The notes beneath the pieces are model-generated. The model was not told the DNA's origin. It was given only the letters and a program-made list of their open reading frames with translations, and did not search any database. A stretch of DNA of 55,163 bases from an uncultured Rhizobium sp. (lineage in GTDB: Bacteria; Pseudomonadota; Alphaproteobacteria; Rhizobiales; Rhizobiaceae). Positions 1-55,163 of this stretch are shown piece after piece (position 1 is the stretch's first letter; the number at the start of each line of letters is the position of its first letter). Position numbers and translations under genes: made by a program. Where the stretch lies: contig CAMFHT010000001.1 of assembly GCA_945952245.1 (NCBI GenBank), positions 1 through 55,163 of the forward strand. The letters run 5' to 3'.

Positions 1-869
1 GGATCCTGCAGAGCGTGGAGTGCGGGGCGGATGCAGGCAAGTGGCGGCTGGCGCACGTTCTCGATGAAGACTTCCTGCGTGGCGGCGGTGCCGCCCTGCA
101 TGCCGTCGAGCACGACGACGTCAGCGCCGGCCTTCACGGCAAGTGCCGTATCGTAATAGGGGCGGGCGCCGCCGACCTTTACATAGATCGGCTTTTCCCA
201 GTCGGTGATTTCGCGGAGCTCCATGATCTTGATCTCGAGATCGTCGGGGCCCGTCCAGTCGGGATGGCGGCAGGCGGAGCGTTGGTCGATGCCCTTGGGC
301 AGCGTGCGCATTTCGGCGACGCGGTCGGAGATCTTCTGGCCGAGCAGCATGCCGCCGCCGCCGGGCTTGGCACCCTGGCCGACGACGAGCTCGATGGCAT
401 CCGCCCGGCGCAGATCACGCGGGTTCATGCCGTAGCGCGAGGGCAGGTACTGGTAGACGAGCGTCTTCGAATGGCCGCGTTCCTCCTCCGTCATGCCGCC
501 GTCACCCGTGGTGGTGGAGGTACCGGCCAGCGTCGCGCCGCGGCCGAGCGATTCCTTTGCCGGACCCGAAAGCGAGCCGAAGCTCATGCCGGCAATGGTG
601 ATCGGGATCTTGAGCTCGATCGGCTTCTTCGCATACCGCGTGCCGAGCACGACGGAGGTGTCGCAGCGCTCGCGGTAGCCTTCGAGCGGATAGCGGGAAA
701 TGGAGGCGCCGAGGAACAGGAGGTCGTCGAAATGCGGGACCTTGCGCTTCGCGCCGCCGCCGCGGATGTCGTAGATGCCGGTGATCGCCGCGCGGCGGAT
801 TTCCGACATCGTGTAATCGTCGAAGGTTGCGGATTTGCGCGGGGTGGTCGGCGGGTTCTGATAGGTCAT
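1..869 (-). CDS. glxD: FMN-binding glutamate synthase family protein (N-methylglutamate synthase subunit C / GlxD), 3' end outside window
   Basis: Not in the ORF track because it runs off the window. Manual translation from ATG at 869 gives MTYQNPPTTPRKSATFDDY...PITIAGMSFGSLS...TTTGDGGM...GQGAKPGGGGMLLGQK...YVKVG...DGMQGGT, which are GltB FMN-domain motifs. Follows glxC. Confidence 0.9.
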   Translation of the reverse strand, partial: MTYQNPPTTPRKSATFDDYTMSEIRRAAITGIYDIRGGGAKRKVPHFDDLLFLGASISRYPLEGYRERCDTSVVLGTRYAKKPIELKIPITIAGMSFGSLSGPAKESLGRGATLAGTSTTTGDGGMTEEERGHSKTLVYQYLPSRYGMNPRDLRRADAIELVVGQGAKPGGGGMLLGQKISDRVAEMRTLPKGIDQRSACRHPDWTGPDDLEIKIMELREITDWEKPIYVKVGGARPYYDTALAVKAGADVVVLDGMQGGTAATQEVFIENVRQPPLACIRPALHALQD

Positions 870-879
870 GGTTTCCCCC

Positions 880-1566
880 TCAATAGGCTTCCGCATTGTC
901 GATGTTGAAATTGTAGAGCTTGCGTGCCGAGCCATAGCGCTTGAAGTCGGATGGCTTCACGTCCGTGACGCCCGCCTTGTCGAGCAGATCCTGCAGGATC
1001 TCCAGATGCTCGGCGCGCAGTTCCTTCTCGATGCAGTCCGCCCCCAGCGACTTCACCGAACCGCGGACGAAGAGACGGGCCTCGTAGAGCGAATCGCCCA
1101 GAGCATCGCCGGCATCGCCGAGCACGACCAGATTGCCGGATTGCGCCATGAAGGCCGACATGTGGCCGATCGAGCCCTTCACGACGATGTTGATGCCCTT
1201 CATCGAGATACCGCAGCGCGAGGAGGCATTGCCGTCGATCACGAGCAGGCCGCCGCGTCCGGTCGCTCCCGCATACTGGCTGGCATCGCCCTTGATGTGG
1301 ATCGTGCCGGCCATCATGTTCTCGCCGACGCCCGGGCCGGCAGAGCCCTCGACCGTAATGGTCGCGCCGGAATTCATGCCGCCGCAGTAATAGCCGACGC
1401 TGCCCTTCACCGTCACGGCGACGTCGCCATCGACGCCGACGGCGACCGCATGGCTGCCGCGCGGGTTCAGAACCTCGAAATGGGTCTCGTTGGTGCCAGG
1501 CTTCACCTGATGCAGCGCCTGGTTCAGCTCCCGAAGCGTGGTGTGCTGAAGATCGAATGTCGGCAT
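880..1566 (-). CDS. glxC: GXGXG-repeat protein (N-methylglutamate synthase subunit B / GlxC)
   Basis: Repeated GxVGYYCGGM / GSAGPGVGENM / GDASQYAG units of the GltB C-terminal beta-helix. Start reassigned to MPTFDL, whose ATG lies 1 nt after the TGA at 1568-1570. Confidence 0.9.
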   Translation of the reverse strand: MPTFDLQHTTLRELNQALHQVKPGTNETHFEVLNPRGSHAVAVGVDGDVAVTVKGSVGYYCGGMNSGATITVEGSAGPGVGENMMAGTIHIKGDASQYAGATGRGGLLVIDGNASSRCGISMKGINIVVKGSIGHMSAFMAQSGNLVVLGDAGDALGDSLYEARLFVRGSVKSLGADCIEKELRAEHLEILQDLLDKAGVTDVKPSDFKRYGSARKLYNFNIDNAEAY

Positions 1567-1567
1567 G

Positions 1568-2464
1568 TCAGTGCTCCCAGAAATAGACGGTCGCCGGCTA
1601 CGGCCCCCAGACACGGGCGTTCTCGATGCCGGGCAGGTTCACGAGTGCGCGGTATTCGGAGCCGAAGGCCACATACTGGTCGGTCTCGGCCATGACGGCA
1701 GGCTTGCAGGCGATCGGATCGCGCACCACGCCGAAGCCGGACTTCGTGCCGACGACGAAGGTAAAGAAGCCGTCGAGGTCGGAAACCGCCCCTTCCAATG
1801 CCTGGCCCAGGTTCTTGCCATGGGCCATCTGCGAGGTGAGGTAGGCGGCGGCGACCTCGGAATCGTTTTCCGTCTCGAACCGCATGCCCTCGCGCTTCAG
1901 CTCGCGACGCAGGTTGTTGTGGTTCGACAGCGAACCATTGTGCACCAGGCACTGGTCCGGACCGGTGGAGAAGGGATGCGCACCGAGCGTGGTAACGGCA
2001 CTTTCCGTCGCCATGCGGGTATGGCCGATGCCGTGCGTGCCGGCCATGTGGACGACGTCGAAGCGATTCGCCACGTCCTTCGGCAGGCCCACTTCCTTGT
2101 AGATCTCGACGCTGTCACCCGTGCTCATCACGCGGATGTCGGGGCGCTCGGCGGCAAGGGCGGCCCGTACGGCTTCCGCCTTTGCCGCATCCACGCCCAG
2201 AACCGCATGCGTTGCCTTGATATGCACCGTCAGGCTGTCGCCGGCCGTGGCCTTCAGCAGGTCCTTCAGGCCCTGGAAATCCTTTTCCGGGTGCGGCGAC
2301 TGGATGGTTATCTTCGATCGGCCCGTATCGGGAGCGCCATAAATGGCAATGCCCGCGCTATCAGGGCCGCGATCGGTCATGGTCACGAGCATTTCGGAAA
2401 GCAGCTCGCCGAGCCGGGGCTCGAGACTCTTGTCCTTCAGAAACAAACCGACAATTCCGCACAT
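1568..2464 (-). CDS. glxB: Class II glutamine amidotransferase (N-methylglutamate synthase subunit A / GlxB) with an in-frame TAG at 1598-1600
   Basis: N-terminal MCGIVG nucleophile, RGPDSAG, GHTRMAT, HNG and DSE motifs, GGAGG RBS. The ORF stops at TAG 1598-1600, but the frame continues PATVYFWEH to TGA 1568-1570. Confidence 0.88.
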
Positions 2465-2525
2465 GGCGCGTACCTCCGTTTGACACTGAGCAACGATTAT
2501 CAGGACTGCATGGTTTGTCAACTTT

Positions 2526-2544
2526 CAAGAAATAAATATTCTTG
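2526..2544. promoter_or_regulatory. Inverted repeat CAAGAA-N7-TTCTTG upstream of glxB, candidate operator
   Basis: Perfect 6-bp arms in an AT-rich intergenic region. A related box lies at 3639-3658. Confidence 0.4.
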
Positions 2545-2636
2545 CAAGGCAAGATTCATCCGCTGGTCCTAGCCACCTCCCGAACGGTTGAAAATCTACT
2601 CAACCTTCTGAAAAATAGGCAAAAAATTGAATCACA

Positions 2637-3599
2637 TCAGGTGTTGCCGTTTTTCCGCGCGTCCCTTGGGGAGAAACCGAAGGCCTGTTTGTAGAGTCGC
2701 GAGAAATGGCCCGCGCTCGAGAAGCCCGTGGAGAGTGCTATTTCAGAAATCGAGAGCGCGCTCTGCTGCAGAAGCCGCCGCGCATGATCGAGCCTGAGAC
2801 GCCGGTATTCTCCAGCGAAACTGGTGCCGGCATGGGTCGAGAACAGCCGATCCAGATGACGCGGCGTGATGCCCGCGAATTTCGCCATGGCGGTCCGGGA
2901 AAGGGGCGCTTCAAGGGTCGTCTGCATCTTTTCCAGCATGGTGAGCAGCAGCGGGTGATGGATCTGATAGCGTTCGGCAAGCGAGGCCCGCTGGGGTGCC
3001 ACCGGCGCTCCCACCTCCGTGTGCAGGTACCAGTCGCTGACACGACGGGCGAAATCGGCACCCAGCCGCTCCGAAATCAGCGCATGCATCATGTCGAGCG
3101 GCGCGATGCCGCCGCCGCAGGTGATGCGGTTGCCGTCGATCACGAATCGGGCGGGCGTCGGGTCGAGATCCGGAAAGGCTTCCCGGAGCGCAGGCGCGTG
3201 CTCCCAATGGATGGTGAACCGTCTGTCCTTGAGCAGCCCTGCCGCCGCCATGAGATAGGGCCCGCCCGAAATACCGCCGATCCGGACGCCTTCCCGGGCA
3301 AGGACCCTGAGCGAGGCGAGCACGGAGGGTTCCAGGCCCTGGCGCGGATCGCCGCCTGCACAGACGAAGGCGAGGTTCAGGCTGCCGGCATGTCTCGGCA
3401 AGGGTTCTGCAGCCACTTCCGCACCACCCGACGAGCGCGCCGGCTTGCCGTCCAGGCTGAAGAAGCGCAGGCGGTAGAGCGGTTTTCCGGCGATCAGGTT
3501 CGCCGCTCTCAGCGGTTCGCTCGCCGACGCGAAGGACATCAGCGCGAACTGCGGCAGGAGGATGAACCCGATTTCCTGAGTCTGACGGTCGGCTTGCAG
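2637..3599 (-). CDS. glxA: GlxA-family AraC transcriptional regulator (DJ-1/PfpI + HTH)
   Basis: IGFILLPQFALMSFASASEPLRAAN, TIHWEH, RITCGGG and C-terminal AraC HTH (SISEIALSTGFSSAGHFSRLYK). Start uncertain; CTG at 3599 after GAGGA is preferred. Confidence 0.88.
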   Translation of the reverse strand: MQADRQTQEIGFILLPQFALMSFASASEPLRAANLIAGKPLYRLRFFSLDGKPARSSGGAEVAAEPLPRHAGSLNLAFVCAGGDPRQGLEPSVLASLRVLAREGVRIGGISGGPYLMAAAGLLKDRRFTIHWEHAPALREAFPDLDPTPARFVIDGNRITCGGGIAPLDMMHALISERLGADFARRVSDWYLHTEVGAPVAPQRASLAERYQIHHPLLLTMLEKMQTTLEAPLSRTAMAKFAGITPRHLDRLFSTHAGTSFAGEYRRLRLDHARRLLQQSALSISEIALSTGFSSAGHFSRLYKQAFGFSPRDARKNGNT

Positions 3600-3638
3600 T
3601 ATGATGTCCTCATCCTGCCACTTCCCGTCTCTTTCCTG

Positions 3639-3658
3639 CAAGAAAATCCTTTTTCCTG
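3639..3658. promoter_or_regulatory. CAAGAA-N8-TTCCTG box between glxA and soxB, candidate operator
   Basis: Resembles the box at 2526-2544, with one mismatch and a spacer 1 nt longer. Confidence 0.3.
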
Positions 3659-3694
3659 TCAGCAAATATGGACGCAACAAGAGGATGAACCGCC

Positions 3695-4945
3695 ATGCGA
3701 TATTCCGCACTCTCCATTCTGTTGAACGGGCTCAAGGGCAACAAGGATTGGACGCCTGCCTGGCGCAGTCCGGCGCCGAAGAAGCACTACGACGTCATCA
3801 TCGTCGGCGGCGGCGGGCACGGGCTATCCACGGCCTACTACCTCGCCAAGGAGCATGGCATCACGAACGTTGCGGTGCTGGAAAAGGGCTATCTCGGTGC
3901 GGGCAACATAGGCCGCAATACGACGATCATTCGCTCCAACTACCTGCTGCCCGGCAACAATCCCTTCTACGAGCTGTCGATGAAGCTGTGGGAAGGGCTG
4001 GAGCAGGACTTCAACTTCAACGCCATGGTCTCCCAGCGGGGCGTGCTGAACCTCTTCCACTCCGACGGACAACGGGACGCCTATACCAACCGCGGCAATG
4101 CCATGCGCCTGCACGGGGTCGATGCCGAACTGCTCGACCGTGAACAGGTGCGGGCAAAACTTCCCTTCCTCGATTTCGACAATGGCCGCTTCCCGATCCT
4201 GGGCGGGCTCTTTCAGCCGCGCGGCGGCACCGTCCGCCACGATGCCGTCGCCTGGGGCTATGCACGCGGGGCGGACAGCCGCGGCGTCGACATCATCCAG
4301 CACTGCGAGGTAACCGGCATCCGCCGCGAGAACGGCAAGGTCTTGGGTGTCGAGACCACGCAAGGCTTCATCGGCTGCAACAAGCTGGCGCTCGCCGCTG
4401 CCGGCAATTCCTCCACGGTCGCCAGGATGGCGGATCTGACATTGCCGATCGACAGTCACGTGCTGCAGGCCTTCGTATCGGAGGGGTTGAAGCCCTTCGT
4501 CGATTGCGTCGTCACCTTCGGCGTCGGTCATTTCTATGTCTCGCAGTCGGACAAGGGCGGCCTCGTCTTCGGCGGCGATATCGACGGCTACAATTCCTAT
4601 GCCCAGCGCGGCAATCTCGCCTGCGTGGAGCATGTCATCGAGGCCGGAGTCTCGATGATCCCGGCACTCTCCCGCGTCCGGGTTCTTCGCTCCTGGGGCG
4701 GCATCATGGATATGTCGATGGACGGCTCGCCGATCATCGACCGCACGCATATCGACAATCTCTATCTCAACGCCGGCTGGTGCTATGGCGGCTTCAAGGC
4801 CACACCCGCCTCGGGCTTCTGCTATGCCCACCTGATCGCGAAGAACGAACCGCACAAGGTCGCCGCTGCCTATCGGCTCGACCGGTTCGAGCGTGGCTAC
4901 ATGATCGATGAGAAGGGCGTTGGCGCCCAGGCAAACCTGCACTGA
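3695..4945 (+). CDS. soxB: Sarcosine oxidase beta family flavoprotein (probably N-methylglutamate dehydrogenase MgdA)
   Basis: GGGGHGL dinucleotide motif, GRNTTIIRSNY, GWCYGGFKATP. Adjacent to glxBCD. Confidence 0.92.
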   Translation: MRYSALSILLNGLKGNKDWTPAWRSPAPKKHYDVIIVGGGGHGLSTAYYLAKEHGITNVAVLEKGYLGAGNIGRNTTIIRSNYLLPGNNPFYELSMKLWEGLEQDFNFNAMVSQRGVLNLFHSDGQRDAYTNRGNAMRLHGVDAELLDREQVRAKLPFLDFDNGRFPILGGLFQPRGGTVRHDAVAWGYARGADSRGVDIIQHCEVTGIRRENGKVLGVETTQGFIGCNKLALAAAGNSSTVARMADLTLPIDSHVLQAFVSEGLKPFVDCVVTFGVGHFYVSQSDKGGLVFGGDIDGYNSYAQRGNLACVEHVIEAGVSMIPALSRVRVLRSWGGIMDMSMDGSPIIDRTHIDNLYLNAGWCYGGFKATPASGFCYAHLIAKNEPHKVAAAYRLDRFERGYMIDEKGVGAQANLH

Positions 4946-4964
4946 GAGGACGAGGGGAACCAAG

Positions 4965-5234
4965 ATGGCTAGCCTGATCACCTGCCCTCACTGCGGGCAG
5001 AGACCGAAAGAAGAATACACCATCAAGGGCGATGCGGGCCCGAAGCGCCCGGCGCCAGGCGCGCCGGAGCGCGAATGGTTCGACTATGTCTATCAGCGAG
5101 ACAATCCGCGGGGCACGCTCCAGGAGTTCTGGCATCATTCCGGGGGCTGCCGGCGCTGGCTGGTGGTGACGCGCGACACGGTCACGCATGAGGTATTCAG
5201 CGTTTCCGATGCATCGGAAAGGGCCGCATCATGA
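4965..5234 (+). CDS. soxD: Sarcosine oxidase delta family subunit (MgdB-like)
   Basis: CPHCG...EFWHHSGGCRRW zinc-binding motif. Start MASLI after GAGGGG. Confidence 0.92.
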   Translation: MASLITCPHCGQRPKEEYTIKGDAGPKRPAPGAPEREWFDYVYQRDNPRGTLQEFWHHSGGCRRWLVVTRDTVTHEVFSVSDASERAAS

Positions 5235-8191
5235 GCTCCTATCGCCTTTCCCGCGGCGGCGCGATCGATCGTTCGCAAAGCCTTTCCTTCACCTTCGACG
5301 GCAGGGCGCTCACGGGCCATCCCGGCGATACCCTGGCCTCGGCCCTGCTCGCCAACGGCATCGGTCTCATGGGCCGCTCGTTCAAGTATCACCGTCCGCG
5401 CGGCGTGCTCACGGCGGGTGCCGCCGAGCCGAATGCGCTGGTCACCATCGGCCGTGGCGGACGAACGGAGCCGAACACGCGCGCCACCATGGCCGAGCTT
5501 TATGCCGGCATGGAAGCCGTAAGCCAGAACCGCTGGCCGTCGCTGGACTGGGATATCGGTTCGCTCAACAGCCTGCTCTCGCCCTTCCTCGGCGCCGGCT
5601 TCTACTACAAGACCTTCATGTGGCCGGGTGCGCTCTGGGAAAAACTCTACGAGCCCTTCATCCGCCGCGCTGCCGGCCTTGGCAAGGCGAGCTACGAGGC
5701 CGATCCGGACAGCTACGAAAAGGCCTGGGCACACTGCGACGTGCTGGTGATTGGCTCTGGCGCTGCCGGTCTTTCTGCGGCGCTCACGGCGGCGCGCGCC
5801 GGGGCAGAGGTCATCATTGCCGACGAGAAGGCGGCTGCGGGTGGGTCGCTGCTCAGCGAAACATCGCTGATCGGCGGCAAGCCGGCACACGAGGCAGCGC
5901 AGAACGCTCTTGCCGAACTTGCTGCCATGCCGAATGTCCGCATCCTCACCCGCACCACCGTCTTCGGCTGGTTCGACAGCCAGGTCTTCGGCGCTGTCGA
6001 ACGCGTGCAGAAGCACGTGGCGCTTCCCGATCCCAATCGTCCGGTCGAGCGGCTCTGGCGCATCGTCGCTAAACAGGCGGTGCTGGCCTCCGGCGCCGAA
6101 GAGCGACCGATCGTCTTCGGCGGCAATGATCGTCCGGGCGTGATGATGGCGGGTGCCGTCAGAACCTATGCCAATCAGTATGGCGTCACTGCCGGCAGGC
6201 GTGTAGCGCTCTTCACCACCAATGACAGTGCCTATGCCGTCGCCGCGGATCTCGAAAAATCCGGCGTCGAGGTCGCGGCGATCATCGACAACAGAGGCGC
6301 CGTGCCGACAAGCTGGACCGGCAAGGCCCGTGTCATCCCCGGCGGCGCGGTCACGGCAACCGCAGGCGGCAAGGCACTCGAAGGCATCACCATTGCCTCC
6401 GGTGCCGGGATCGAGACGCTCGAGGTCGATGCACTCGGCATGTCCGGCGGCTGGAGCCCCGTCATTCACCTCGCCTGCCATCGCGGCGGCAAGCCGGTCT
6501 GGGATGCCGCCAAATCGGCATTCCTCGCACCTGCGGTTAAGGGCCTGATCGTCGCGGGCGGCGCGAAGGGCGATCTGACACTGTCGGAGGCCATGCTGTC
6601 CGGCGCTGCGGCAGGGGCCTCTGCCGCAGAAGCCCTCGGGCTGAAAGCCGAACCGGCAACGCTCGGAGCGGTCGAAGGCGATCTGTCGATCGCCACGCCG
6701 ACGCCGCTCTGGTCGGTCAAGGGGTTCAAGGGCAAGGCTTTCGTCGATTACCAGAACGACGTGCATCACAAGGACCTCACCCAGTCGGTGCGCGAGGGCT
6801 ATGGCGATGTGGAACTCGCCAAGCGCTACACCACGAACGGCATGGCAACGGACCAGGGCAAGCTCTCGAACGTGAATGCGATCGGCATCCTCGCGGAGGC
6901 TCGTGGCGTCACGCCGGCCGAAGTGGGCACCACCACGTTCAGGCCGTTTTATACGCCGGTTTCCTTCGGGGCTCTTGCCGGCACAGGCCGTGGCAAGCAT
7001 TTCCAGCCTGTCCGCCAGTCGCCCCTGCATGGCTGGGCGAAGAAGAACGGCGCGGTCTTCGTGGAAACGGGGCTCTGGTACCGCTCGTCCTGGTTCCCGC
7101 GCAATGGCGAAACCTCCTGGCGCGAGAGCGTCGATCGGGAGGTGCTGAATACCCGCGTAAACGCCGGCCTCTGCGACGTCTCCACGCTCGGCAAGATCGA
7201 GATCTACGGTGCCGATGCCGCCGAATTCCTGAACCGCGTCTACGTCAATGCGTTTGCGAAGCTTCCGGTTGGCAAGGCCCGCTACGGGCTCATGCTGCGC
7301 GAAGACGGCATGATCTATGACGACGGCACGACGAGCCGGCTCGGCGAGAACCATTACTTCATGACGACGACGACGGCGCTTGCCGCCGGCGTCATGACGC
7401 ACCTCGAATTCTGCGCGCAGGCGCTCTGGCCGGAACTCGACGTCCGGCTCGCCTCGGCAACCGACCAATGGGCGCAGATGGCGATTGCCGGCCCGAAGTC
7501 GCGCCAGATCCTCCAGAGGATCGTCGACGAGGACCTGTCGGACGCGAACTTCCCCTTCCTCGGTGCAAAGACGGTCTCGCTCTTCGGCGGCAGGCTCGAA
7601 GGGCGGCTGTTTCGGATTTCGTTTTCGGGCGAGCTCGCTTACGAGCTAGCCGTCCCCGCAGGCTACGGCGAGGCGGTTGCCGATGCGCTGATGGAGGCCG
7701 GAAAGGCGGATGGCATCCAGCCCTATGGCGTCGAGGCGCTCGGCGTCATGCGCATCGAGAAGGGGCACATCACTCACAACGAAATCAATGGACGTGTCAC
7801 GCCCGGCGATCTCGGTTTCGCCAAGATGGTGAGCAGCACCAAGCCGGATTTCATCGGCAAGGGCATGCTTTTCCGGGAGGGCCTGCAGGATCCGAAGCGA
7901 CCGCGCCTCGTCGGCGTGAAGCCGCTCGATCCGGCTGCGGGGTTCAAGACGGGCTCGCACATCCTGAAGAAGGGCGTCCAGCCATCGCTCGAGGCAAGCG
8001 CCGGTTATGTCACGTCGTCTGCCTATTCGCCCGTGCTCGGCCACACGATCGGCCTCGCGCTGGTGGTGGACGGACCCGAGCGGCATGGCGAGGAGGTCCA
8101 GATCTACAATGCACTCCGCGGTGAATTCACCGCCGGCCTGCTTTGTGATCCGGTATTCGTCGATCCCAGGAACGAGAAGCTTCATGTCTGA
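5231..8191 (+). CDS. soxA: Sarcosine oxidase alpha family subunit (MgdC-like)
   Basis: GDTLASALLANG, RSFKYHRPRG, GSGAAG, KRYTTNGMATDQGK and a C-terminal GcvT fold (DVSTLGKI, RISFSGELAYE). ATGA overlap with soxD. Confidence 0.95.
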   Translation: MSSYRLSRGGAIDRSQSLSFTFDGRALTGHPGDTLASALLANGIGLMGRSFKYHRPRGVLTAGAAEPNALVTIGRGGRTEPNTRATMAELYAGMEAVSQNRWPSLDWDIGSLNSLLSPFLGAGFYYKTFMWPGALWEKLYEPFIRRAAGLGKASYEADPDSYEKAWAHCDVLVIGSGAAGLSAALTAARAGAEVIIADEKAAAGGSLLSETSLIGGKPAHEAAQNALAELAAMPNVRILTRTTVFGWFDSQVFGAVERVQKHVALPDPNRPVERLWRIVAKQAVLASGAEERPIVFGGNDRPGVMMAGAVRTYANQYGVTAGRRVALFTTNDSAYAVAADLEKSGVEVAAIIDNRGAVPTSWTGKARVIPGGAVTATAGGKALEGITIASGAGIETLEVDALGMSGGWSPVIHLACHRGGKPVWDAAKSAFLAPAVKGLIVAGGAKGDLTLSEAMLSGAAAGASAAEALGLKAEPATLGAVEGDLSIATPTPLWSVKGFKGKAFVDYQNDVHHKDLTQSVREGYGDVELAKRYTTNGMATDQGKLSNVNAIGILAEARGVTPAEVGTTTFRPFYTPVSFGALAGTGRGKHFQPVRQSPLHGWAKKNGAVFVETGLWYRSSWFPRNGETSWRESVDREVLNTRVNAGLCDVSTLGKIEIYGADAAEFLNRVYVNAFAKLPVGKARYGLMLREDGMIYDDGTTSRLGENHYFMTTTTALAAGVMTHLEFCAQALWPELDVRLASATDQWAQMAIAGPKSRQILQRIVDEDLSDANFPFLGAKTVSLFGGRLEGRLFRISFSGELAYELAVPAGYGEAVADALMEAGKADGIQPYGVEALGVMRIEKGHITHNEINGRVTPGDLGFAKMVSSTKPDFIGKGMLFREGLQDPKRPRLVGVKPLDPAAGFKTGSHILKKGVQPSLEASAGYVTSSAYSPVLGHTIGLALVVDGPERHGEEVQIYNALRGEFTAGLLCDPVFVDPRNEKLHV

Positions 8192-8768
8192 GGTGAGCCA
8201 GATGGACGTTGCAATCCTTTCCCGCCCGGCATTGGCCGGCGTCAAGACGGGCCGCCTAGGAGCGTCCGGTGCCGCCGGCATTCGGCTCGAGGCGCTGCCC
8301 GAGGGTTTCCTGCTGCATCTTCTGGCCAAGCCCGGCGACGGCGCTGCTGCGGGGAAAGCCGAAGCACTGGCATCCCGCCTCGGCACCGTGCTGAGGAAGA
8401 CTGCGCCGGGTCAGTGGTATGTCGCCGGTGGCAGGGAGATGCCCGCCGCCGAGGTCCGGACGATCGAAGCGGAATTGCTTCCGGCGATTGCCATTTCCGA
8501 CCAGTCCCATGGCCGTGTCCGCATCGGCGCTTCCGGTCCCGCTGTGGAATCCATGCTGGCGAAGCTGATGGCGGCGGATCTTTCGCTGAAGGCCTTCCCG
8601 GAGGGTCACGGCACCACGCTTTTCGCCGGCCATGTCGCTGCCCATGCGCAACGCTTTTCCGCTGATCGGTTCGAGATCACCATCCTGAGAGGATTCGCTG
8701 CCGATCTCTGGGGGAGCCTCATCGAGGCATCTCTTGAGTTCGGTGTGGAGGCAACCGGGCCCGCCTGA
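8184..8768 (+). CDS. soxG: Sarcosine oxidase gamma family subunit (MgdD-like)
   Basis: Position after soxA with overlapping start; APGQW, DQSHGR and RGFA motifs. An alternative start lies at 8202. Confidence 0.85.
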   Translation: MSEVSQMDVAILSRPALAGVKTGRLGASGAAGIRLEALPEGFLLHLLAKPGDGAAAGKAEALASRLGTVLRKTAPGQWYVAGGREMPAAEVRTIEAELLPAIAISDQSHGRVRIGASGPAVESMLAKLMAADLSLKAFPEGHGTTLFAGHVAAHAQRFSADRFEITILRGFAADLWGSLIEASLEFGVEATGPA

Positions 8769-8771
8769 AAG

Positions 8772-9368
8772 TCAGGCCGCACTCTTCCGGATCGTAATCG
8801 CCCGCGCGGTTTCCTCGGACTGGTTGGCGAGGGCCCGCATTTCCTGGGCAAGCACCGCGAAGCCTGAACCTGCCTGGCCGGCGCGGGCCGCCTCGATGCC
8901 GGCATTGACGGCAAGCAGCTTCAGATAGCGGAGCGCATGCAGGATTTCCGCAGTCTTCGAGGCGGCATTGGCCATCTCGGCCGTACGTTCGTCAATGCGG
9001 CTGTACAGGCTCTGGATGTTCATGATGCTGCCCTCGAGATAGAGGAGCTCGCCCTTCTCGTCCCAGACACCGCCGCCGGTTTCGGTCACCCAGATCAGAT
9101 CACCGTTCGCGTGGCGGATGCGGTATTCCAGCGTCCAGTTCGTTTTCGTCTCCAGGCCCTTGCCAACGGCGACGTCCATCGCAGCCAGATCTTCCTCGTG
9201 CATCAGCGAAGAGAAGGTCCTGATGCGGTTCCCGATCAGTTCGTCTGCGGGATATCCGAAGATCCGGTGGATCCCGTCGGTCAGCTCCAGCATGGTGTAG
9301 TTCTCATCGGCCCGGCAGCGGTAGAGGAAGCCGTTCATGCGGCCAAGCACACTGGCGAGAAAGTCCAT
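8772..9368 (-). CDS. Small cytoplasmic PAS-domain protein with truncated methyl-accepting chemotaxis signalling tip
   Basis: PAS/PAC motifs (IFGY...[20 protein letters not shown]) followed by [31 protein letters not shown]. 198 aa, no TM segment. Confidence 0.85.
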
Positions 9369-9752
9369 GATACACCATTGATCAGGGTTAACGGGCGATT
9401 GAATGATGATTCAAAAACTTAAACAAACCGTTATCTGCTGTCAGCCATCAAGTAGATTGCAGGACAAGCCAATATTTATCGATTCCGCGGTGTAAGCGCT
9501 TTGGAATATAAAGGTCGTTTTACATAGAATAATTTATCAATCAGGTGTCTTACAAGGCGAAAGAAATCTGAGTATTGGGATCGGCATTCATCAATCGCCG
9601 CCTGTGGATGAAGGCAGCCGCGATCACGAGCACCTGCATTGCGCACTCATCAAGCGCTGTTCCATGAATATCTTGCTCGCGAGAAATTCATGATGCCGAA
9701 CAGGCCCATAGGGTAAAAACATTCTTAAATCACTATCGAACTGGTAGAGATA

Positions 9753-9781
9753 CTTGACTCCGTTCATCATTGTGTCATGTT
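9753..9781 (+). promoter_or_regulatory. Putative sigma70-type promoter CTTGAC-N17-CATGTT
   Basis: Good -35 box and 17-nt spacing, about 45 nt before the ORF at 9827. Confidence 0.4.
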
Positions 9782-9826
9782 TATGGCACGGGCCGTTTGA
9801 GGCAGCCCGCGCACGGGGAGGTGTAA

Positions 9827-10009
9827 ATGTTCTATTTCGGTGGAATGACATTGGGTTACCTCACCCCGCCGGTCCAGATGGCCGGTGTCAAGAACGGCGA
9901 AATTGTGGCGTCGGATCGTCGCGACGATGATGGCCAGCAGAGTACAGATCGGCTTCCTGACGTCAGAAGCCTTCTCGCGCGGGCTAACTGGTTTGGCCTC
10001 TACTGGTGA
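9827..10009 (+). CDS. Small hypothetical protein (60 aa)
   Basis: Strong RBS GGGGAGGT just before ATG, upstream promoter-like sequence, otherwise empty intergenic space. Confidence 0.6.
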   Translation: MFYFGGMTLGYLTPPVQMAGVKNGEIVASDRRDDDGQQSTDRLPDVRSLLARANWFGLYW

Positions 10010-10107
10010 TCCATGACGAAGCTTTCCCGGGGCGCCTGTTCCGGGCCGGCAGAGACTTCCAGCCCGCCCGAGCAAGGCTTGACAGCGGGGCAAATGGTGG
10101 AGACGAC

Positions 10108-10278
10108 ATGTCCAACATTGATTTTTCCGTGAAATCGCCGGCCTTTACATCGGGCCGTACACACGCCGGCAGCGGCGCACGCACAGCACGGCAGAAGGTG
10201 CAGATGGTCCTCAACACGGCGCTGATCGCAGCCGCCTTCCTGTTCGTGACCGCCGCAGTCCTCGGTATTTTCCCCTGA
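10108..10278 (+). CDS. Small C-terminally anchored membrane protein (56 aa)
   Basis: GGAG RBS before MSNIDF; hydrophobic tail VLNTALIAAAFLFVTAAVLGIFP; followed by a terminator. Confidence 0.65.
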   Translation: MSNIDFSVKSPAFTSGRTHAGSGARTARQKVQMVLNTALIAAAFLFVTAAVLGIFP

Positions 10279-10296
10279 TCAGGTTGCACGCAACCT

Positions 10297-10329
10297 AAAA
10301 AGGCGCCGGTCGCGAGACCGGCGCCTTTT
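10297..10329. terminator. Bidirectional intrinsic terminator
   Basis: AAAAAGGCGCCGGTC-GCGA-GACCGGCGCCTTTT between convergent genes. Confidence 0.85.
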
Positions 10330-10348
10330 GCATTTGGAATACCCGCTA

Positions 10349-11512
10349 TCAGCTCCGGGCGAGATAGCGTTCCGCAAGCTCCACCCAGAAGGCCGCGCCG
10401 ATTGGCAGCAGATCGTCGTTGAAATCGTATTTCGGGTGGTGCAGCTGCGGGTCGTCAGGGCTCTTCTGGCCACCGAGGAAGAAATAGGTGCCCGGCCGCT
10501 CCTTCAGCATATAGGCGAAGTCCTCGCTGCCCATGGTGGGTCGCGCCATGTCGCGCACCTTGTCCTCGCCGGCGAATTCCTGCGCCAGCGCGCGGGCGAA
10601 ATCCGTCTCCGCCTTGTGGTTGATCGTGGCGTCATAGCTGCGCTCGTAATCCACCGTCGCCGTCATGCCGAAGCTTTTTGCCTGGGACGTGGCGATCTCG
10701 GTGATGCGTTGCTCCAGATAATCTCGCACCTTCGGATCGAAGGAGCGGATGCCGACGACGATCTCCGCCCGTTCCGGAATGATGTTGCTGGCCGAACCCG
10801 CATGGAACGCGCCGATCGTGACCACGGCGGGGTCCATGGGGTGGATGTTGCGGGAGACGATCGTCTGCAGCGCCATCACGATGGACGCTCCGGCGACGAT
10901 CGGATCTGCGGTATCCTGCGGCTCCGCGCCATGCCCACCCTTGCCGTTGAGCGTGATGCGGCACTCGTCCACCGCCGCCATGATCGGCCCTTCGCGGAAG
11001 GCGAAATGGCCGAACGGCAGGCCGGGATCATTGTGAAGTGCGAAGACCGCATCGCAGGGAAAACGGTCGAAGAGGCCTTCCTCGACCATGATCTTGGCGC
11101 CGCCGAAGTTTTCCTCCGCCGGCTGGAAAATCAGGTGCACCGTGCCGTCGAATTCCCGGCGCTCGGCAAGCAGCTTGGCGGCGCCGAGAAGCATGGTCGT
11201 GTGGCCGTCGTGCCCGCAGGCATGCATCATGCCGGGGATCTTCGAGGCATGCTCCGCGCCCGTTTCCTCCACGATCGGGAGCGCGTCGATATCGGCGCGG
11301 ATGCCGATCGAGCGGCTTGAGCTGCCGTTCCGCAGCGTTGCGACGAGGCCCGTCTTCGCGAGCCCACGCGTCACCTCATAGCCCATGGCGGTGAGCTTTT
11401 CGGCGATGTAATCCGAGGTCCTGAATTCGGAGAGGCCGATTTCCGGATACTGGTGGAGGTGATGCCGGATCTCGACGAGCTCGGGCATGGCATTGGAGAA
11501 GGATTGTTTCAT
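10349..11512 (-). CDS. M20 family amidohydrolase (hippurate hydrolase/aminoacylase-like)
   Basis: LHQYPE, RADIDALP, MHACGHDGH, FQPAEE, GSEDF and LHHP motifs. Confidence 0.92.
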   Translation of the reverse strand: MKQSFSNAMPELVEIRHHLHQYPEIGLSEFRTSDYIAEKLTAMGYEVTRGLAKTGLVATLRNGSSSRSIGIRADIDALPIVEETGAEHASKIPGMMHACGHDGHTTMLLGAAKLLAERREFDGTVHLIFQPAEENFGGAKIMVEEGLFDRFPCDAVFALHNDPGLPFGHFAFREGPIMAAVDECRITLNGKGGHGAEPQDTADPIVAGASIVMALQTIVSRNIHPMDPAVVTIGAFHAGSASNIIPERAEIVVGIRSFDPKVRDYLEQRITEIATSQAKSFGMTATVDYERSYDATINHKAETDFARALAQEFAGEDKVRDMARPTMGSEDFAYMLKERPGTYFFLGGQKSPDDPQLHHPKYDFNDDLLPIGAAFWVELAERYLARS

Positions 11513-11513
11513 A

Positions 11514-12326
11514 TCAGGCACCACGGGATGGGATGCGGTTTTCGAGGGTACGGAAACCGAGGATGAGAAGGCCGGTGAGGCAGAGGTAGATCAGAGCCAG
11601 CAAAAGCAAAGGCTCATAGGTGAGATAGGTATCCTGACGGACACGGCTGATGACGCCGAAGACATCGACGACGGTGATGGTTGCGATGAGCGGCGTGGAC
11701 TTGAGCTGCAGCACGGTTTCTCCGTTCAGCGTCGGCAGCGCGCGGTGTACGGCGCGCGGCAGCCATATCCGCCAGAACATCTTGAATCGGCTCATGCCGA
11801 AAGCCTGTGCCGCCTCCAGTTCCCCGCGGGGGACGCCGGCAAAGGCGCCGCGCATGACCTCGCCTTCATAGGCCGCGAAGGATATCGTCAGCGCCGCGAA
11901 GCCGTAGGGCCATGCCTGCCGCAGATAGGGCCAGAGAAAGGATTGGCGGATTTCGGGATATTGCGCGAACAGCGAACCGAGGCCGTAATACAGCAGCCAG
12001 AGCTGCAGCAGCAGCGGCGTACCGCGGATCACGGTACAGAAGACGAGCGACAGCCAGGCGAGCGGTTTTGGTCCCGTAACCTGAACAAGCCCGATCGGCA
12101 CCGCGAAGAAGAAGCCGACGATGGTCGTGGCAAACAGCATGAGAAGCGTTTCGCCGATGCCCGAGACGAGCTTGCCGCTGTATTGCGGTATCCAGTCCCA
12201 TCGCATGAACCACGCGATGCAGAAAATCATGACAGCGAAGATCGCCATCAACACCAGCCGGTGTGGCTCGAACAGGCTACGCGCCTTCGGTGGTACATAG
12301 GCGGGAATGGCTGCGGGTTCGCTCAT
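11514..12326 (-). CDS. Polar amino acid ABC transporter permease (HisM-like)
   Basis: IRGTPLLLQL, EAA loop (GELEAAQAFGMS), multiple TM segments. Confidence 0.92.
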   Translation of the reverse strand: MSEPAAIPAYVPPKARSLFEPHRLVLMAIFAVMIFCIAWFMRWDWIPQYSGKLVSGIGETLLMLFATTIVGFFFAVPIGLVQVTGPKPLAWLSLVFCTVIRGTPLLLQLWLLYYGLGSLFAQYPEIRQSFLWPYLRQAWPYGFAALTISFAAYEGEVMRGAFAGVPRGELEAAQAFGMSRFKMFWRIWLPRAVHRALPTLNGETVLQLKSTPLIATITVVDVFGVISRVRQDTYLTYEPLLLLALIYLCLTGLLILGFRTLENRIPSRGA

Positions 12327-12327
12327 G

Positions 12328-13053
12328 TCAGGCGGTCCTCACGAGCCCTCGGCGGGCGCGTTTTTCGATCAGGCGGATGACGACGTTCGAGACCAGCGTC
12401 AGCGCCAGATAGAGTGCACCGGCGGCGAGGAAAAAGAGCATGTAGGCCTTGGTCGAGCCTGCGGCCTGCCGGGTCACGAGCGTCAACTCGCTGAGGCCGA
12501 TGACGGCGAGCAGTGCCGTATCCTTCGTTGCGATCATCCAGAGATTGGCGAGGCCCGGAATGGCGTGCGGCAGCATGGCCGGAAGCGTCACGCGGCGGAG
12601 CACCATCAGCGGTGACATGCCATAGGCGCGCGCTGCCTCGATCTGGCCGACGGGGACGGCCTTGATGGCCCCACGCAGCACCTCAGTCGAGTAGGCGCCC
12701 TGCACCGCTCCGATCACGAAAATGCCGGCCATCAGAGCATTGATGTCGACGGCGCCATAACCCATGAGCGCGAGCAGCTGGCTGAGTGCATCCGTGCCCG
12801 CATAATAGAGCAGCAGCATCAGCACCAGATCGGGAACGGCGCGGATGAGGGTGGTGTAGATCTCCATGAGATCGCGGATCAGCGGCCCGCCATAGAGCTT
12901 GCCGCAGGCGCCGCCAATGCCGATGGCGAGGCCGAGGAAATAGCCCCCGAAGGCGAGCTTCAGCGACATGTAGAAGCCGCCGAGCATGACGCCGCCCCAG
13001 CCCGGGGCATCATAGGCAAGAAGGTCGAAAACCGATTGGGAGGCTGCGGCCAT
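12328..13053 (-). CDS. Polar amino acid ABC transporter permease (HisQ-like)
   Basis: YTTLIRAVPDL, GQIEAARAYGMS, KDTAL. Start is 13053 or 13065. Confidence 0.92.
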   Translation of the reverse strand: MAAASQSVFDLLAYDAPGWGGVMLGGFYMSLKLAFGGYFLGLAIGIGGACGKLYGGPLIRDLMEIYTTLIRAVPDLVLMLLLYYAGTDALSQLLALMGYGAVDINALMAGIFVIGAVQGAYSTEVLRGAIKAVPVGQIEAARAYGMSPLMVLRRVTLPAMLPHAIPGLANLWMIATKDTALLAVIGLSELTLVTRQAAGSTKAYMLFFLAAGALYLALTLVSNVVIRLIEKRARRGLVRTA

Positions 13054-13078
13054 GGCGCGATCCATTCAACGGGCGGAA

Positions 13079-13113
13079 GGGATGCCGAGCCTGCCTGAGC
13101 GGCGCGGCATCCC
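13079..13113 (-). other. Intra-operon stem-loop after the binding-protein gene
   Basis: GGGATGCCG...CGGCATCCC arms, at the position typical of mRNA-stabilising hairpins in ABC operons. Confidence 0.5.
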
Positions 13114-13122
13114 CTTGAGCCA

Positions 13123-13905
13123 TTACTTGCCGTAGATGTCGAAGTCGAAATACTTCTTCGAGAAGGTGTCGTACGTGCCGTTGGCGCGGATCGCCTTGAT
13201 CGCGGCGTTGATCTTGTCCTTCAGCTCGGTTTCGCCCTTGCGCAGGCCGACGCCGACGCCGAGGCCGAGAATCGAAGGATCGTCCTTGACCACACCCTTG
13301 ACGTCGCAGCAGGCGCCCTGTTCGGACTTCAGGAAGGCGTCGAGGGCGACGGAGTCCGCCTGAACGGCATCGAGACGACCGGCGGCCAGATCGTTGTTTG
13401 CCTCGTCCTGCGTCTGGTATTCCTTGATTTCGGATGCGGTCGGGCCGAAGTACTTCGTTGCATAGGCCTGGTGGATGGTCGAGACCTGAACGCCGATCAC
13501 CTTGCCCTTGAGGCCTTCCGGCGTCGCGTCGAACTTCTGGTCCTTGGGGCCGATCACAACGGTGGGAGTGTTGTAGTACTTGTCGGAGAAGTCGATCGTC
13601 TTCAGGCGCTCCTCGGTGATGGACATGGAGCCGATGATCATGTCGATCTTCTTCGAGGTCAGCGCCGGAATGATGCCGTCCCAGGCGACCGGCGTGATCA
13701 CGCAGTCGAGCTTGGCTTCGGCGCAGATGGCCTTCTGGAAGTCAACTTCCCAGCCCACCCAGTTGCCGCTCGCATCCGGCGAGGTGAAGGGCGGGTAGGG
13801 TTCGGCGGCGAAGCCAACCTTGACCTGATCGGCCTGGGCTGCACCCGTCAGGGCGCCGAGCGTCACGGTCGCTGCTGCAATGGCGATGGCAAATGCTTTT
13901 TTCAT
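13123..13905 (-). CDS. Polar (basic) amino acid ABC transporter substrate-binding protein, SBP family 3
   Basis: Signal peptide, EPYPPF, WDGIIPAL, SMSITEER, DLAAGRLDA. Confidence 0.93.
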   Translation of the reverse strand: MKKAFAIAIAAATVTLGALTGAAQADQVKVGFAAEPYPPFTSPDASGNWVGWEVDFQKAICAEAKLDCVITPVAWDGIIPALTSKKIDMIIGSMSITEERLKTIDFSDKYYNTPTVVIGPKDQKFDATPEGLKGKVIGVQVSTIHQAYATKYFGPTASEIKEYQTQDEANNDLAAGRLDAVQADSVALDAFLKSEQGACCDVKGVVKDDPSILGLGVGVGLRKGETELKDKINAAIKAIRANGTYDTFSKKYFDFDIYGK

Positions 13906-13955
13906 GATGTTCCCTTTTCCTGTCTTATTGTCGTTATCGATCGCTTCTTGCGATT

Positions 13956-14729
13956 TCAGTGGATCGAGCTGATGAACTTTTTCAGCCTTTCCGATTTCGG
14001 CGCGCCGAAAACCTGCTCCGGCGGGCCCTGTTCCTCGATCAGCCCGTTATGCAGGAAGACGACGTGGTTGGAGACTTCCCGGGCGAATTTCATCTCATGG
14101 GTAACGAGGAGCATCGTCCGCTTTTCGCGTGCGAGATCGCCGATGACCGACAGCACCTCGCCGACGAGTTCGGGATCGAGCGCCGAGGTCGGCTCGTCGA
14201 ACAGCATGGCGAGCGGCTGCACCGCGAGCGCGCGGGCAATCGCCGCGCGCTGCTGCTGGCCACCGGAGAGGAAGGATGGGTAGACATCGCGCTTTTCGAA
14301 CAGACCGACCCTTTTCAGGATGGTTTCCGCCGTTGCGATCGCTTGGTCGCGTGGCACGCCGAGCACGTGGATCGGCACTTCGATCACGTTGCCGAGCACC
14401 GTCATGTGCTGCCAAAGATTGAAGCTCTGGAAGACCATGGCAAGGCGCGAGCGAATGCGCTCCACCTGCTTGCGGTTCGCCGGCATCAGGCCTCCCTGGC
14501 CGTCTGTCTTCATGTCGATGGTTTCGCCGTGAACGGCGACGCTGCCGGCAGTCGGCAGCTCCAGGAGATTGATGCAGCGCAGAAAGGTCGATTTCCCCGA
14601 ACCGGAACCGCCGATGATGGCGATCACGTCGCCCTGCTTCGCTGTCAGTGAAATACCCTTCAAGACTTCGAGCGGTCCGAACCGCTTGTGTAGATCCGTG
14701 ACCCGGATCGCCTCCTGTGGGTCCGTCAT
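13956..14729 (-). CDS. Polar amino acid ABC transporter ATP-binding protein (HisP-like)
   Basis: GGSGSGKST, LSGGQQQR, FDEPTSALDPE, VTHEM. Confidence 0.95.
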   Translation of the reverse strand: MTDPQEAIRVTDLHKRFGPLEVLKGISLTAKQGDVIAIIGGSGSGKSTFLRCINLLELPTAGSVAVHGETIDMKTDGQGGLMPANRKQVERIRSRLAMVFQSFNLWQHMTVLGNVIEVPIHVLGVPRDQAIATAETILKRVGLFEKRDVYPSFLSGGQQQRAAIARALAVQPLAMLFDEPTSALDPELVGEVLSVIGDLAREKRTMLLVTHEMKFAREVSNHVVFLHNGLIEEQGPPEQVFGAPKSERLKKFISSIH

Positions 14730-14856
14730 GCAAATCCTTCCCATGCCGGCTTCTGCCGGCTCTTCTTATCGTTCAGTGTTCCCCAGCACTTGTTTATGCC
14801 CCTCGGATGCTGACCCCGGAAGCGTTGGTTGAGGGGAGTTTTGCACTTGTGCAGGA

Positions 14857-14874
14857 ATTATTCAAGCGTATAAT
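14857..14874. promoter_or_regulatory. ATTAT-N8-ATAAT inverted repeat in divergent promoter, candidate TetR operator
   Basis: ATTATTCAAGCGTATAAT; the right arm overlaps a TATAAT -10-like hexamer. Confidence 0.45.
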
Positions 14875-14917
14875 AGCGCGATCATCTCATCGGACAAAAT
14901 CGCAGCGGGAGTTTTCA

Positions 14918-15790
14918 ATGAAGCGTTTCGGATCGCAGGACATGTCCTTGCCTCTCCGCCGGGTCCTCATGCGCCGGCCGGGACCGAGCCTGATCGCTGC
15001 CGATCGCGCCAAATGGCATTACGGCCCGAGCTTCGACGGCGCGAAGGCCGTCAGCCAGTACGGCGCCTTCGCTTCGCTCGTTGAAAAGTCCGGTGCCGAG
15101 ATCCTCTGGATCGAGGACGACGGCGATGGCATGGCGGATGCCATGTTCACCCACGACCCTTCGCTGATGACGGATGAGGGCGCGCTTATCCTCAACATGG
15201 GCAAGGCACTGCGCAAGGGCGAACCCGGCCTTCATGAAGAGGCCTATCGCAAGGCCGGCATCCCGATCCTCGGGCGCGTCGAGGCGCCGGGGACCGTCGA
15301 AGGCGGGGACTGCATCTGGGTGGACGCGAAGACGCTTGCCATTGGACGCGGCGTCCGCTCCAACCAGGCGGGCATCGACCAGGTGGCGGCGATCCTGAAG
15401 CCACTCGGAGTCACGGTGCTCACCTATGATCTCCCGCTTTGGGCCGGCGAAGAGGCCTGCCTCCACCTGATGTCGGTCATGAGCCCGCTCGCGCCCGATC
15501 TGGCGCTCGTGCATGCGCCGCTGATGCCGGCCGCCTTCTACATGATGCTCAGGGACCGTGGCATCAAGCTCATTCACGCGCCCGAAGACGAGTTCGCGGC
15601 AAGCTTCGGCCTCAACCTCAACGTCCTGCCCGTCAGACCCGGCAAGGTCATCGCCGTCGCCGGTTTCCCGGGCACGAAGGCGGTCATGGAGGCAGCGGGC
15701 TGCGAGGTCGAAACCTTTGAGGCGGACCCCCTCTGCATCGCCTGCGAAGGCGGGCCCACCTGCCTCACCCGTCCGGTCTGGCGCGGATGA
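14918..15790 (+). CDS. Amidinotransferase/pentein family hydrolase (arginine deiminase / dimethylarginine dimethylaminohydrolase-like)
   Basis: DAMFTHDP, EGGD, LHLM and GGPTCLTRP carry the Cys-His-Glu/Asp catalytic set. Start MKRFGS after GGGAG. Confidence 0.88.
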   Translation: MKRFGSQDMSLPLRRVLMRRPGPSLIAADRAKWHYGPSFDGAKAVSQYGAFASLVEKSGAEILWIEDDGDGMADAMFTHDPSLMTDEGALILNMGKALRKGEPGLHEEAYRKAGIPILGRVEAPGTVEGGDCIWVDAKTLAIGRGVRSNQAGIDQVAAILKPLGVTVLTYDLPLWAGEEACLHLMSVMSPLAPDLALVHAPLMPAAFYMMLRDRGIKLIHAPEDEFAASFGLNLNVLPVRPGKVIAVAGFPGTKAVMEAAGCEVETFEADPLCIACEGGPTCLTRPVWRG

Positions 15791-16416
15791 ACCGACGGAC
15801 CTTCCACCGCGCCGGAGAGGCGGAGCGCCGCCGCGACCTGATCGCGGCGACCCTCGACGTCATTGCCGAGCAGGGGCTGAGGGCCGCGACCGTGCGGCAG
15901 ATCTCGGCCCGTGCCGGCGTGACCGGTGGATTGATCCGGCATTATTTCAGCAGCAAGGATCAGATGGTCCAGGCAGCCTATCGCGAGCTGATGCAGGGCA
16001 TGATCCGCTCCGTGGAGGCGGCGGCGGAGAACGGGGCGACGACGAAGGAGCGGCTGCGCAACTTCATCACCGGCAACCTGTCGAAGGACGTAACCGATGC
16101 CCGCACCATTTCGCTCTGGGCAGCCTTCATCGGGCATGTGAACCTCGATCCTGTCTTTGCGGAGATTCACCGCGAATACTACCTGGCCTTTCTCGAGAAA
16201 CTCGAGGCGATGCTGGCATCCTATCTCGCAAGCATTGGCCGCAAGACCGACGGTCAGGCGCTGCGCGGCAAGGCGATTGCGATCAACGGCCTGATCGACG
16301 GCCTCTGGCTCGAAAATTCGGTAGCCGGCGATCTCTTCACCGGCCTCGACCCGGACAAGCTTGCACTGCGTTCGGTGGAAGACCTTCTGGGTCTCGATGC
16401 GAACAGCCTGGATTGA
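15787..16416 (+). CDS. TetR family transcriptional regulator (BetI-like)
   Basis: RRRDLIAATLDVIAEQGLRAATVRQISARAGVTGGLIRHYF HTH; IDGLWL C-terminal motif; ATGA overlap. Confidence 0.93.
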   Translation: MNRRTFHRAGEAERRRDLIAATLDVIAEQGLRAATVRQISARAGVTGGLIRHYFSSKDQMVQAAYRELMQGMIRSVEAAAENGATTKERLRNFITGNLSKDVTDARTISLWAAFIGHVNLDPVFAEIHREYYLAFLEKLEAMLASYLASIGRKTDGQALRGKAIAINGLIDGLWLENSVAGDLFTGLDPDKLALRSVEDLLGLDANSLD

Positions 16417-16482
16417 CCGATGCCTTTCCCGCTGCCAAACGCTGCGGGCCAAGCCACTGCTTTGTTATAAAAGGATAAAATC

Positions 16483-17670
16483 ATGCGTTACGCCTCCATC
16501 ACCGAAAGACTGTCCACGCTCGGTTCCGGCAAGTGGGCCGTGCATGCGGAGGCGCGCAACATGGCGTCCAAGGGCGAGAAGATCATCGAGCTCACCATTG
16601 GCGAGCCTGATCTTCCGCCCGATCAGGCGCTGCTCGCCGAATGCGCCCGCGCCATGCATGCCGGCCGGACCCGCTATTCCAACGGACGCGGCGAGCCGGC
16701 CGTGCTGAAGGCGCTGACGGAGAAATACCGCAAGCGCCGCGCCGACGTGACGGAAAGGAACATCCTCTGTTTCCCGGGCACCCAGACGGCCCTCTTCGCC
16801 GTCATGATGGGCATCGCCGAGCATGGCGACGTCGTCCTTGTCGGCGATCCGCTCTATGCGACCTATGAAGGTGTCGTTGCCTCGACCGGTGCCACGCTCA
16901 AGCCCGTGCCGCTCGATCCGGAAAACCGCTTCCACATGCGGGCGGAGGATCTCGAAAAGGCGATCACGCCGGAGTGCCGGGTCCTCCTTCTCAACACGCC
17001 GCACAATCCGACCGGCGCCGTGCTGACGGCGGAGGAGATCGCCGCGATCGGCGAGGTTTGCCGCCGTCATGACCTCTGGATCGTCTGCGACGAGGTCTAT
17101 GAAGAACTGATCTTCGGTACCGGTTTCGCGTCGCCCTTCGACAATCCCGATCTGGCGGACCGTACGATCGTGGTCTCCTCGATCTCCAAGTCCCATGCCG
17201 CGCCGGGCTTCCGCAGCGGCTGGGCGGCGGGGCCGGAGGAGTTCTGCGCCCGCGTGCTGCCGGTCTCCGAGACCATGCTCTTCGGCGTCCAGCCCTTCAT
17301 CTCCGACATGACGGCGATGGCCGTCTCGCAGCGTTTCGACACGGCAGAGATCATGCGGAAGAACTATCTCCGACGCGCGAAAATCGTCGAAAAGGCGCTG
17401 TCTGGCGAGCCGCTCCTGAAGGTCATGATGCCGGAAGGCGGCATGTTCATCCTCGTCGACGTCGGCGCGACCGGGCTCGACGGCGAGGCCTTCGCCTGGG
17501 AGCTTCTAAGGACGCAGAAGGTGGCGGTCATGCCCGGCTCGTCCTTCGGCGAGGAGGCGCGCAATTTCATCCGTATCTCGCTCACCGTTCCCGACGACAT
17601 GCTTGAGATCGCCATGACCCGCGTGGCGGAACAGGCGAGACTGCTGGCACGGGAGGCGAAGCGCGCATGA
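16483..17670 (+). CDS. PLP-dependent class I/II aminotransferase, arginine:pyruvate transaminase AruH-like
   Basis: LTIGEPD, NTPHNPTG, DEVY, SISKSHAAPGFRSGW. Translationally coupled to the AruI-like gene. Confidence 0.85.
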   Translation: MRYASITERLSTLGSGKWAVHAEARNMASKGEKIIELTIGEPDLPPDQALLAECARAMHAGRTRYSNGRGEPAVLKALTEKYRKRRADVTERNILCFPGTQTALFAVMMGIAEHGDVVLVGDPLYATYEGVVASTGATLKPVPLDPENRFHMRAEDLEKAITPECRVLLLNTPHNPTGAVLTAEEIAAIGEVCRRHDLWIVCDEVYEELIFGTGFASPFDNPDLADRTIVVSSISKSHAAPGFRSGWAAGPEEFCARVLPVSETMLFGVQPFISDMTAMAVSQRFDTAEIMRKNYLRRAKIVEKALSGEPLLKVMMPEGGMFILVDVGATGLDGEAFAWELLRTQKVAVMPGSSFGEEARNFIRISLTVPDDMLEIAMTRVAEQARLLAREAKRA

Positions 17671-19280
17671 CCATGGAGACGAAGACTGTCGGCGAAGTGC
17701 TGATCGATATCCTGGAGGCGAACGGCGTAGACACCGTCTTCGGCATTCCGGGCGTTCACACGGTGGAGCTGTATCGCGGGCTTGCCGGTTCGAAGATAAG
17801 GCACGTCACGCCACGGCATGAGCAGGGTGCGGCCTTCATGGCGGATGGCTATGCACGCGTCTCAGGCAAGCCTGGCGTATGCCTGCTGATCACCGGCCCG
17901 GGCCTCACCAATGCGATTACCGCCATGGCGCAGGCCGGGCAGGATTCGGTGCCGATGCTGGTCATCTCCGGCGTCAACCGGCGCGATTCGCTCGGACACG
18001 GACGCGGCAAGCTGCACGAGCTTCCAGACCAGCGGGCGATGATGGCGAGCTTCTGCCTGATGACCCATACCCTGCTCGAACCCTCCGATCTCGCCGACGT
18101 CATGGCGCGGGCCTTCACCCTTCTCCGCTCCGGTCGTCCCGGCCCCGTTCATATCGAGATCCCGACGGACGTGATGTCGGCGCCGATCCCGGTTCCTGTC
18201 CTGAGGCCCGCGCCGGCGCTCCGGCCCCGGGGCGACATCGCCTCGCTTAAGGAAGCGGCTCGGCTTTGCGAGGCAGCGAAGTCTCCGGTTATCCTCGCCG
18301 GCGGCGGTGCGGCCCGCGATCATCTGGCGATCCACAAGCTTGCCGAACAGCTCGATGCACCCGTCATCACCACGGCCAATGCCCGCGGCCTCATGCCGGA
18401 CCATCCGCTTGCCGTTCCCGCCAGCGCCAGCCTCCAATCCGTCCGCAAGGCTATTGCCGAGGCCGACCTTGTCATCGCGCTCGGCACCCAGTTCGGCCCG
18501 ACGGATTACGATGTCTATGTCGACGGCAAATTCCCCGAGCTCAGCAACGTCATCCACGTAGACGTGGACGCGGCTCAGCTTGGACGCAATCCGCAGACGC
18601 ATCTGCCCATCCTCTCAACGGTCGAGAACATGCTGGGCGATCTGCTCGTGCTGCTCGACGGTTATCAGGCAACCGCACATGGCGCTTCGCGCGCCGAGGC
18701 GCTGAGGGATGCCGCGAGGGCCGAGCTTTCGGCCAAGATGCAGAACGAGGTCTCGATCCTCGAGACGATCAGGGACACGCTGCCCGGCGTCATCATCGTC
18801 GGGGATTCGACGCAGGCCGTCTATGCCGGCAACCTCTATTTTGATGCCGGTCGGCCCTTCGGCTGGTTCAATGCGGCCACCGGCTTTGGCGCCCTCGGTT
18901 ACGGTCCGCCTGCCGCCATCGGCGCTGCGCTCGCGGAGCCGGAAACGCCGGTCGTGTGCCTCACCGGCGATGGCGGGCTGCAGTTCACCCTGGCGGAGAT
19001 CGGTTCGGCACGGGACGTGAAGGCCAAGGTCATCTACCTCGTCTGGAACAATGATGGTTACCAGGAGATCGAGACCTATATGATCGAGAACGGGATTACC
19101 CCTGAAGGGGTGAAACCCTCGGCGCCCGATTTCGTCAGGATCGGCGAGGCCTACGGCCTGCCGTCCGCGCGGCTCGATGACATCTCGGAGCTGCCCGACG
19201 CGCTCAAGGTGGCGGCACGCCATGACGGGCCGACGCTCATCGAACTGCACGAGGGAAAGACGCGGGGTGTCCGCGTCTGA
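17667..19280 (+). CDS. ThDP-dependent decarboxylase, 5-guanidino-2-oxopentanoate decarboxylase AruI-like
   Basis: FGIPGVHTVELYRGL, RHEQGAAFMADGYAR, GKLHELPDQ and the ThDP motif GDGG...WNN. Confidence 0.85.
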   Translation: MTMETKTVGEVLIDILEANGVDTVFGIPGVHTVELYRGLAGSKIRHVTPRHEQGAAFMADGYARVSGKPGVCLLITGPGLTNAITAMAQAGQDSVPMLVISGVNRRDSLGHGRGKLHELPDQRAMMASFCLMTHTLLEPSDLADVMARAFTLLRSGRPGPVHIEIPTDVMSAPIPVPVLRPAPALRPRGDIASLKEAARLCEAAKSPVILAGGGAARDHLAIHKLAEQLDAPVITTANARGLMPDHPLAVPASASLQSVRKAIAEADLVIALGTQFGPTDYDVYVDGKFPELSNVIHVDVDAAQLGRNPQTHLPILSTVENMLGDLLVLLDGYQATAHGASRAEALRDAARAELSAKMQNEVSILETIRDTLPGVIIVGDSTQAVYAGNLYFDAGRPFGWFNAATGFGALGYGPPAAIGAALAEPETPVVCLTGDGGLQFTLAEIGSARDVKAKVIYLVWNNDGYQEIETYMIENGITPEGVKPSAPDFVRIGEAYGLPSARLDDISELPDALKVAARHDGPTLIELHEGKTRGVRV

Positions 19281-19535
19281 TCAGGCTCGGCGTGCCGCCT
19301 CGATCCGGCTCACCCAGTTCTCACCCACATGCCAGCGGCGCATGACGTCCAGCGGATCCTCGTGATCGAGGCGGGCGCAGATGCGGTAGATCTCCAGCGT
19401 CTCCGCATCCATCTCGCCCTTCTGGAAGAAATGCATGGCCGCGGCGTAGCGGGCGCGCCCTGCCCATTCCGTTCCGGGCGGCGCGAGAAGCACCTGCCAG
19501 TGCGGCCGATCCTCTTCCGTCAGCGTGTCGCTCAT
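19281..19535 (-). CDS. Small hypothetical protein (84 aa)
   Basis: GGAGG RBS; starts 13 nt after the GcvT-like stop; its stop abuts the aruI-like stop; protein-like composition. Confidence 0.75.
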   Translation of the reverse strand: MSDTLTEEDRPHWQVLLAPPGTEWAGRARYAAAMHFFQKGEMDAETLEIYRICARLDHEDPLDVMRRWHVGENWVSRIEAARRA

Positions 19536-19548
19536 GCCGCCTCCGTTC

Positions 19549-20769
19549 TCAAAAATCCGCAGGTGGCGTTGTCGTGCGCCGGTCGAGCTTCAGGAAGGGC
19601 CGCGGCACGATCTTCACCCGCTTCATCAGCTTGTGATAGCGCCCTTCGCACAGCGCGTAGATTTCAGCCCAGAGATCCTCGGTCACGGTCGTCCCGAAGG
19701 GACGATCCAGCGAGGCGAGCGCGATGTTGCGCTTCGCCGTCGGCGACCAGATGCCGGCTGTGACGATGCCCGCTTCCCGCTTCTGCCGGTGGTAGATGAT
19801 CGCACCCTCCGCCGGCACGTTGCCCTCGATCTCGAGACCGACGAGGACATGTTTCGCCGTGCCTTTCGCCTGCGCGGACAGGATTGCCCGCTTGCCGTTG
19901 AAATTCGGCTTGTCCGGGTCCACCAGCCAGTCGAGCCCGATCTCGTCCGGCAGACGGGCACGATCGGGGCGGAGCACATGGCTCGCCGTCATGAAGTCCG
20001 CATTGGGCACGATGAAGGCGGCCTCGATGCGGCATTGGTTCAGTGCCTGATAGCCGACGGCGCGAATGCCGTGCAGAGCACCAGCCTCGAAGAGTTGGTC
20101 CCAGAGCGGCAGCGCGAGGCCGTTCTCCACCCAGAGCTCGTAGCCGAGATCACCGGTAAACCCGGTGCGCGAGACGGTCACCGTGCCTTCGCCGAGCGAA
20201 TAGCGGGCAATCTGGAACGGCTTCAGCTGCTCCACGCCGATAAAGCCCATGTTCTTGAGGATGCGGCAGCTGGTCGGCCCCTGAAGCGCAAGGCCGGCGA
20301 CATGATGCGTTTCTTCCTCGATTGCGACTTCGAATCCAAAAGCCGCGTCCGTCAACCAGTCATACTGCTTGTCCTGGCAGCACAGGCGAAAATCGTCTGC
20401 GCCCAGCCGGAACAGGGTGCCGTCGTCGATGACATGGCCGAAGTCGTTGCACCAGCAGGTGTAATGTACGCGGTCCACGGCCAGTTTCCGCACGTCGCGC
20501 ACGGTCAGATAGTTGAGGAACCGCTCGGCATCCGCGCCGGTGATACGGTACTTGTTCATCGGCGTGACGTCGAACACGCCTGCTGCATTCCGGAGCGCCG
20601 TATACTCGGCCTCCACGTCACCGAGCGAATGGGCAGCCTTGTAACCGGCCCAGACATACCAGTCCGGATAGCGGCTGAGGGCATCGAAGCGAGGCTCGAA
20701 GGGCGTCTCGGCAATGGGTTGGTCGATGTGTGTCTGCAGGGCCTTGAGGACCGAGGCGTTCATGGTCAT
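19549..20769 (-). CDS. GcvT-like folate-binding aminomethyltransferase family protein
   Basis: EYTALRNAAGVFDVTPM, GHVIDDGT, LQGP, SRTGFTGDLGYELW, RIEA. ATGA overlap with the upstream gene. Confidence 0.9.
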   Translation of the reverse strand: MTMNASVLKALQTHIDQPIAETPFEPRFDALSRYPDWYVWAGYKAAHSLGDVEAEYTALRNAAGVFDVTPMNKYRITGADAERFLNYLTVRDVRKLAVDRVHYTCWCNDFGHVIDDGTLFRLGADDFRLCCQDKQYDWLTDAAFGFEVAIEEETHHVAGLALQGPTSCRILKNMGFIGVEQLKPFQIARYSLGEGTVTVSRTGFTGDLGYELWVENGLALPLWDQLFEAGALHGIRAVGYQALNQCRIEAAFIVPNADFMTASHVLRPDRARLPDEIGLDWLVDPDKPNFNGKRAILSAQAKGTAKHVLVGLEIEGNVPAEGAIIYHRQKREAGIVTAGIWSPTAKRNIALASLDRPFGTTVTEDLWAEIYALCEGRYHKLMKRVKIVPRPFLKLDRRTTTPPADF

Positions 20770-22328
20770 CGGCGGTCTCCGGAGAGAATGTGGCGGGCGG
20801 CGAGCAGACCCGGCAGTCCCGAAAGGCCGCCACCCGGATGGGCACCGGCGCTGGCGAGATAGAGCCCGCCGATGGGTGTCGAATAGCCCGAGGCGAGATC
20901 CGTTGGCCGGTTCACCAGCAACTGGTCCACCTGCAGCTCGCCGTGATGCCAATGGCCACCGGGCATGTTGTAACGAGCCTCGATATCCCGAGGCGTCTGC
21001 AGGTCCTTGCCAACGACAAGAGCGCCAATGCCCGGGGCATGGCGCTCCAGCACCGCCATGACAGCCTGTTCGAAGAGTGGTTTCCCGGTCTCCCAGCCCA
21101 TTTTCAGACGGTAGGGCGCATACTGGATGAGTGCCGACAAAACGGCGCCCCCCGCGGGTGCAAGGGAGGGATCGGCAAGGCTCGGCAGCGTGATCTCCAT
21201 CACCGGATCGGGTGAGAACTCGCCATATTTCGCGGGGTTGAACGCCTCGTCCACATGCCGGGCGGAACGGGCGATCACGATGCGGCCACGGTGATCCCGC
21301 TCGGACACGCCCGTGAAGCGTGGGAGGGCGGAGAGCGCGAGGTCAAGCTTGGCGACATTGCCCTCGGAGCGGACATTGCGGATCTGCTTCTTGAAGACGG
21401 TGTCGATGTCGGCGGGGTCGGCAAGGTCGAGAAAGACCGATTTCGGATGGATCGCCGCGACGACGAGATCACCGGCAATGGTTTCGCCATTTAGCAGTTC
21501 GATCCCCGCAATCTTGCCATTTGCCGTCAGCAGTCGGCGAACGGACGCATTCGTCCGGATGGTTACACCGGCCCTCTTCGCAGAGTCGGCAAAGGCTGCG
21601 CCGAGCGCCCCCATGCCCCCCTTTGGGATGAACTGCCCGCCGGCGAGGCCGCCGGCTTCCCCTGTCAGTCGGTAGTAGAGACCGAGCAGGGACGTGGGTG
21701 AACGCGGTCCGAGATGCACACCGAGCGTGGCGTCGAAGGCCAGCAGCGCCTTCAGACGTTCGTCGGCGAGATATTCCTCGGCGACATCGGCGACGTTCAT
21801 CAGCACCATGCGCAAGAAATCGCGCGCTTCTTCCTTGCCGCGGGAAATCAGGCTCATTCCGGCAAGGCCGAAATCCTTGATGTCCGTGCCTGACATCTTG
21901 CCGATCTCGGGTGGCCGGCGCTTCAGGAAACGCTTGAGGATTGACGCCTGGAACAGAAGCTTCGCCTTCAGGCTCTGGAAGGCCCGGGCTTCCGCCTCCG
22001 TCACGCCCTCGATGCCTGCCGAACCATAGGCCCCGCGCAGCACCGCCGGCTCCCGACCCTCCGAAAGCACGACCGTCGGCAGAAGCTCTCCGCTGGCCAC
22101 CTCTGCCGGGAGGCGCAAAAGCCTGGCAACATCCGGATCCAGCCGGTTGACGATATGGGCAAGGCCGCTGCTGCGGTAACCGGGCGCAAATTCCGCGGTG
22201 CGGGCTCCACCGCCCACAAAGTCGCTGGCTTCCAGCGCCAGCACCTTCCGGCCCGCCTCCGCGAGCAGGGTTGCGGCGGTCAGGCCGTTATGGCCCGCGC
22301 CGATCACGATCGCATCACAGGACGTCAT
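20766..22328 (-). CDS. Phytoene desaturase family FAD-dependent oxidoreductase (copy B)
   Basis: IGAGHNGL...VGGG, PKGGMG, TPRDIE...GGHWHHGE, GAHPGGG. Confidence 0.9.
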   Translation of the reverse strand: MTSCDAIVIGAGHNGLTAATLLAEAGRKVLALEASDFVGGGARTAEFAPGYRSSGLAHIVNRLDPDVARLLRLPAEVASGELLPTVVLSEGREPAVLRGAYGSAGIEGVTEAEARAFQSLKAKLLFQASILKRFLKRRPPEIGKMSGTDIKDFGLAGMSLISRGKEEARDFLRMVLMNVADVAEEYLADERLKALLAFDATLGVHLGPRSPTSLLGLYYRLTGEAGGLAGGQFIPKGGMGALGAAFADSAKRAGVTIRTNASVRRLLTANGKIAGIELLNGETIAGDLVVAAIHPKSVFLDLADPADIDTVFKKQIRNVRSEGNVAKLDLALSALPRFTGVSERDHRGRIVIARSARHVDEAFNPAKYGEFSPDPVMEITLPSLADPSLAPAGGAVLSALIQYAPYRLKMGWETGKPLFEQAVMAVLERHAPGIGALVVGKDLQTPRDIEARYNMPGGHWHHGELQVDQLLVNRPTDLASGYSTPIGGLYLASAGAHPGGGLSGLPGLLAARHILSGDRR

Positions 22329-23940
22329 GGGCCGCACTCATTTCTTTCGGGGAAAGCTTCAGGTCGCGCAGGATCTCCGCCGCCGCATTGCGCCCCGGCG
22401 CTCCCATGACGCCGCCACCCGGATGGGTGGAGGAGCCGCAGATGTAGAGGCCCTCGATCGGGCTCCGGTACTGCGCATAGCCCGGCACGGGGCGGTTGAA
22501 GAGGATCTGGTCGAAGGTCAGCTCGCCCTGGAAGATATTGCCTTCGGTCAGGCCCACCTCCGCTTCCAGTTCGCGCGGGGTGCGCACTTCCATGTGGATG
22601 ATGCGGTCGCGGAAGCCGGGCGAATAGGCCGCGATCTGGGAAATCACCGATTCTGCGAAGGCGTCCCGGTCCTGGTCCGTCCAGTCGCGCCCTTCCACCT
22701 TTGGCGGGCAATATTGTGTGAAGCAGCTCATGAAATGCTTGCCCGGCGGCGCCATGGTGGGGTCGATCCGGGTCGGGATCATTAGGTCGATCATCGGATC
22801 GGCCGACCAGCGCTCCGCCTTCCAGTCGTCATAGGCGCGCTCCATCCGCTCGATCGAATCGGTGAAGTGGAGGTCGCCCTTCGTGCAGGGAGAGTTCGCG
22901 GGAAGCGCGGGGAAATCGGGCAGGCTGTCGAGCGCGATGTTCACCTTGCCGGAGGAGCCGCGCATCTTGAAGTTCCGGACCCGGTTGAGGAACCTGTCCG
23001 GCAGGTCGGACGGCGCGACGAGCTTGAGGAAGGTGCGCTTCACGTCCGCATTGGAAACGACCATCTTGCCGCGGATCTCTTCGCCATTCGCCAGCACCAC
23101 ACCACAGGCCCGGCCCTGGCGCGTCAGGACCTGCTGGACGTCCGCGCCTGTGCGGATCGTGCCGCCGGAGGCCTGGAAGGAGGCGGCTAGCGCCTTCGAG
23201 ATCGCACCCATGCCGCCACGCGCGAAACCCCATGCGCCGACCGAGCCATCGACCTCGCCCATGTAGTGATGCAGCAGTACATAGGCCGTACCCGGCGATT
23301 TGGGCCCGAGCGCCGTGCCGATGATGCCGGAGATGGCGAGGAAGGCCTTGAGCACGTCCGTCTCGAAGTATTCATCGAGGAAATCCGAGATCGACATGGT
23401 CCAGAAGCGGATGGTCTGGGCGAGGTCGTGGGCGCTCATCTCTCCGAACTTTCGGGCGAGGAACAGAAGTTCCTGGATGTCGCGCGGCTTGAAGCTGAAG
23501 GGATCGGGCGCCGTGCGCATCAGCAGCGGCTGGATGAACCGGCACTGGCGCGTCACGTCGCGCGCATAGCGGTCATAGGCCTCGGCATCCTTCTTCGAGA
23601 AGCGGGCGATCTCGCGCTGATGGGGATAATGCTCGCGGTAATTGGCAAGATAGTCGCCGTCGCGCGTCAGCACCGCCCCGCCTTCATAGGGCAGCACCTG
23701 CAGGCCGTGTTTCGGCAGTTCCAGATCGCGCATGATCTCGGGCCGGAACAGGCTGCAGACATAGGAGCAGTTTGAATAGAGGAAGCCGGGCGTGAGGCTT
23801 CGGCTGACGGCAGCGCCGCCTACCCAGTCGTTCTTCTCCACGACGAGAACGTCGAGCCCTGCCTTCTGCAGGTAGCAGGCGGTGACGAGCCCGTTATGGC
23901 CGCCTCCCACGATGATGGCATCATAGGTTTTCAAACGCAT
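22315..23940 (-). CDS. Phytoene desaturase family FAD-dependent oxidoreductase (copy A)
   Basis: VGGGHNGL...VGGAA, ARGGMG, TPRELE...GNIFQGE, STHPGGGVMGAPG. GAGGAG RBS. Confidence 0.92.
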   Translation of the reverse strand: MRLKTYDAIIVGGGHNGLVTACYLQKAGLDVLVVEKNDWVGGAAVSRSLTPGFLYSNCSYVCSLFRPEIMRDLELPKHGLQVLPYEGGAVLTRDGDYLANYREHYPHQREIARFSKKDAEAYDRYARDVTRQCRFIQPLLMRTAPDPFSFKPRDIQELLFLARKFGEMSAHDLAQTIRFWTMSISDFLDEYFETDVLKAFLAISGIIGTALGPKSPGTAYVLLHHYMGEVDGSVGAWGFARGGMGAISKALAASFQASGGTIRTGADVQQVLTRQGRACGVVLANGEEIRGKMVVSNADVKRTFLKLVAPSDLPDRFLNRVRNFKMRGSSGKVNIALDSLPDFPALPANSPCTKGDLHFTDSIERMERAYDDWKAERWSADPMIDLMIPTRIDPTMAPPGKHFMSCFTQYCPPKVEGRDWTDQDRDAFAESVISQIAAYSPGFRDRIIHMEVRTPRELEAEVGLTEGNIFQGELTFDQILFNRPVPGYAQYRSPIEGLYICGSSTHPGGGVMGAPGRNAAAEILRDLKLSPKEMSAAHDVL

Positions 23941-23998
23941 CTCCTCCTCGCAAGGCTGGCGGAGGATTGCATACGGAACGCAGGCTGTCCAGAGATAA

Positions 23999-24012
23999 TG
24001 AATGAACGTTCA
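23999..24012. promoter_or_regulatory. Operator-like box 1 TGAATGAACGTTCA
   Basis: TGAA-N6-TTCA palindrome 58 nt upstream of the flavoprotein operon; repeated at 24966 and 27759. Confidence 0.7.
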
Positions 24013-24269
24013 GAAAGAATTTTCAAGTTGTTGTTTTGTTTTTGTTATTTACAAAATTCTCCTAAAAAATCTTGGGGTATCCATCATCAGATCTCTGTAG
24101 AGGCCGCTCAGCCTGGGTCAGTCCTCTCAATCAGCCCTCTCGCCAAGGCCGAAAGGCCAACTTGAATACGCGCTTTGCCCGCTTTATGTGGAACACGGCC
24201 CATCATGCCCATCTCCGCCTGCCATCCCGGCGAGGCCAGACGTCGCCCCTAGGAGAGAAGACCGCAATC

Positions 24270-24929
24270 ATGACCACCGCTTCCACGAGAGAACCGGAAA
24301 AGCGCGGCCGCAAGGCAACCAAGGAAACCCGCCAGCAGCAGTTGATCGAAGCGACCATCGATAGCCTCGCCAAGCGCGGCTACGCCGACACCACGCTCGC
24401 GGACGTGGCGGATGGTGCGGGCCTTTCGCGGGGCATCGTCAACTTTCACTTCGAGAGCAAGGAAAAGCTCCTGATCGCCACGCTTCAGTACATGGCGAAC
24501 GAGTATCACCAGAACTGGCTGGCTCTTCTCGAAAAGGCGGGCGACCGGGCTGCAGACCGGCTCTGGGCGCTCTGCGGAGCTGATTTCGACCGGAAAATCT
24601 GCACCAAGCGCAAGATCGCAGCCTGGTGCGCCTTCTGGGGCGAAGCGAAATCCCGACCCACCTACCAGGCGCTGTGCGGCGCTTCCGATCTGCAATATGT
24701 CGCGACCTTCGGGGAGATCTGCGCCGAGATCGAGAAGGAGGGCGGCTATGGCAGCAATGCCGATTCCATCGCCCGAGGACTCTGCGCCATGATCGAAGGT
24801 CTCTGGCTGCGGCTGATGATGGGAGATGGCCTGACCCGCGAGAAAGCGCTCTCGACCGTCCAGGATTTCGTCGCCACCGTCTACCCGAAGCACTTCGACA
24901 CGAGCGGTCCGCGCGATACGAAGTTTTGA
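24270..24929 (+). CDS. TetR family transcriptional regulator (BetI-like)
   Basis: RQQQLIEATIDSLAKRGYADTTLADVADGAGLSRGIVNFHF HTH; AWCAFW and IEGLWL motifs. Confidence 0.93.
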   Translation: MTTASTREPEKRGRKATKETRQQQLIEATIDSLAKRGYADTTLADVADGAGLSRGIVNFHFESKEKLLIATLQYMANEYHQNWLALLEKAGDRAADRLWALCGADFDRKICTKRKIAAWCAFWGEAKSRPTYQALCGASDLQYVATFGEICAEIEKEGGYGSNADSIARGLCAMIEGLWLRLMMGDGLTREKALSTVQDFVATVYPKHFDTSGPRDTKF

Positions 24930-24965
24930 AAACTGCCTTGCCAGATAAGAACCGCTCTGCCAAAC

Positions 24966-24979
24966 TGAATGAACGTTTA
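24966..24979. promoter_or_regulatory. Operator-like box 2 TGAATGAACGTTTA
   Basis: 13/14 identical to box 1; upstream of the class III aminotransferase. Confidence 0.65.
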
Positions 24980-25045
24980 GAATAAATGGCCGGGAAGAAT
25001 ATTGCTTTTCCTCGCTGTTTCGTTCTGAGTTCAGGAGGTATGTCT

Positions 25046-26455
25046 ATGGCCGTGCAGAAGAAACCGGTTGTCGTCGAAGAACTTCGCAATGACAGGGAAG
25101 GCGCCCCCGCGCCTCTGATCCAGCCTTGGCCGTCCTCGGGTTCCATGGGTGCAGAAACCCGCGGTCTCCTCACCGGCTCCGATGGCATCTACGTCCGCGA
25201 TGCCGAAGGGCGGGAGCTGATCGATGGTCCCGCCGGCATGTGGTGCGTGAACGTCGGGCACCGCAACGAGGCCCTGATCTCCGCCATGAGCGAACAGGCC
25301 CGCGACCTCACCTACAATTCGCCCTGGTATACGACGACCAGCCCTGCCGACCGGCTGGCCGAGGAGCTGGCGGCGCGTGCACCCGGCGATCTCGATCACG
25401 TCTTCTTCACGACGGGCGGCTCTTCCGCCGTGGAGACCGCTCTTCGGCTGATGCAGTTCGCCAACAATGTCCGCGGGCGGCCGGAAAAGAAGCTCATCGT
25501 CTCGCGCCAGGCCGGCTATCACGGCTCGACCTATCTCTCCGCCTCGCTGAACGGAAGGCCGCGCGACCATGACTGGATGGATTCAGCGAGCCATCTGGTG
25601 CGCAAGCTGACGGCGCCCGATCCATTCCGCCGACCGGAAGGCATGGATCTCGAAGCCTTCGAGGATTTCCTGGTCGAAGAGTTCGCTGCGCTCATCCGGA
25701 AGGAAGGCGCAGACCGAATCGGTGCCTTCGTCGCCGAGCCCGTTCAGGCCTCCGGCGGCGTGATCGTTCCGCCAAAGGGATATCTGCCCCGGATGGCGGA
25801 ACTCTGCCGTCGAAACGATATCCTCTACATATCGGACGAAGTGGTGACGGCCTTCGGGCGCCTGGGCTCCGTCTTCGCGTCTAGCGACGTCTTCGGGATA
25901 CAGCCGGACATGATCACCTTCGCCAAGGGCGTGACGTCAGGCTATTTCCCGCTCGGCGGCGTCATGGTCTCTGCCGCTCTACTGGAATCGATCCGTTCGA
26001 GCGAACACACGGACGCCATGTTCTCCCACGGGCTTACCTATTCCAGCCACCCGATCGGCTGCGCCGTGGCGCTCAAGAACCTGGAGCTGCTGGAAGATGG
26101 CATTCTCGATCACGTCAGGGAAATCTCGCCCTATTTCCTCGAAAGCCTGAAGCGGCTGGAAAAACACGATCTCGTCGGCGAAGTCCGCGGCATGGGGCTG
26201 ATGGCCTGTATCGAATGCGTGGCAGATCGCGAGGGCAAGAACCCGCTGGCACTCGATCTGGAAGTGGGCAAGCGGATCGACCGCCATGCGCAGGAGCTCG
26301 GGCTTCTGGTGCGTCCGCTGATCAACATGTGCGTCATGTCGCCGCCGCTCACGATCGACCGCAGCCAGATCGACCGGATGGCCGATATCCTCGATCAATC
26401 CATCCGCAGCACCATGGACGATCTGACCCGCGAGGGCTTGTGGAAGGGGCGCTGA
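25046..26455 (+). CDS. Class III PLP aminotransferase (omega-amino acid/diamine type)
   Basis: GMWCVNVGH, TTGGSSAVE, YHGST, EPVQASGG, DEVVTAFGRLG, TFAKG. AGGAGG RBS 7 nt before ATG 25046. Confidence 0.93.
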   Translation: MAVQKKPVVVEELRNDREGAPAPLIQPWPSSGSMGAETRGLLTGSDGIYVRDAEGRELIDGPAGMWCVNVGHRNEALISAMSEQARDLTYNSPWYTTTSPADRLAEELAARAPGDLDHVFFTTGGSSAVETALRLMQFANNVRGRPEKKLIVSRQAGYHGSTYLSASLNGRPRDHDWMDSASHLVRKLTAPDPFRRPEGMDLEAFEDFLVEEFAALIRKEGADRIGAFVAEPVQASGGVIVPPKGYLPRMAELCRRNDILYISDEVVTAFGRLGSVFASSDVFGIQPDMITFAKGVTSGYFPLGGVMVSAALLESIRSSEHTDAMFSHGLTYSSHPIGCAVALKNLELLEDGILDHVREISPYFLESLKRLEKHDLVGEVRGMGLMACIECVADREGKNPLALDLEVGKRIDRHAQELGLLVRPLINMCVMSPPLTIDRSQIDRMADILDQSIRSTMDDLTREGLWKGR

Positions 26456-26482
26456 CCGCCCCGGCCCGTTCCCAAATGAGAA

Positions 26483-26509
26483 AGCCCGCGGTCATTGAAG
26501 CCGCGGGCT
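26483..26509. terminator. Hairpin between convergent aminotransferase and Rieske genes
   Basis: AGCCCGCGG-N9-CCGCGGGCT, preceded by an A-rich stretch. Confidence 0.6.
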
Positions 26510-26530
26510 CATGATTTTCCGGTTTGTCGT

Positions 26531-27739
26531 TCAGACCGTTTGCCGCTCGGCCAGCATCCGGGCATTCAAGGCGGCGAGGTCCGTACCCTCGGATAAATCC
26601 TCGACATCGAGAACCGGAAGCCTTGCCCTCAGATGATCATGATGCGCGCGCACGCCGTATTCGAGGTCTGACAGGTAGAAGCCCTGGAAGTTCTTCGACA
26701 GCATGGCCTCGTTCGACCAGATCGTCAGCTGCACGTCCTCATTGCCGGTGTCGCGGTCGATCCGGAAGGCAAGGTAGCGGGCGAGCTTCTGGGCCCGGCT
26801 TTCCTCACGATACCGGTAAGTGCCACCGCGAAGCAGAGTCCGGTTCACGTCGAGCGGAAACTCCTGATAGAACAGCACCGTCTGCGGTGTCACGGCGATG
26901 ACCGTATTCGGGAAGAGCCCGTAATAGGACCAGCTGCGGTGGAGGTCTTCCGGCAGATGCTCCGGCGTCGGCGAGATCTTCATGTAATGTCGCACGCTCC
27001 AGCGCCGCCCGGCGTGGGGATTGTAGGTCGCATGCGAGCTGTTCGCGCCGTCCACCATGGGCAGATCGTAATAGGTAGAGCCGTAGAGGTCCTGCAGCGC
27101 CGGGTGGGCCATGGCGACGTGATAGCCTTCATTGTCGACATCGCGGACCGACTTCCAGTTCACCGGGCTTTCCTGGGTCCACATGCCGGATGTCGGTACC
27201 CGGTCCTCAAACTGATAAGGCGCCAGCTCCGCTTCGTAGCGCTGCATCAGGGTGGCCACGGATGGCTGCGGGCCCTGCCTGAAGCGAAGGAAAACGAAGC
27301 CGTTCCAGATTTCGTATTCCAATGGCTGCAGGCCGAACTGGACCTTGTCGAGCGGCGGGAAGCTTTCCGGCCGCGCCGCTCCCCGCAGCGTGCCGTCGAG
27401 ATTGTAAACCCATCCATGGAAGGGGCAGACCAGGGCATTGCGGCACTTGCCGCTTTCCTCGGCCACCAGCCGAGATCCCCTGTGGCGGCAGATATTGTGA
27501 AAGGCGCGGACATCTCCGTTCTGGTCGCGCAGGATGAGCGCCCGCTCACCCATCATGTCGAAGCTGAAATAGCTTCCCGCTTCCGGCACGTCGCTGACAT
27601 GGCAGGCGAGCTGCCAGTGATTGAGAAAGACATGCTCCTTCTCGAGTTCGAGAAGGTCCTTGCTGTGATAGCTCCACCCCGGAAGGCCGCGCCGGTCCCA
27701 TTCCGTTGGGATCCCCGTCCTGTTCACGATGGCATCCAT
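26531..27739 (-). CDS. Rieske non-heme iron oxygenase alpha subunit (choline monooxygenase / betaine-oxygenase-like)
   Basis: Rieske motif CRH...CPFHGW; mononuclear Fe motif NWK...EGYHVAMAHP; GGGAGG RBS. Confidence 0.9.
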   Translation of the reverse strand: MDAIVNRTGIPTEWDRRGLPGWSYHSKDLLELEKEHVFLNHWQLACHVSDVPEAGSYFSFDMMGERALILRDQNGDVRAFHNICRHRGSRLVAEESGKCRNALVCPFHGWVYNLDGTLRGAARPESFPPLDKVQFGLQPLEYEIWNGFVFLRFRQGPQPSVATLMQRYEAELAPYQFEDRVPTSGMWTQESPVNWKSVRDVDNEGYHVAMAHPALQDLYGSTYYDLPMVDGANSSHATYNPHAGRRWSVRHYMKISPTPEHLPEDLHRSWSYYGLFPNTVIAVTPQTVLFYQEFPLDVNRTLLRGGTYRYREESRAQKLARYLAFRIDRDTGNEDVQLTIWSNEAMLSKNFQGFYLSDLEYGVRAHHDHLRARLPVLDVEDLSEGTDLAALNARMLAERQTV

Positions 27740-27752
27740 TTCAGCCTCCCAA

Positions 27753-27778
27753 TTTAATTGAACGATCATTCAATTAAA
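27753..27778. promoter_or_regulatory. Operator-like box 3 TTTAAT-TGAACGATCATTCA-ATTAAA
   Basis: 26-bp near-perfect palindrome directly upstream of the Rieske RBS. Core reverse complement is TGAATGATCGTTCA, 13/14 identical to box 1. Confidence 0.75.
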
Positions 27779-28173
27779 CCATGATTTCGATTAATTTGCA
27801 AAGGTTTACTGGTATAGGATTTATGCAGGCATATGGTTTTGACGTAAGTCCTCGGAAAAAATGGACTATTCGATGCCGAAATTGATGGCTTCGCTGCAGC
27901 AAATGCTGTCGGGTGGAATACCCCTGACCCTTGACTTGAAGGCAAACTGCTTCAATCTCATCCCGCTCGTTCGAACCTGCGGCTGGCGCAAAAAAGCCAC
28001 GTTCATGCTGAAGGCAGACGGGCCTTTGCGCCCCGTAACGGCATGCCTGCACAGACCTGCTGCAAGAGACGGACCCGGATCCGGTTCCAGCTGCAAAACG
28101 TCTTGTGTTGAAACAGGCAGCCGCGACAGGGCGCTGCCGTCTGCTCACTCTGTAAGCCCTAGAATCGGAACTC

Positions 28174-31100
28174 ATGTCCCTGACCAACACGCCTGGCGTT
28201 TCATCCCGCGATACCGAAGCCAAGCAGATCGATCATAACGGTTCGATCCGATCGACCTATTTCTCCATCGAGGAACTGAAGGCCTGCGGAGCGGACATGG
28301 CCCGTGGCGGCGGGCTTCATCTGCCTGCCTATACGCCCTTCGATTTCTTCAAGCGCCACAAGGAAAACGACCGCGAGATTCTCCGCGTCTACCGTTCGAC
28401 CGCTGCCGATGTGGCGGCCGGCGCCGTGATCACGCCCGCCGCCGAATGGCTGCTCGACAATCACTATGTCGTCGAGGAAGCGCTGCAGGAGGTTCGCCGC
28501 GATTTCCCGCGCAAGTTCTACCGCCAGCTTCCGGTGATCACCGTTGCAGGCCATGAAATCCCCCGCACGCTTGCCATTGCCTGGCTCTATGTCGCCCACA
28601 CCCACAGCACGGTCTCCCGCGAAAGCCTGACGGCCATCGTCGATGGGTTCCAGGAAGTCGAGACGCTCAAGCTCGGCGAACTCTGGGCGCTGCCATCAAT
28701 GGTGCGCTATGTGCTGATCGAGAACCTGCGCCGCATTTCGATCCGCGTCGAACGCTCCCGCCAGATGCGCCGCAGGGCGAACGAAGCGGCCGACGAGCTG
28801 ATCCGGCTTGGCGATGCCGCCCGCTGCAAGGCCTATCTGCAGACGCTGGAGCAGCTTGCGGAAGACAATACCTTCGCAACCCAGTTCCTCTACCGCCTGC
28901 GTGATGGGTCCCAGACGTCGAGCCTCGCCATTGCATGGCTCGAGGAACGGCTGGAGCGGGCAGGTACGGATGCCGAGGAAGTGCTCATGGCCGAGCACAA
29001 CCGCCTTTCCTCCGGCAACGTGACCATGGGCAACATCATCAAGGGGCTCAGGGAGATCGACGATACCGAATGGGCGGTCTGGGTCGAAGACGTCAGCCAG
29101 GTCGACAAGCTGCTTTTCCAGCGTACGGATTACGGGCAACTCGATCCGGGCTCGCGCAACAAGTACCGCAAGACGATCGAACGCATGGCGCGCCGCTCCG
29201 GCGAGACCGAAGTCGGAGTGGCGGCCGCCGCCTGTGACATGACGGAAGCGGCAGGAACGCTCGACAAGGGTGGGCGCCCCGCCAATCTCGGCGACTTTCT
29301 CGTCGGTACCGAGCGCAAGAAGCTCGAAAAGGCGGTCGGTTACCGCACGCCCTTCCTGCAGGGCTCGATCCGAAAGCTGCGCAAGTTCAACTGGTTCGGG
29401 ATCGCCGGTCCCGTGCTGGCGTTTACGCTGGTCGCGCTCTGGGGCGCTGGCATCTTCCTCGCGCAGACCGGTATGCCCGTCTGGGCGATCGTGCTGCTGC
29501 TCGCGCTTTTCGCGCTGCCGGCATCGGAAGGCGCGACTGGCCTCTTCAACACGCTGGTCACCTTCCTCGTGCCGCCGGTCCGCCTGATCGGCTACGAATT
29601 CAAGGACGGCATTCCGGAGGATGCCCGCACGCTCCTGGTCGTGCCCTGCCTGATCTCCAGCCGCGACAGCGTCGACGAACTCGTCCGCAATCTCGAGGTT
29701 CACTACCTCTCGAACCCGCACGGGGCGATTCATTTTGCGCTCGTCAGCGACTGGCCCGACAGCCAGCGCGAGGAGACCGAAGCCGATCTCGCCATCCTCG
29801 CCTATGCGCGGGAGCAGATCGACATGCTCCGCCGCCGCTATTCCGGCGATAGGGAGAAGCGCTTCTTCCTGCTGCACCGCCGCCGGCTCTACAATCCCCA
29901 GGAAGGCTGCTGGATGGGCTGGGAGCGCAAGCGCGGCAAGCTGCACGAGCTGAACCTGCTGCTGCGCGGCGACCGGGACACCAGCTTCGTTCCCGGCGCC
30001 AACGAGATCCCGGAGGGCATCCAGTATGTCATGACGCTGGACAGCGATACGCGCCTCATGCGCGACGCCGTCACCAAGCTCGTCGGCAAGCTGCACCACC
30101 CGATCAACCGCCCGGTGCTCGATCCCGTGTCGAAGCGCGTGGTGGAAGGCTATGGCCTCCTGCAGCCGCGCGTGACCGCCTCGCTGACGACCGGCGTCGA
30201 TGCGTCCGTCTTCCAGCGTATCTTCTCGATCAACCGCGGCCTCGACCCTTATGTCTTCACCGTCTCCGACGTCTACCAGGACCTCACCGGCGAAGGCACC
30301 TTCACCGGCAAGGGCCTCTACCATGTCGATGCCTTCGAGGCGGCGCTGAAGGGCCGGATCGATGAGAACGCGGTTCTGAGCCACGACCTTCTCGAAGGAT
30401 CCATGGCACGCTGCGCCCTCGTGACCGATGTTGAACTGGTCGAAGACTTCCCGATCCGTTACGAGGTCGAGGTGTCACGCCAGCACCGCTGGGCGCGTGG
30501 CGACTGGCAGCTCCTGCCGTTCATCCTGGAAATCGGCCGCGGCGTGACCGCGCTCGGTCGCTGGAAGATGATCGACAACCTGCGCCGCTCGCTGATCCCG
30601 ATCGCCTGGTTCATCGCCTCCGTCTGCGGCTGGTGTCTGCTCGAGCCCTTCCACGCGCTCGTCTGGCAGGTGCTGCTGATCTTCTGCCTGTTCGTCGCCC
30701 CGACGCTTTCGCTGATCAACGGTCTCATCCCCCGCTCCAGCGACATCGTTGCGCGTGCCCATCTCTATACAGTCTGGTCGGATCTCCGCGCCGCCAATGC
30801 GCAGGTCGCGCTCCGGGTCGTGTTCATCGCCGACAGTGCCTGCAAGATGGCGGATGCCATTATCCGCTCGCTCTACCGACTGTTCGTGAGCCACAAATAT
30901 CTCCTGGAATGGAAGACCGCGGCAAGCGTGCAGTCGACCCGCCAAGGCACCATCCTCGATTACTACAAAGCCATGTGGCAGCCGGTCGCGGTATCTCTGG
31001 CAGCGCTCGTCATTTCTGGCTTCTCGGGCCATGACAGCTTCCTCGTCGGCCTGCCCTTCGTCTTCCTCTGGATCATGTCGCCGGCGGTTGCCTGGTATGT

Positions 31101-34100
31101 CAGCCAGACCGCTGAAACCGAAGACCGGCTGGTGGTGTCTGACGAGGTTTCGGCCGAGCTCCGCAAGATTGCCCGGCGTACTTGGCGCTTCTTCGAAACC
31201 TTCGTCAATGCCGAGCAGAACTTCCTGCCGCCGGACAATTTCCAGGAAACGCCGCAGCCGGTGCTCGCCAAGCGCACTTCACCGACAAATATCGGTGTTT
31301 ACCTGCTCTCGGTAATCTCGGCACGCCAGTTCGGCTGGATCTCCTTTGCCGAAACCATCGACCGCATCGAGCAGACCGTCTCCACCATCGACCGCATGGA
31401 AAAGTTCCGCGGCCACCTGCTCAACTGGTATCTCACCGATACGCTGAATACGCTCGGACCGCGCTACGTCTCCGCCGTGGATAGCGGCAACCTCGCCGGC
31501 CACCTCGTTGCGGTCTCCTCCGCATTGCGCGACTGGGAGGAAGCGCCGTCCGCCCATATGCAGGGCTCGATCGACGGACTTGCGGATTGCCTCGGCATCC
31601 TGAAGGAAGTTCTCGCAGAGCTGCCCGACGACCGCAAGACGGTGCGCCCGCTGCGCAAGCGGCTGGCAGAGCGCATTGACGGTTTCGCAACGGCACTTTC
31701 GGCGCTCCGCCGGGAAAAGGCATCGGCTCCGGTTCATATCGCCGATCTCGTCAGCCTCGCCCGCGACATCGAAAAGCTGACCCGCAATCTGGACCACGAG
31801 GTTTCGACCACGCAGAGCGGCGAGGTCGCCACGTGGGCACGTTCGCTGCTCGCCAATTGTGAAGCCCATAAACTCGATTCGGAAGTCGACATCTCGAACA
31901 TCGAGCCGCTGCGCCAGCGTCTCGCATTCCTGCGCGACAAGACGCGTGGCATCGCCTTCGGCATGGATTTCAGCTTCCTTTTCCGCCCGGAACGTCGCCT
32001 GCTCTCGATCGGCTACCGGGTCGATACGGCAGAGCTGGACGAGGGCTGCTACGACCTTCTCGCCTCCGAGGCCCGCCTGACCAGCCTGTTCGCCATCGCA
32101 AAGGGCGATCTTCCGACCGAACACTGGTACAAGCTTGGTCGTCAGGTCGTGCCCGTGGGCTCGCGCGGTGCGCTCGTCTCCTGGTCCGGCTCCATGTTCG
32201 AATATCTCATGCCGCCGCTCGTCATGCAGGAGCGGCAGGGCGGGATCCTCAACCAGACCAACAATCTCGTCGTCGTCGAGCAGATGAACCATGGCCGCCG
32301 CCTCGGCACGCCCTGGGGCATTTCCGAAGCCGCCTTCAATGCCCGCGACCACGAGCTGACCTATCAGTATACGAACTTTGGCGTGCCCTCTCTCGGCCTG
32401 AAGCGCGGCCTTGGCGAAAATGCCGTCATCGCGCCCTATGCCTCGCTGCTCGCCTCGCAATATTATCCGGAAGCAGCCCTCTCCAACCTGATGGAACTGC
32501 GCAAGCTCGGCGCACTCGGCCGCTATGGCTTCCACGATGCGGTGGACTTCACGCCGACCCGCGTGCCGGAAGGCAGCCGCTGCGCGGTCGTGGAAAACTA
32601 CATGGCGCACCATCACGGCATGTCGATCGCCGCGGTCGCGAACGTCGTCTTCAACGGCATGCTGCGCGAGCTCTTCCATTCCGACCCCGTCATCGAGGCG
32701 GCAGAACTGCTGATCGAGGAAAAGGCGCCGCGCGAAGTCAAGGTCATGAGCGCCAAGCAGGAGCCGACCAAGCCGGGCGGCATCCAGGCCGATCTCGCCC
32801 GTCCGCAGATCCGCACGATCACCGATGTCGCCCGGGCGGAACGGGAGCTCGTCTTTCTTTCCAACGGCCATTACTCCGTCATGCTCGGCGCAAACGGCTC
32901 GGGCTATTCCCGCTGGAACGGCCAGGTCGTCAGCCGCTGGAAACCCGATCCGACGGAGGACCGCTGGGGCAATTACATCTTCCTGCGCGACATGGCGAAC
33001 CATCAGTGGTGGTCGGCCACGGCAGAACCGCGCCGAGTCGAGGGCGAGAAGACCAGCGTCATCTTCGGCGACGACAAGGCGGAATTCACCAAGGTCGTGG
33101 GACGCCTGACCAGCGAGCTCGAATGCATCGTCGCCACCGAACACGATGCCGAGGGCCGGCGGATCACGCTCATAAACATGAGCCAGGAAGACCGCTACAT
33201 CGAAGTCACCTCCTACATGGAGCCCGTGCTTTCCACTGACGACAGCGACAATGCGCATCCGCTCTTCTCGCGCATGTTCGTGAAGACGGAGATCGGCAAG
33301 CGCGGCGACGTGATCCGCGCGGTGCGCAACAAGCGCAATCCGAACGAGCCGGACATGTGGGTCGCCCATCTGATGGTCGACAGTTCCGGAACCGCCCGTC
33401 CGACCGAATTCGAAACCGACCGCCGCCGCTTCATCGGCCGCGGCCGCTTGCTCGGTGAGGCAGCCGCCTTCGATCCGGGTGCACATCTTTCCGGCACCGA
33501 CGGCTTCACGCTCGATCCGGTGCTTTCCATCCGCCGCGTCGTCCGCGTGCCTGCAGGCAAGAAGGTCAGCGTGATCTACTGGACGATCGCCGCCCCGAGC
33601 CGCGAGGAGATCGATGCCGCGATCGAACGCTACAGGCATCCGGATGCCTTCAGCCATGAAATGGTGCACGCCTGGACCCGCGCCCAGGTGCAGATGCGCC
33701 ACATCGGCGTCAACTCCAGGCAGGCGGCTGCCTTCCAGCTGCTCGGCCGCTACCTCGTCTACCCCGACATGCATCTGAGGGCCGACCTCGCGACCGTCGA
33801 GGCGGGCTTGCGCTCGCAGAGCGCGCTCTGGCCGCTCGCCATTTCGGGCGATTATCCGATCATCGCGCTCCGCATCAACGACGAAATGGATCTCGGCATA
33901 GCGCGTGAAGCGCTGATGGCACAGGAGTACCTGCGTTCGCGCGGCCTCGTGGTCGATCTCGTCATCGTCAACGAGCGGGCGTCCTCCTATGCGCAGGACA
34001 TGCAGCATGCTCTGGATGCGGCCTGCGAGAACTTCCGGCGCCTGGGCCAGGCCGATGGTCTGCGCCAGCATATCTTTGCCGTCCGCCGCGACCTGATGGA

Positions 34101-36663
34101 TGCGGAGACATGGCAGGCGCTGATCGCGGCTTCGCGCGCCGTCTTCCACGCCGCCAATGGCACGATCACCGACCAGATCAACCGCGCCGTCTCCCTCTTC
34201 GCGCCGCCGGTCAAGGTGCTGAGCCGCGAGCCGGAAGCGGAGGTCATCCTCAACCTGCCGGTTCTGGAAGCGCCGGTTTCCCGGCCCGTCGGGGACAAGG
34301 GCGATCTCGAGTTCTGGAACGGCTATGGCGGCTTCAGCCGCGATGGCTCGGAATATGTGATCCGCCTGCATGGCGGACAGGCGACGCCGCAGCCCTGGAT
34401 CAATGTCATTGCCAATTCAGGCTTCGGCTTCCATGTGGCGGGCGAGGGCGGTGGCTTTACATGGAGCCGCAATTCCCGCGACTACCAGCTGACGCCCTGG
34501 ACCAACGACCCCGTGGAGAACCGTCCGGGTGAGGCGATTTACATCACCGATCTCGAGACGGGCGCGGTTCACACGCCGTTTGCGGCGCTCTCGCGGAACG
34601 GCGAGCAGCTTTTCGAGGCTCGCCATGGTCATGGCTACAGCGTTTTCTCGACGCTGTCGGACGATCTCTCTCTGGAGCTGCTCCAGACCGTCGATCCGGA
34701 AAAGCCCATCAAGATCTCGCGCCTGCGCATCCGCAATACGGGTTCTTCGAACCGCAGGCTGCGAAGCCTCGCCTATGCCGAATGGGTGCTCGGCAACAAC
34801 CCGCAGCGCACGGCTCCGCATGTGCTCACCGCCCATGACGAGGAAACCGGAGCGCTCCTTGCGTCCAATCCCTACAGCCTCGACTATTCCGGCCGCACCG
34901 CCTTCCTGGCGATCGCCGGCGATGTCAGCGGCTTCACGTCGAGCCGCAGGGAGTTTATCGGCAAGGCAGGCTCGATCCTCACCCCTGCGGCCGTGGCACC
35001 AGGATACTCTTTCTCCAACAAGGCCGAATTCGACGGCGATCCGGCCGCAGCCCTGGCGCAGGATTTCGTCCTCGCTCCCGGCGAAGAGCGGGACGTGTAC
35101 ATCTATCTCGGCGATGCCGCTGAGCGGGATGAAGCGAAGGCGCTTGTTCGCCAGATCCGCGGCCAGGACTTCGAGGTTCTGCTGAAGGACGTCCATACTT
35201 TCTGGAACGGCTTTACCGGAACGCTTTCCGTCAATACGCCGGACAAGGCCTTCGACCTGATGGTCAATGGCTGGCTGCCCTATCAGGCACTTGCTTGCCG
35301 CATCCGTGCGCGCGCTGCGTTCTACCAGGCAAGCGGCGCCTACGGGTTCCGGGACCAGTTGCAGGATACGCTTGCCTTCCTGCTGCAGGACCCGTCGCTG
35401 GCGCGGGGCCAGATCCTGAATGCTGCCGCCCGCCAGTTTGTGGAAGGTGACGTGCAGCACTGGTGGCTGCCGCAGACGGGCGCCGGAGTGCGCACACTGA
35501 TCTCGGACGATGTCGTCTGGCTCGCTCATGCCGTCGATCACTACTGCACGGCAACCGGCGACATGTCGCTGCTCGACGAACAGGTGCCCTTCATCACCGG
35601 CGAGGCGCTGCAGCCCGGCCAGCACGACAGCTTCTATCGCCCGGAGATTTCCGGAGAGACCGGATCTGTCTACGAGCATGCGGCACGCGGTCTCGATCTC
35701 GCCATCCAGCGTACCGGGGAAAACGGGCTGCCGCTCATCCTCGGCGGCGACTGGAACGACGGCATGAACCGCGTGGGCATCGAGGGCAAGGGCACGAGCG
35801 TCTGGCTGGGCTGGCTCCTGGCGGGAACGCTGGAAAGCTTCCTCGTCCATGCCCGCAACCGCGGTGACCAGAAGCGTGTCGCGCTCTGGGAGGCGCATCT
35901 GCCGCGGCTCACGGCAGCCTTGGAACAGGCAGGCTGGGATGGGAGCCATTACCGCCGCGGGACCTTCGACGACGGAACGCCGCTTGGCTCCGATCAGAGC
36001 GAGGAGTGCCGCATCGATTCCATCGCGCAGTCTTGGAGCGTTCTTTCCGGCAAGGGTGATCCGGAACGGCAGCAGATTGCCATGAATGCGGTTCTCGAAC
36101 GGCTGGTGGATGAGGAGAAGGGTCTGATCCGTCTCTTCACGCCCCCTTTCGAGAAGGCCTCGCACGACCCCGGATATATCAAGGCCTACCCGCCCGGTGT
36201 ACGCGAGAATGGTGGCCAGTACACGCATGCAGCAACCTGGGTTGTTCTCGCGCTCGCCAAGCTTGGCCGTGGCGACGACGCCTATCGCTGCTTCTCCATG
36301 CTGAACCCAGTCAATCACGCCAAGGCGCCGGACGCGGCCGAAACCTACCGCGTCGAACCGTATGTGGTGGCAGCGGACATCTATGGCGAAGGCATGCTGG
36401 CCCGCCGCGGCGGTTGGACCTGGTACACCGGGTCAGCCGGCTGGCTCTATCGGGCAGCGGTCGAAGGCATTCTCGGCATATCCCGCCGCGGCGATCGCCT
36501 GCTGGTGCAGCCGGTGCTGCCTTCCGGATGGGACCGCGCCGACGTGGATGTCGGTATCGGTGGCCGCACGCGACGCATTGCCATGATCCGGAAGGGTGGC
36601 GGCATCGAGGTGAGCGTGGACGGCATGGTTCTGGAGAACGCCGCAGAGGGTTTTGCCATCTGA
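28174..36663 (+). CDS. ndvB: Cyclic beta-1,2-glucan synthase (NdvB/ChvB/Cgs)
   Basis: 2829 aa. GT84 motifs WERKRGKL, TLDSD, SHDLLEG, RQHRWARGDWQ; TM block; C-terminal GH94-like region (GFRDQLQD, GDWNDGMN, RENGGQYTH, WYTGSAGW). Confidence 0.97.
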   Translation: MSLTNTPGVSSRDTEAKQIDHNGSIRSTYFSIEELKACGADMARGGGLHLPAYTPFDFFKRHKENDREILRVYRSTAADVAAGAVITPAAEWLLDNHYVVEEALQEVRRDFPRKFYRQLPVITVAGHEIPRTLAIAWLYVAHTHSTVSRESLTAIVDGFQEVETLKLGELWALPSMVRYVLIENLRRISIRVERSRQMRRRANEAADELIRLGDAARCKAYLQTLEQLAEDNTFATQFLYRLRDGSQTSSLAIAWLEERLERAGTDAEEVLMAEHNRLSSGNVTMGNIIKGLREIDDTEWAVWVEDVSQVDKLLFQRTDYGQLDPGSRNKYRKTIERMARRSGETEVGVAAAACDMTEAAGTLDKGGRPANLGDFLVGTERKKLEKAVGYRTPFLQGSIRKLRKFNWFGIAGPVLAFTLVALWGAGIFLAQTGMPVWAIVLLLALFALPASEGATGLFNTLVTFLVPPVRLIGYEFKDGIPEDARTLLVVPCLISSRDSVDELVRNLEVHYLSNPHGAIHFALVSDWPDSQREETEADLAILAYAREQIDMLRRRYSGDREKRFFLLHRRRLYNPQEGCWMGWERKRGKLHELNLLLRGDRDTSFVPGANEIPEGIQYVMTLDSDTRLMRDAVTKLVGKLHHPINRPVLDPVSKRVVEGYGLLQPRVTASLTTGVDASVFQRIFSINRGLDPYVFTVSDVYQDLTGEGTFTGKGLYHVDAFEAALKGRIDENAVLSHDLLEGSMARCALVTDVELVEDFPIRYEVEVSRQHRWARGDWQLLPFILEIGRGVTALGRWKMIDNLRRSLIPIAWFIASVCGWCLLEPFHALVWQVLLIFCLFVAPTLSLINGLIPRSSDIVARAHLYTVWSDLRAANAQVALRVVFIADSACKMADAIIRSLYRLFVSHKYLLEWKTAASVQSTRQGTILDYYKAMWQPVAVSLAALVISGFSGHDSFLVGLPFVFLWIMSPAVAWYVSQTAETEDRLVVSDEVSAELRKIARRTWRFFETFVNAEQNFLPPDNFQETPQPVLAKRTSPTNIGVYLLSVISARQFGWISFAETIDRIEQTVSTIDRMEKFRGHLLNWYLTDTLNTLGPRYVSAVDSGNLAGHLVAVSSALRDWEEAPSAHMQGSIDGLADCLGILKEVLAELPDDRKTVRPLRKRLAERIDGFATALSALRREKASAPVHIADLVSLARDIEKLTRNLDHEVSTTQSGEVATWARSLLANCEAHKLDSEVDISNIEPLRQRLAFLRDKTRGIAFGMDFSFLFRPERRLLSIGYRVDTAELDEGCYDLLASEARLTSLFAIAKGDLPTEHWYKLGRQVVPVGSRGALVSWSGSMFEYLMPPLVMQERQGGILNQTNNLVVVEQMNHGRRLGTPWGISEAAFNARDHELTYQYTNFGVPSLGLKRGLGENAVIAPYASLLASQYYPEAALSNLMELRKLGALGRYGFHDAVDFTPTRVPEGSRCAVVENYMAHHHGMSIAAVANVVFNGMLRELFHSDPVIEAAELLIEEKAPREVKVMSAKQEPTKPGGIQADLARPQIRTITDVARAERELVFLSNGHYSVMLGANGSGYSRWNGQVVSRWKPDPTEDRWGNYIFLRDMANHQWWSATAEPRRVEGEKTSVIFGDDKAEFTKVVGRLTSELECIVATEHDAEGRRITLINMSQEDRYIEVTSYMEPVLSTDDSDNAHPLFSRMFVKTEIGKRGDVIRAVRNKRNPNEPDMWVAHLMVDSSGTARPTEFETDRRRFIGRGRLLGEAAAFDPGAHLSGTDGFTLDPVLSIRRVVRVPAGKKVSVIYWTIAAPSREEIDAAIERYRHPDAFSHEMVHAWTRAQVQMRHIGVNSRQAAAFQLLGRYLVYPDMHLRADLATVEAGLRSQSALWPLAISGDYPIIALRINDEMDLGIAREALMAQEYLRSRGLVVDLVIVNERASSYAQDMQHALDAACENFRRLGQADGLRQHIFAVRRDLMDAETWQALIAASRAVFHAANGTITDQINRAVSLFAPPVKVLSREPEAEVILNLPVLEAPVSRPVGDKGDLEFWNGYGGFSRDGSEYVIRLHGGQATPQPWINVIANSGFGFHVAGEGGGFTWSRNSRDYQLTPWTNDPVENRPGEAIYITDLETGAVHTPFAALSRNGEQLFEARHGHGYSVFSTLSDDLSLELLQTVDPEKPIKISRLRIRNTGSSNRRLRSLAYAEWVLGNNPQRTAPHVLTAHDEETGALLASNPYSLDYSGRTAFLAIAGDVSGFTSSRREFIGKAGSILTPAAVAPGYSFSNKAEFDGDPAAALAQDFVLAPGEERDVYIYLGDAAERDEAKALVRQIRGQDFEVLLKDVHTFWNGFTGTLSVNTPDKAFDLMVNGWLPYQALACRIRARAAFYQASGAYGFRDQLQDTLAFLLQDPSLARGQILNAAARQFVEGDVQHWWLPQTGAGVRTLISDDVVWLAHAVDHYCTATGDMSLLDEQVPFITGEALQPGQHDSFYRPEISGETGSVYEHAARGLDLAIQRTGENGLPLILGGDWNDGMNRVGIEGKGTSVWLGWLLAGTLESFLVHARNRGDQKRVALWEAHLPRLTAALEQAGWDGSHYRRGTFDDGTPLGSDQSEECRIDSIAQSWSVLSGKGDPERQQIAMNAVLERLVDEEKGLIRLFTPPFEKASHDPGYIKAYPPGVRENGGQYTHAATWVVLALAKLGRGDDAYRCFSMLNPVNHAKAPDAAETYRVEPYVVAADIYGEGMLARRGGWTWYTGSAGWLYRAAVEGILGISRRGDRLLVQPVLPSGWDRADVDVGIGGRTRRIAMIRKGGGIEVSVDGMVLENAAEGFAI

Positions 36664-36680
36664 GTGCAATGTGAAAGCCG

Positions 36681-36708
36681 CTCCGCAGCCTATCACCGGG
36701 CTGCGGAG
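36681..36708 (+). terminator. Stem-loop just after ndvB
   Basis: CTCCGCAGCC-N8-GGCTGCGGAG; weak U tail. Confidence 0.5.
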
Positions 36709-36876
36709 TGATCTTCCTGCCGTGCGTGGGCAATCTGTGACGCGTGATGGCAGCAGTCTAGGGGTTGCTTTGCTATAGCCAAGGATGCCTGATCATCTTG
36801 CCTAGGCAGGCCAGGTTCGGCTGCAGCCGGCATCATCTTGTAAATTCAGTCTCATCTTCAAGCGAAACGCAGCCAA

Positions 36877-36914
36877 CAAAAAACCGCCCGCGGATCTCTT
36901 ATCCCCGGGCGGTT
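36877..36914 (-). terminator. Intrinsic terminator of ndvA
   Basis: AAAAAAACCGCCCG...CGGGCGGTTT; U-run on the minus strand. Confidence 0.75.
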
Positions 36915-36935
36915 TATCTGTTTCAAGATGCCCAA

Positions 36936-38693
36936 TCAGGCGGCCTCATGCGCCTTGCGCACTTCCTCATCCGTGAGGATGCCGCTTGCCCGGAGCAGGG
37001 CGGCAAAGCGCCCGTTGCTGTGGCTGAGCTCGTCGAAGCTTCCCATTTCCACGATCGCGCCGTGATCGAGGAAGATCACCAGATCGGCTTCGCGCACCGT
37101 CGAAAGACGATGAGCGATGATGAACGTGGTGCGGTCCCGGCGGAGATTGTCGATCGCCGTCTTGACGCGGGCTTCCGTTTCAACGTCGAGGGCAGAGGTC
37201 GCCTCGTCCAGCACCAGGATCGGCGCGTTCTTGAGGATGGCGCGCGCAATCGCGATGCGCTGGCGCTCACCGCCCGAGAGACGGTTGCCGCGTTCGCCGG
37301 CATGGGTGTCATAGCCGTTGAGGCGGCTCTCGATGAACTCCGCTGCCGCTGCGGCGTCGGCTGCAGCCTGCACCTCCGTCTCGCTCGCGTCATCCCGGCC
37401 CAGCCGGATGTTGTCGCGGATCGAGCGGTTGAGGAGACCCGCATCCTGGAACACGGTCGCGATCGAGGCGCGCAGCGAACGGCGGGGGACGGCGCTGATC
37501 GGCGTGTCATCCACCAGGATGCTGCCCTGCTGCGGCTCGTAGACGCGCTGGAGCAGGTTGATGAGCGTCGTCTTGCCGGCACCCGTCGGTCCAACGATGG
37601 CGACGGTCTGTCCGGCCTTCACCTTGAAGGACACGTCCTTCACGCCCTGCGTGGTACCCGCGAAGTCGAAGCTGACATTGCGGAATTCGACGTCACCCCG
37701 AACCTTGTCGAGCGTGCTGGCATTCGCCACTTCCTCGCGCTCCTTGACGGAGTCCTCGAGCTGGAAGAAGTCCTCGAGCTTGGAACGGGCTTCGAAGATC
37801 TGGGTGGCGAAGGCGCGCATCTGGTCGAGGCGGCCGACGAGAAGGCCTGCAAAACCGATGAAGGCGATGACGTCGCCGACCTTGATCTCGCCGCGCTGGA
37901 CGAGCACCGTGCCGATGACCAGAATGATCATCATCGAGATCGTCGAGGCCATGCGGTTCAGCGCGCTGGCCAGCGCCCACCAGTCGAGAACCGGAAGCTG
38001 CGCCTTGATCAGCTGGTTGGCGAATTCCTTCAGCGCGCGCGTTTCCGATTCGATGCGGTTGTAGCTGTGAATGACGGAGACGTTGGAGATCACGTCGCTG
38101 ACATGGGAGAAGACGGTATGGTAGTGCGCCTCGACGGAGGCCTGACCGTCCTTCGTGCGGCTCATCACGACGCGCCCGATGATCCAGTAGAGAATGCCGA
38201 GCACGACGAGCACGGCGGAGAGCCGATAATCCATCGAAATAGCCGTCGGGATGAGAAGCGTCAGCGCCACGGCAGTCGCGAGATGCGTGCGCATGAATTC
38301 CAGCCAGAGGCCGAACAGCGTCTCGCAGGCGCGCAGAAGGGTATGAAGCGCGTTCGACGTGCCGCGCTGGTTATGCCACGAAAGTGGCATGGAGATGATG
38401 CGGCCGAAGGCTTCCGTCAGCAAGGATGCACGACGCTCGTGCGCCAGCCGGTCCGCTTCTCGCGCGACGAGCACATAGGCAATGGTGTTGAACACGCCGA
38501 AGGCCGCCCAGGCGATCAGCATGGGGCTGACTGCCGTCTTCGACGACATGGCGTCGATGATCCGGCCGAACAGAATGGGTTCGGCAATGGTGATGACGGC
38601 AAGAATCACGTTGGCGACGACGACCATGGAGACCCGGAGCCGGTACGCCGAGAGATAGCTCAACGCTCTCGCATAAACCTGAAACAGCGACAC
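36936..38693 (-). CDS. ndvA: Cyclic beta-1,2-glucan export ABC transporter (NdvA/ChvA)
   Basis: TMD + NBD (GPTGAGKTT, LSGGERQR, LDEATSALD); characteristic N-terminus SLFQVYARALSYL; adjacent to ndvB; GTG start. Confidence 0.95.
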   Translation of the reverse strand: MSLFQVYARALSYLSAYRLRVSMVVVANVILAVITIAEPILFGRIIDAMSSKTAVSPMLIAWAAFGVFNTIAYVLVAREADRLAHERRASLLTEAFGRIISMPLSWHNQRGTSNALHTLLRACETLFGLWLEFMRTHLATAVALTLLIPTAISMDYRLSAVLVVLGILYWIIGRVVMSRTKDGQASVEAHYHTVFSHVSDVISNVSVIHSYNRIESETRALKEFANQLIKAQLPVLDWWALASALNRMASTISMMIILVIGTVLVQRGEIKVGDVIAFIGFAGLLVGRLDQMRAFATQIFEARSKLEDFFQLEDSVKEREEVANASTLDKVRGDVEFRNVSFDFAGTTQGVKDVSFKVKAGQTVAIVGPTGAGKTTLINLLQRVYEPQQGSILVDDTPISAVPRRSLRASIATVFQDAGLLNRSIRDNIRLGRDDASETEVQAAADAAAAAEFIESRLNGYDTHAGERGNRLSGGERQRIAIARAILKNAPILVLDEATSALDVETEARVKTAIDNLRRDRTTFIIAHRLSTVREADLVIFLDHGAIVEMGSFDELSHSNGRFAALLRASGILTDEEVRKAHEAA

Positions 38694-39031
38694 GCCCTAT
38701 CCTTCCGCTTTATGAGCAAGTGGCGGAAAAATACAGGACCCTAGCTGAACTCAGGATTAACGGCTTTTCGCAGTCGCGAGATGGAAAAATTTTTTACTTC
38801 ACGCTTCAAATTTTTCAACCGTTTCTCTTCCAATAACAATCAGAATGCGAGTAGAGATTCGGAAAAACCTTCTTTGGTAGGTGATAGCCAAAAAAAGGCG
38901 CTAGCCACGGCAGGAATTCGAATTTACATAGCCTGCTATTGAAGGGCCGCCTCGGACTGCAGAATGGGGAACTGCCGACGATCTCGCCGGGACTTTCCCA
39001 TCCTCGATCCGGACATGCAAATAGGTGAAGT

Positions 39032-39778
39032 GTGGCAGCGGTTCATTCCATTGTCGAAATGCTGGTGATGACCGAGGAGTGCAGAACTCCACACGAGGTC
39101 GTCGCAACCTTCGAAAAACTGCTGCGCGTCTACGGATTCCGCTATTATGCGATAGCACGCCACGCAAGGCCGGACAGCCATGGCCAGCTGGACTTCATGG
39201 CCAGCCGTGTTCCGGAAGGCTGGCTGCAAAACTACGCGGCTTGCCGCCATGCAACGGTCGATCCTGCATTGCGCTACCTGGCGCTGACTCATCTTCCCTT
39301 CCGGTGGCGCCAAGCCATGAAGGCCTTCAGCGACGACCCAAACCTGCGCCACATGGAGCGCATGATCGCCGATGCCGCCATGTTCGGACTGAAGGACGGA
39401 TACAGCTTCCCGATTCACGGTAAGGGTGGCCTTCTGAGCTTTGTCAGCCTGGGCGGCGATCCCGTCGACCTATCCCCGACGGAAGTTTCCCTGTTCCAGG
39501 CCGGCGCAAAGGCCGCCTACTGGAAGCTTCGCGCCTTCGACGAAGAAAAGGAGCATCCTGACAAGGTGGTCGAGCTCGCAAACCCCGTGCTCACGCGGCG
39601 GGAGCTCGATGTGCTCGTGCATCTGGCAGATGGCCTGACCTCGAACGAAATCAGCGAACTGATGTCGATCTCGCGGCATACAGTCGACTGGTACATGACC
39701 GCGATCCAGTCGAAGCTCGGTGCACGCAATCGCCAGCATGCCGTCGCGATCGCCCTCCGCAACGCTCTGATTCCCTAG
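39032..39778 (+). CDS. expR: LuxR-family autoinducer-binding regulator, ExpR/AviR-like (no adjacent luxI)
   Basis: AHL-pocket residues W, Y, DP, W, G; HTH with HTVDWYM. Lies between ndvA and pyc, as expR does in Sinorhizobium. Confidence 0.8.
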   Translation: MAAVHSIVEMLVMTEECRTPHEVVATFEKLLRVYGFRYYAIARHARPDSHGQLDFMASRVPEGWLQNYAACRHATVDPALRYLALTHLPFRWRQAMKAFSDDPNLRHMERMIADAAMFGLKDGYSFPIHGKGGLLSFVSLGGDPVDLSPTEVSLFQAGAKAAYWKLRAFDEEKEHPDKVVELANPVLTRRELDVLVHLADGLTSNEISELMSISRHTVDWYMTAIQSKLGARNRQHAVAIALRNALIP

Positions 39779-39796
39779 GCCCGCCCGGGCGGGCCT
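39777..39796. terminator. GC-rich palindrome at the expR stop
   Basis: AGGCCCGCCC-GGGCGGGCCT perfect 20-bp palindrome. Confidence 0.45.
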
Positions 39797-40128
39797 TCAT
39801 GGCGGGTCGTAAAACCGCCTGCTCGGAAACTTTTTGGGCCGTCGATAAAAAACTGTCAAAAGCCATGATTTTTTGCAACTGCGCTGATTTTTGACGATTC
39901 TCTCGCATGTGCGAACGAAAACACGCCGTAATGTTGCGACTCGGACCTGTGGGCGGGACGGCAGATGCCATTTCCTAGCGTTTTTCCCCTCGCTGCATTT
40001 CTCCGAAAGTCGTATTTGCGATGCCGCCGGTCGACCGGGGAAATTGACTTGAGATGACAAGTGGCTAAGGAAGATGCGCTCGGGCTTTCTGCTCAGCGCC
40101 CCGTGCCTGACGTTTTGAGGAGATCGTC

Positions 40129-43590
<3,462 letters not shown>

Positions 43591-43639
43591 CAACGGCGTT
43601 CAGAGGGAGGCCGGCGCGGCGAAAGCCTGCGCCGTAGAC

Positions 43640-43674
43640 AAAGGCCGGGAAACCCCAGGGTTTTCCGGCCTTTT
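43640..43674 (+). terminator. Intrinsic terminator after pyc
   Basis: AAAGGCCGGGAAACC...GGTTTTCCGGCCTTTT. Confidence 0.8.
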
Positions 43675-43796
43675 CCGTTCCGGAGACGTGTTGGTGTAAC
43701 CGGCTGTTACAAAACGTGGCTACGACCACGCGCGGCAGAGGTTGTGAATCGAAACGTTTTAAATATGCTCCGCCGCGATTCACTGGAGCCAGTATC

Positions 43797-44975
43797 GTGA
43801 CAGCAGAGACGCAAAAGACAAGTTTGCCCATCGTGACGCGGGAGCGCGTGGCCGTGTCCCTGCTCTTCCTGATGAACGGTTTCATGGTGGGTGCCTGGGC
43901 TCCGAAGATCCCGGAATTTGCCGAACGCCTGCAGCTGTCGAAGAGCCAGCTCGGTCTGATGATCCTCCTGCTCGGCGTTGGCTCGCTGACGTTGATGCCG
44001 ATCGCGGGCATGCTCATGGCCCGCTTGGGGTCGCGCCGCGTGGTACGGGTCATGTCCGTCCTGCTCCTGCCGGCGCTGCTGTTCCTGACCTATGCCGACA
44101 GCGTCTGGCTCGCCGCCCCCGCCATGTTCTGGTTCGGCGGCTTCATGGGAGCGATGGACGTGGCCATGAACACCAATGCGGTGGCGGTCGAGAAGACAAT
44201 GGGCCGTGCCATCATGTCCTCCTGCCATGCCTTCTGGAGCGTCGGCGGCGTTATCGGTTCCGCAACCGGAGGCGTCATGATCGCGCATTTTGGCACTGGC
44301 CCGCATGCGATCGCCGCCACTCTCTTTGCCGCAATCCTGCTCGTCACTGCATGGCCCCATACGCTCTACGATCCGCCGCACGGAGCCGAGCCCGGGGCGA
44401 AGAAGGGCATACCCATGCAATTGCTGCCCTGGCTCTTCGGCATCATGGCGCTGTTCAGCATGGTGCCGGAAGGGGCCGTGCTGGATTGGGGTGCGCTCTA
44501 TGTCCGGCAGGAACTCGGTGCCGATCTCGCTCTCTCGGGGCTGGCCTTTGCGGCCTTCTCCGGCACCATGGCGACCGTCCGCTTTCTGGGCGACCTTGTC
44601 CGCGATCGCCTTGGGGCGGTGAAGACGCTGCGCGCCTCGGGTGTGTTCGCAATCATCGGCATGATTCTCGCGGGTCTCGCGCCGGATGCCTGGGTCGCGA
44701 TCGCCGGCTTTGCTATCTGCGGTCTCGGAATTGCCAACATGGTGCCGATCGCATTTTCCGCAGCAGGAAATATTCCCGGCATGGCGCCAGGAACCGGCAT
44801 GTCGGTGGCGACATTCATGGGCTATTCCGGTCTTCTGGCGGCACCCTCGCTGATCGGCTTTACCGCCGAGCATACCGGTTTTGCGCCGATCTTCCTGTTC
44901 CTGCCGGTTCTTTTCATCACCGTCCTTCTGCTCTCGCCGCTCGCGCGCTATGCGGACAACATTCGTAAAGACTGA
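43797..44975 (+). CDS. MFS transporter (YbjJ-like)
   Basis: About 12 hydrophobic segments, WAPKIP, MDVAMN, HAFWSVG, EGAVLDW. GTG start after GGAG. Confidence 0.88.
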   Translation: MTAETQKTSLPIVTRERVAVSLLFLMNGFMVGAWAPKIPEFAERLQLSKSQLGLMILLLGVGSLTLMPIAGMLMARLGSRRVVRVMSVLLLPALLFLTYADSVWLAAPAMFWFGGFMGAMDVAMNTNAVAVEKTMGRAIMSSCHAFWSVGGVIGSATGGVMIAHFGTGPHAIAATLFAAILLVTAWPHTLYDPPHGAEPGAKKGIPMQLLPWLFGIMALFSMVPEGAVLDWGALYVRQELGADLALSGLAFAAFSGTMATVRFLGDLVRDRLGAVKTLRASGVFAIIGMILAGLAPDAWVAIAGFAICGLGIANMVPIAFSAAGNIPGMAPGTGMSVATFMGYSGLLAAPSLIGFTAEHTGFAPIFLFLPVLFITVLLLSPLARYADNIRKD

Positions 44976-47252
44976 TCAGACGAAGCTCAGCGTCTTCCCG
45001 AGCGGAAGTTCGCGCATGCGTTGACCCGTCAGGGCGAAGACGGCGTTCATCAATGCAGGCATGGATGGCGGGGTGCCCGGCTCGCCCGCGCCGCCCATGA
45101 AGGGCGATTGCTGCAGGATCTCGACCGTAATCGCCGGCGCCTGGTTCATGCGGAGCGGCGCGAAGTCGCTGAAGTTCTGCTGCTCCACCATGCCATCGGC
45201 AAACGTGACCTCCTGACTGATTGCGGCGGAGAGACCAAAGATGATGCCGGACATCATCTGTGCCTCGAAGATGCCGGGATCGAGCACCACCCCTGGATCG
45301 GCAGCGCACCAGACCTGTTCGACCTTGATGCCATCAGCTGTCTCGGCAATCTCCACCACCTCCGCCACGTGGGTGCCGAAGGAAAGCGTGTAGGCAAGCC
45401 CGCGGGCACGGCCCTCCGGCAAGGGCTTCGTCCAGTCCGCCATGCTGGCCACCTTTTCCAGTACGCCGAGGGCTGCGGGGCTGTCTTTCAGCAGGCGGCG
45501 GCGCAGCTCGAGCGGGTCGATCCCGCCCTTTGCCGCGACTTCGTCCAGGAAGCATTCCTGCATCACCGCATTGATCGAATAGCCGACCGAGCGCCACGAG
45601 CCCACGGGAACCGGCAATGGCACCTTGCGCGCATCGATCCGGTGGTTCGGGATCGCATAGGGCTGGTTATATGCGCCGTCGAGCATGGTGTTGTCGGGTC
45701 CGGCGATGGGCAGAAGCGGTGCAATCCGGCCGACCATGTCCGTGATGACAGACTGGCTGGCAATCGAGCCGGTGATTGCGAGCGGCATGCCGTCCGCGCC
45801 GATGGCAGCGCGATAGCGACCGATCGCGGCAGGCCTGTAGAAGCCATGCGTCATGTCCTCCTCGCGGCTCCAGGTTACCTTGACCGGCCGTCCATCGGCC
45901 TCCATGGCGAGCCTGATGGCGTAATCGCAGTAATCCGCTTCCAGACGCCGCCCGAAGCCGCCACCGAGGCTGGTGGTGTTGATCTCGATCTTGTCTGCCT
46001 GCACGCCGGAAATGCGTTCGGCGATCATCTTGACCACGCCCGGCGCCTGCGTCGGAGCCCAGATGGTCAGCCGACCGTTCTTGAACAGCGCCGTGGCATT
46101 CATCGGCTCCATGGTGGCATGGGCAAGGTGCGGAAGCCTGTAGCTCGCCTCGATCTGGCGCTCCGCCGGCGTCTCCGCCAGCGCCCTCTCCGGATCGCCG
46201 AGGGTGCGCAGATGAAATGGGCTCGCGGTATCAAACGCCGCGTCGAGTGCTGCGAAGATCGATTGTGTCGAGACGGGCTCTGCCGGCTTCTCCCATTCCA
46301 CAGTCACCGCATCTGCAGCCTGCATAGCCCGCCATGTATTGTCGGCTATGACTCCAAACCCATTCCCGAACGGGCTTTCGATCCGCACGACCTTGCTGAC
46401 GCCGCGCATCTTCAGGGCCGCCGCGCCATCTAACGCCTTCAAGGCCCCGCCCGGATAGGGCGACATGCGGATCGTTGCATGCAGCATGTCAGGCAGGTCC
46501 ACGTCGATGCCGTAGATCGGCGCACCGGTGACCTTGGCAGCCATGTCAACCCGCTTCTGCGGCTGCCCGAGAAGACGCCATTCGGATCTTTGCCGCAGCG
46601 GCGGCAAGGCGGAAAGCTCGATCTTCGCAGCGTCGAGCGCAAGCTCGCCATAGGTGAGGGTCTTGCCCGTGGCCGCGTGCCGGACGCTGCCGCGCTCCGT
46701 GGTCAGTTCGGATACAGAAACGCCGAGACGATTTGCTGCCGCCTGTTTCAGCATCTCCCGCGCCATGGCGCCGGCCTGCCGCATGGGGTCGAAGCCATCG
46801 ATGGTGGAGGAGGAGCCGCCGGTGAACTGCAGGCCGAGGAACTTCGCTATGACGCCCATCGCACCCCGCACGCCCTCTGCAGTGAAGCCTTCATCGAAGC
46901 GAGGAACCGGCGCACCTTCCGAGATCGCTGCCCGATTGTAATAGGCTGCAGCAGCCGGCCCATGTTCCACTTGGATCTGGTCGAGGCCGACGTCGAGTTC
47001 CTCGGCCACGAGAGCAGCGAGCGTGGTCGAGACGCCCTGGCCCATTTCTGCCCTGGGAACGATGACTGTGATGTGGTTGTCGGTCGCGATCTTGATATAG
47101 GCGTTGAAGCTCGCCTCGTTCTCCGCGAGCCCCTTCGTCAGGGGATTTGCGAAGGGCTGGCCGTATTTCCAGTAGCCGAAGGCCGCACCTCCTGCCAGGG
47201 CGGCAGTGCCGAAGAGAAAGGTGCGGCGGGCGATCTTGCCGAGACTTGCCAT
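44976..47252 (-). CDS. Xanthine dehydrogenase family molybdopterin-binding subunit (IorB-like)
   Basis: RRTFL leader, EMGQG, TGGSSS, HATMEPMN, GGGFGRR, WRSVG, GAGEP. Confidence 0.9.
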   Translation of the reverse strand: MASLGKIARRTFLFGTAALAGGAAFGYWKYGQPFANPLTKGLAENEASFNAYIKIATDNHITVIVPRAEMGQGVSTTLAALVAEELDVGLDQIQVEHGPAAAAYYNRAAISEGAPVPRFDEGFTAEGVRGAMGVIAKFLGLQFTGGSSSTIDGFDPMRQAGAMAREMLKQAAANRLGVSVSELTTERGSVRHAATGKTLTYGELALDAAKIELSALPPLRQRSEWRLLGQPQKRVDMAAKVTGAPIYGIDVDLPDMLHATIRMSPYPGGALKALDGAAALKMRGVSKVVRIESPFGNGFGVIADNTWRAMQAADAVTVEWEKPAEPVSTQSIFAALDAAFDTASPFHLRTLGDPERALAETPAERQIEASYRLPHLAHATMEPMNATALFKNGRLTIWAPTQAPGVVKMIAERISGVQADKIEINTTSLGGGFGRRLEADYCDYAIRLAMEADGRPVKVTWSREEDMTHGFYRPAAIGRYRAAIGADGMPLAITGSIASQSVITDMVGRIAPLLPIAGPDNTMLDGAYNQPYAIPNHRIDARKVPLPVPVGSWRSVGYSINAVMQECFLDEVAAKGGIDPLELRRRLLKDSPAALGVLEKVASMADWTKPLPEGRARGLAYTLSFGTHVAEVVEIAETADGIKVEQVWCAADPGVVLDPGIFEAQMMSGIIFGLSAAISQEVTFADGMVEQQNFSDFAPLRMNQAPAITVEILQQSPFMGGAGEPGTPPSMPALMNAVFALTGQRMRELPLGKTLSFV

Positions 47253-47255
47253 GGC

Positions 47256-47717
47256 TCAGGCTCCCGTTCTCATGAGGGCCGCCGCGCGGTGGATCGCCGC
47301 GCGGATGCGCGGATAGGTGCCGCAGCGGCAGAGATTGCCGCTCATCGCCTCGTCGATGTCCTGATCGGTAGGCGAGGGGTTGTGCTCGAGCAGGGCGACC
47401 GCAGTCATGATCTGGCCCGCCTGGCAATAGCCGCACTGGGCAACCTGTTCCTCGATCCAGGCCTGCTGCACGGGATGATAGGTGCCACCTGCCGCAAGGC
47501 CGTCGATCGTGCGGACGTTGTCGGTCACATCGGTCAGCGCGGTCTGGCAGGATCGGACCGCCTCATTGCCGATGATCACCGTGCAGGCGCCGCAGAGCCC
47601 TGCACCACAGCCGTATTTCGGGTCCTTTACATGAAGCTCGTCCCTGAGCACCCAGAGTAGCGGCATGTCCGGCTCGACATCGAGCTCATGCTCCTTGGCA
47701 TTCACGGTCAGTTTCAT
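47256..47717 (-). CDS. (2Fe-2S)-binding subunit (IorA-like)
   Basis: [27 protein letters not shown]. Confidence 0.93.
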
Positions 47718-47894
47718 CCGCAATTCCTCCCGGAGTAACGACTTACTAATACGTCAACGACAATGGTATTTGCAAATGATCTGCGCGCTCATGCCGCCGT
47801 CCGGTCACGCCAAACTTCGACCGCAAAACTTGACAAGAACTCCCCCTTCCTCCACCTGAAGTCCACGTTTCCAAGAACAGCGCGCGAGAGCAAG

Positions 47895-49145
47895 ATGACC
47901 TCGACCAGCGAATATGATCCGAAGCCCCGCCGCGCCACCGTGGCGGTTGATGTGGGTGGCGTGATCGTCGGCGGCGGTGCCCCCGTCGTCGTCCAGTCCA
48001 TGACCAATACGGACACGGCAGATATCGACGCGACCGTGGCCCAGGTCGCGGCCCTGCATCGCGCGGGCTCCGAGATCGTCCGCATCACCGTCGACCGCGA
48101 CGAGAGCGCCGCCGCCGTGCCGCGCATCCGGGACCGGCTGCAGCGGCTGGGGCTCGACGTGCCGCTGGTCGGCGATTTCCACTATATCGGCCACAAGCTG
48201 CTGGCCGATCATCCCGACTGTGCCCAGGCGCTGGCGAAATATCGCATCAACCCGGGCAATGTCGGCTTCAAGGACAAGAAGGACAAGCAGTTCGCCGACA
48301 TCATCGAAATGGCGATCCGCTATGACAAGCCTGTCCGCATCGGCGTGAACTGGGGTTCGCTCGACCAGGACCTTCTGACGGCGCTGATGGACCGGAATGC
48401 TGCCGAAGGCTCGCCGCTCTCGGCCCGCCAGGTCATGCATGAGGCGATCGTGCAGTCGGCGCTGATATCGGCCAACCTCGCCGAGGACATCGGTCTGCCG
48501 CGCAACCGCATCATCCTTTCGGCCAAGGTCAGCCAGGTCCAGGACCTGATCGCCGTCTATTCCATGCTGGCCGAGCGCTCCAACCATGCGCTGCATCTGG
48601 GGCTGACCGAGGCCGGAATGGGGTCGAAGGGCATCGTCGCTTCCTCTGCCGCCATGGGCTATGTGCTGCAGCACGGCATCGGCGACACGATCCGCGTCTC
48701 GCTGACACCGGAGCCGAACGGCGACCGCACGCGCGAGGTGCAGGTGGCGCAGGAACTGCTCCAGGTCATGGGCTTTCGGCAGTTCGTACCTGTGGTCGCT
48801 GCCTGCCCGGGCTGCGGCCGGACCACTTCGACGGTCTTCCAGGAGCTTGCAAGCCGCATTCAGGACGACTTGCGCAAGAACATGCCGGTCTGGCGCGACA
48901 AGTATCCGGGCGTCGAGGCGCTGAACGTTGCCGTCATGGGCTGTATCGTCAATGGTCCGGGCGAGAGCAAACATGCCGATATCGGCATCTCGCTTCCGGG
49001 CACCGGCGAAAGCCCCGCGGCTCCCGTCTTCATCGACGGGCAGAAGGCGGCGACACTGCGCGGCCCGAACATTGCCGCCGACTTCGAGGCTATGGTGGCG
49101 GATTACATCGAGAAGCGCTTCGGCCGGCGCAGTGCAGCGGAATGA
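47895..49145 (+). CDS. ispG: (E)-4-hydroxy-3-methylbut-2-enyl-diphosphate synthase
   Basis: [46 protein letters not shown]. Confidence 0.97.
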
Positions 49146-49149
49146 AGCG

Positions 49150-50244
49150 ATGAGCAAGTACTGGTCTCCGATCGTCAGCCAGCTGAAGCCCTATGTGGCC
49201 GGCGAACAGCCGAAGCTGCAGAATCTCATCAAGCTCAACACCAATGAAAACCCCTATGGTCCCTCGCCGAAGGCGCTTGCCGCGATCCGCGAGGCGGCCG
49301 ACGATCGTTTGCGGCTCTATCCGGACCCGGCCTCGACGGCGCTCAGGGAGAGCATCGGGCGGCTGCACGGCGTGCCGGCCGAAGACGTCTTCGTCGGCAA
49401 CGGGTCGGACGAGGTGCTCGCGCATGTCTTCAACGCGCTTCTGAAGCACGACCTGCCGCTTCTCTATCCGGACATTTCCTACAGCTTCTACCCGACCTAT
49501 AGCCGCCTCTATGGCATCGAGGCCGTGGAAGTGCCGCTGCGAGAGGATTTCAGGATCGACTTTGGGGGTTATGACCGGCCCTGCGGCGCGATCATCTTTC
49601 CCAATCCCAATGCACCCACCGGCATAGCGGTCGCTCTCTCCCGGATCGAGGCGCTTGCGAAGGCAAAGCCGGACGCGGTCATCGTGGTCGATGAAGCCTA
49701 TGTGGATTTCGGGGCGGAAAGCGCCATTCCGCTGACCCGGACCTATCCGAACATCCTCGTCGTGCACACGCTGTCGAAGTCGCGCTCGCTCGCGGGTCTG
49801 AGAGTTGGCTTCGCGATCGGGCAGCGTCCACTGATCGACGCACTGGAGCGGGTGAAGGACAGCTTCAATTCCTATCCCATCGACCGCCTCGCCGAAGCCG
49901 GTGCAACGGCTGCCATCGATGATGTCGAATGGTTTGAAGCGTGCCGCCAGAAAGTCATCCGGAGCCGCGATGCGCTGACCGGAAAGCTGGAGCGCCTGGG
50001 CTTCGAGGTTCTGCCGTCCGCCGCCAACTTCGTCTTTGCCCGTCATCCGGACCGGGACGGCGCCTGGCTGCAGCAGGAACTGCGGGCCCGGTCCGTCATC
50101 GTCCGCCACTTCGCCAAGCCGCGGATCGGCCAGTACCTGCGCATTTCGATCGGCACGGATGCGGAATGTGATGCGCTGGTCGAGGCGCTGACGGAGATCC
50201 TGGCGCTCAACGGCGGAGCTAGAGAACGCCTAGCAGGAGAGTGA
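49150..50244 (+). CDS. hisC: Histidinol-phosphate aminotransferase
   Basis: [44 protein letters not shown]. Confidence 0.88.
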
Positions 50245-50854
50245 TGCCCGCATAGCCGAAGAGCAGCGCCATGACCGTCTCGATCGGGCGGGAGAGGCGC
50301 TGGTAGGCGTTGAGCACGCTCGGCATGGAGAAGAGCAGGGCATAGCTCAGGAACACGATGGAACCGATCAGCAGGCATCCGCCGACAAAGGTCAGCGCAT
50401 GGCGAGGCCCCGCATCCGCCGGCAAGGCAAGTGACGCCAGCATGATCCAGGCCATGACCGCCTTGGGATTGGTGAGGTGCACGCCGTAGCCTCTGAGATA
50501 ATGGCGCAGGGACCTCTCTTCCGACACCTTTCTTGTTGCGTGGGTCTTGCTTTCGCGCATGGCTCTCCTGGCCGCATTGAAGGCGAGCCAGAGCAGGTAG
50601 CTGCCGCCGATCGCCTTGATGACGGTAAGCGCCTGCGGATGGGCCTGAACCAGCGCCGCGACGCCCGCAAGGGTCAGGACGGCCCAGGTGATCGACCCCG
50701 AGAGGATGCCGAGCGCGAGGCAGATACCGGCTTTCCTGCCGGCCTGTGCCGAGGTGCCGATGATGGCCATCACGCCCGGACCCGGCGAGGCCGTCGCTAC
50801 GAAATAGGCGCTCCAGGCAAGCCCGAACTGGCTGATCAGGGGAATGTTCGGCAT
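50219..50854 (-). CDS. LysE/RhtB family amino acid exporter
   Basis: [24 protein letters not shown] 9 nt before ATG 50854. Confidence 0.9.
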
Positions 50855-50917
50855 ATGCGGCATCTCCTTGCGATGAGGCAAGGCTAGCCGGGCATGGGCT
50901 CTTCCAGAAGCTGCCAA

Positions 50918-50934
50918 CTTGTCCTGAGGACAAG
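50918..50934. promoter_or_regulatory. Perfect palindrome CTTGTCCT-G-AGGACAAG upstream of the LysE-family gene
   Basis: 8-bp arms with a 1-nt centre, too tight for an RNA hairpin and typical of a dimeric-regulator site. Confidence 0.5.
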
Positions 50935-50948
50935 ATTGCGGGAAGCGA

Positions 50949-51860
50949 TCAGTTCCGCCGGCTGGCGACGAAGGCGGCGGCCTGCTTGAGGATGCCTGCC
51001 TTCTCGCCATAGGGTGCCAGCAGGTCATCGGCTTCCGAAACCAGGCGGGTAAGGCTCTCGCGCGCCCAGTCCTCGCCGTGCAGGGCGACGAGCGTGCCCT
51101 TGCCGCGGGCGGCGTCCTTCTGTGTCGCCTTGCCCAGGGTCGCGGCGTCGGCAGTGAGATCGAGGAGATCGTCGGCGAGCTGGAAGGCAAGGCCTATCTT
51201 CTCGCCGAAAAGCCTCAAGCGCTTTCGGTCATCGTCCGAGGCCCCGGCCAGGATGGCGCCGGCTTCGGTTGCAAACCGGATCAGCGCGCCCGTCTTCATG
51301 GCCTGCAGCCGGATGATTCCGGCCTCGTCCGGGCTCTCGCGTTCCGCATCGAGATCGAGCATCTGCCCGCCGGCCATGCCGCCTATGCCGGATGCGCGCG
51401 AGAGCGTAAGCACGAGCTCCACCTTGACGGCGGCATCGAGTGCCGTATCCGGTGAGGCAATCACGTCGAAGGCAAAGGTGAGCAGGCTGTCGCCCGCCAG
51501 AATGGCGGTTGCCTCGTCGAAAGCCCTGTGCACGGTGGGCTGGCCGCGCCTCAGGTCGTCGTCGTCCATGGCCGGCAGGTCGTCATGGACGAGGGAATAG
51601 CAATGCACGCATTCGAGGGCCGCTGCGACACGGAGAGCCGAAGCCCGCGGCGCATCGAAGAGGGCAGCGCTTTGCAGCACCAGGAACGGACGAAGCCGTT
51701 TGCCGCCGTTCAGAACCCCGTGCCGCATGGCAAGCCGCAGGCGCTCCGGCCGGGTGATCTCGTCGGCCGTCACGTCAACAGATAGAAGGCGGTCGAGAAG
51801 CGTCTCGATCTCCTTGGCTTCGGTCTGAAGCAATGTCTCGAAGGGCGGTGTCGTGCTCAT
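50949..51860 (-). CDS. ispA: Farnesyl/geranylgeranyl diphosphate synthase
   Basis: [39 protein letters not shown]. Confidence 0.95.
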
Positions 51861-52007
51861 GGCCCGCTCTTTGCCATGCCGGGGAGTGTGGAAGCAATGC
51901 TTTCCTTAAGCACGTGTCCCGTTTGGCAAAAGCCAAAGCTTTCCATGGCGGGCCAGTCAGGTTATGAGATGACATCGCGAAGGGGGCGGGTCGTCCAGTT
52001 GGGGCCA

Positions 52008-52760
52008 ATGGTGGATACGGTACCGGATATCGAGGTGGAGAGCGAGCAGCCGATGGCGAAGTCCAGATCTGCGCTTGCCGGTTTCGCATCCCGCTATGCC
52101 CGCCCTGGCATCAAGGCCCTGATCGCGCTCGTCCTCCTGCCCTACGCGCTGATCCTCCTCTATCTTCTGCCCTTCCTGCACCCCGTTTCCACCTTCATGC
52201 TGGCCGATCTCGCGCTCTTCAAGGGCTATGACCGCCGCTGGGTCTCGTTCAACGACATATCGCCCGTGCTGGTCCAGTCGGTCATGATGTCGGAGGACGG
52301 CCAGTTCTGCGCCCATAACGGCGTCGACTGGATACAGATGCGCGGCGTCGTCGACGATGCCCTGAAGGGACGGGCGACACGGGGTGCGAGTACGATCTCC
52401 ATGCAGACGTCGAAGAACCTCTTCCTCTGGAACGGGCGGTCCTTCATCCGCAAGGCCATGGAGATCCCGCTCGCACTCGCCTCCGATTTCGTCTGGTCCA
52501 AGCGGCGGATGATGGAGATCTACCTGAACATCGCTGAGTGGGGACCGGGCATCTACGGCATCGAGGCCGCGGCCCGCTATCATTTTAAGACGTCGGCCTC
52601 GAAACTCAGCCGCAAGCAGGCCGCTTTGCTTGCGGTATCCCTGCCGAACCCCTATGACCGCGTGGCGGGCAAGCCCGGCCGAGGGCTCCGCAGGCTTGCG
52701 GGCATGATCGAGCGCCGGGCGGTGGGATCGGGCGAATACATCAAATGCCTTTATGATTGA
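52008..52760 (+). CDS. mtgA: Monofunctional peptidoglycan transglycosylase
   Basis: [44 protein letters not shown]. Start uncertain (52008 or 52053). Confidence 0.9.
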
Positions 52761-52826
52761 CGTCAATTCAATTCGCTTTTCTCCCGGCCGAGCCCTCCCT
52801 AAGGTAGCTCGAACGGAGGATTTTGA

Positions 52827-53474
52827 ATGACTGACCTGACGCTCTACATCGGCAACAAGAACTATTCCTCGTGGTCCATGCGGCCCTGGCTGGCGCTGAC
52901 GGCCGCCAACATTCCTTTTCGCGAAGTGCTGATCCCCTTCGACATGAAGGCCGGCAATCCCCGCTTCCGCGACCTTTCGCCGACGGGCCGTGTGCCCGTG
53001 CTGCATCACGGCGATGTCAGGGTCTGGGAATCGCTTGCCATCATCGAATACGTGGCCGAACTCTTTCCGGATGCAGGGCTCTGGCCGGCTGACCGCGAAA
53101 CCCGTGCCCGTGCACGCTCGGTGTCGATGGAGATGCTCTCGGGCTTCACCGCGTTGCGTGGCGCCTGCCCGATGAACCTGCGGCGCCCGAAGCGGCGCAT
53201 CGACCTGCCCGAAGGCGTCGCCGCCAACGTTGCCCGTATCGAGGCGATCTGGAAGGATGCCCGCCAAAAGTCCGGCGGTCCCTTCCTCTTCGGTGCGTTC
53301 TCCGCCGCAGATGCCATGTACGGCCCCGTCGTCAACCGCTTCGAGACCTATGATCTGGTTTCGGATACGGAAACGCTCGACTACATGGCCGCCGTCAAGG
53401 CGCATCCGGCCTGGCGGAAATGGGAAGAGGCAGCCCTTGCCGAGACCTGGATCGTGGAGGAAGACGAGGCCTGA
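52827..53474 (+). CDS. Glutathione S-transferase family protein
   Basis: GNKNYSSWSMRPW, SPTGRVPVL, ESLAI, ADAMY. Confidence 0.93.
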   Translation: MTDLTLYIGNKNYSSWSMRPWLALTAANIPFREVLIPFDMKAGNPRFRDLSPTGRVPVLHHGDVRVWESLAIIEYVAELFPDAGLWPADRETRARARSVSMEMLSGFTALRGACPMNLRRPKRRIDLPEGVAANVARIEAIWKDARQKSGGPFLFGAFSAADAMYGPVVNRFETYDLVSDTETLDYMAAVKAHPAWRKWEEAALAETWIVEEDEA

Positions 53475-53634
53475 CCGGCGCATGCGGAGAGAATCCGCAA
53501 AAAATGCATTTGGGGCTGGTCAAAGCGCCAATGTGCATGTATAAGCCGCCCAAATTTCCGAGATTAAACCCTCCTGTCGCCGGCCTTGTTACGGCTGGGC
53601 AAGAGGGTTTTGCCCGTCAAGTGGAGTAAGTCAA

Positions 53635-53820
53635 ATGGCTGTACCGAAAAGAAAAACAAGCCCGTCGAAGCGCGGTATGCGCCGTTCTGCTGACGGTCTG
53701 AAGGCATCGACCTACGTCGAGGACAAGAACTCCGGCGAACTGCGCCGTCCGCACCACATCGACCTGAAGACCGGCATGTACCGCGGTCGCCAGGTTCTGA
53801 CGCCGAAGGAAAGCGCATAA
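53635..53820 (+). CDS. rpmF: 50S ribosomal protein L32
   Basis: [18 protein letters not shown]...RPHH...GMYRGRQV. Confidence 0.98.
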
Positions 53821-53858
53821 TCAGCGCTTTCTGTCTGCGGACAGAAGATTGAACGAAG

Positions 53859-53887
53859 AGGCCGGCTTTCGCCGGCCTTTTTGTTTT
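53859..53887 (+). terminator. Intrinsic terminator after rpmF
   Basis: AGGCCGGC-TTTC-GCCGGCCT followed by TTTTGTTTT. Confidence 0.85.
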
Positions 53888-53999
53888 CCGGCTTTCGTTT
53901 CAGTCGTTGAAGTGGTTTTCTCTCATCGATTGCATCGCTTCGGCATTCCGGGCGTTTTGCAAGCATCGCTGCAACCGCTCCCTCTCGATGGATGAAATC

Positions 54000-54407
54000 A
54001 TGATCGCCGCCATTCCGCTGATGCTCGTTCCGCTTGCGCTCTACAATCTCGGCATGGTTGGACTTTTCGGAGGGGGCGGAGTGGCCGGGCTCGATCAGGT
54101 GCTGATCTCCGTTACCATGCTGTCGGGCGCGATCTGGACCCTCTCGGTCGGCGACGGCCTGATCCTCGTCGGCCTCGTCTTCCTGTTCATCGAGATCCTG
54201 AAATCCACGCGCAATTCTCAGGCCTCGCTGATGAACCACATGCTGTCGCTCCTGGTCTTTGTGGCCTTCCTGGTGGAGTTTCTGGCTGTGCGCGATGCGG
54301 CCACCCAGGTCTTTTTCATCCTGATGGTGATCGCCTTCATCGACGTCATCGCAGGATTCGCCATATCCGTTAGGACGGCGAGCCGGGACGTCTCCATCGG
54401 CCTCTGA
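54000..54407 (+). CDS. Hypothetical membrane protein
   Basis: About four hydrophobic segments; fills the gap between rpmF and phaR; start approximate. Confidence 0.8.
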   Translation: MIAAIPLMLVPLALYNLGMVGLFGGGGVAGLDQVLISVTMLSGAIWTLSVGDGLILVGLVFLFIEILKSTRNSQASLMNHMLSLLVFVAFLVEFLAVRDAATQVFFILMVIAFIDVIAGFAISVRTASRDVSIGL

Positions 54408-54431
54408 CGGGATAAGACGGATTCGGCAACG

Positions 54432-55007
54432 TTACAGGTTGTCGAGCTTCGTCTGCAGCGCCTTCAACTGTTCCTTGAGCTCGTCGATATCCTTGGCATC
54501 GGCCTTGCGGTTTTCCTTCTGGGCGGGCTGGCTGACGAAGGGCGAGAACATCTGCATGGCCTGCTGGAACATCTCGGTGTTCCGCTTCACCTGCTCTTCC
54601 ATCAGCTGCATCGGCGCCTGCAGGTTTTTCGTCAGAGGGTTTTCACCGAAGGCGCGGCTGATCTGCTCGCGCATCTGCACCTGCTGCTCGCCGAAGGCCT
54701 TCATGGAATGCTCGAGGAAGCTTGGCACCACCATCTGCATCTGGTCGCCGTAATAGGAAATCAGCTGCCGCAGGAAGGAAATGGGAAGCAGCGTGTTGCC
54801 GGTCTTGGATTCCTGCTCGAAGATGATCTGGGTCAGAACCGAGTGGGTGATGTCCTCGCCGGTCTTGGCGTCCTGAACGACGAAATCCTCGCCCTTCTTC
54901 ACCATGACCGCGAGATCGTCCAGCGTCACATAGGTGCTCGTTCCAGTGTTGTAGAGCCGCCGGTTCGCATATTTCTTGATGGTGATCTGGCCGTTGTTCT
55001 TTGCCAT
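54432..55007 (-). CDS. phaR: Polyhydroxyalkanoate synthesis repressor PhaR (AniA)
   Basis: IKKYANRRLYNTGTSTYVTL, DAKTGEDITHSVLTQII. Confidence 0.96.
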   Translation of the reverse strand: MAKNNGQITIKKYANRRLYNTGTSTYVTLDDLAVMVKKGEDFVVQDAKTGEDITHSVLTQIIFEQESKTGNTLLPISFLRQLISYYGDQMQMVVPSFLEHSMKAFGEQQVQMREQISRAFGENPLTKNLQAPMQLMEEQVKRNTEMFQQAMQMFSPFVSQPAQKENRKADAKDIDELKEQLKALQTKLDNL

Positions 55008-55097
55008 CTAGCACTCCCTGCCGCCCCGGCCGCACACGCCGGGACCCTCTCCGCAAGCGACTGTAAGCGCTAGAAATCCGCGTGACAATCCTCTTTG

Positions 55098-55106
55098 TGC
55101 GATGCG
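55098..55106. promoter_or_regulatory. TGCGATGCG, possible PhaR autoregulatory site
   Basis: Resembles TGC-N3-GCA PhaR-type sites and lies upstream of phaR; short and degenerate. Confidence 0.25.
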
Positions 55107-55163
55107 GGAAATGCTTTTGATTTATCGCAAAACTAGGACGAAAGCCGGTCTGGTATTTAGCCC

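Follow-up and report, generated by a model that had tools for sequence, protein, structure and literature searches.

The window, the whole 55,163-nucleotide stretch analysed here from an uncultured Rhizobium sp., carries a compact cluster of seven genes and three operator-like boxes (Table 1). The genes encode two flavoproteins (FlavA and FlavB), a GcvT-like protein, an 84-aa protein, a TetR-type repressor, a class III aminotransferase and a Rieske oxygenase alpha subunit, and the genes, overlaps and boxes are confirmed as first described. For the four minus-strand genes, ORF calls reproduce exactly the overlaps at 22315-22328 (14 nt) and 20766-20769 (4 nt) and the gap at 19536-19548 (13 nt). 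The whole stretch is unbroken on an independent contig carrying 327 differences, so the gene arrangement is not an assembly artefact. The Rieske gene has an alternative ATG at 27769, within the third box, while hairpins such as that between the convergent genes proved no commoner in a scan than in shuffles. A scan of the locus gave no sigma-70 promoter match. Elsewhere in the window, a sarcosine-oxidase-type (sox-type) operon at 3695-8768 lies separate from the cluster.

Table 1. Genes and sequence features of the cluster, with positions counted from the first nucleotide of the window.
Feature	Position	Strand	Assignment
84-aa ORF	19281..19535	-	All-helical; homologous, as a stand-alone protein, to the N-terminal domain of PF16867 (DMSP-lyase-like) cupins
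GcvT-like, 406 aa	19549..20769	-	PF01571/PF08669; folate-binding family; predicted one-carbon catcher
FlavB, 520 aa	20766..22328	-	PF01593; diverged FAD-binding paralogue; predicted partner subunit or second-step enzyme
FlavA, 541 aa	22315..23940	-	PF01593; PYROXD2-like, amine-oxidase/CrtI fold; predicted catalytic subunit
Operator box 1	23996..24015		Palindrome TGAAY-N4-RTTCA; between flavA and tetR
TetR, BetI-like repressor	24270..24929	+	TetR_C_6; predicted binder of boxes
Operator box 2	24963..24982		Upstream of aminotransferase
Class III omega-aminotransferase	25046..26455	+	PF00202; PRK07036 family; PLP-lysine motif K294
10-pair hairpin, terminator-like	26483..26509		Between convergent aminotransferase and Rieske genes
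Rieske alpha subunit, 402 aa	26531..27739	-	PF00355/PF00848; CntA/Stc2-related
Operator box 3	27756..27775		Upstream of Rieske gene

All three catabolic units carry the same operator-like box, as the earlier note had claimed, and the box is kept in relatives. A matrix trained on 53 sites from 32 loci of other genomes ranks the boxes at 23996, 24963 and 27756 fourth, sixth and second genome-wide, with only six sites in 4.07 Mb at or above the score of the weakest. Shuffled intergenic regions matched the observed scores in 0, 1 and 0 of 2000 cases for the three regions, a test that is partly circular because the search pattern for the training sites first came from the window. Across loci the box was found 5′ of flavA (41/79), the aminotransferase gene (15/18) and the Rieske gene (14/20), and never 5′ of flavB (0/35), with a background of 74 in 4912 windows. 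The divergent TetR protein, which scores 122.6 against the TIGR03384 cut-off of 201.3 and 122.7 against the PRK00767 cut-off of 118, is a BetI-like repressor predicted from its sequence to bind these boxes. The shared, conserved box at three units bears out the claim of a single regulon, and the seven genes are best read as one conserved regulon with a non-carotenoid role.

Neighbourhood analysis also upholds the linkage of the FlavA-FlavB-GcvT trio, whose order is kept in every one of the 69 loci that extend 2.9 kb or more downstream; the other 11 of the 80 are truncated. The flavin and GcvT genes are separate in these 69 loci as in the window, and flavA and flavB overlap in 61 of the 68 pairs measured. 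At nine loci with only 28-41% paralogues (L085-L092 and L105), no GcvT orthologue was found. Among 150 genomes of the family, only 37 contain any of these cluster genes and 32 encode a FlavA orthologue; these 32 include 31 with the Rieske gene, 31 with the aminotransferase, 32 with the small protein and 28 with a methyltransferase, counts that overstate co-occurrence because related genomes are not independent. Mirror-tree Spearman values of 0.47-0.82 are confounded by kinship and were given no weight. The carriers include root-nodule, soil and marine bacteria, with many of them marine. The gene set is modular, since three relatives (G011, a single contig that is 99% complete, G068 and G104) keep the Rieske, aminotransferase, repressor and 84-aa protein genes without the trio; a fourth, G037 (95%, 240 contigs), has the trio but no Rieske gene. 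Judged by gene content, the Rieske enzyme and aminotransferase likely form a separable branch.

Both flavoproteins have Amino_oxidase (PF01593) as their best Pfam match and lack a DAO-type flavin domain, and the first three fold matches of FlavA are desaturase-type or uncharacterised oxidoreductases, followed by nicotine, monoamine and putrescine amine oxidases. Carotenoid desaturases are the best solved matches in sequence and fold, in keeping with the annotation of such proteins as a carotenoid or isoprenoid desaturase/ketolase pair, but this function is scarcely credible, as both proteins fall far under the curated cut-offs of the CrtO profile (302 and 205 bits against 1000) and the crtI family profile (132 and 112 bits against 238), and no crt genes occur among the recurrent neighbours scanned. 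The reported absence of carotenoid genes nearby also stands, none being named among the larger window ORFs scanned (in one listing, at E <= 1e-40), and the housekeeping ispG and FPP synthase genes sit at least 20 kb from the cluster. Thousands of such genes are annotated as phytoene dehydrogenases, a label that neither cut-offs nor context back.

FlavA shares 38% identity with a C. briggsae protein that UniRef names PYROXD2, and 34-39% identity with eukaryotic PYROXD2 across the whole domain. Residues S59, Y60, YVLLHH 220-225, W237, N334 and H358 of FlavA are common to 14 eukaryote-type domains, and FlavB is without this PYROXD2-type active-site-type set. In a tree built, like the comparison, with non-vertebrate eukaryotic sequences, the FlavA proteins linked to GcvT do not group as immediate sisters of eukaryotic PYROXD2; bacterial proteins that stand alone tentatively branch closer to it, at a weak support of 0.63. 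The link to lysine is therefore by subfamily only. That link comes from human PYROXD2 variants, which associate with N6-methyl- and dimethyl-lysines in the accessible parts of PMC9730628 and PMC13352909; the part of PMC8777681 available ties trimethylamine levels to PYROXD2 variants as well and reports no activity shown for PYROXD2 itself. A weak search among 47 longer FlavA homologues identified no fusion to a GcvT Pfam domain. Four apparent FlavA-FlavB fusions were discarded, three with out-of-frame stretches and one a single-contig case without junction ends. A complex prediction for FlavA and the GcvT-like protein (score 0.00, mark 0.32) speaks neither for nor against binding.

The best PDB match of the GcvT-like protein is the trimethylamine N-oxide (TMAO) demethylase Tdm, and its NCBIfam scores descend from Tdm (238 bits) through GcvT (211) and DmdA (123) to LigM (66), the first two being below their curated cut-offs of 1100 and 300, respectively. 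The folate-pocket residues R480, F582 and F672 of Tdm, as given in the accessible part of PMC13619132, map to R91, F185 and W281, with F185 assigned by motif and shifted in the HMMER alignment. None of the 55 sequences departs from R91 or F185. Leu243, conserved as Leu in 54 of 55, occupies the site of the lipoyl-binding arginine of T-protein, and D116 and E211 have roles known from the T-protein literature. These patterns suggest a folate-binding protein nearest to the formaldehyde-capturing domain of TMAO demethylase and a predicted one-carbon catcher.

The aminotransferase passes the PRK07036 cut-off (683.8 against 618 bits), with the PLP-lysine motif at K294. The Rieske protein, whose nearest solved relatives are CntA and Stc2, keeps C84/H86 and C105/H108, the bridging E204 and the iron ligands H207, H212 and D335, and falls short of the GbcA cut-off (135 bits where 670 are required). 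At the site of CntA Tyr203 it has Asp202, invariant in all orthologues read, which is neither the group Va signature (Tyr/Phe, as in CntA and CMO) nor that of group Vb (Asn, as in GbcA and Stc2). No reductase gene lies beside the Rieske gene in the window cluster, and 126 loci gave one weak match to an adjoining one. The earlier note had the Rieske enzyme act first, on a betaine, a step left unsupported because Asp202 lacks the known betaine-oxygenase signatures and the cluster holds no reductase. A strict serial pathway, starting with loss of one methyl group from a quaternary amine through the Rieske enzyme, continuing with two further demethylations by the trio and ending with the aminotransferase, would suit the relationship to CntA and Stc2 with the bridging Glu retained, the presence of the Rieske gene under the same box in 31 of 32 trio genomes, the isostery of Asp with the Asn of the demethylating clade Vb, and the other group V-type Rieske genes at other trio loci. 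It is nonetheless quite unlikely given Asp202, the scarcity of adjoining reductases, and the genomes that keep the Rieske branch without the trio (G011, G068, G104) or the trio without the Rieske gene (G037).

In relatives the clusters also contain genes for PotD/PotF-type importers and an amine oxidase, together with PuuA/PuuC-like and acyl-CoA genes. Compared with PMC8666671, their PotD-type binding protein, which Mesorhizobium and Pararhizobium carriers have, keeps the aromatic box and has lost the acids at PotD E36 and D257, a loss that fits a methylated amine end. A dedicated binding protein is absent in this genome and its complete congener (best 39-40%). The relatives' methyltransferase has phosphoethanolamine N-methyltransferases as its best solved relatives; in the window it is absent from its site, with no remnant between flavA and tetR. 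No genome was without both the trio and the methyltransferase, a pattern that rests on too few genomes. Importer and methyltransferase belong to the regulon in relatives, which is invisible from the window alone. The nature of the methyltransferase and the BetI-like repressor could indicate osmolyte synthesis or recycling, with the methyltransferase building a betaine-like compound that the oxidative genes adjust or reverse; this seems very unlikely, as the methyltransferase is missing from its window site and from 4 of 32 trio genomes, and importer, aminotransferase and aldehyde/acyl-CoA genes point to breakdown.

The 84-aa protein, modelled as all-helical, shares homology with an N-terminal domain that certain PF16867 (DddQ/DddL-like, Cupin-DLL) proteins carry. 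No Pfam domain was detected in 26 homologues, its Atlas matches reached at most 0.80, and no fold match was found (best Z 4.5, no Foldseek match at E <= 0.001). The cupin domain occurs only in fused relatives, one genome having the fusion inside this cluster, and the 84-aa protein, having no cupin domain, cannot itself be the lyase. The suggestion that it is a subunit of the flavoprotein complex finds no support: genomes that lack the trio still encode it, a search of 80 trio loci failed to find it in 48, and it corresponds to the PF16867 N-terminal domain. A sulfonium or other onium substrate related to DMSP (e.g. dimethylsulfoniopropylamine), in which the methyltransferase would methylate sulfur and the cupin eliminate, would account for that fusion, for the membership of DmdA in the GcvT family and for the many marine carriers. 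It is nevertheless very unlikely, given the low DmdA score of the GcvT-like protein, the lack of a cupin half in 36 of 37 family matches, which are short ORFs or not fused, and the argument of Lei et al., in the accessible part of 10.1101/161257, that most such cupins are not DMSP lyases, DddQ being linked there to proline-betaine catabolism. The idea of a split cupin, raised by the genome's top-scoring box, which precedes a small ChrR-type cupin gene on contig C217, was rejected; the gene is present in only 2 of 150 relatives, with the box in neither, and its product gives no match to the PF16867 half.

The best reading, at about an even chance, is a folate-coupled N-demethylation of an N-methylated aliphatic amine with a primary amino group, for which gene order, coupling, box, co-occurrence and residue patterns are direct observations and the chemical steps are proposals. 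In this scheme FlavA would turn an N-methyl group into an iminium ion by oxidation, and its carbon would be captured on tetrahydrofolate by the GcvT-like protein, with FlavB as a probable partner subunit (electron relay or scaffold) or handler of a second methyl group. The aminotransferase would convert the primary amine to an aldehyde, and the Rieske enzyme may oxidise a C-N bond using a reductase borrowed from elsewhere in the genome, which encodes a GbcB-like candidate on C202. The Rieske branch could work without the trio, retaining the 84-aa protein and, in most relatives, the SAM methyltransferase. Several observations count against this reading: an N-methyltransferase-like gene, which 28 of 32 clusters carry, is hard to square with demethylation, the dedicated binding protein is missing from this genome and its complete congener, and the weak fusion search gave no FlavA-GcvT chain. 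Alternatively, the flavoproteins could cut the other C-N bond in the style of an amine oxidase, releasing methylamine, dimethylamine or trimethylamine and an aldehyde, with the GcvT-like protein mopping up formaldehyde from another step or acting as a direct methyl transferase. This is unlikely, though it draws on the amine-oxidase fold of FlavA, the trimethylamine association of PYROXD2 variants in the part of the source noted above, the sarcosine-oxidase-type genes in the window, further window genes that we take to be N-methylglutamate-synthase-like, and a presumably dimethylamine-monooxygenase-like cluster after the small ORF at one locus (L010). Against it, the GcvT-like gene is kept and lost along with FlavA/B and not with the Rieske gene, is translationally coupled to flavB in the window, and encodes a far better Tdm-type than DmdA/LigM-type domain.

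If folate-coupled demethylation is correct, N-methylated diamines or polyamines would be the leading, if tentative, substrate class, closely followed by N6-methyl-lysines or their derivatives, with methylated omega-amino acids or betaines less expected; lysine does not usually enter cells through a PotD-type importer. The earlier proposal of an amine-type substrate with a primary amino group is supported. The fuller proposal, in which free N6-methyl-lysines or N-methylated polyamines would be processed along a hitherto undescribed pathway by a novel type of split, folate-coupled PYROXD2-family demethylase and a new Asp-type Rieske subfamily, is a doubtful one. In line with the earlier note, which named no assigned substrate, a literature search, with subscription papers mostly and supplements outside its scope, found no description of the cluster, and the accessible parts of 10.64898/2026.06.26.734754 and PMC3160333 do not mention it.

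The gene set is widely conserved in bacteria and apparently unstudied, and the regulon offers a direct test of three orphan families: PYROXD2-like flavoproteins, Rieske enzymes of the Asp type and the domain at the N-terminus of DMSP-lyase-like cupins. If true, the fuller proposal would provide human PYROXD2 with its first biochemical function and hint at what DMSP-lyase-like cupins do natively. PYROXD2 is a disease gene, with biallelic variants reported for one child who had mitochondrial disease. Its presence in root-nodule, soil and marine bacteria suggests that the regulon may mark an unaccounted sink for methylated nitrogen, and with its repressor, box and binding protein at hand a simple ligand screen should be able to reveal the substrate.

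Each component resembles a known system in part. Eukaryotic PYROXD2 has the same YVLLHH-centred residue set as FlavA, and the human gene is tied to methyl-lysine levels; unlike FlavA, it comes from a single gene and is not known to have FlavB or GcvT as a partner. Group V Rieske oxygenases (CntA, Stc2, GbcA and choline monooxygenase) share the Rieske and mononuclear-iron ligands and the bridging Glu, and differ in having Tyr/Phe or Asn in place of Asp. Cupin-DLL (PF16867) proteins share the homologous N-terminal domain, whereas the cupin with its metal ligands is absent here. TMAO demethylase (PDB 9Q59) provides the closest folate domain, including the pocket residues and the Leu at the lipoyl-arginine site, but only Tdm residues 409-776 align and its N-terminal Zn catalytic domain is absent from the cluster; the glycine-cleavage T-protein differs in that the GcvT-like protein is under its cut-off and Leu replaces the lipoyl-binding arginine. 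The operon for heterotetrameric sarcosine oxidase SoxBDAG likewise joins a small gene to those for a catalytic flavoprotein, another Rossmann-type chain and a folate domain, although FlavA is far under the SoxB cut-off (27.5 bits against 529) and the small proteins of the two systems are not related. Dimethylglycine dehydrogenase/oxidase and sarcosine dehydrogenase join flavin N-methyl oxidation to a GcvT folate domain. In these enzymes (PDB 4P9S, 5L46 and 1PJ5) the folate domain is homologous to the GcvT-like protein and one fused chain includes a DAO-fold flavin domain, where the cluster has three genes and two amine-oxidase/CrtI-fold flavoproteins. The earlier view that FlavA/FlavB and the folate domain together form a split counterpart to dimethylglycine dehydrogenase is supported.

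By Pfam and NCBIfam, the gene set comprises two amine-oxidase-domain flavoproteins (FlavA and FlavB), a GcvT-family protein, a BetI-like TetR and a Rieske alpha subunit, with an aminotransferase scoring above the NCBIfam cut-off for PRK07036 and an 84-aa ORF without any match in either collection. An ORF check bore out the earlier note on the seven genes, the two overlaps and the 13-nt gap. The operator-like boxes described there before flavA, the aminotransferase gene and the Rieske gene are real; scored over the 4.07-Mb assembly with a matrix of 53 sites from 32 loci of other genomes, they rank 4th, 6th and 2nd, a ranking that is partly circular because the pattern collecting the training sites was derived from the window. 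Of 2000 shuffles, 0, 1 and 0 scored as high. The seven genes form one regulon. An independent contig with 327 differences spans the entire stretch, and the assembly is only 77% complete, so the absence of a gene from it proves little. Another strong box in the window, the fourth, ranks 3rd in the genome and lies 28 bases 5′ of a small gene with PAS and chemoreceptor-signalling domains; it may couple the regulon to sensing or simply reflect chance, the DNA there being AT-rich. The genome's top box precedes a gene for a 120-aa ChrR-type cupin by 13 bases and is not kept in the two relatives having that gene; the operon directly ahead is presumably formate dehydrogenase.

Features of the window and of related loci
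Feature	Location	Strand
Methylamine/C1 island	880-8768	
PAS and chemoreceptor-signalling-domain gene	8772-9368	-
Fourth box	9397-9416	
Amino-acid importer and decarboxylase cluster	11514-19280	
84-aa ORF	19281-19535	-
GcvT-like protein	19549-20769	-
FlavB	20766-22328	-
FlavA	22315-23940	-
Box before flavA	23996	
TetR	24270-24929	+
Box before aminotransferase	24963	
Class III aminotransferase	25046-26455	+
Rieske alpha subunit	26531-27739	-
Box before Rieske	27756	
Distant flavoprotein pair, home assembly	L105, G000:C154 3266-7751	
ChrR-type cupin gene, home assembly	L102, G000:C217 4376-4771	
Methyltransferase genes, rhizobial clusters	L082 12248-13045; L026 6953-7747	
~400-aa gene, trio-less clusters	L107 9002-10186; L109 7598-8821	
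Decaying cluster copy, genome G103	L113 10679-14359	

A GTDB scan returned at least 597 relatives among 603 stretches, the best 80 of which were retained (rhizobia, roseobacters, Pelagibacterales-like bacteria, Woeseiaceae and others). The linkage seen in the window is conserved, the order FlavA-FlavB-GcvT occurring in 69/69 loci of sufficient length (the other 11 of the 80 are truncated), and the trio is tightly coupled. Among 150 sampled genomes of the family, 32 carry a FlavA orthologue (at least 62%; another 8, in which paralogues reach only 36-42%, were not counted), 35 the Rieske protein, 34 the aminotransferase (3 weaker matches excluded), 37 the small protein and 32 a methyltransferase (1 partial match excluded), all among the same 37 genomes. 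FlavA and Rieske lie on one contig within 35 kb in 27 of the 31 genomes having both. An even phylum sample placed FlavA in 14/393 good genomes, 6 of them outside the family. The box occurs 5′ of flavA in 41/79 loci and of the aminotransferase gene in 15/18, against 74/4912 background windows, 5′ of flavB in 0/35, and 5′ of the Rieske gene in 14/20, two of these being in the matrix training set; in 5/6 cases without a box, the Rieske gene comes right after a same-strand gene. Since the genomes are kin, the co-occurrence and box counts are descriptive and not a test. In genome G103 the entire cluster is present as a decaying copy, in which flavA is missing from its place and several genes are broken.

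The FlavA model (pLDDT 91.6) matches the folds of carotenoid desaturases, then of nicotine, monoamine and putrescine oxidases. Both flavoproteins score far under carotenoid cut-offs, and a role as carotenoid enzymes is very unlikely. FlavA is 38% and FlavB 29% identical to a nematode protein named PYROXD2 by UniRef. A comparison of 91 A-type, 82 B-type and 14 eukaryote-type sequences, in which the A label follows the HH motif (found in all first-position and no second-position genes) and some eukaryote labels follow tree position, not names, shows S59, Y60, YVLLHH, W237, N334 and H358 to be common to FlavA and the eukaryotic set; in FlavB these are replaced, the FAD motifs are kept and a separate GGHWHHGE is present. 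FlavA has 188 near-invariant columns versus 59 in FlavB, and a mean identity of 66% versus 44%, and because of this greater conservation FlavA is likely the catalytic member of the pair. In a FastTree phylogeny (80 sequences), the A and B proteins fall into separate clades, and the eukaryotic clade lies nearer stand-alone bacterial proteins than FlavA, with weak support. Algal/protist-type PYROXD2-like proteins (P0021, P0028-P0030, P0032, P0034-P0036) carry an N-terminal PF04828 domain, probably of the glutathione-dependent formaldehyde-activating (GFA) family. Were that assignment right, it would be an independent hint of formaldehyde release by the PYROXD2-like flavoprotein family. Passages of published studies associate human PYROXD2 variants with N6-methyl- and dimethyl-lysines (PMC9730628, PMC13352909) and with trimethylamine, the function of PYROXD2 being called unclear (PMC8777681). 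The home assembly contains a further divergent pair of remote flavoprotein paralogues (28-31%) beside an aldehyde dehydrogenase, with no GcvT partner found there.

Among solved structures, the GcvT-like protein is most closely related to TMAO demethylase (Tdm), specifically to its C-terminal domain, described in a passage of PMC13619132 as converting formaldehyde to methylene-THF. Three of the four Tdm pocket residues named there (PMC13619132) correspond to R91, F185 and W281, and the alignment does not extend to the fourth. D116 (or Glu) and E211 are conserved in 55/55 proteins. At the site of the lipoyl-binding arginine of T-protein, 54/55 have Leu, as does Tdm. Its score against Tdm is double that against DmdA, a methyl transferase. 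Taken together, these features make it a likely catcher of carbon at the formaldehyde level.

The nearest solved relatives of the Rieske alpha subunit are CntA and Stc2. In the relevant passage of Quareshy et al. (PMC7948474), group V is divided by the residue at the CntA Tyr203 site, which is aromatic in the C-N-cleaving clade and Asn in the demethylating clade. Asp stands at this site here (Asp202) and in every Rieske orthologue read. A reductase query over 126 loci gave a single, weak match. Genomes G011 (one contig, 99% complete), G068 (90%) and G104 (92%) keep the Rieske gene, an aminotransferase gene and the repressor, methyltransferase and small-ORF genes with no FlavA or GcvT orthologue found, the small ORF in G011 and G068 lying ~70 bases from the methyltransferase gene at the normal trio site, and G037 (95%, fragmented) has the converse pattern; the trio and Rieske branches are therefore separable. 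In two trio-less clusters, a ~400-aa gene, presumably serine-hydrolase-like, lies between importer and Rieske genes.

The 84-aa protein is conserved, and its model (pLDDT 90.4) has five helices. A profile search found 224 matches; the 150 on the list include 129 short proteins and 18 of at least 200 aa. In all, 8 of 21 longer matches scanned passed the Pfam cut-off for PF16867 (DMSP-lyase-like cupin), and in genome G015 a fused small-domain/cupin form is located inside the cluster. Passages of Lei et al. (10.1101/161257) call the native function of most such cupins unknown and link DddQ to betaine catabolism. The earlier note had grouped the small protein with the flavoproteins. It occurs in all 35 Rieske and all 32 FlavA genomes of the family sample, outlasts loss of the trio three times, and was not found in 48/80 trio loci; it is thus not obligatory to the flavoprotein set. 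It may act with the Rieske branch.

The adjoining cluster encodes an amino-acid ABC importer, an amidinotransferase-fold protein (weak dimethylargininase match), a second BetI-like TetR, a class I aminotransferase and a 5-guanidino-2-oxopentanoate decarboxylase (above cut-off) whose stop abuts that of the 84-aa ORF. It also flanks the trio in loci L019, L082/L083 and L123, and in L085 parts of it neighbour a FlavA paralogue that stands alone. The cluster may serve the breakdown of arginine or methyl-arginine next to that of methyl-amines. At a distance of 11 kb from the gene set, a methylamine/C1 island holds a GbdR-like regulator, a complete soxBDAG-type operon and further genes that are presumably N-methylglutamate-synthase-like.

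Most rhizobial clusters also carry a PotABCD-type importer, often a monoamine-oxidase-like gene, and, between flavA and tetR, a gene (same genus included) for a SAM methyltransferase, which among solved structures is nearest to phosphoethanolamine N-methyltransferases; the methyltransferase gene is absent from its usual site in the window and present in the congener. Marine clusters often have instead a semialdehyde-aminomutase-like aminotransferase, together with a PotF-like binding protein, PuuA/PuuC-like genes and acyl-CoA genes. A dedicated binding protein was found neither in this genome nor in the congener. In relatives, it keeps the PotD aromatic box and a distal acid, with Gly and Cys at PotD E36 and D257 (pocket residues from a passage of PMC8666671, where D257 is given as PotF equivalent D278). 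Such a pocket would fit a ligand with a methylated amine end. An acyl-CoA dehydrogenase and an ADP-forming CoA ligase recur beside the cluster in loci L039, L044, L045, L111 and L121, some with a crotonobetainyl-CoA-hydratase-like gene besides, neighbours that we take to resemble butyrobetaine/carnitine processing.

As a whole, the gene set has, in our judgement from sequence comparison, an even chance of being a folate-coupled N-demethylation regulon. FlavA would oxidise an N-methyl group to an iminium, FlavB assisting it or handling a second methyl, and the GcvT-like protein would trap the carbon on folate; the aminotransferase would take off the primary amine and the Rieske enzyme oxidise a C-N bond. 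No description of the gene set was found in the openly readable literature. The gene set would work like dimethylglycine dehydrogenase in the proposed scheme but is not a member of that group, because its flavoproteins are not fused to the GcvT-like protein and have a different fold.
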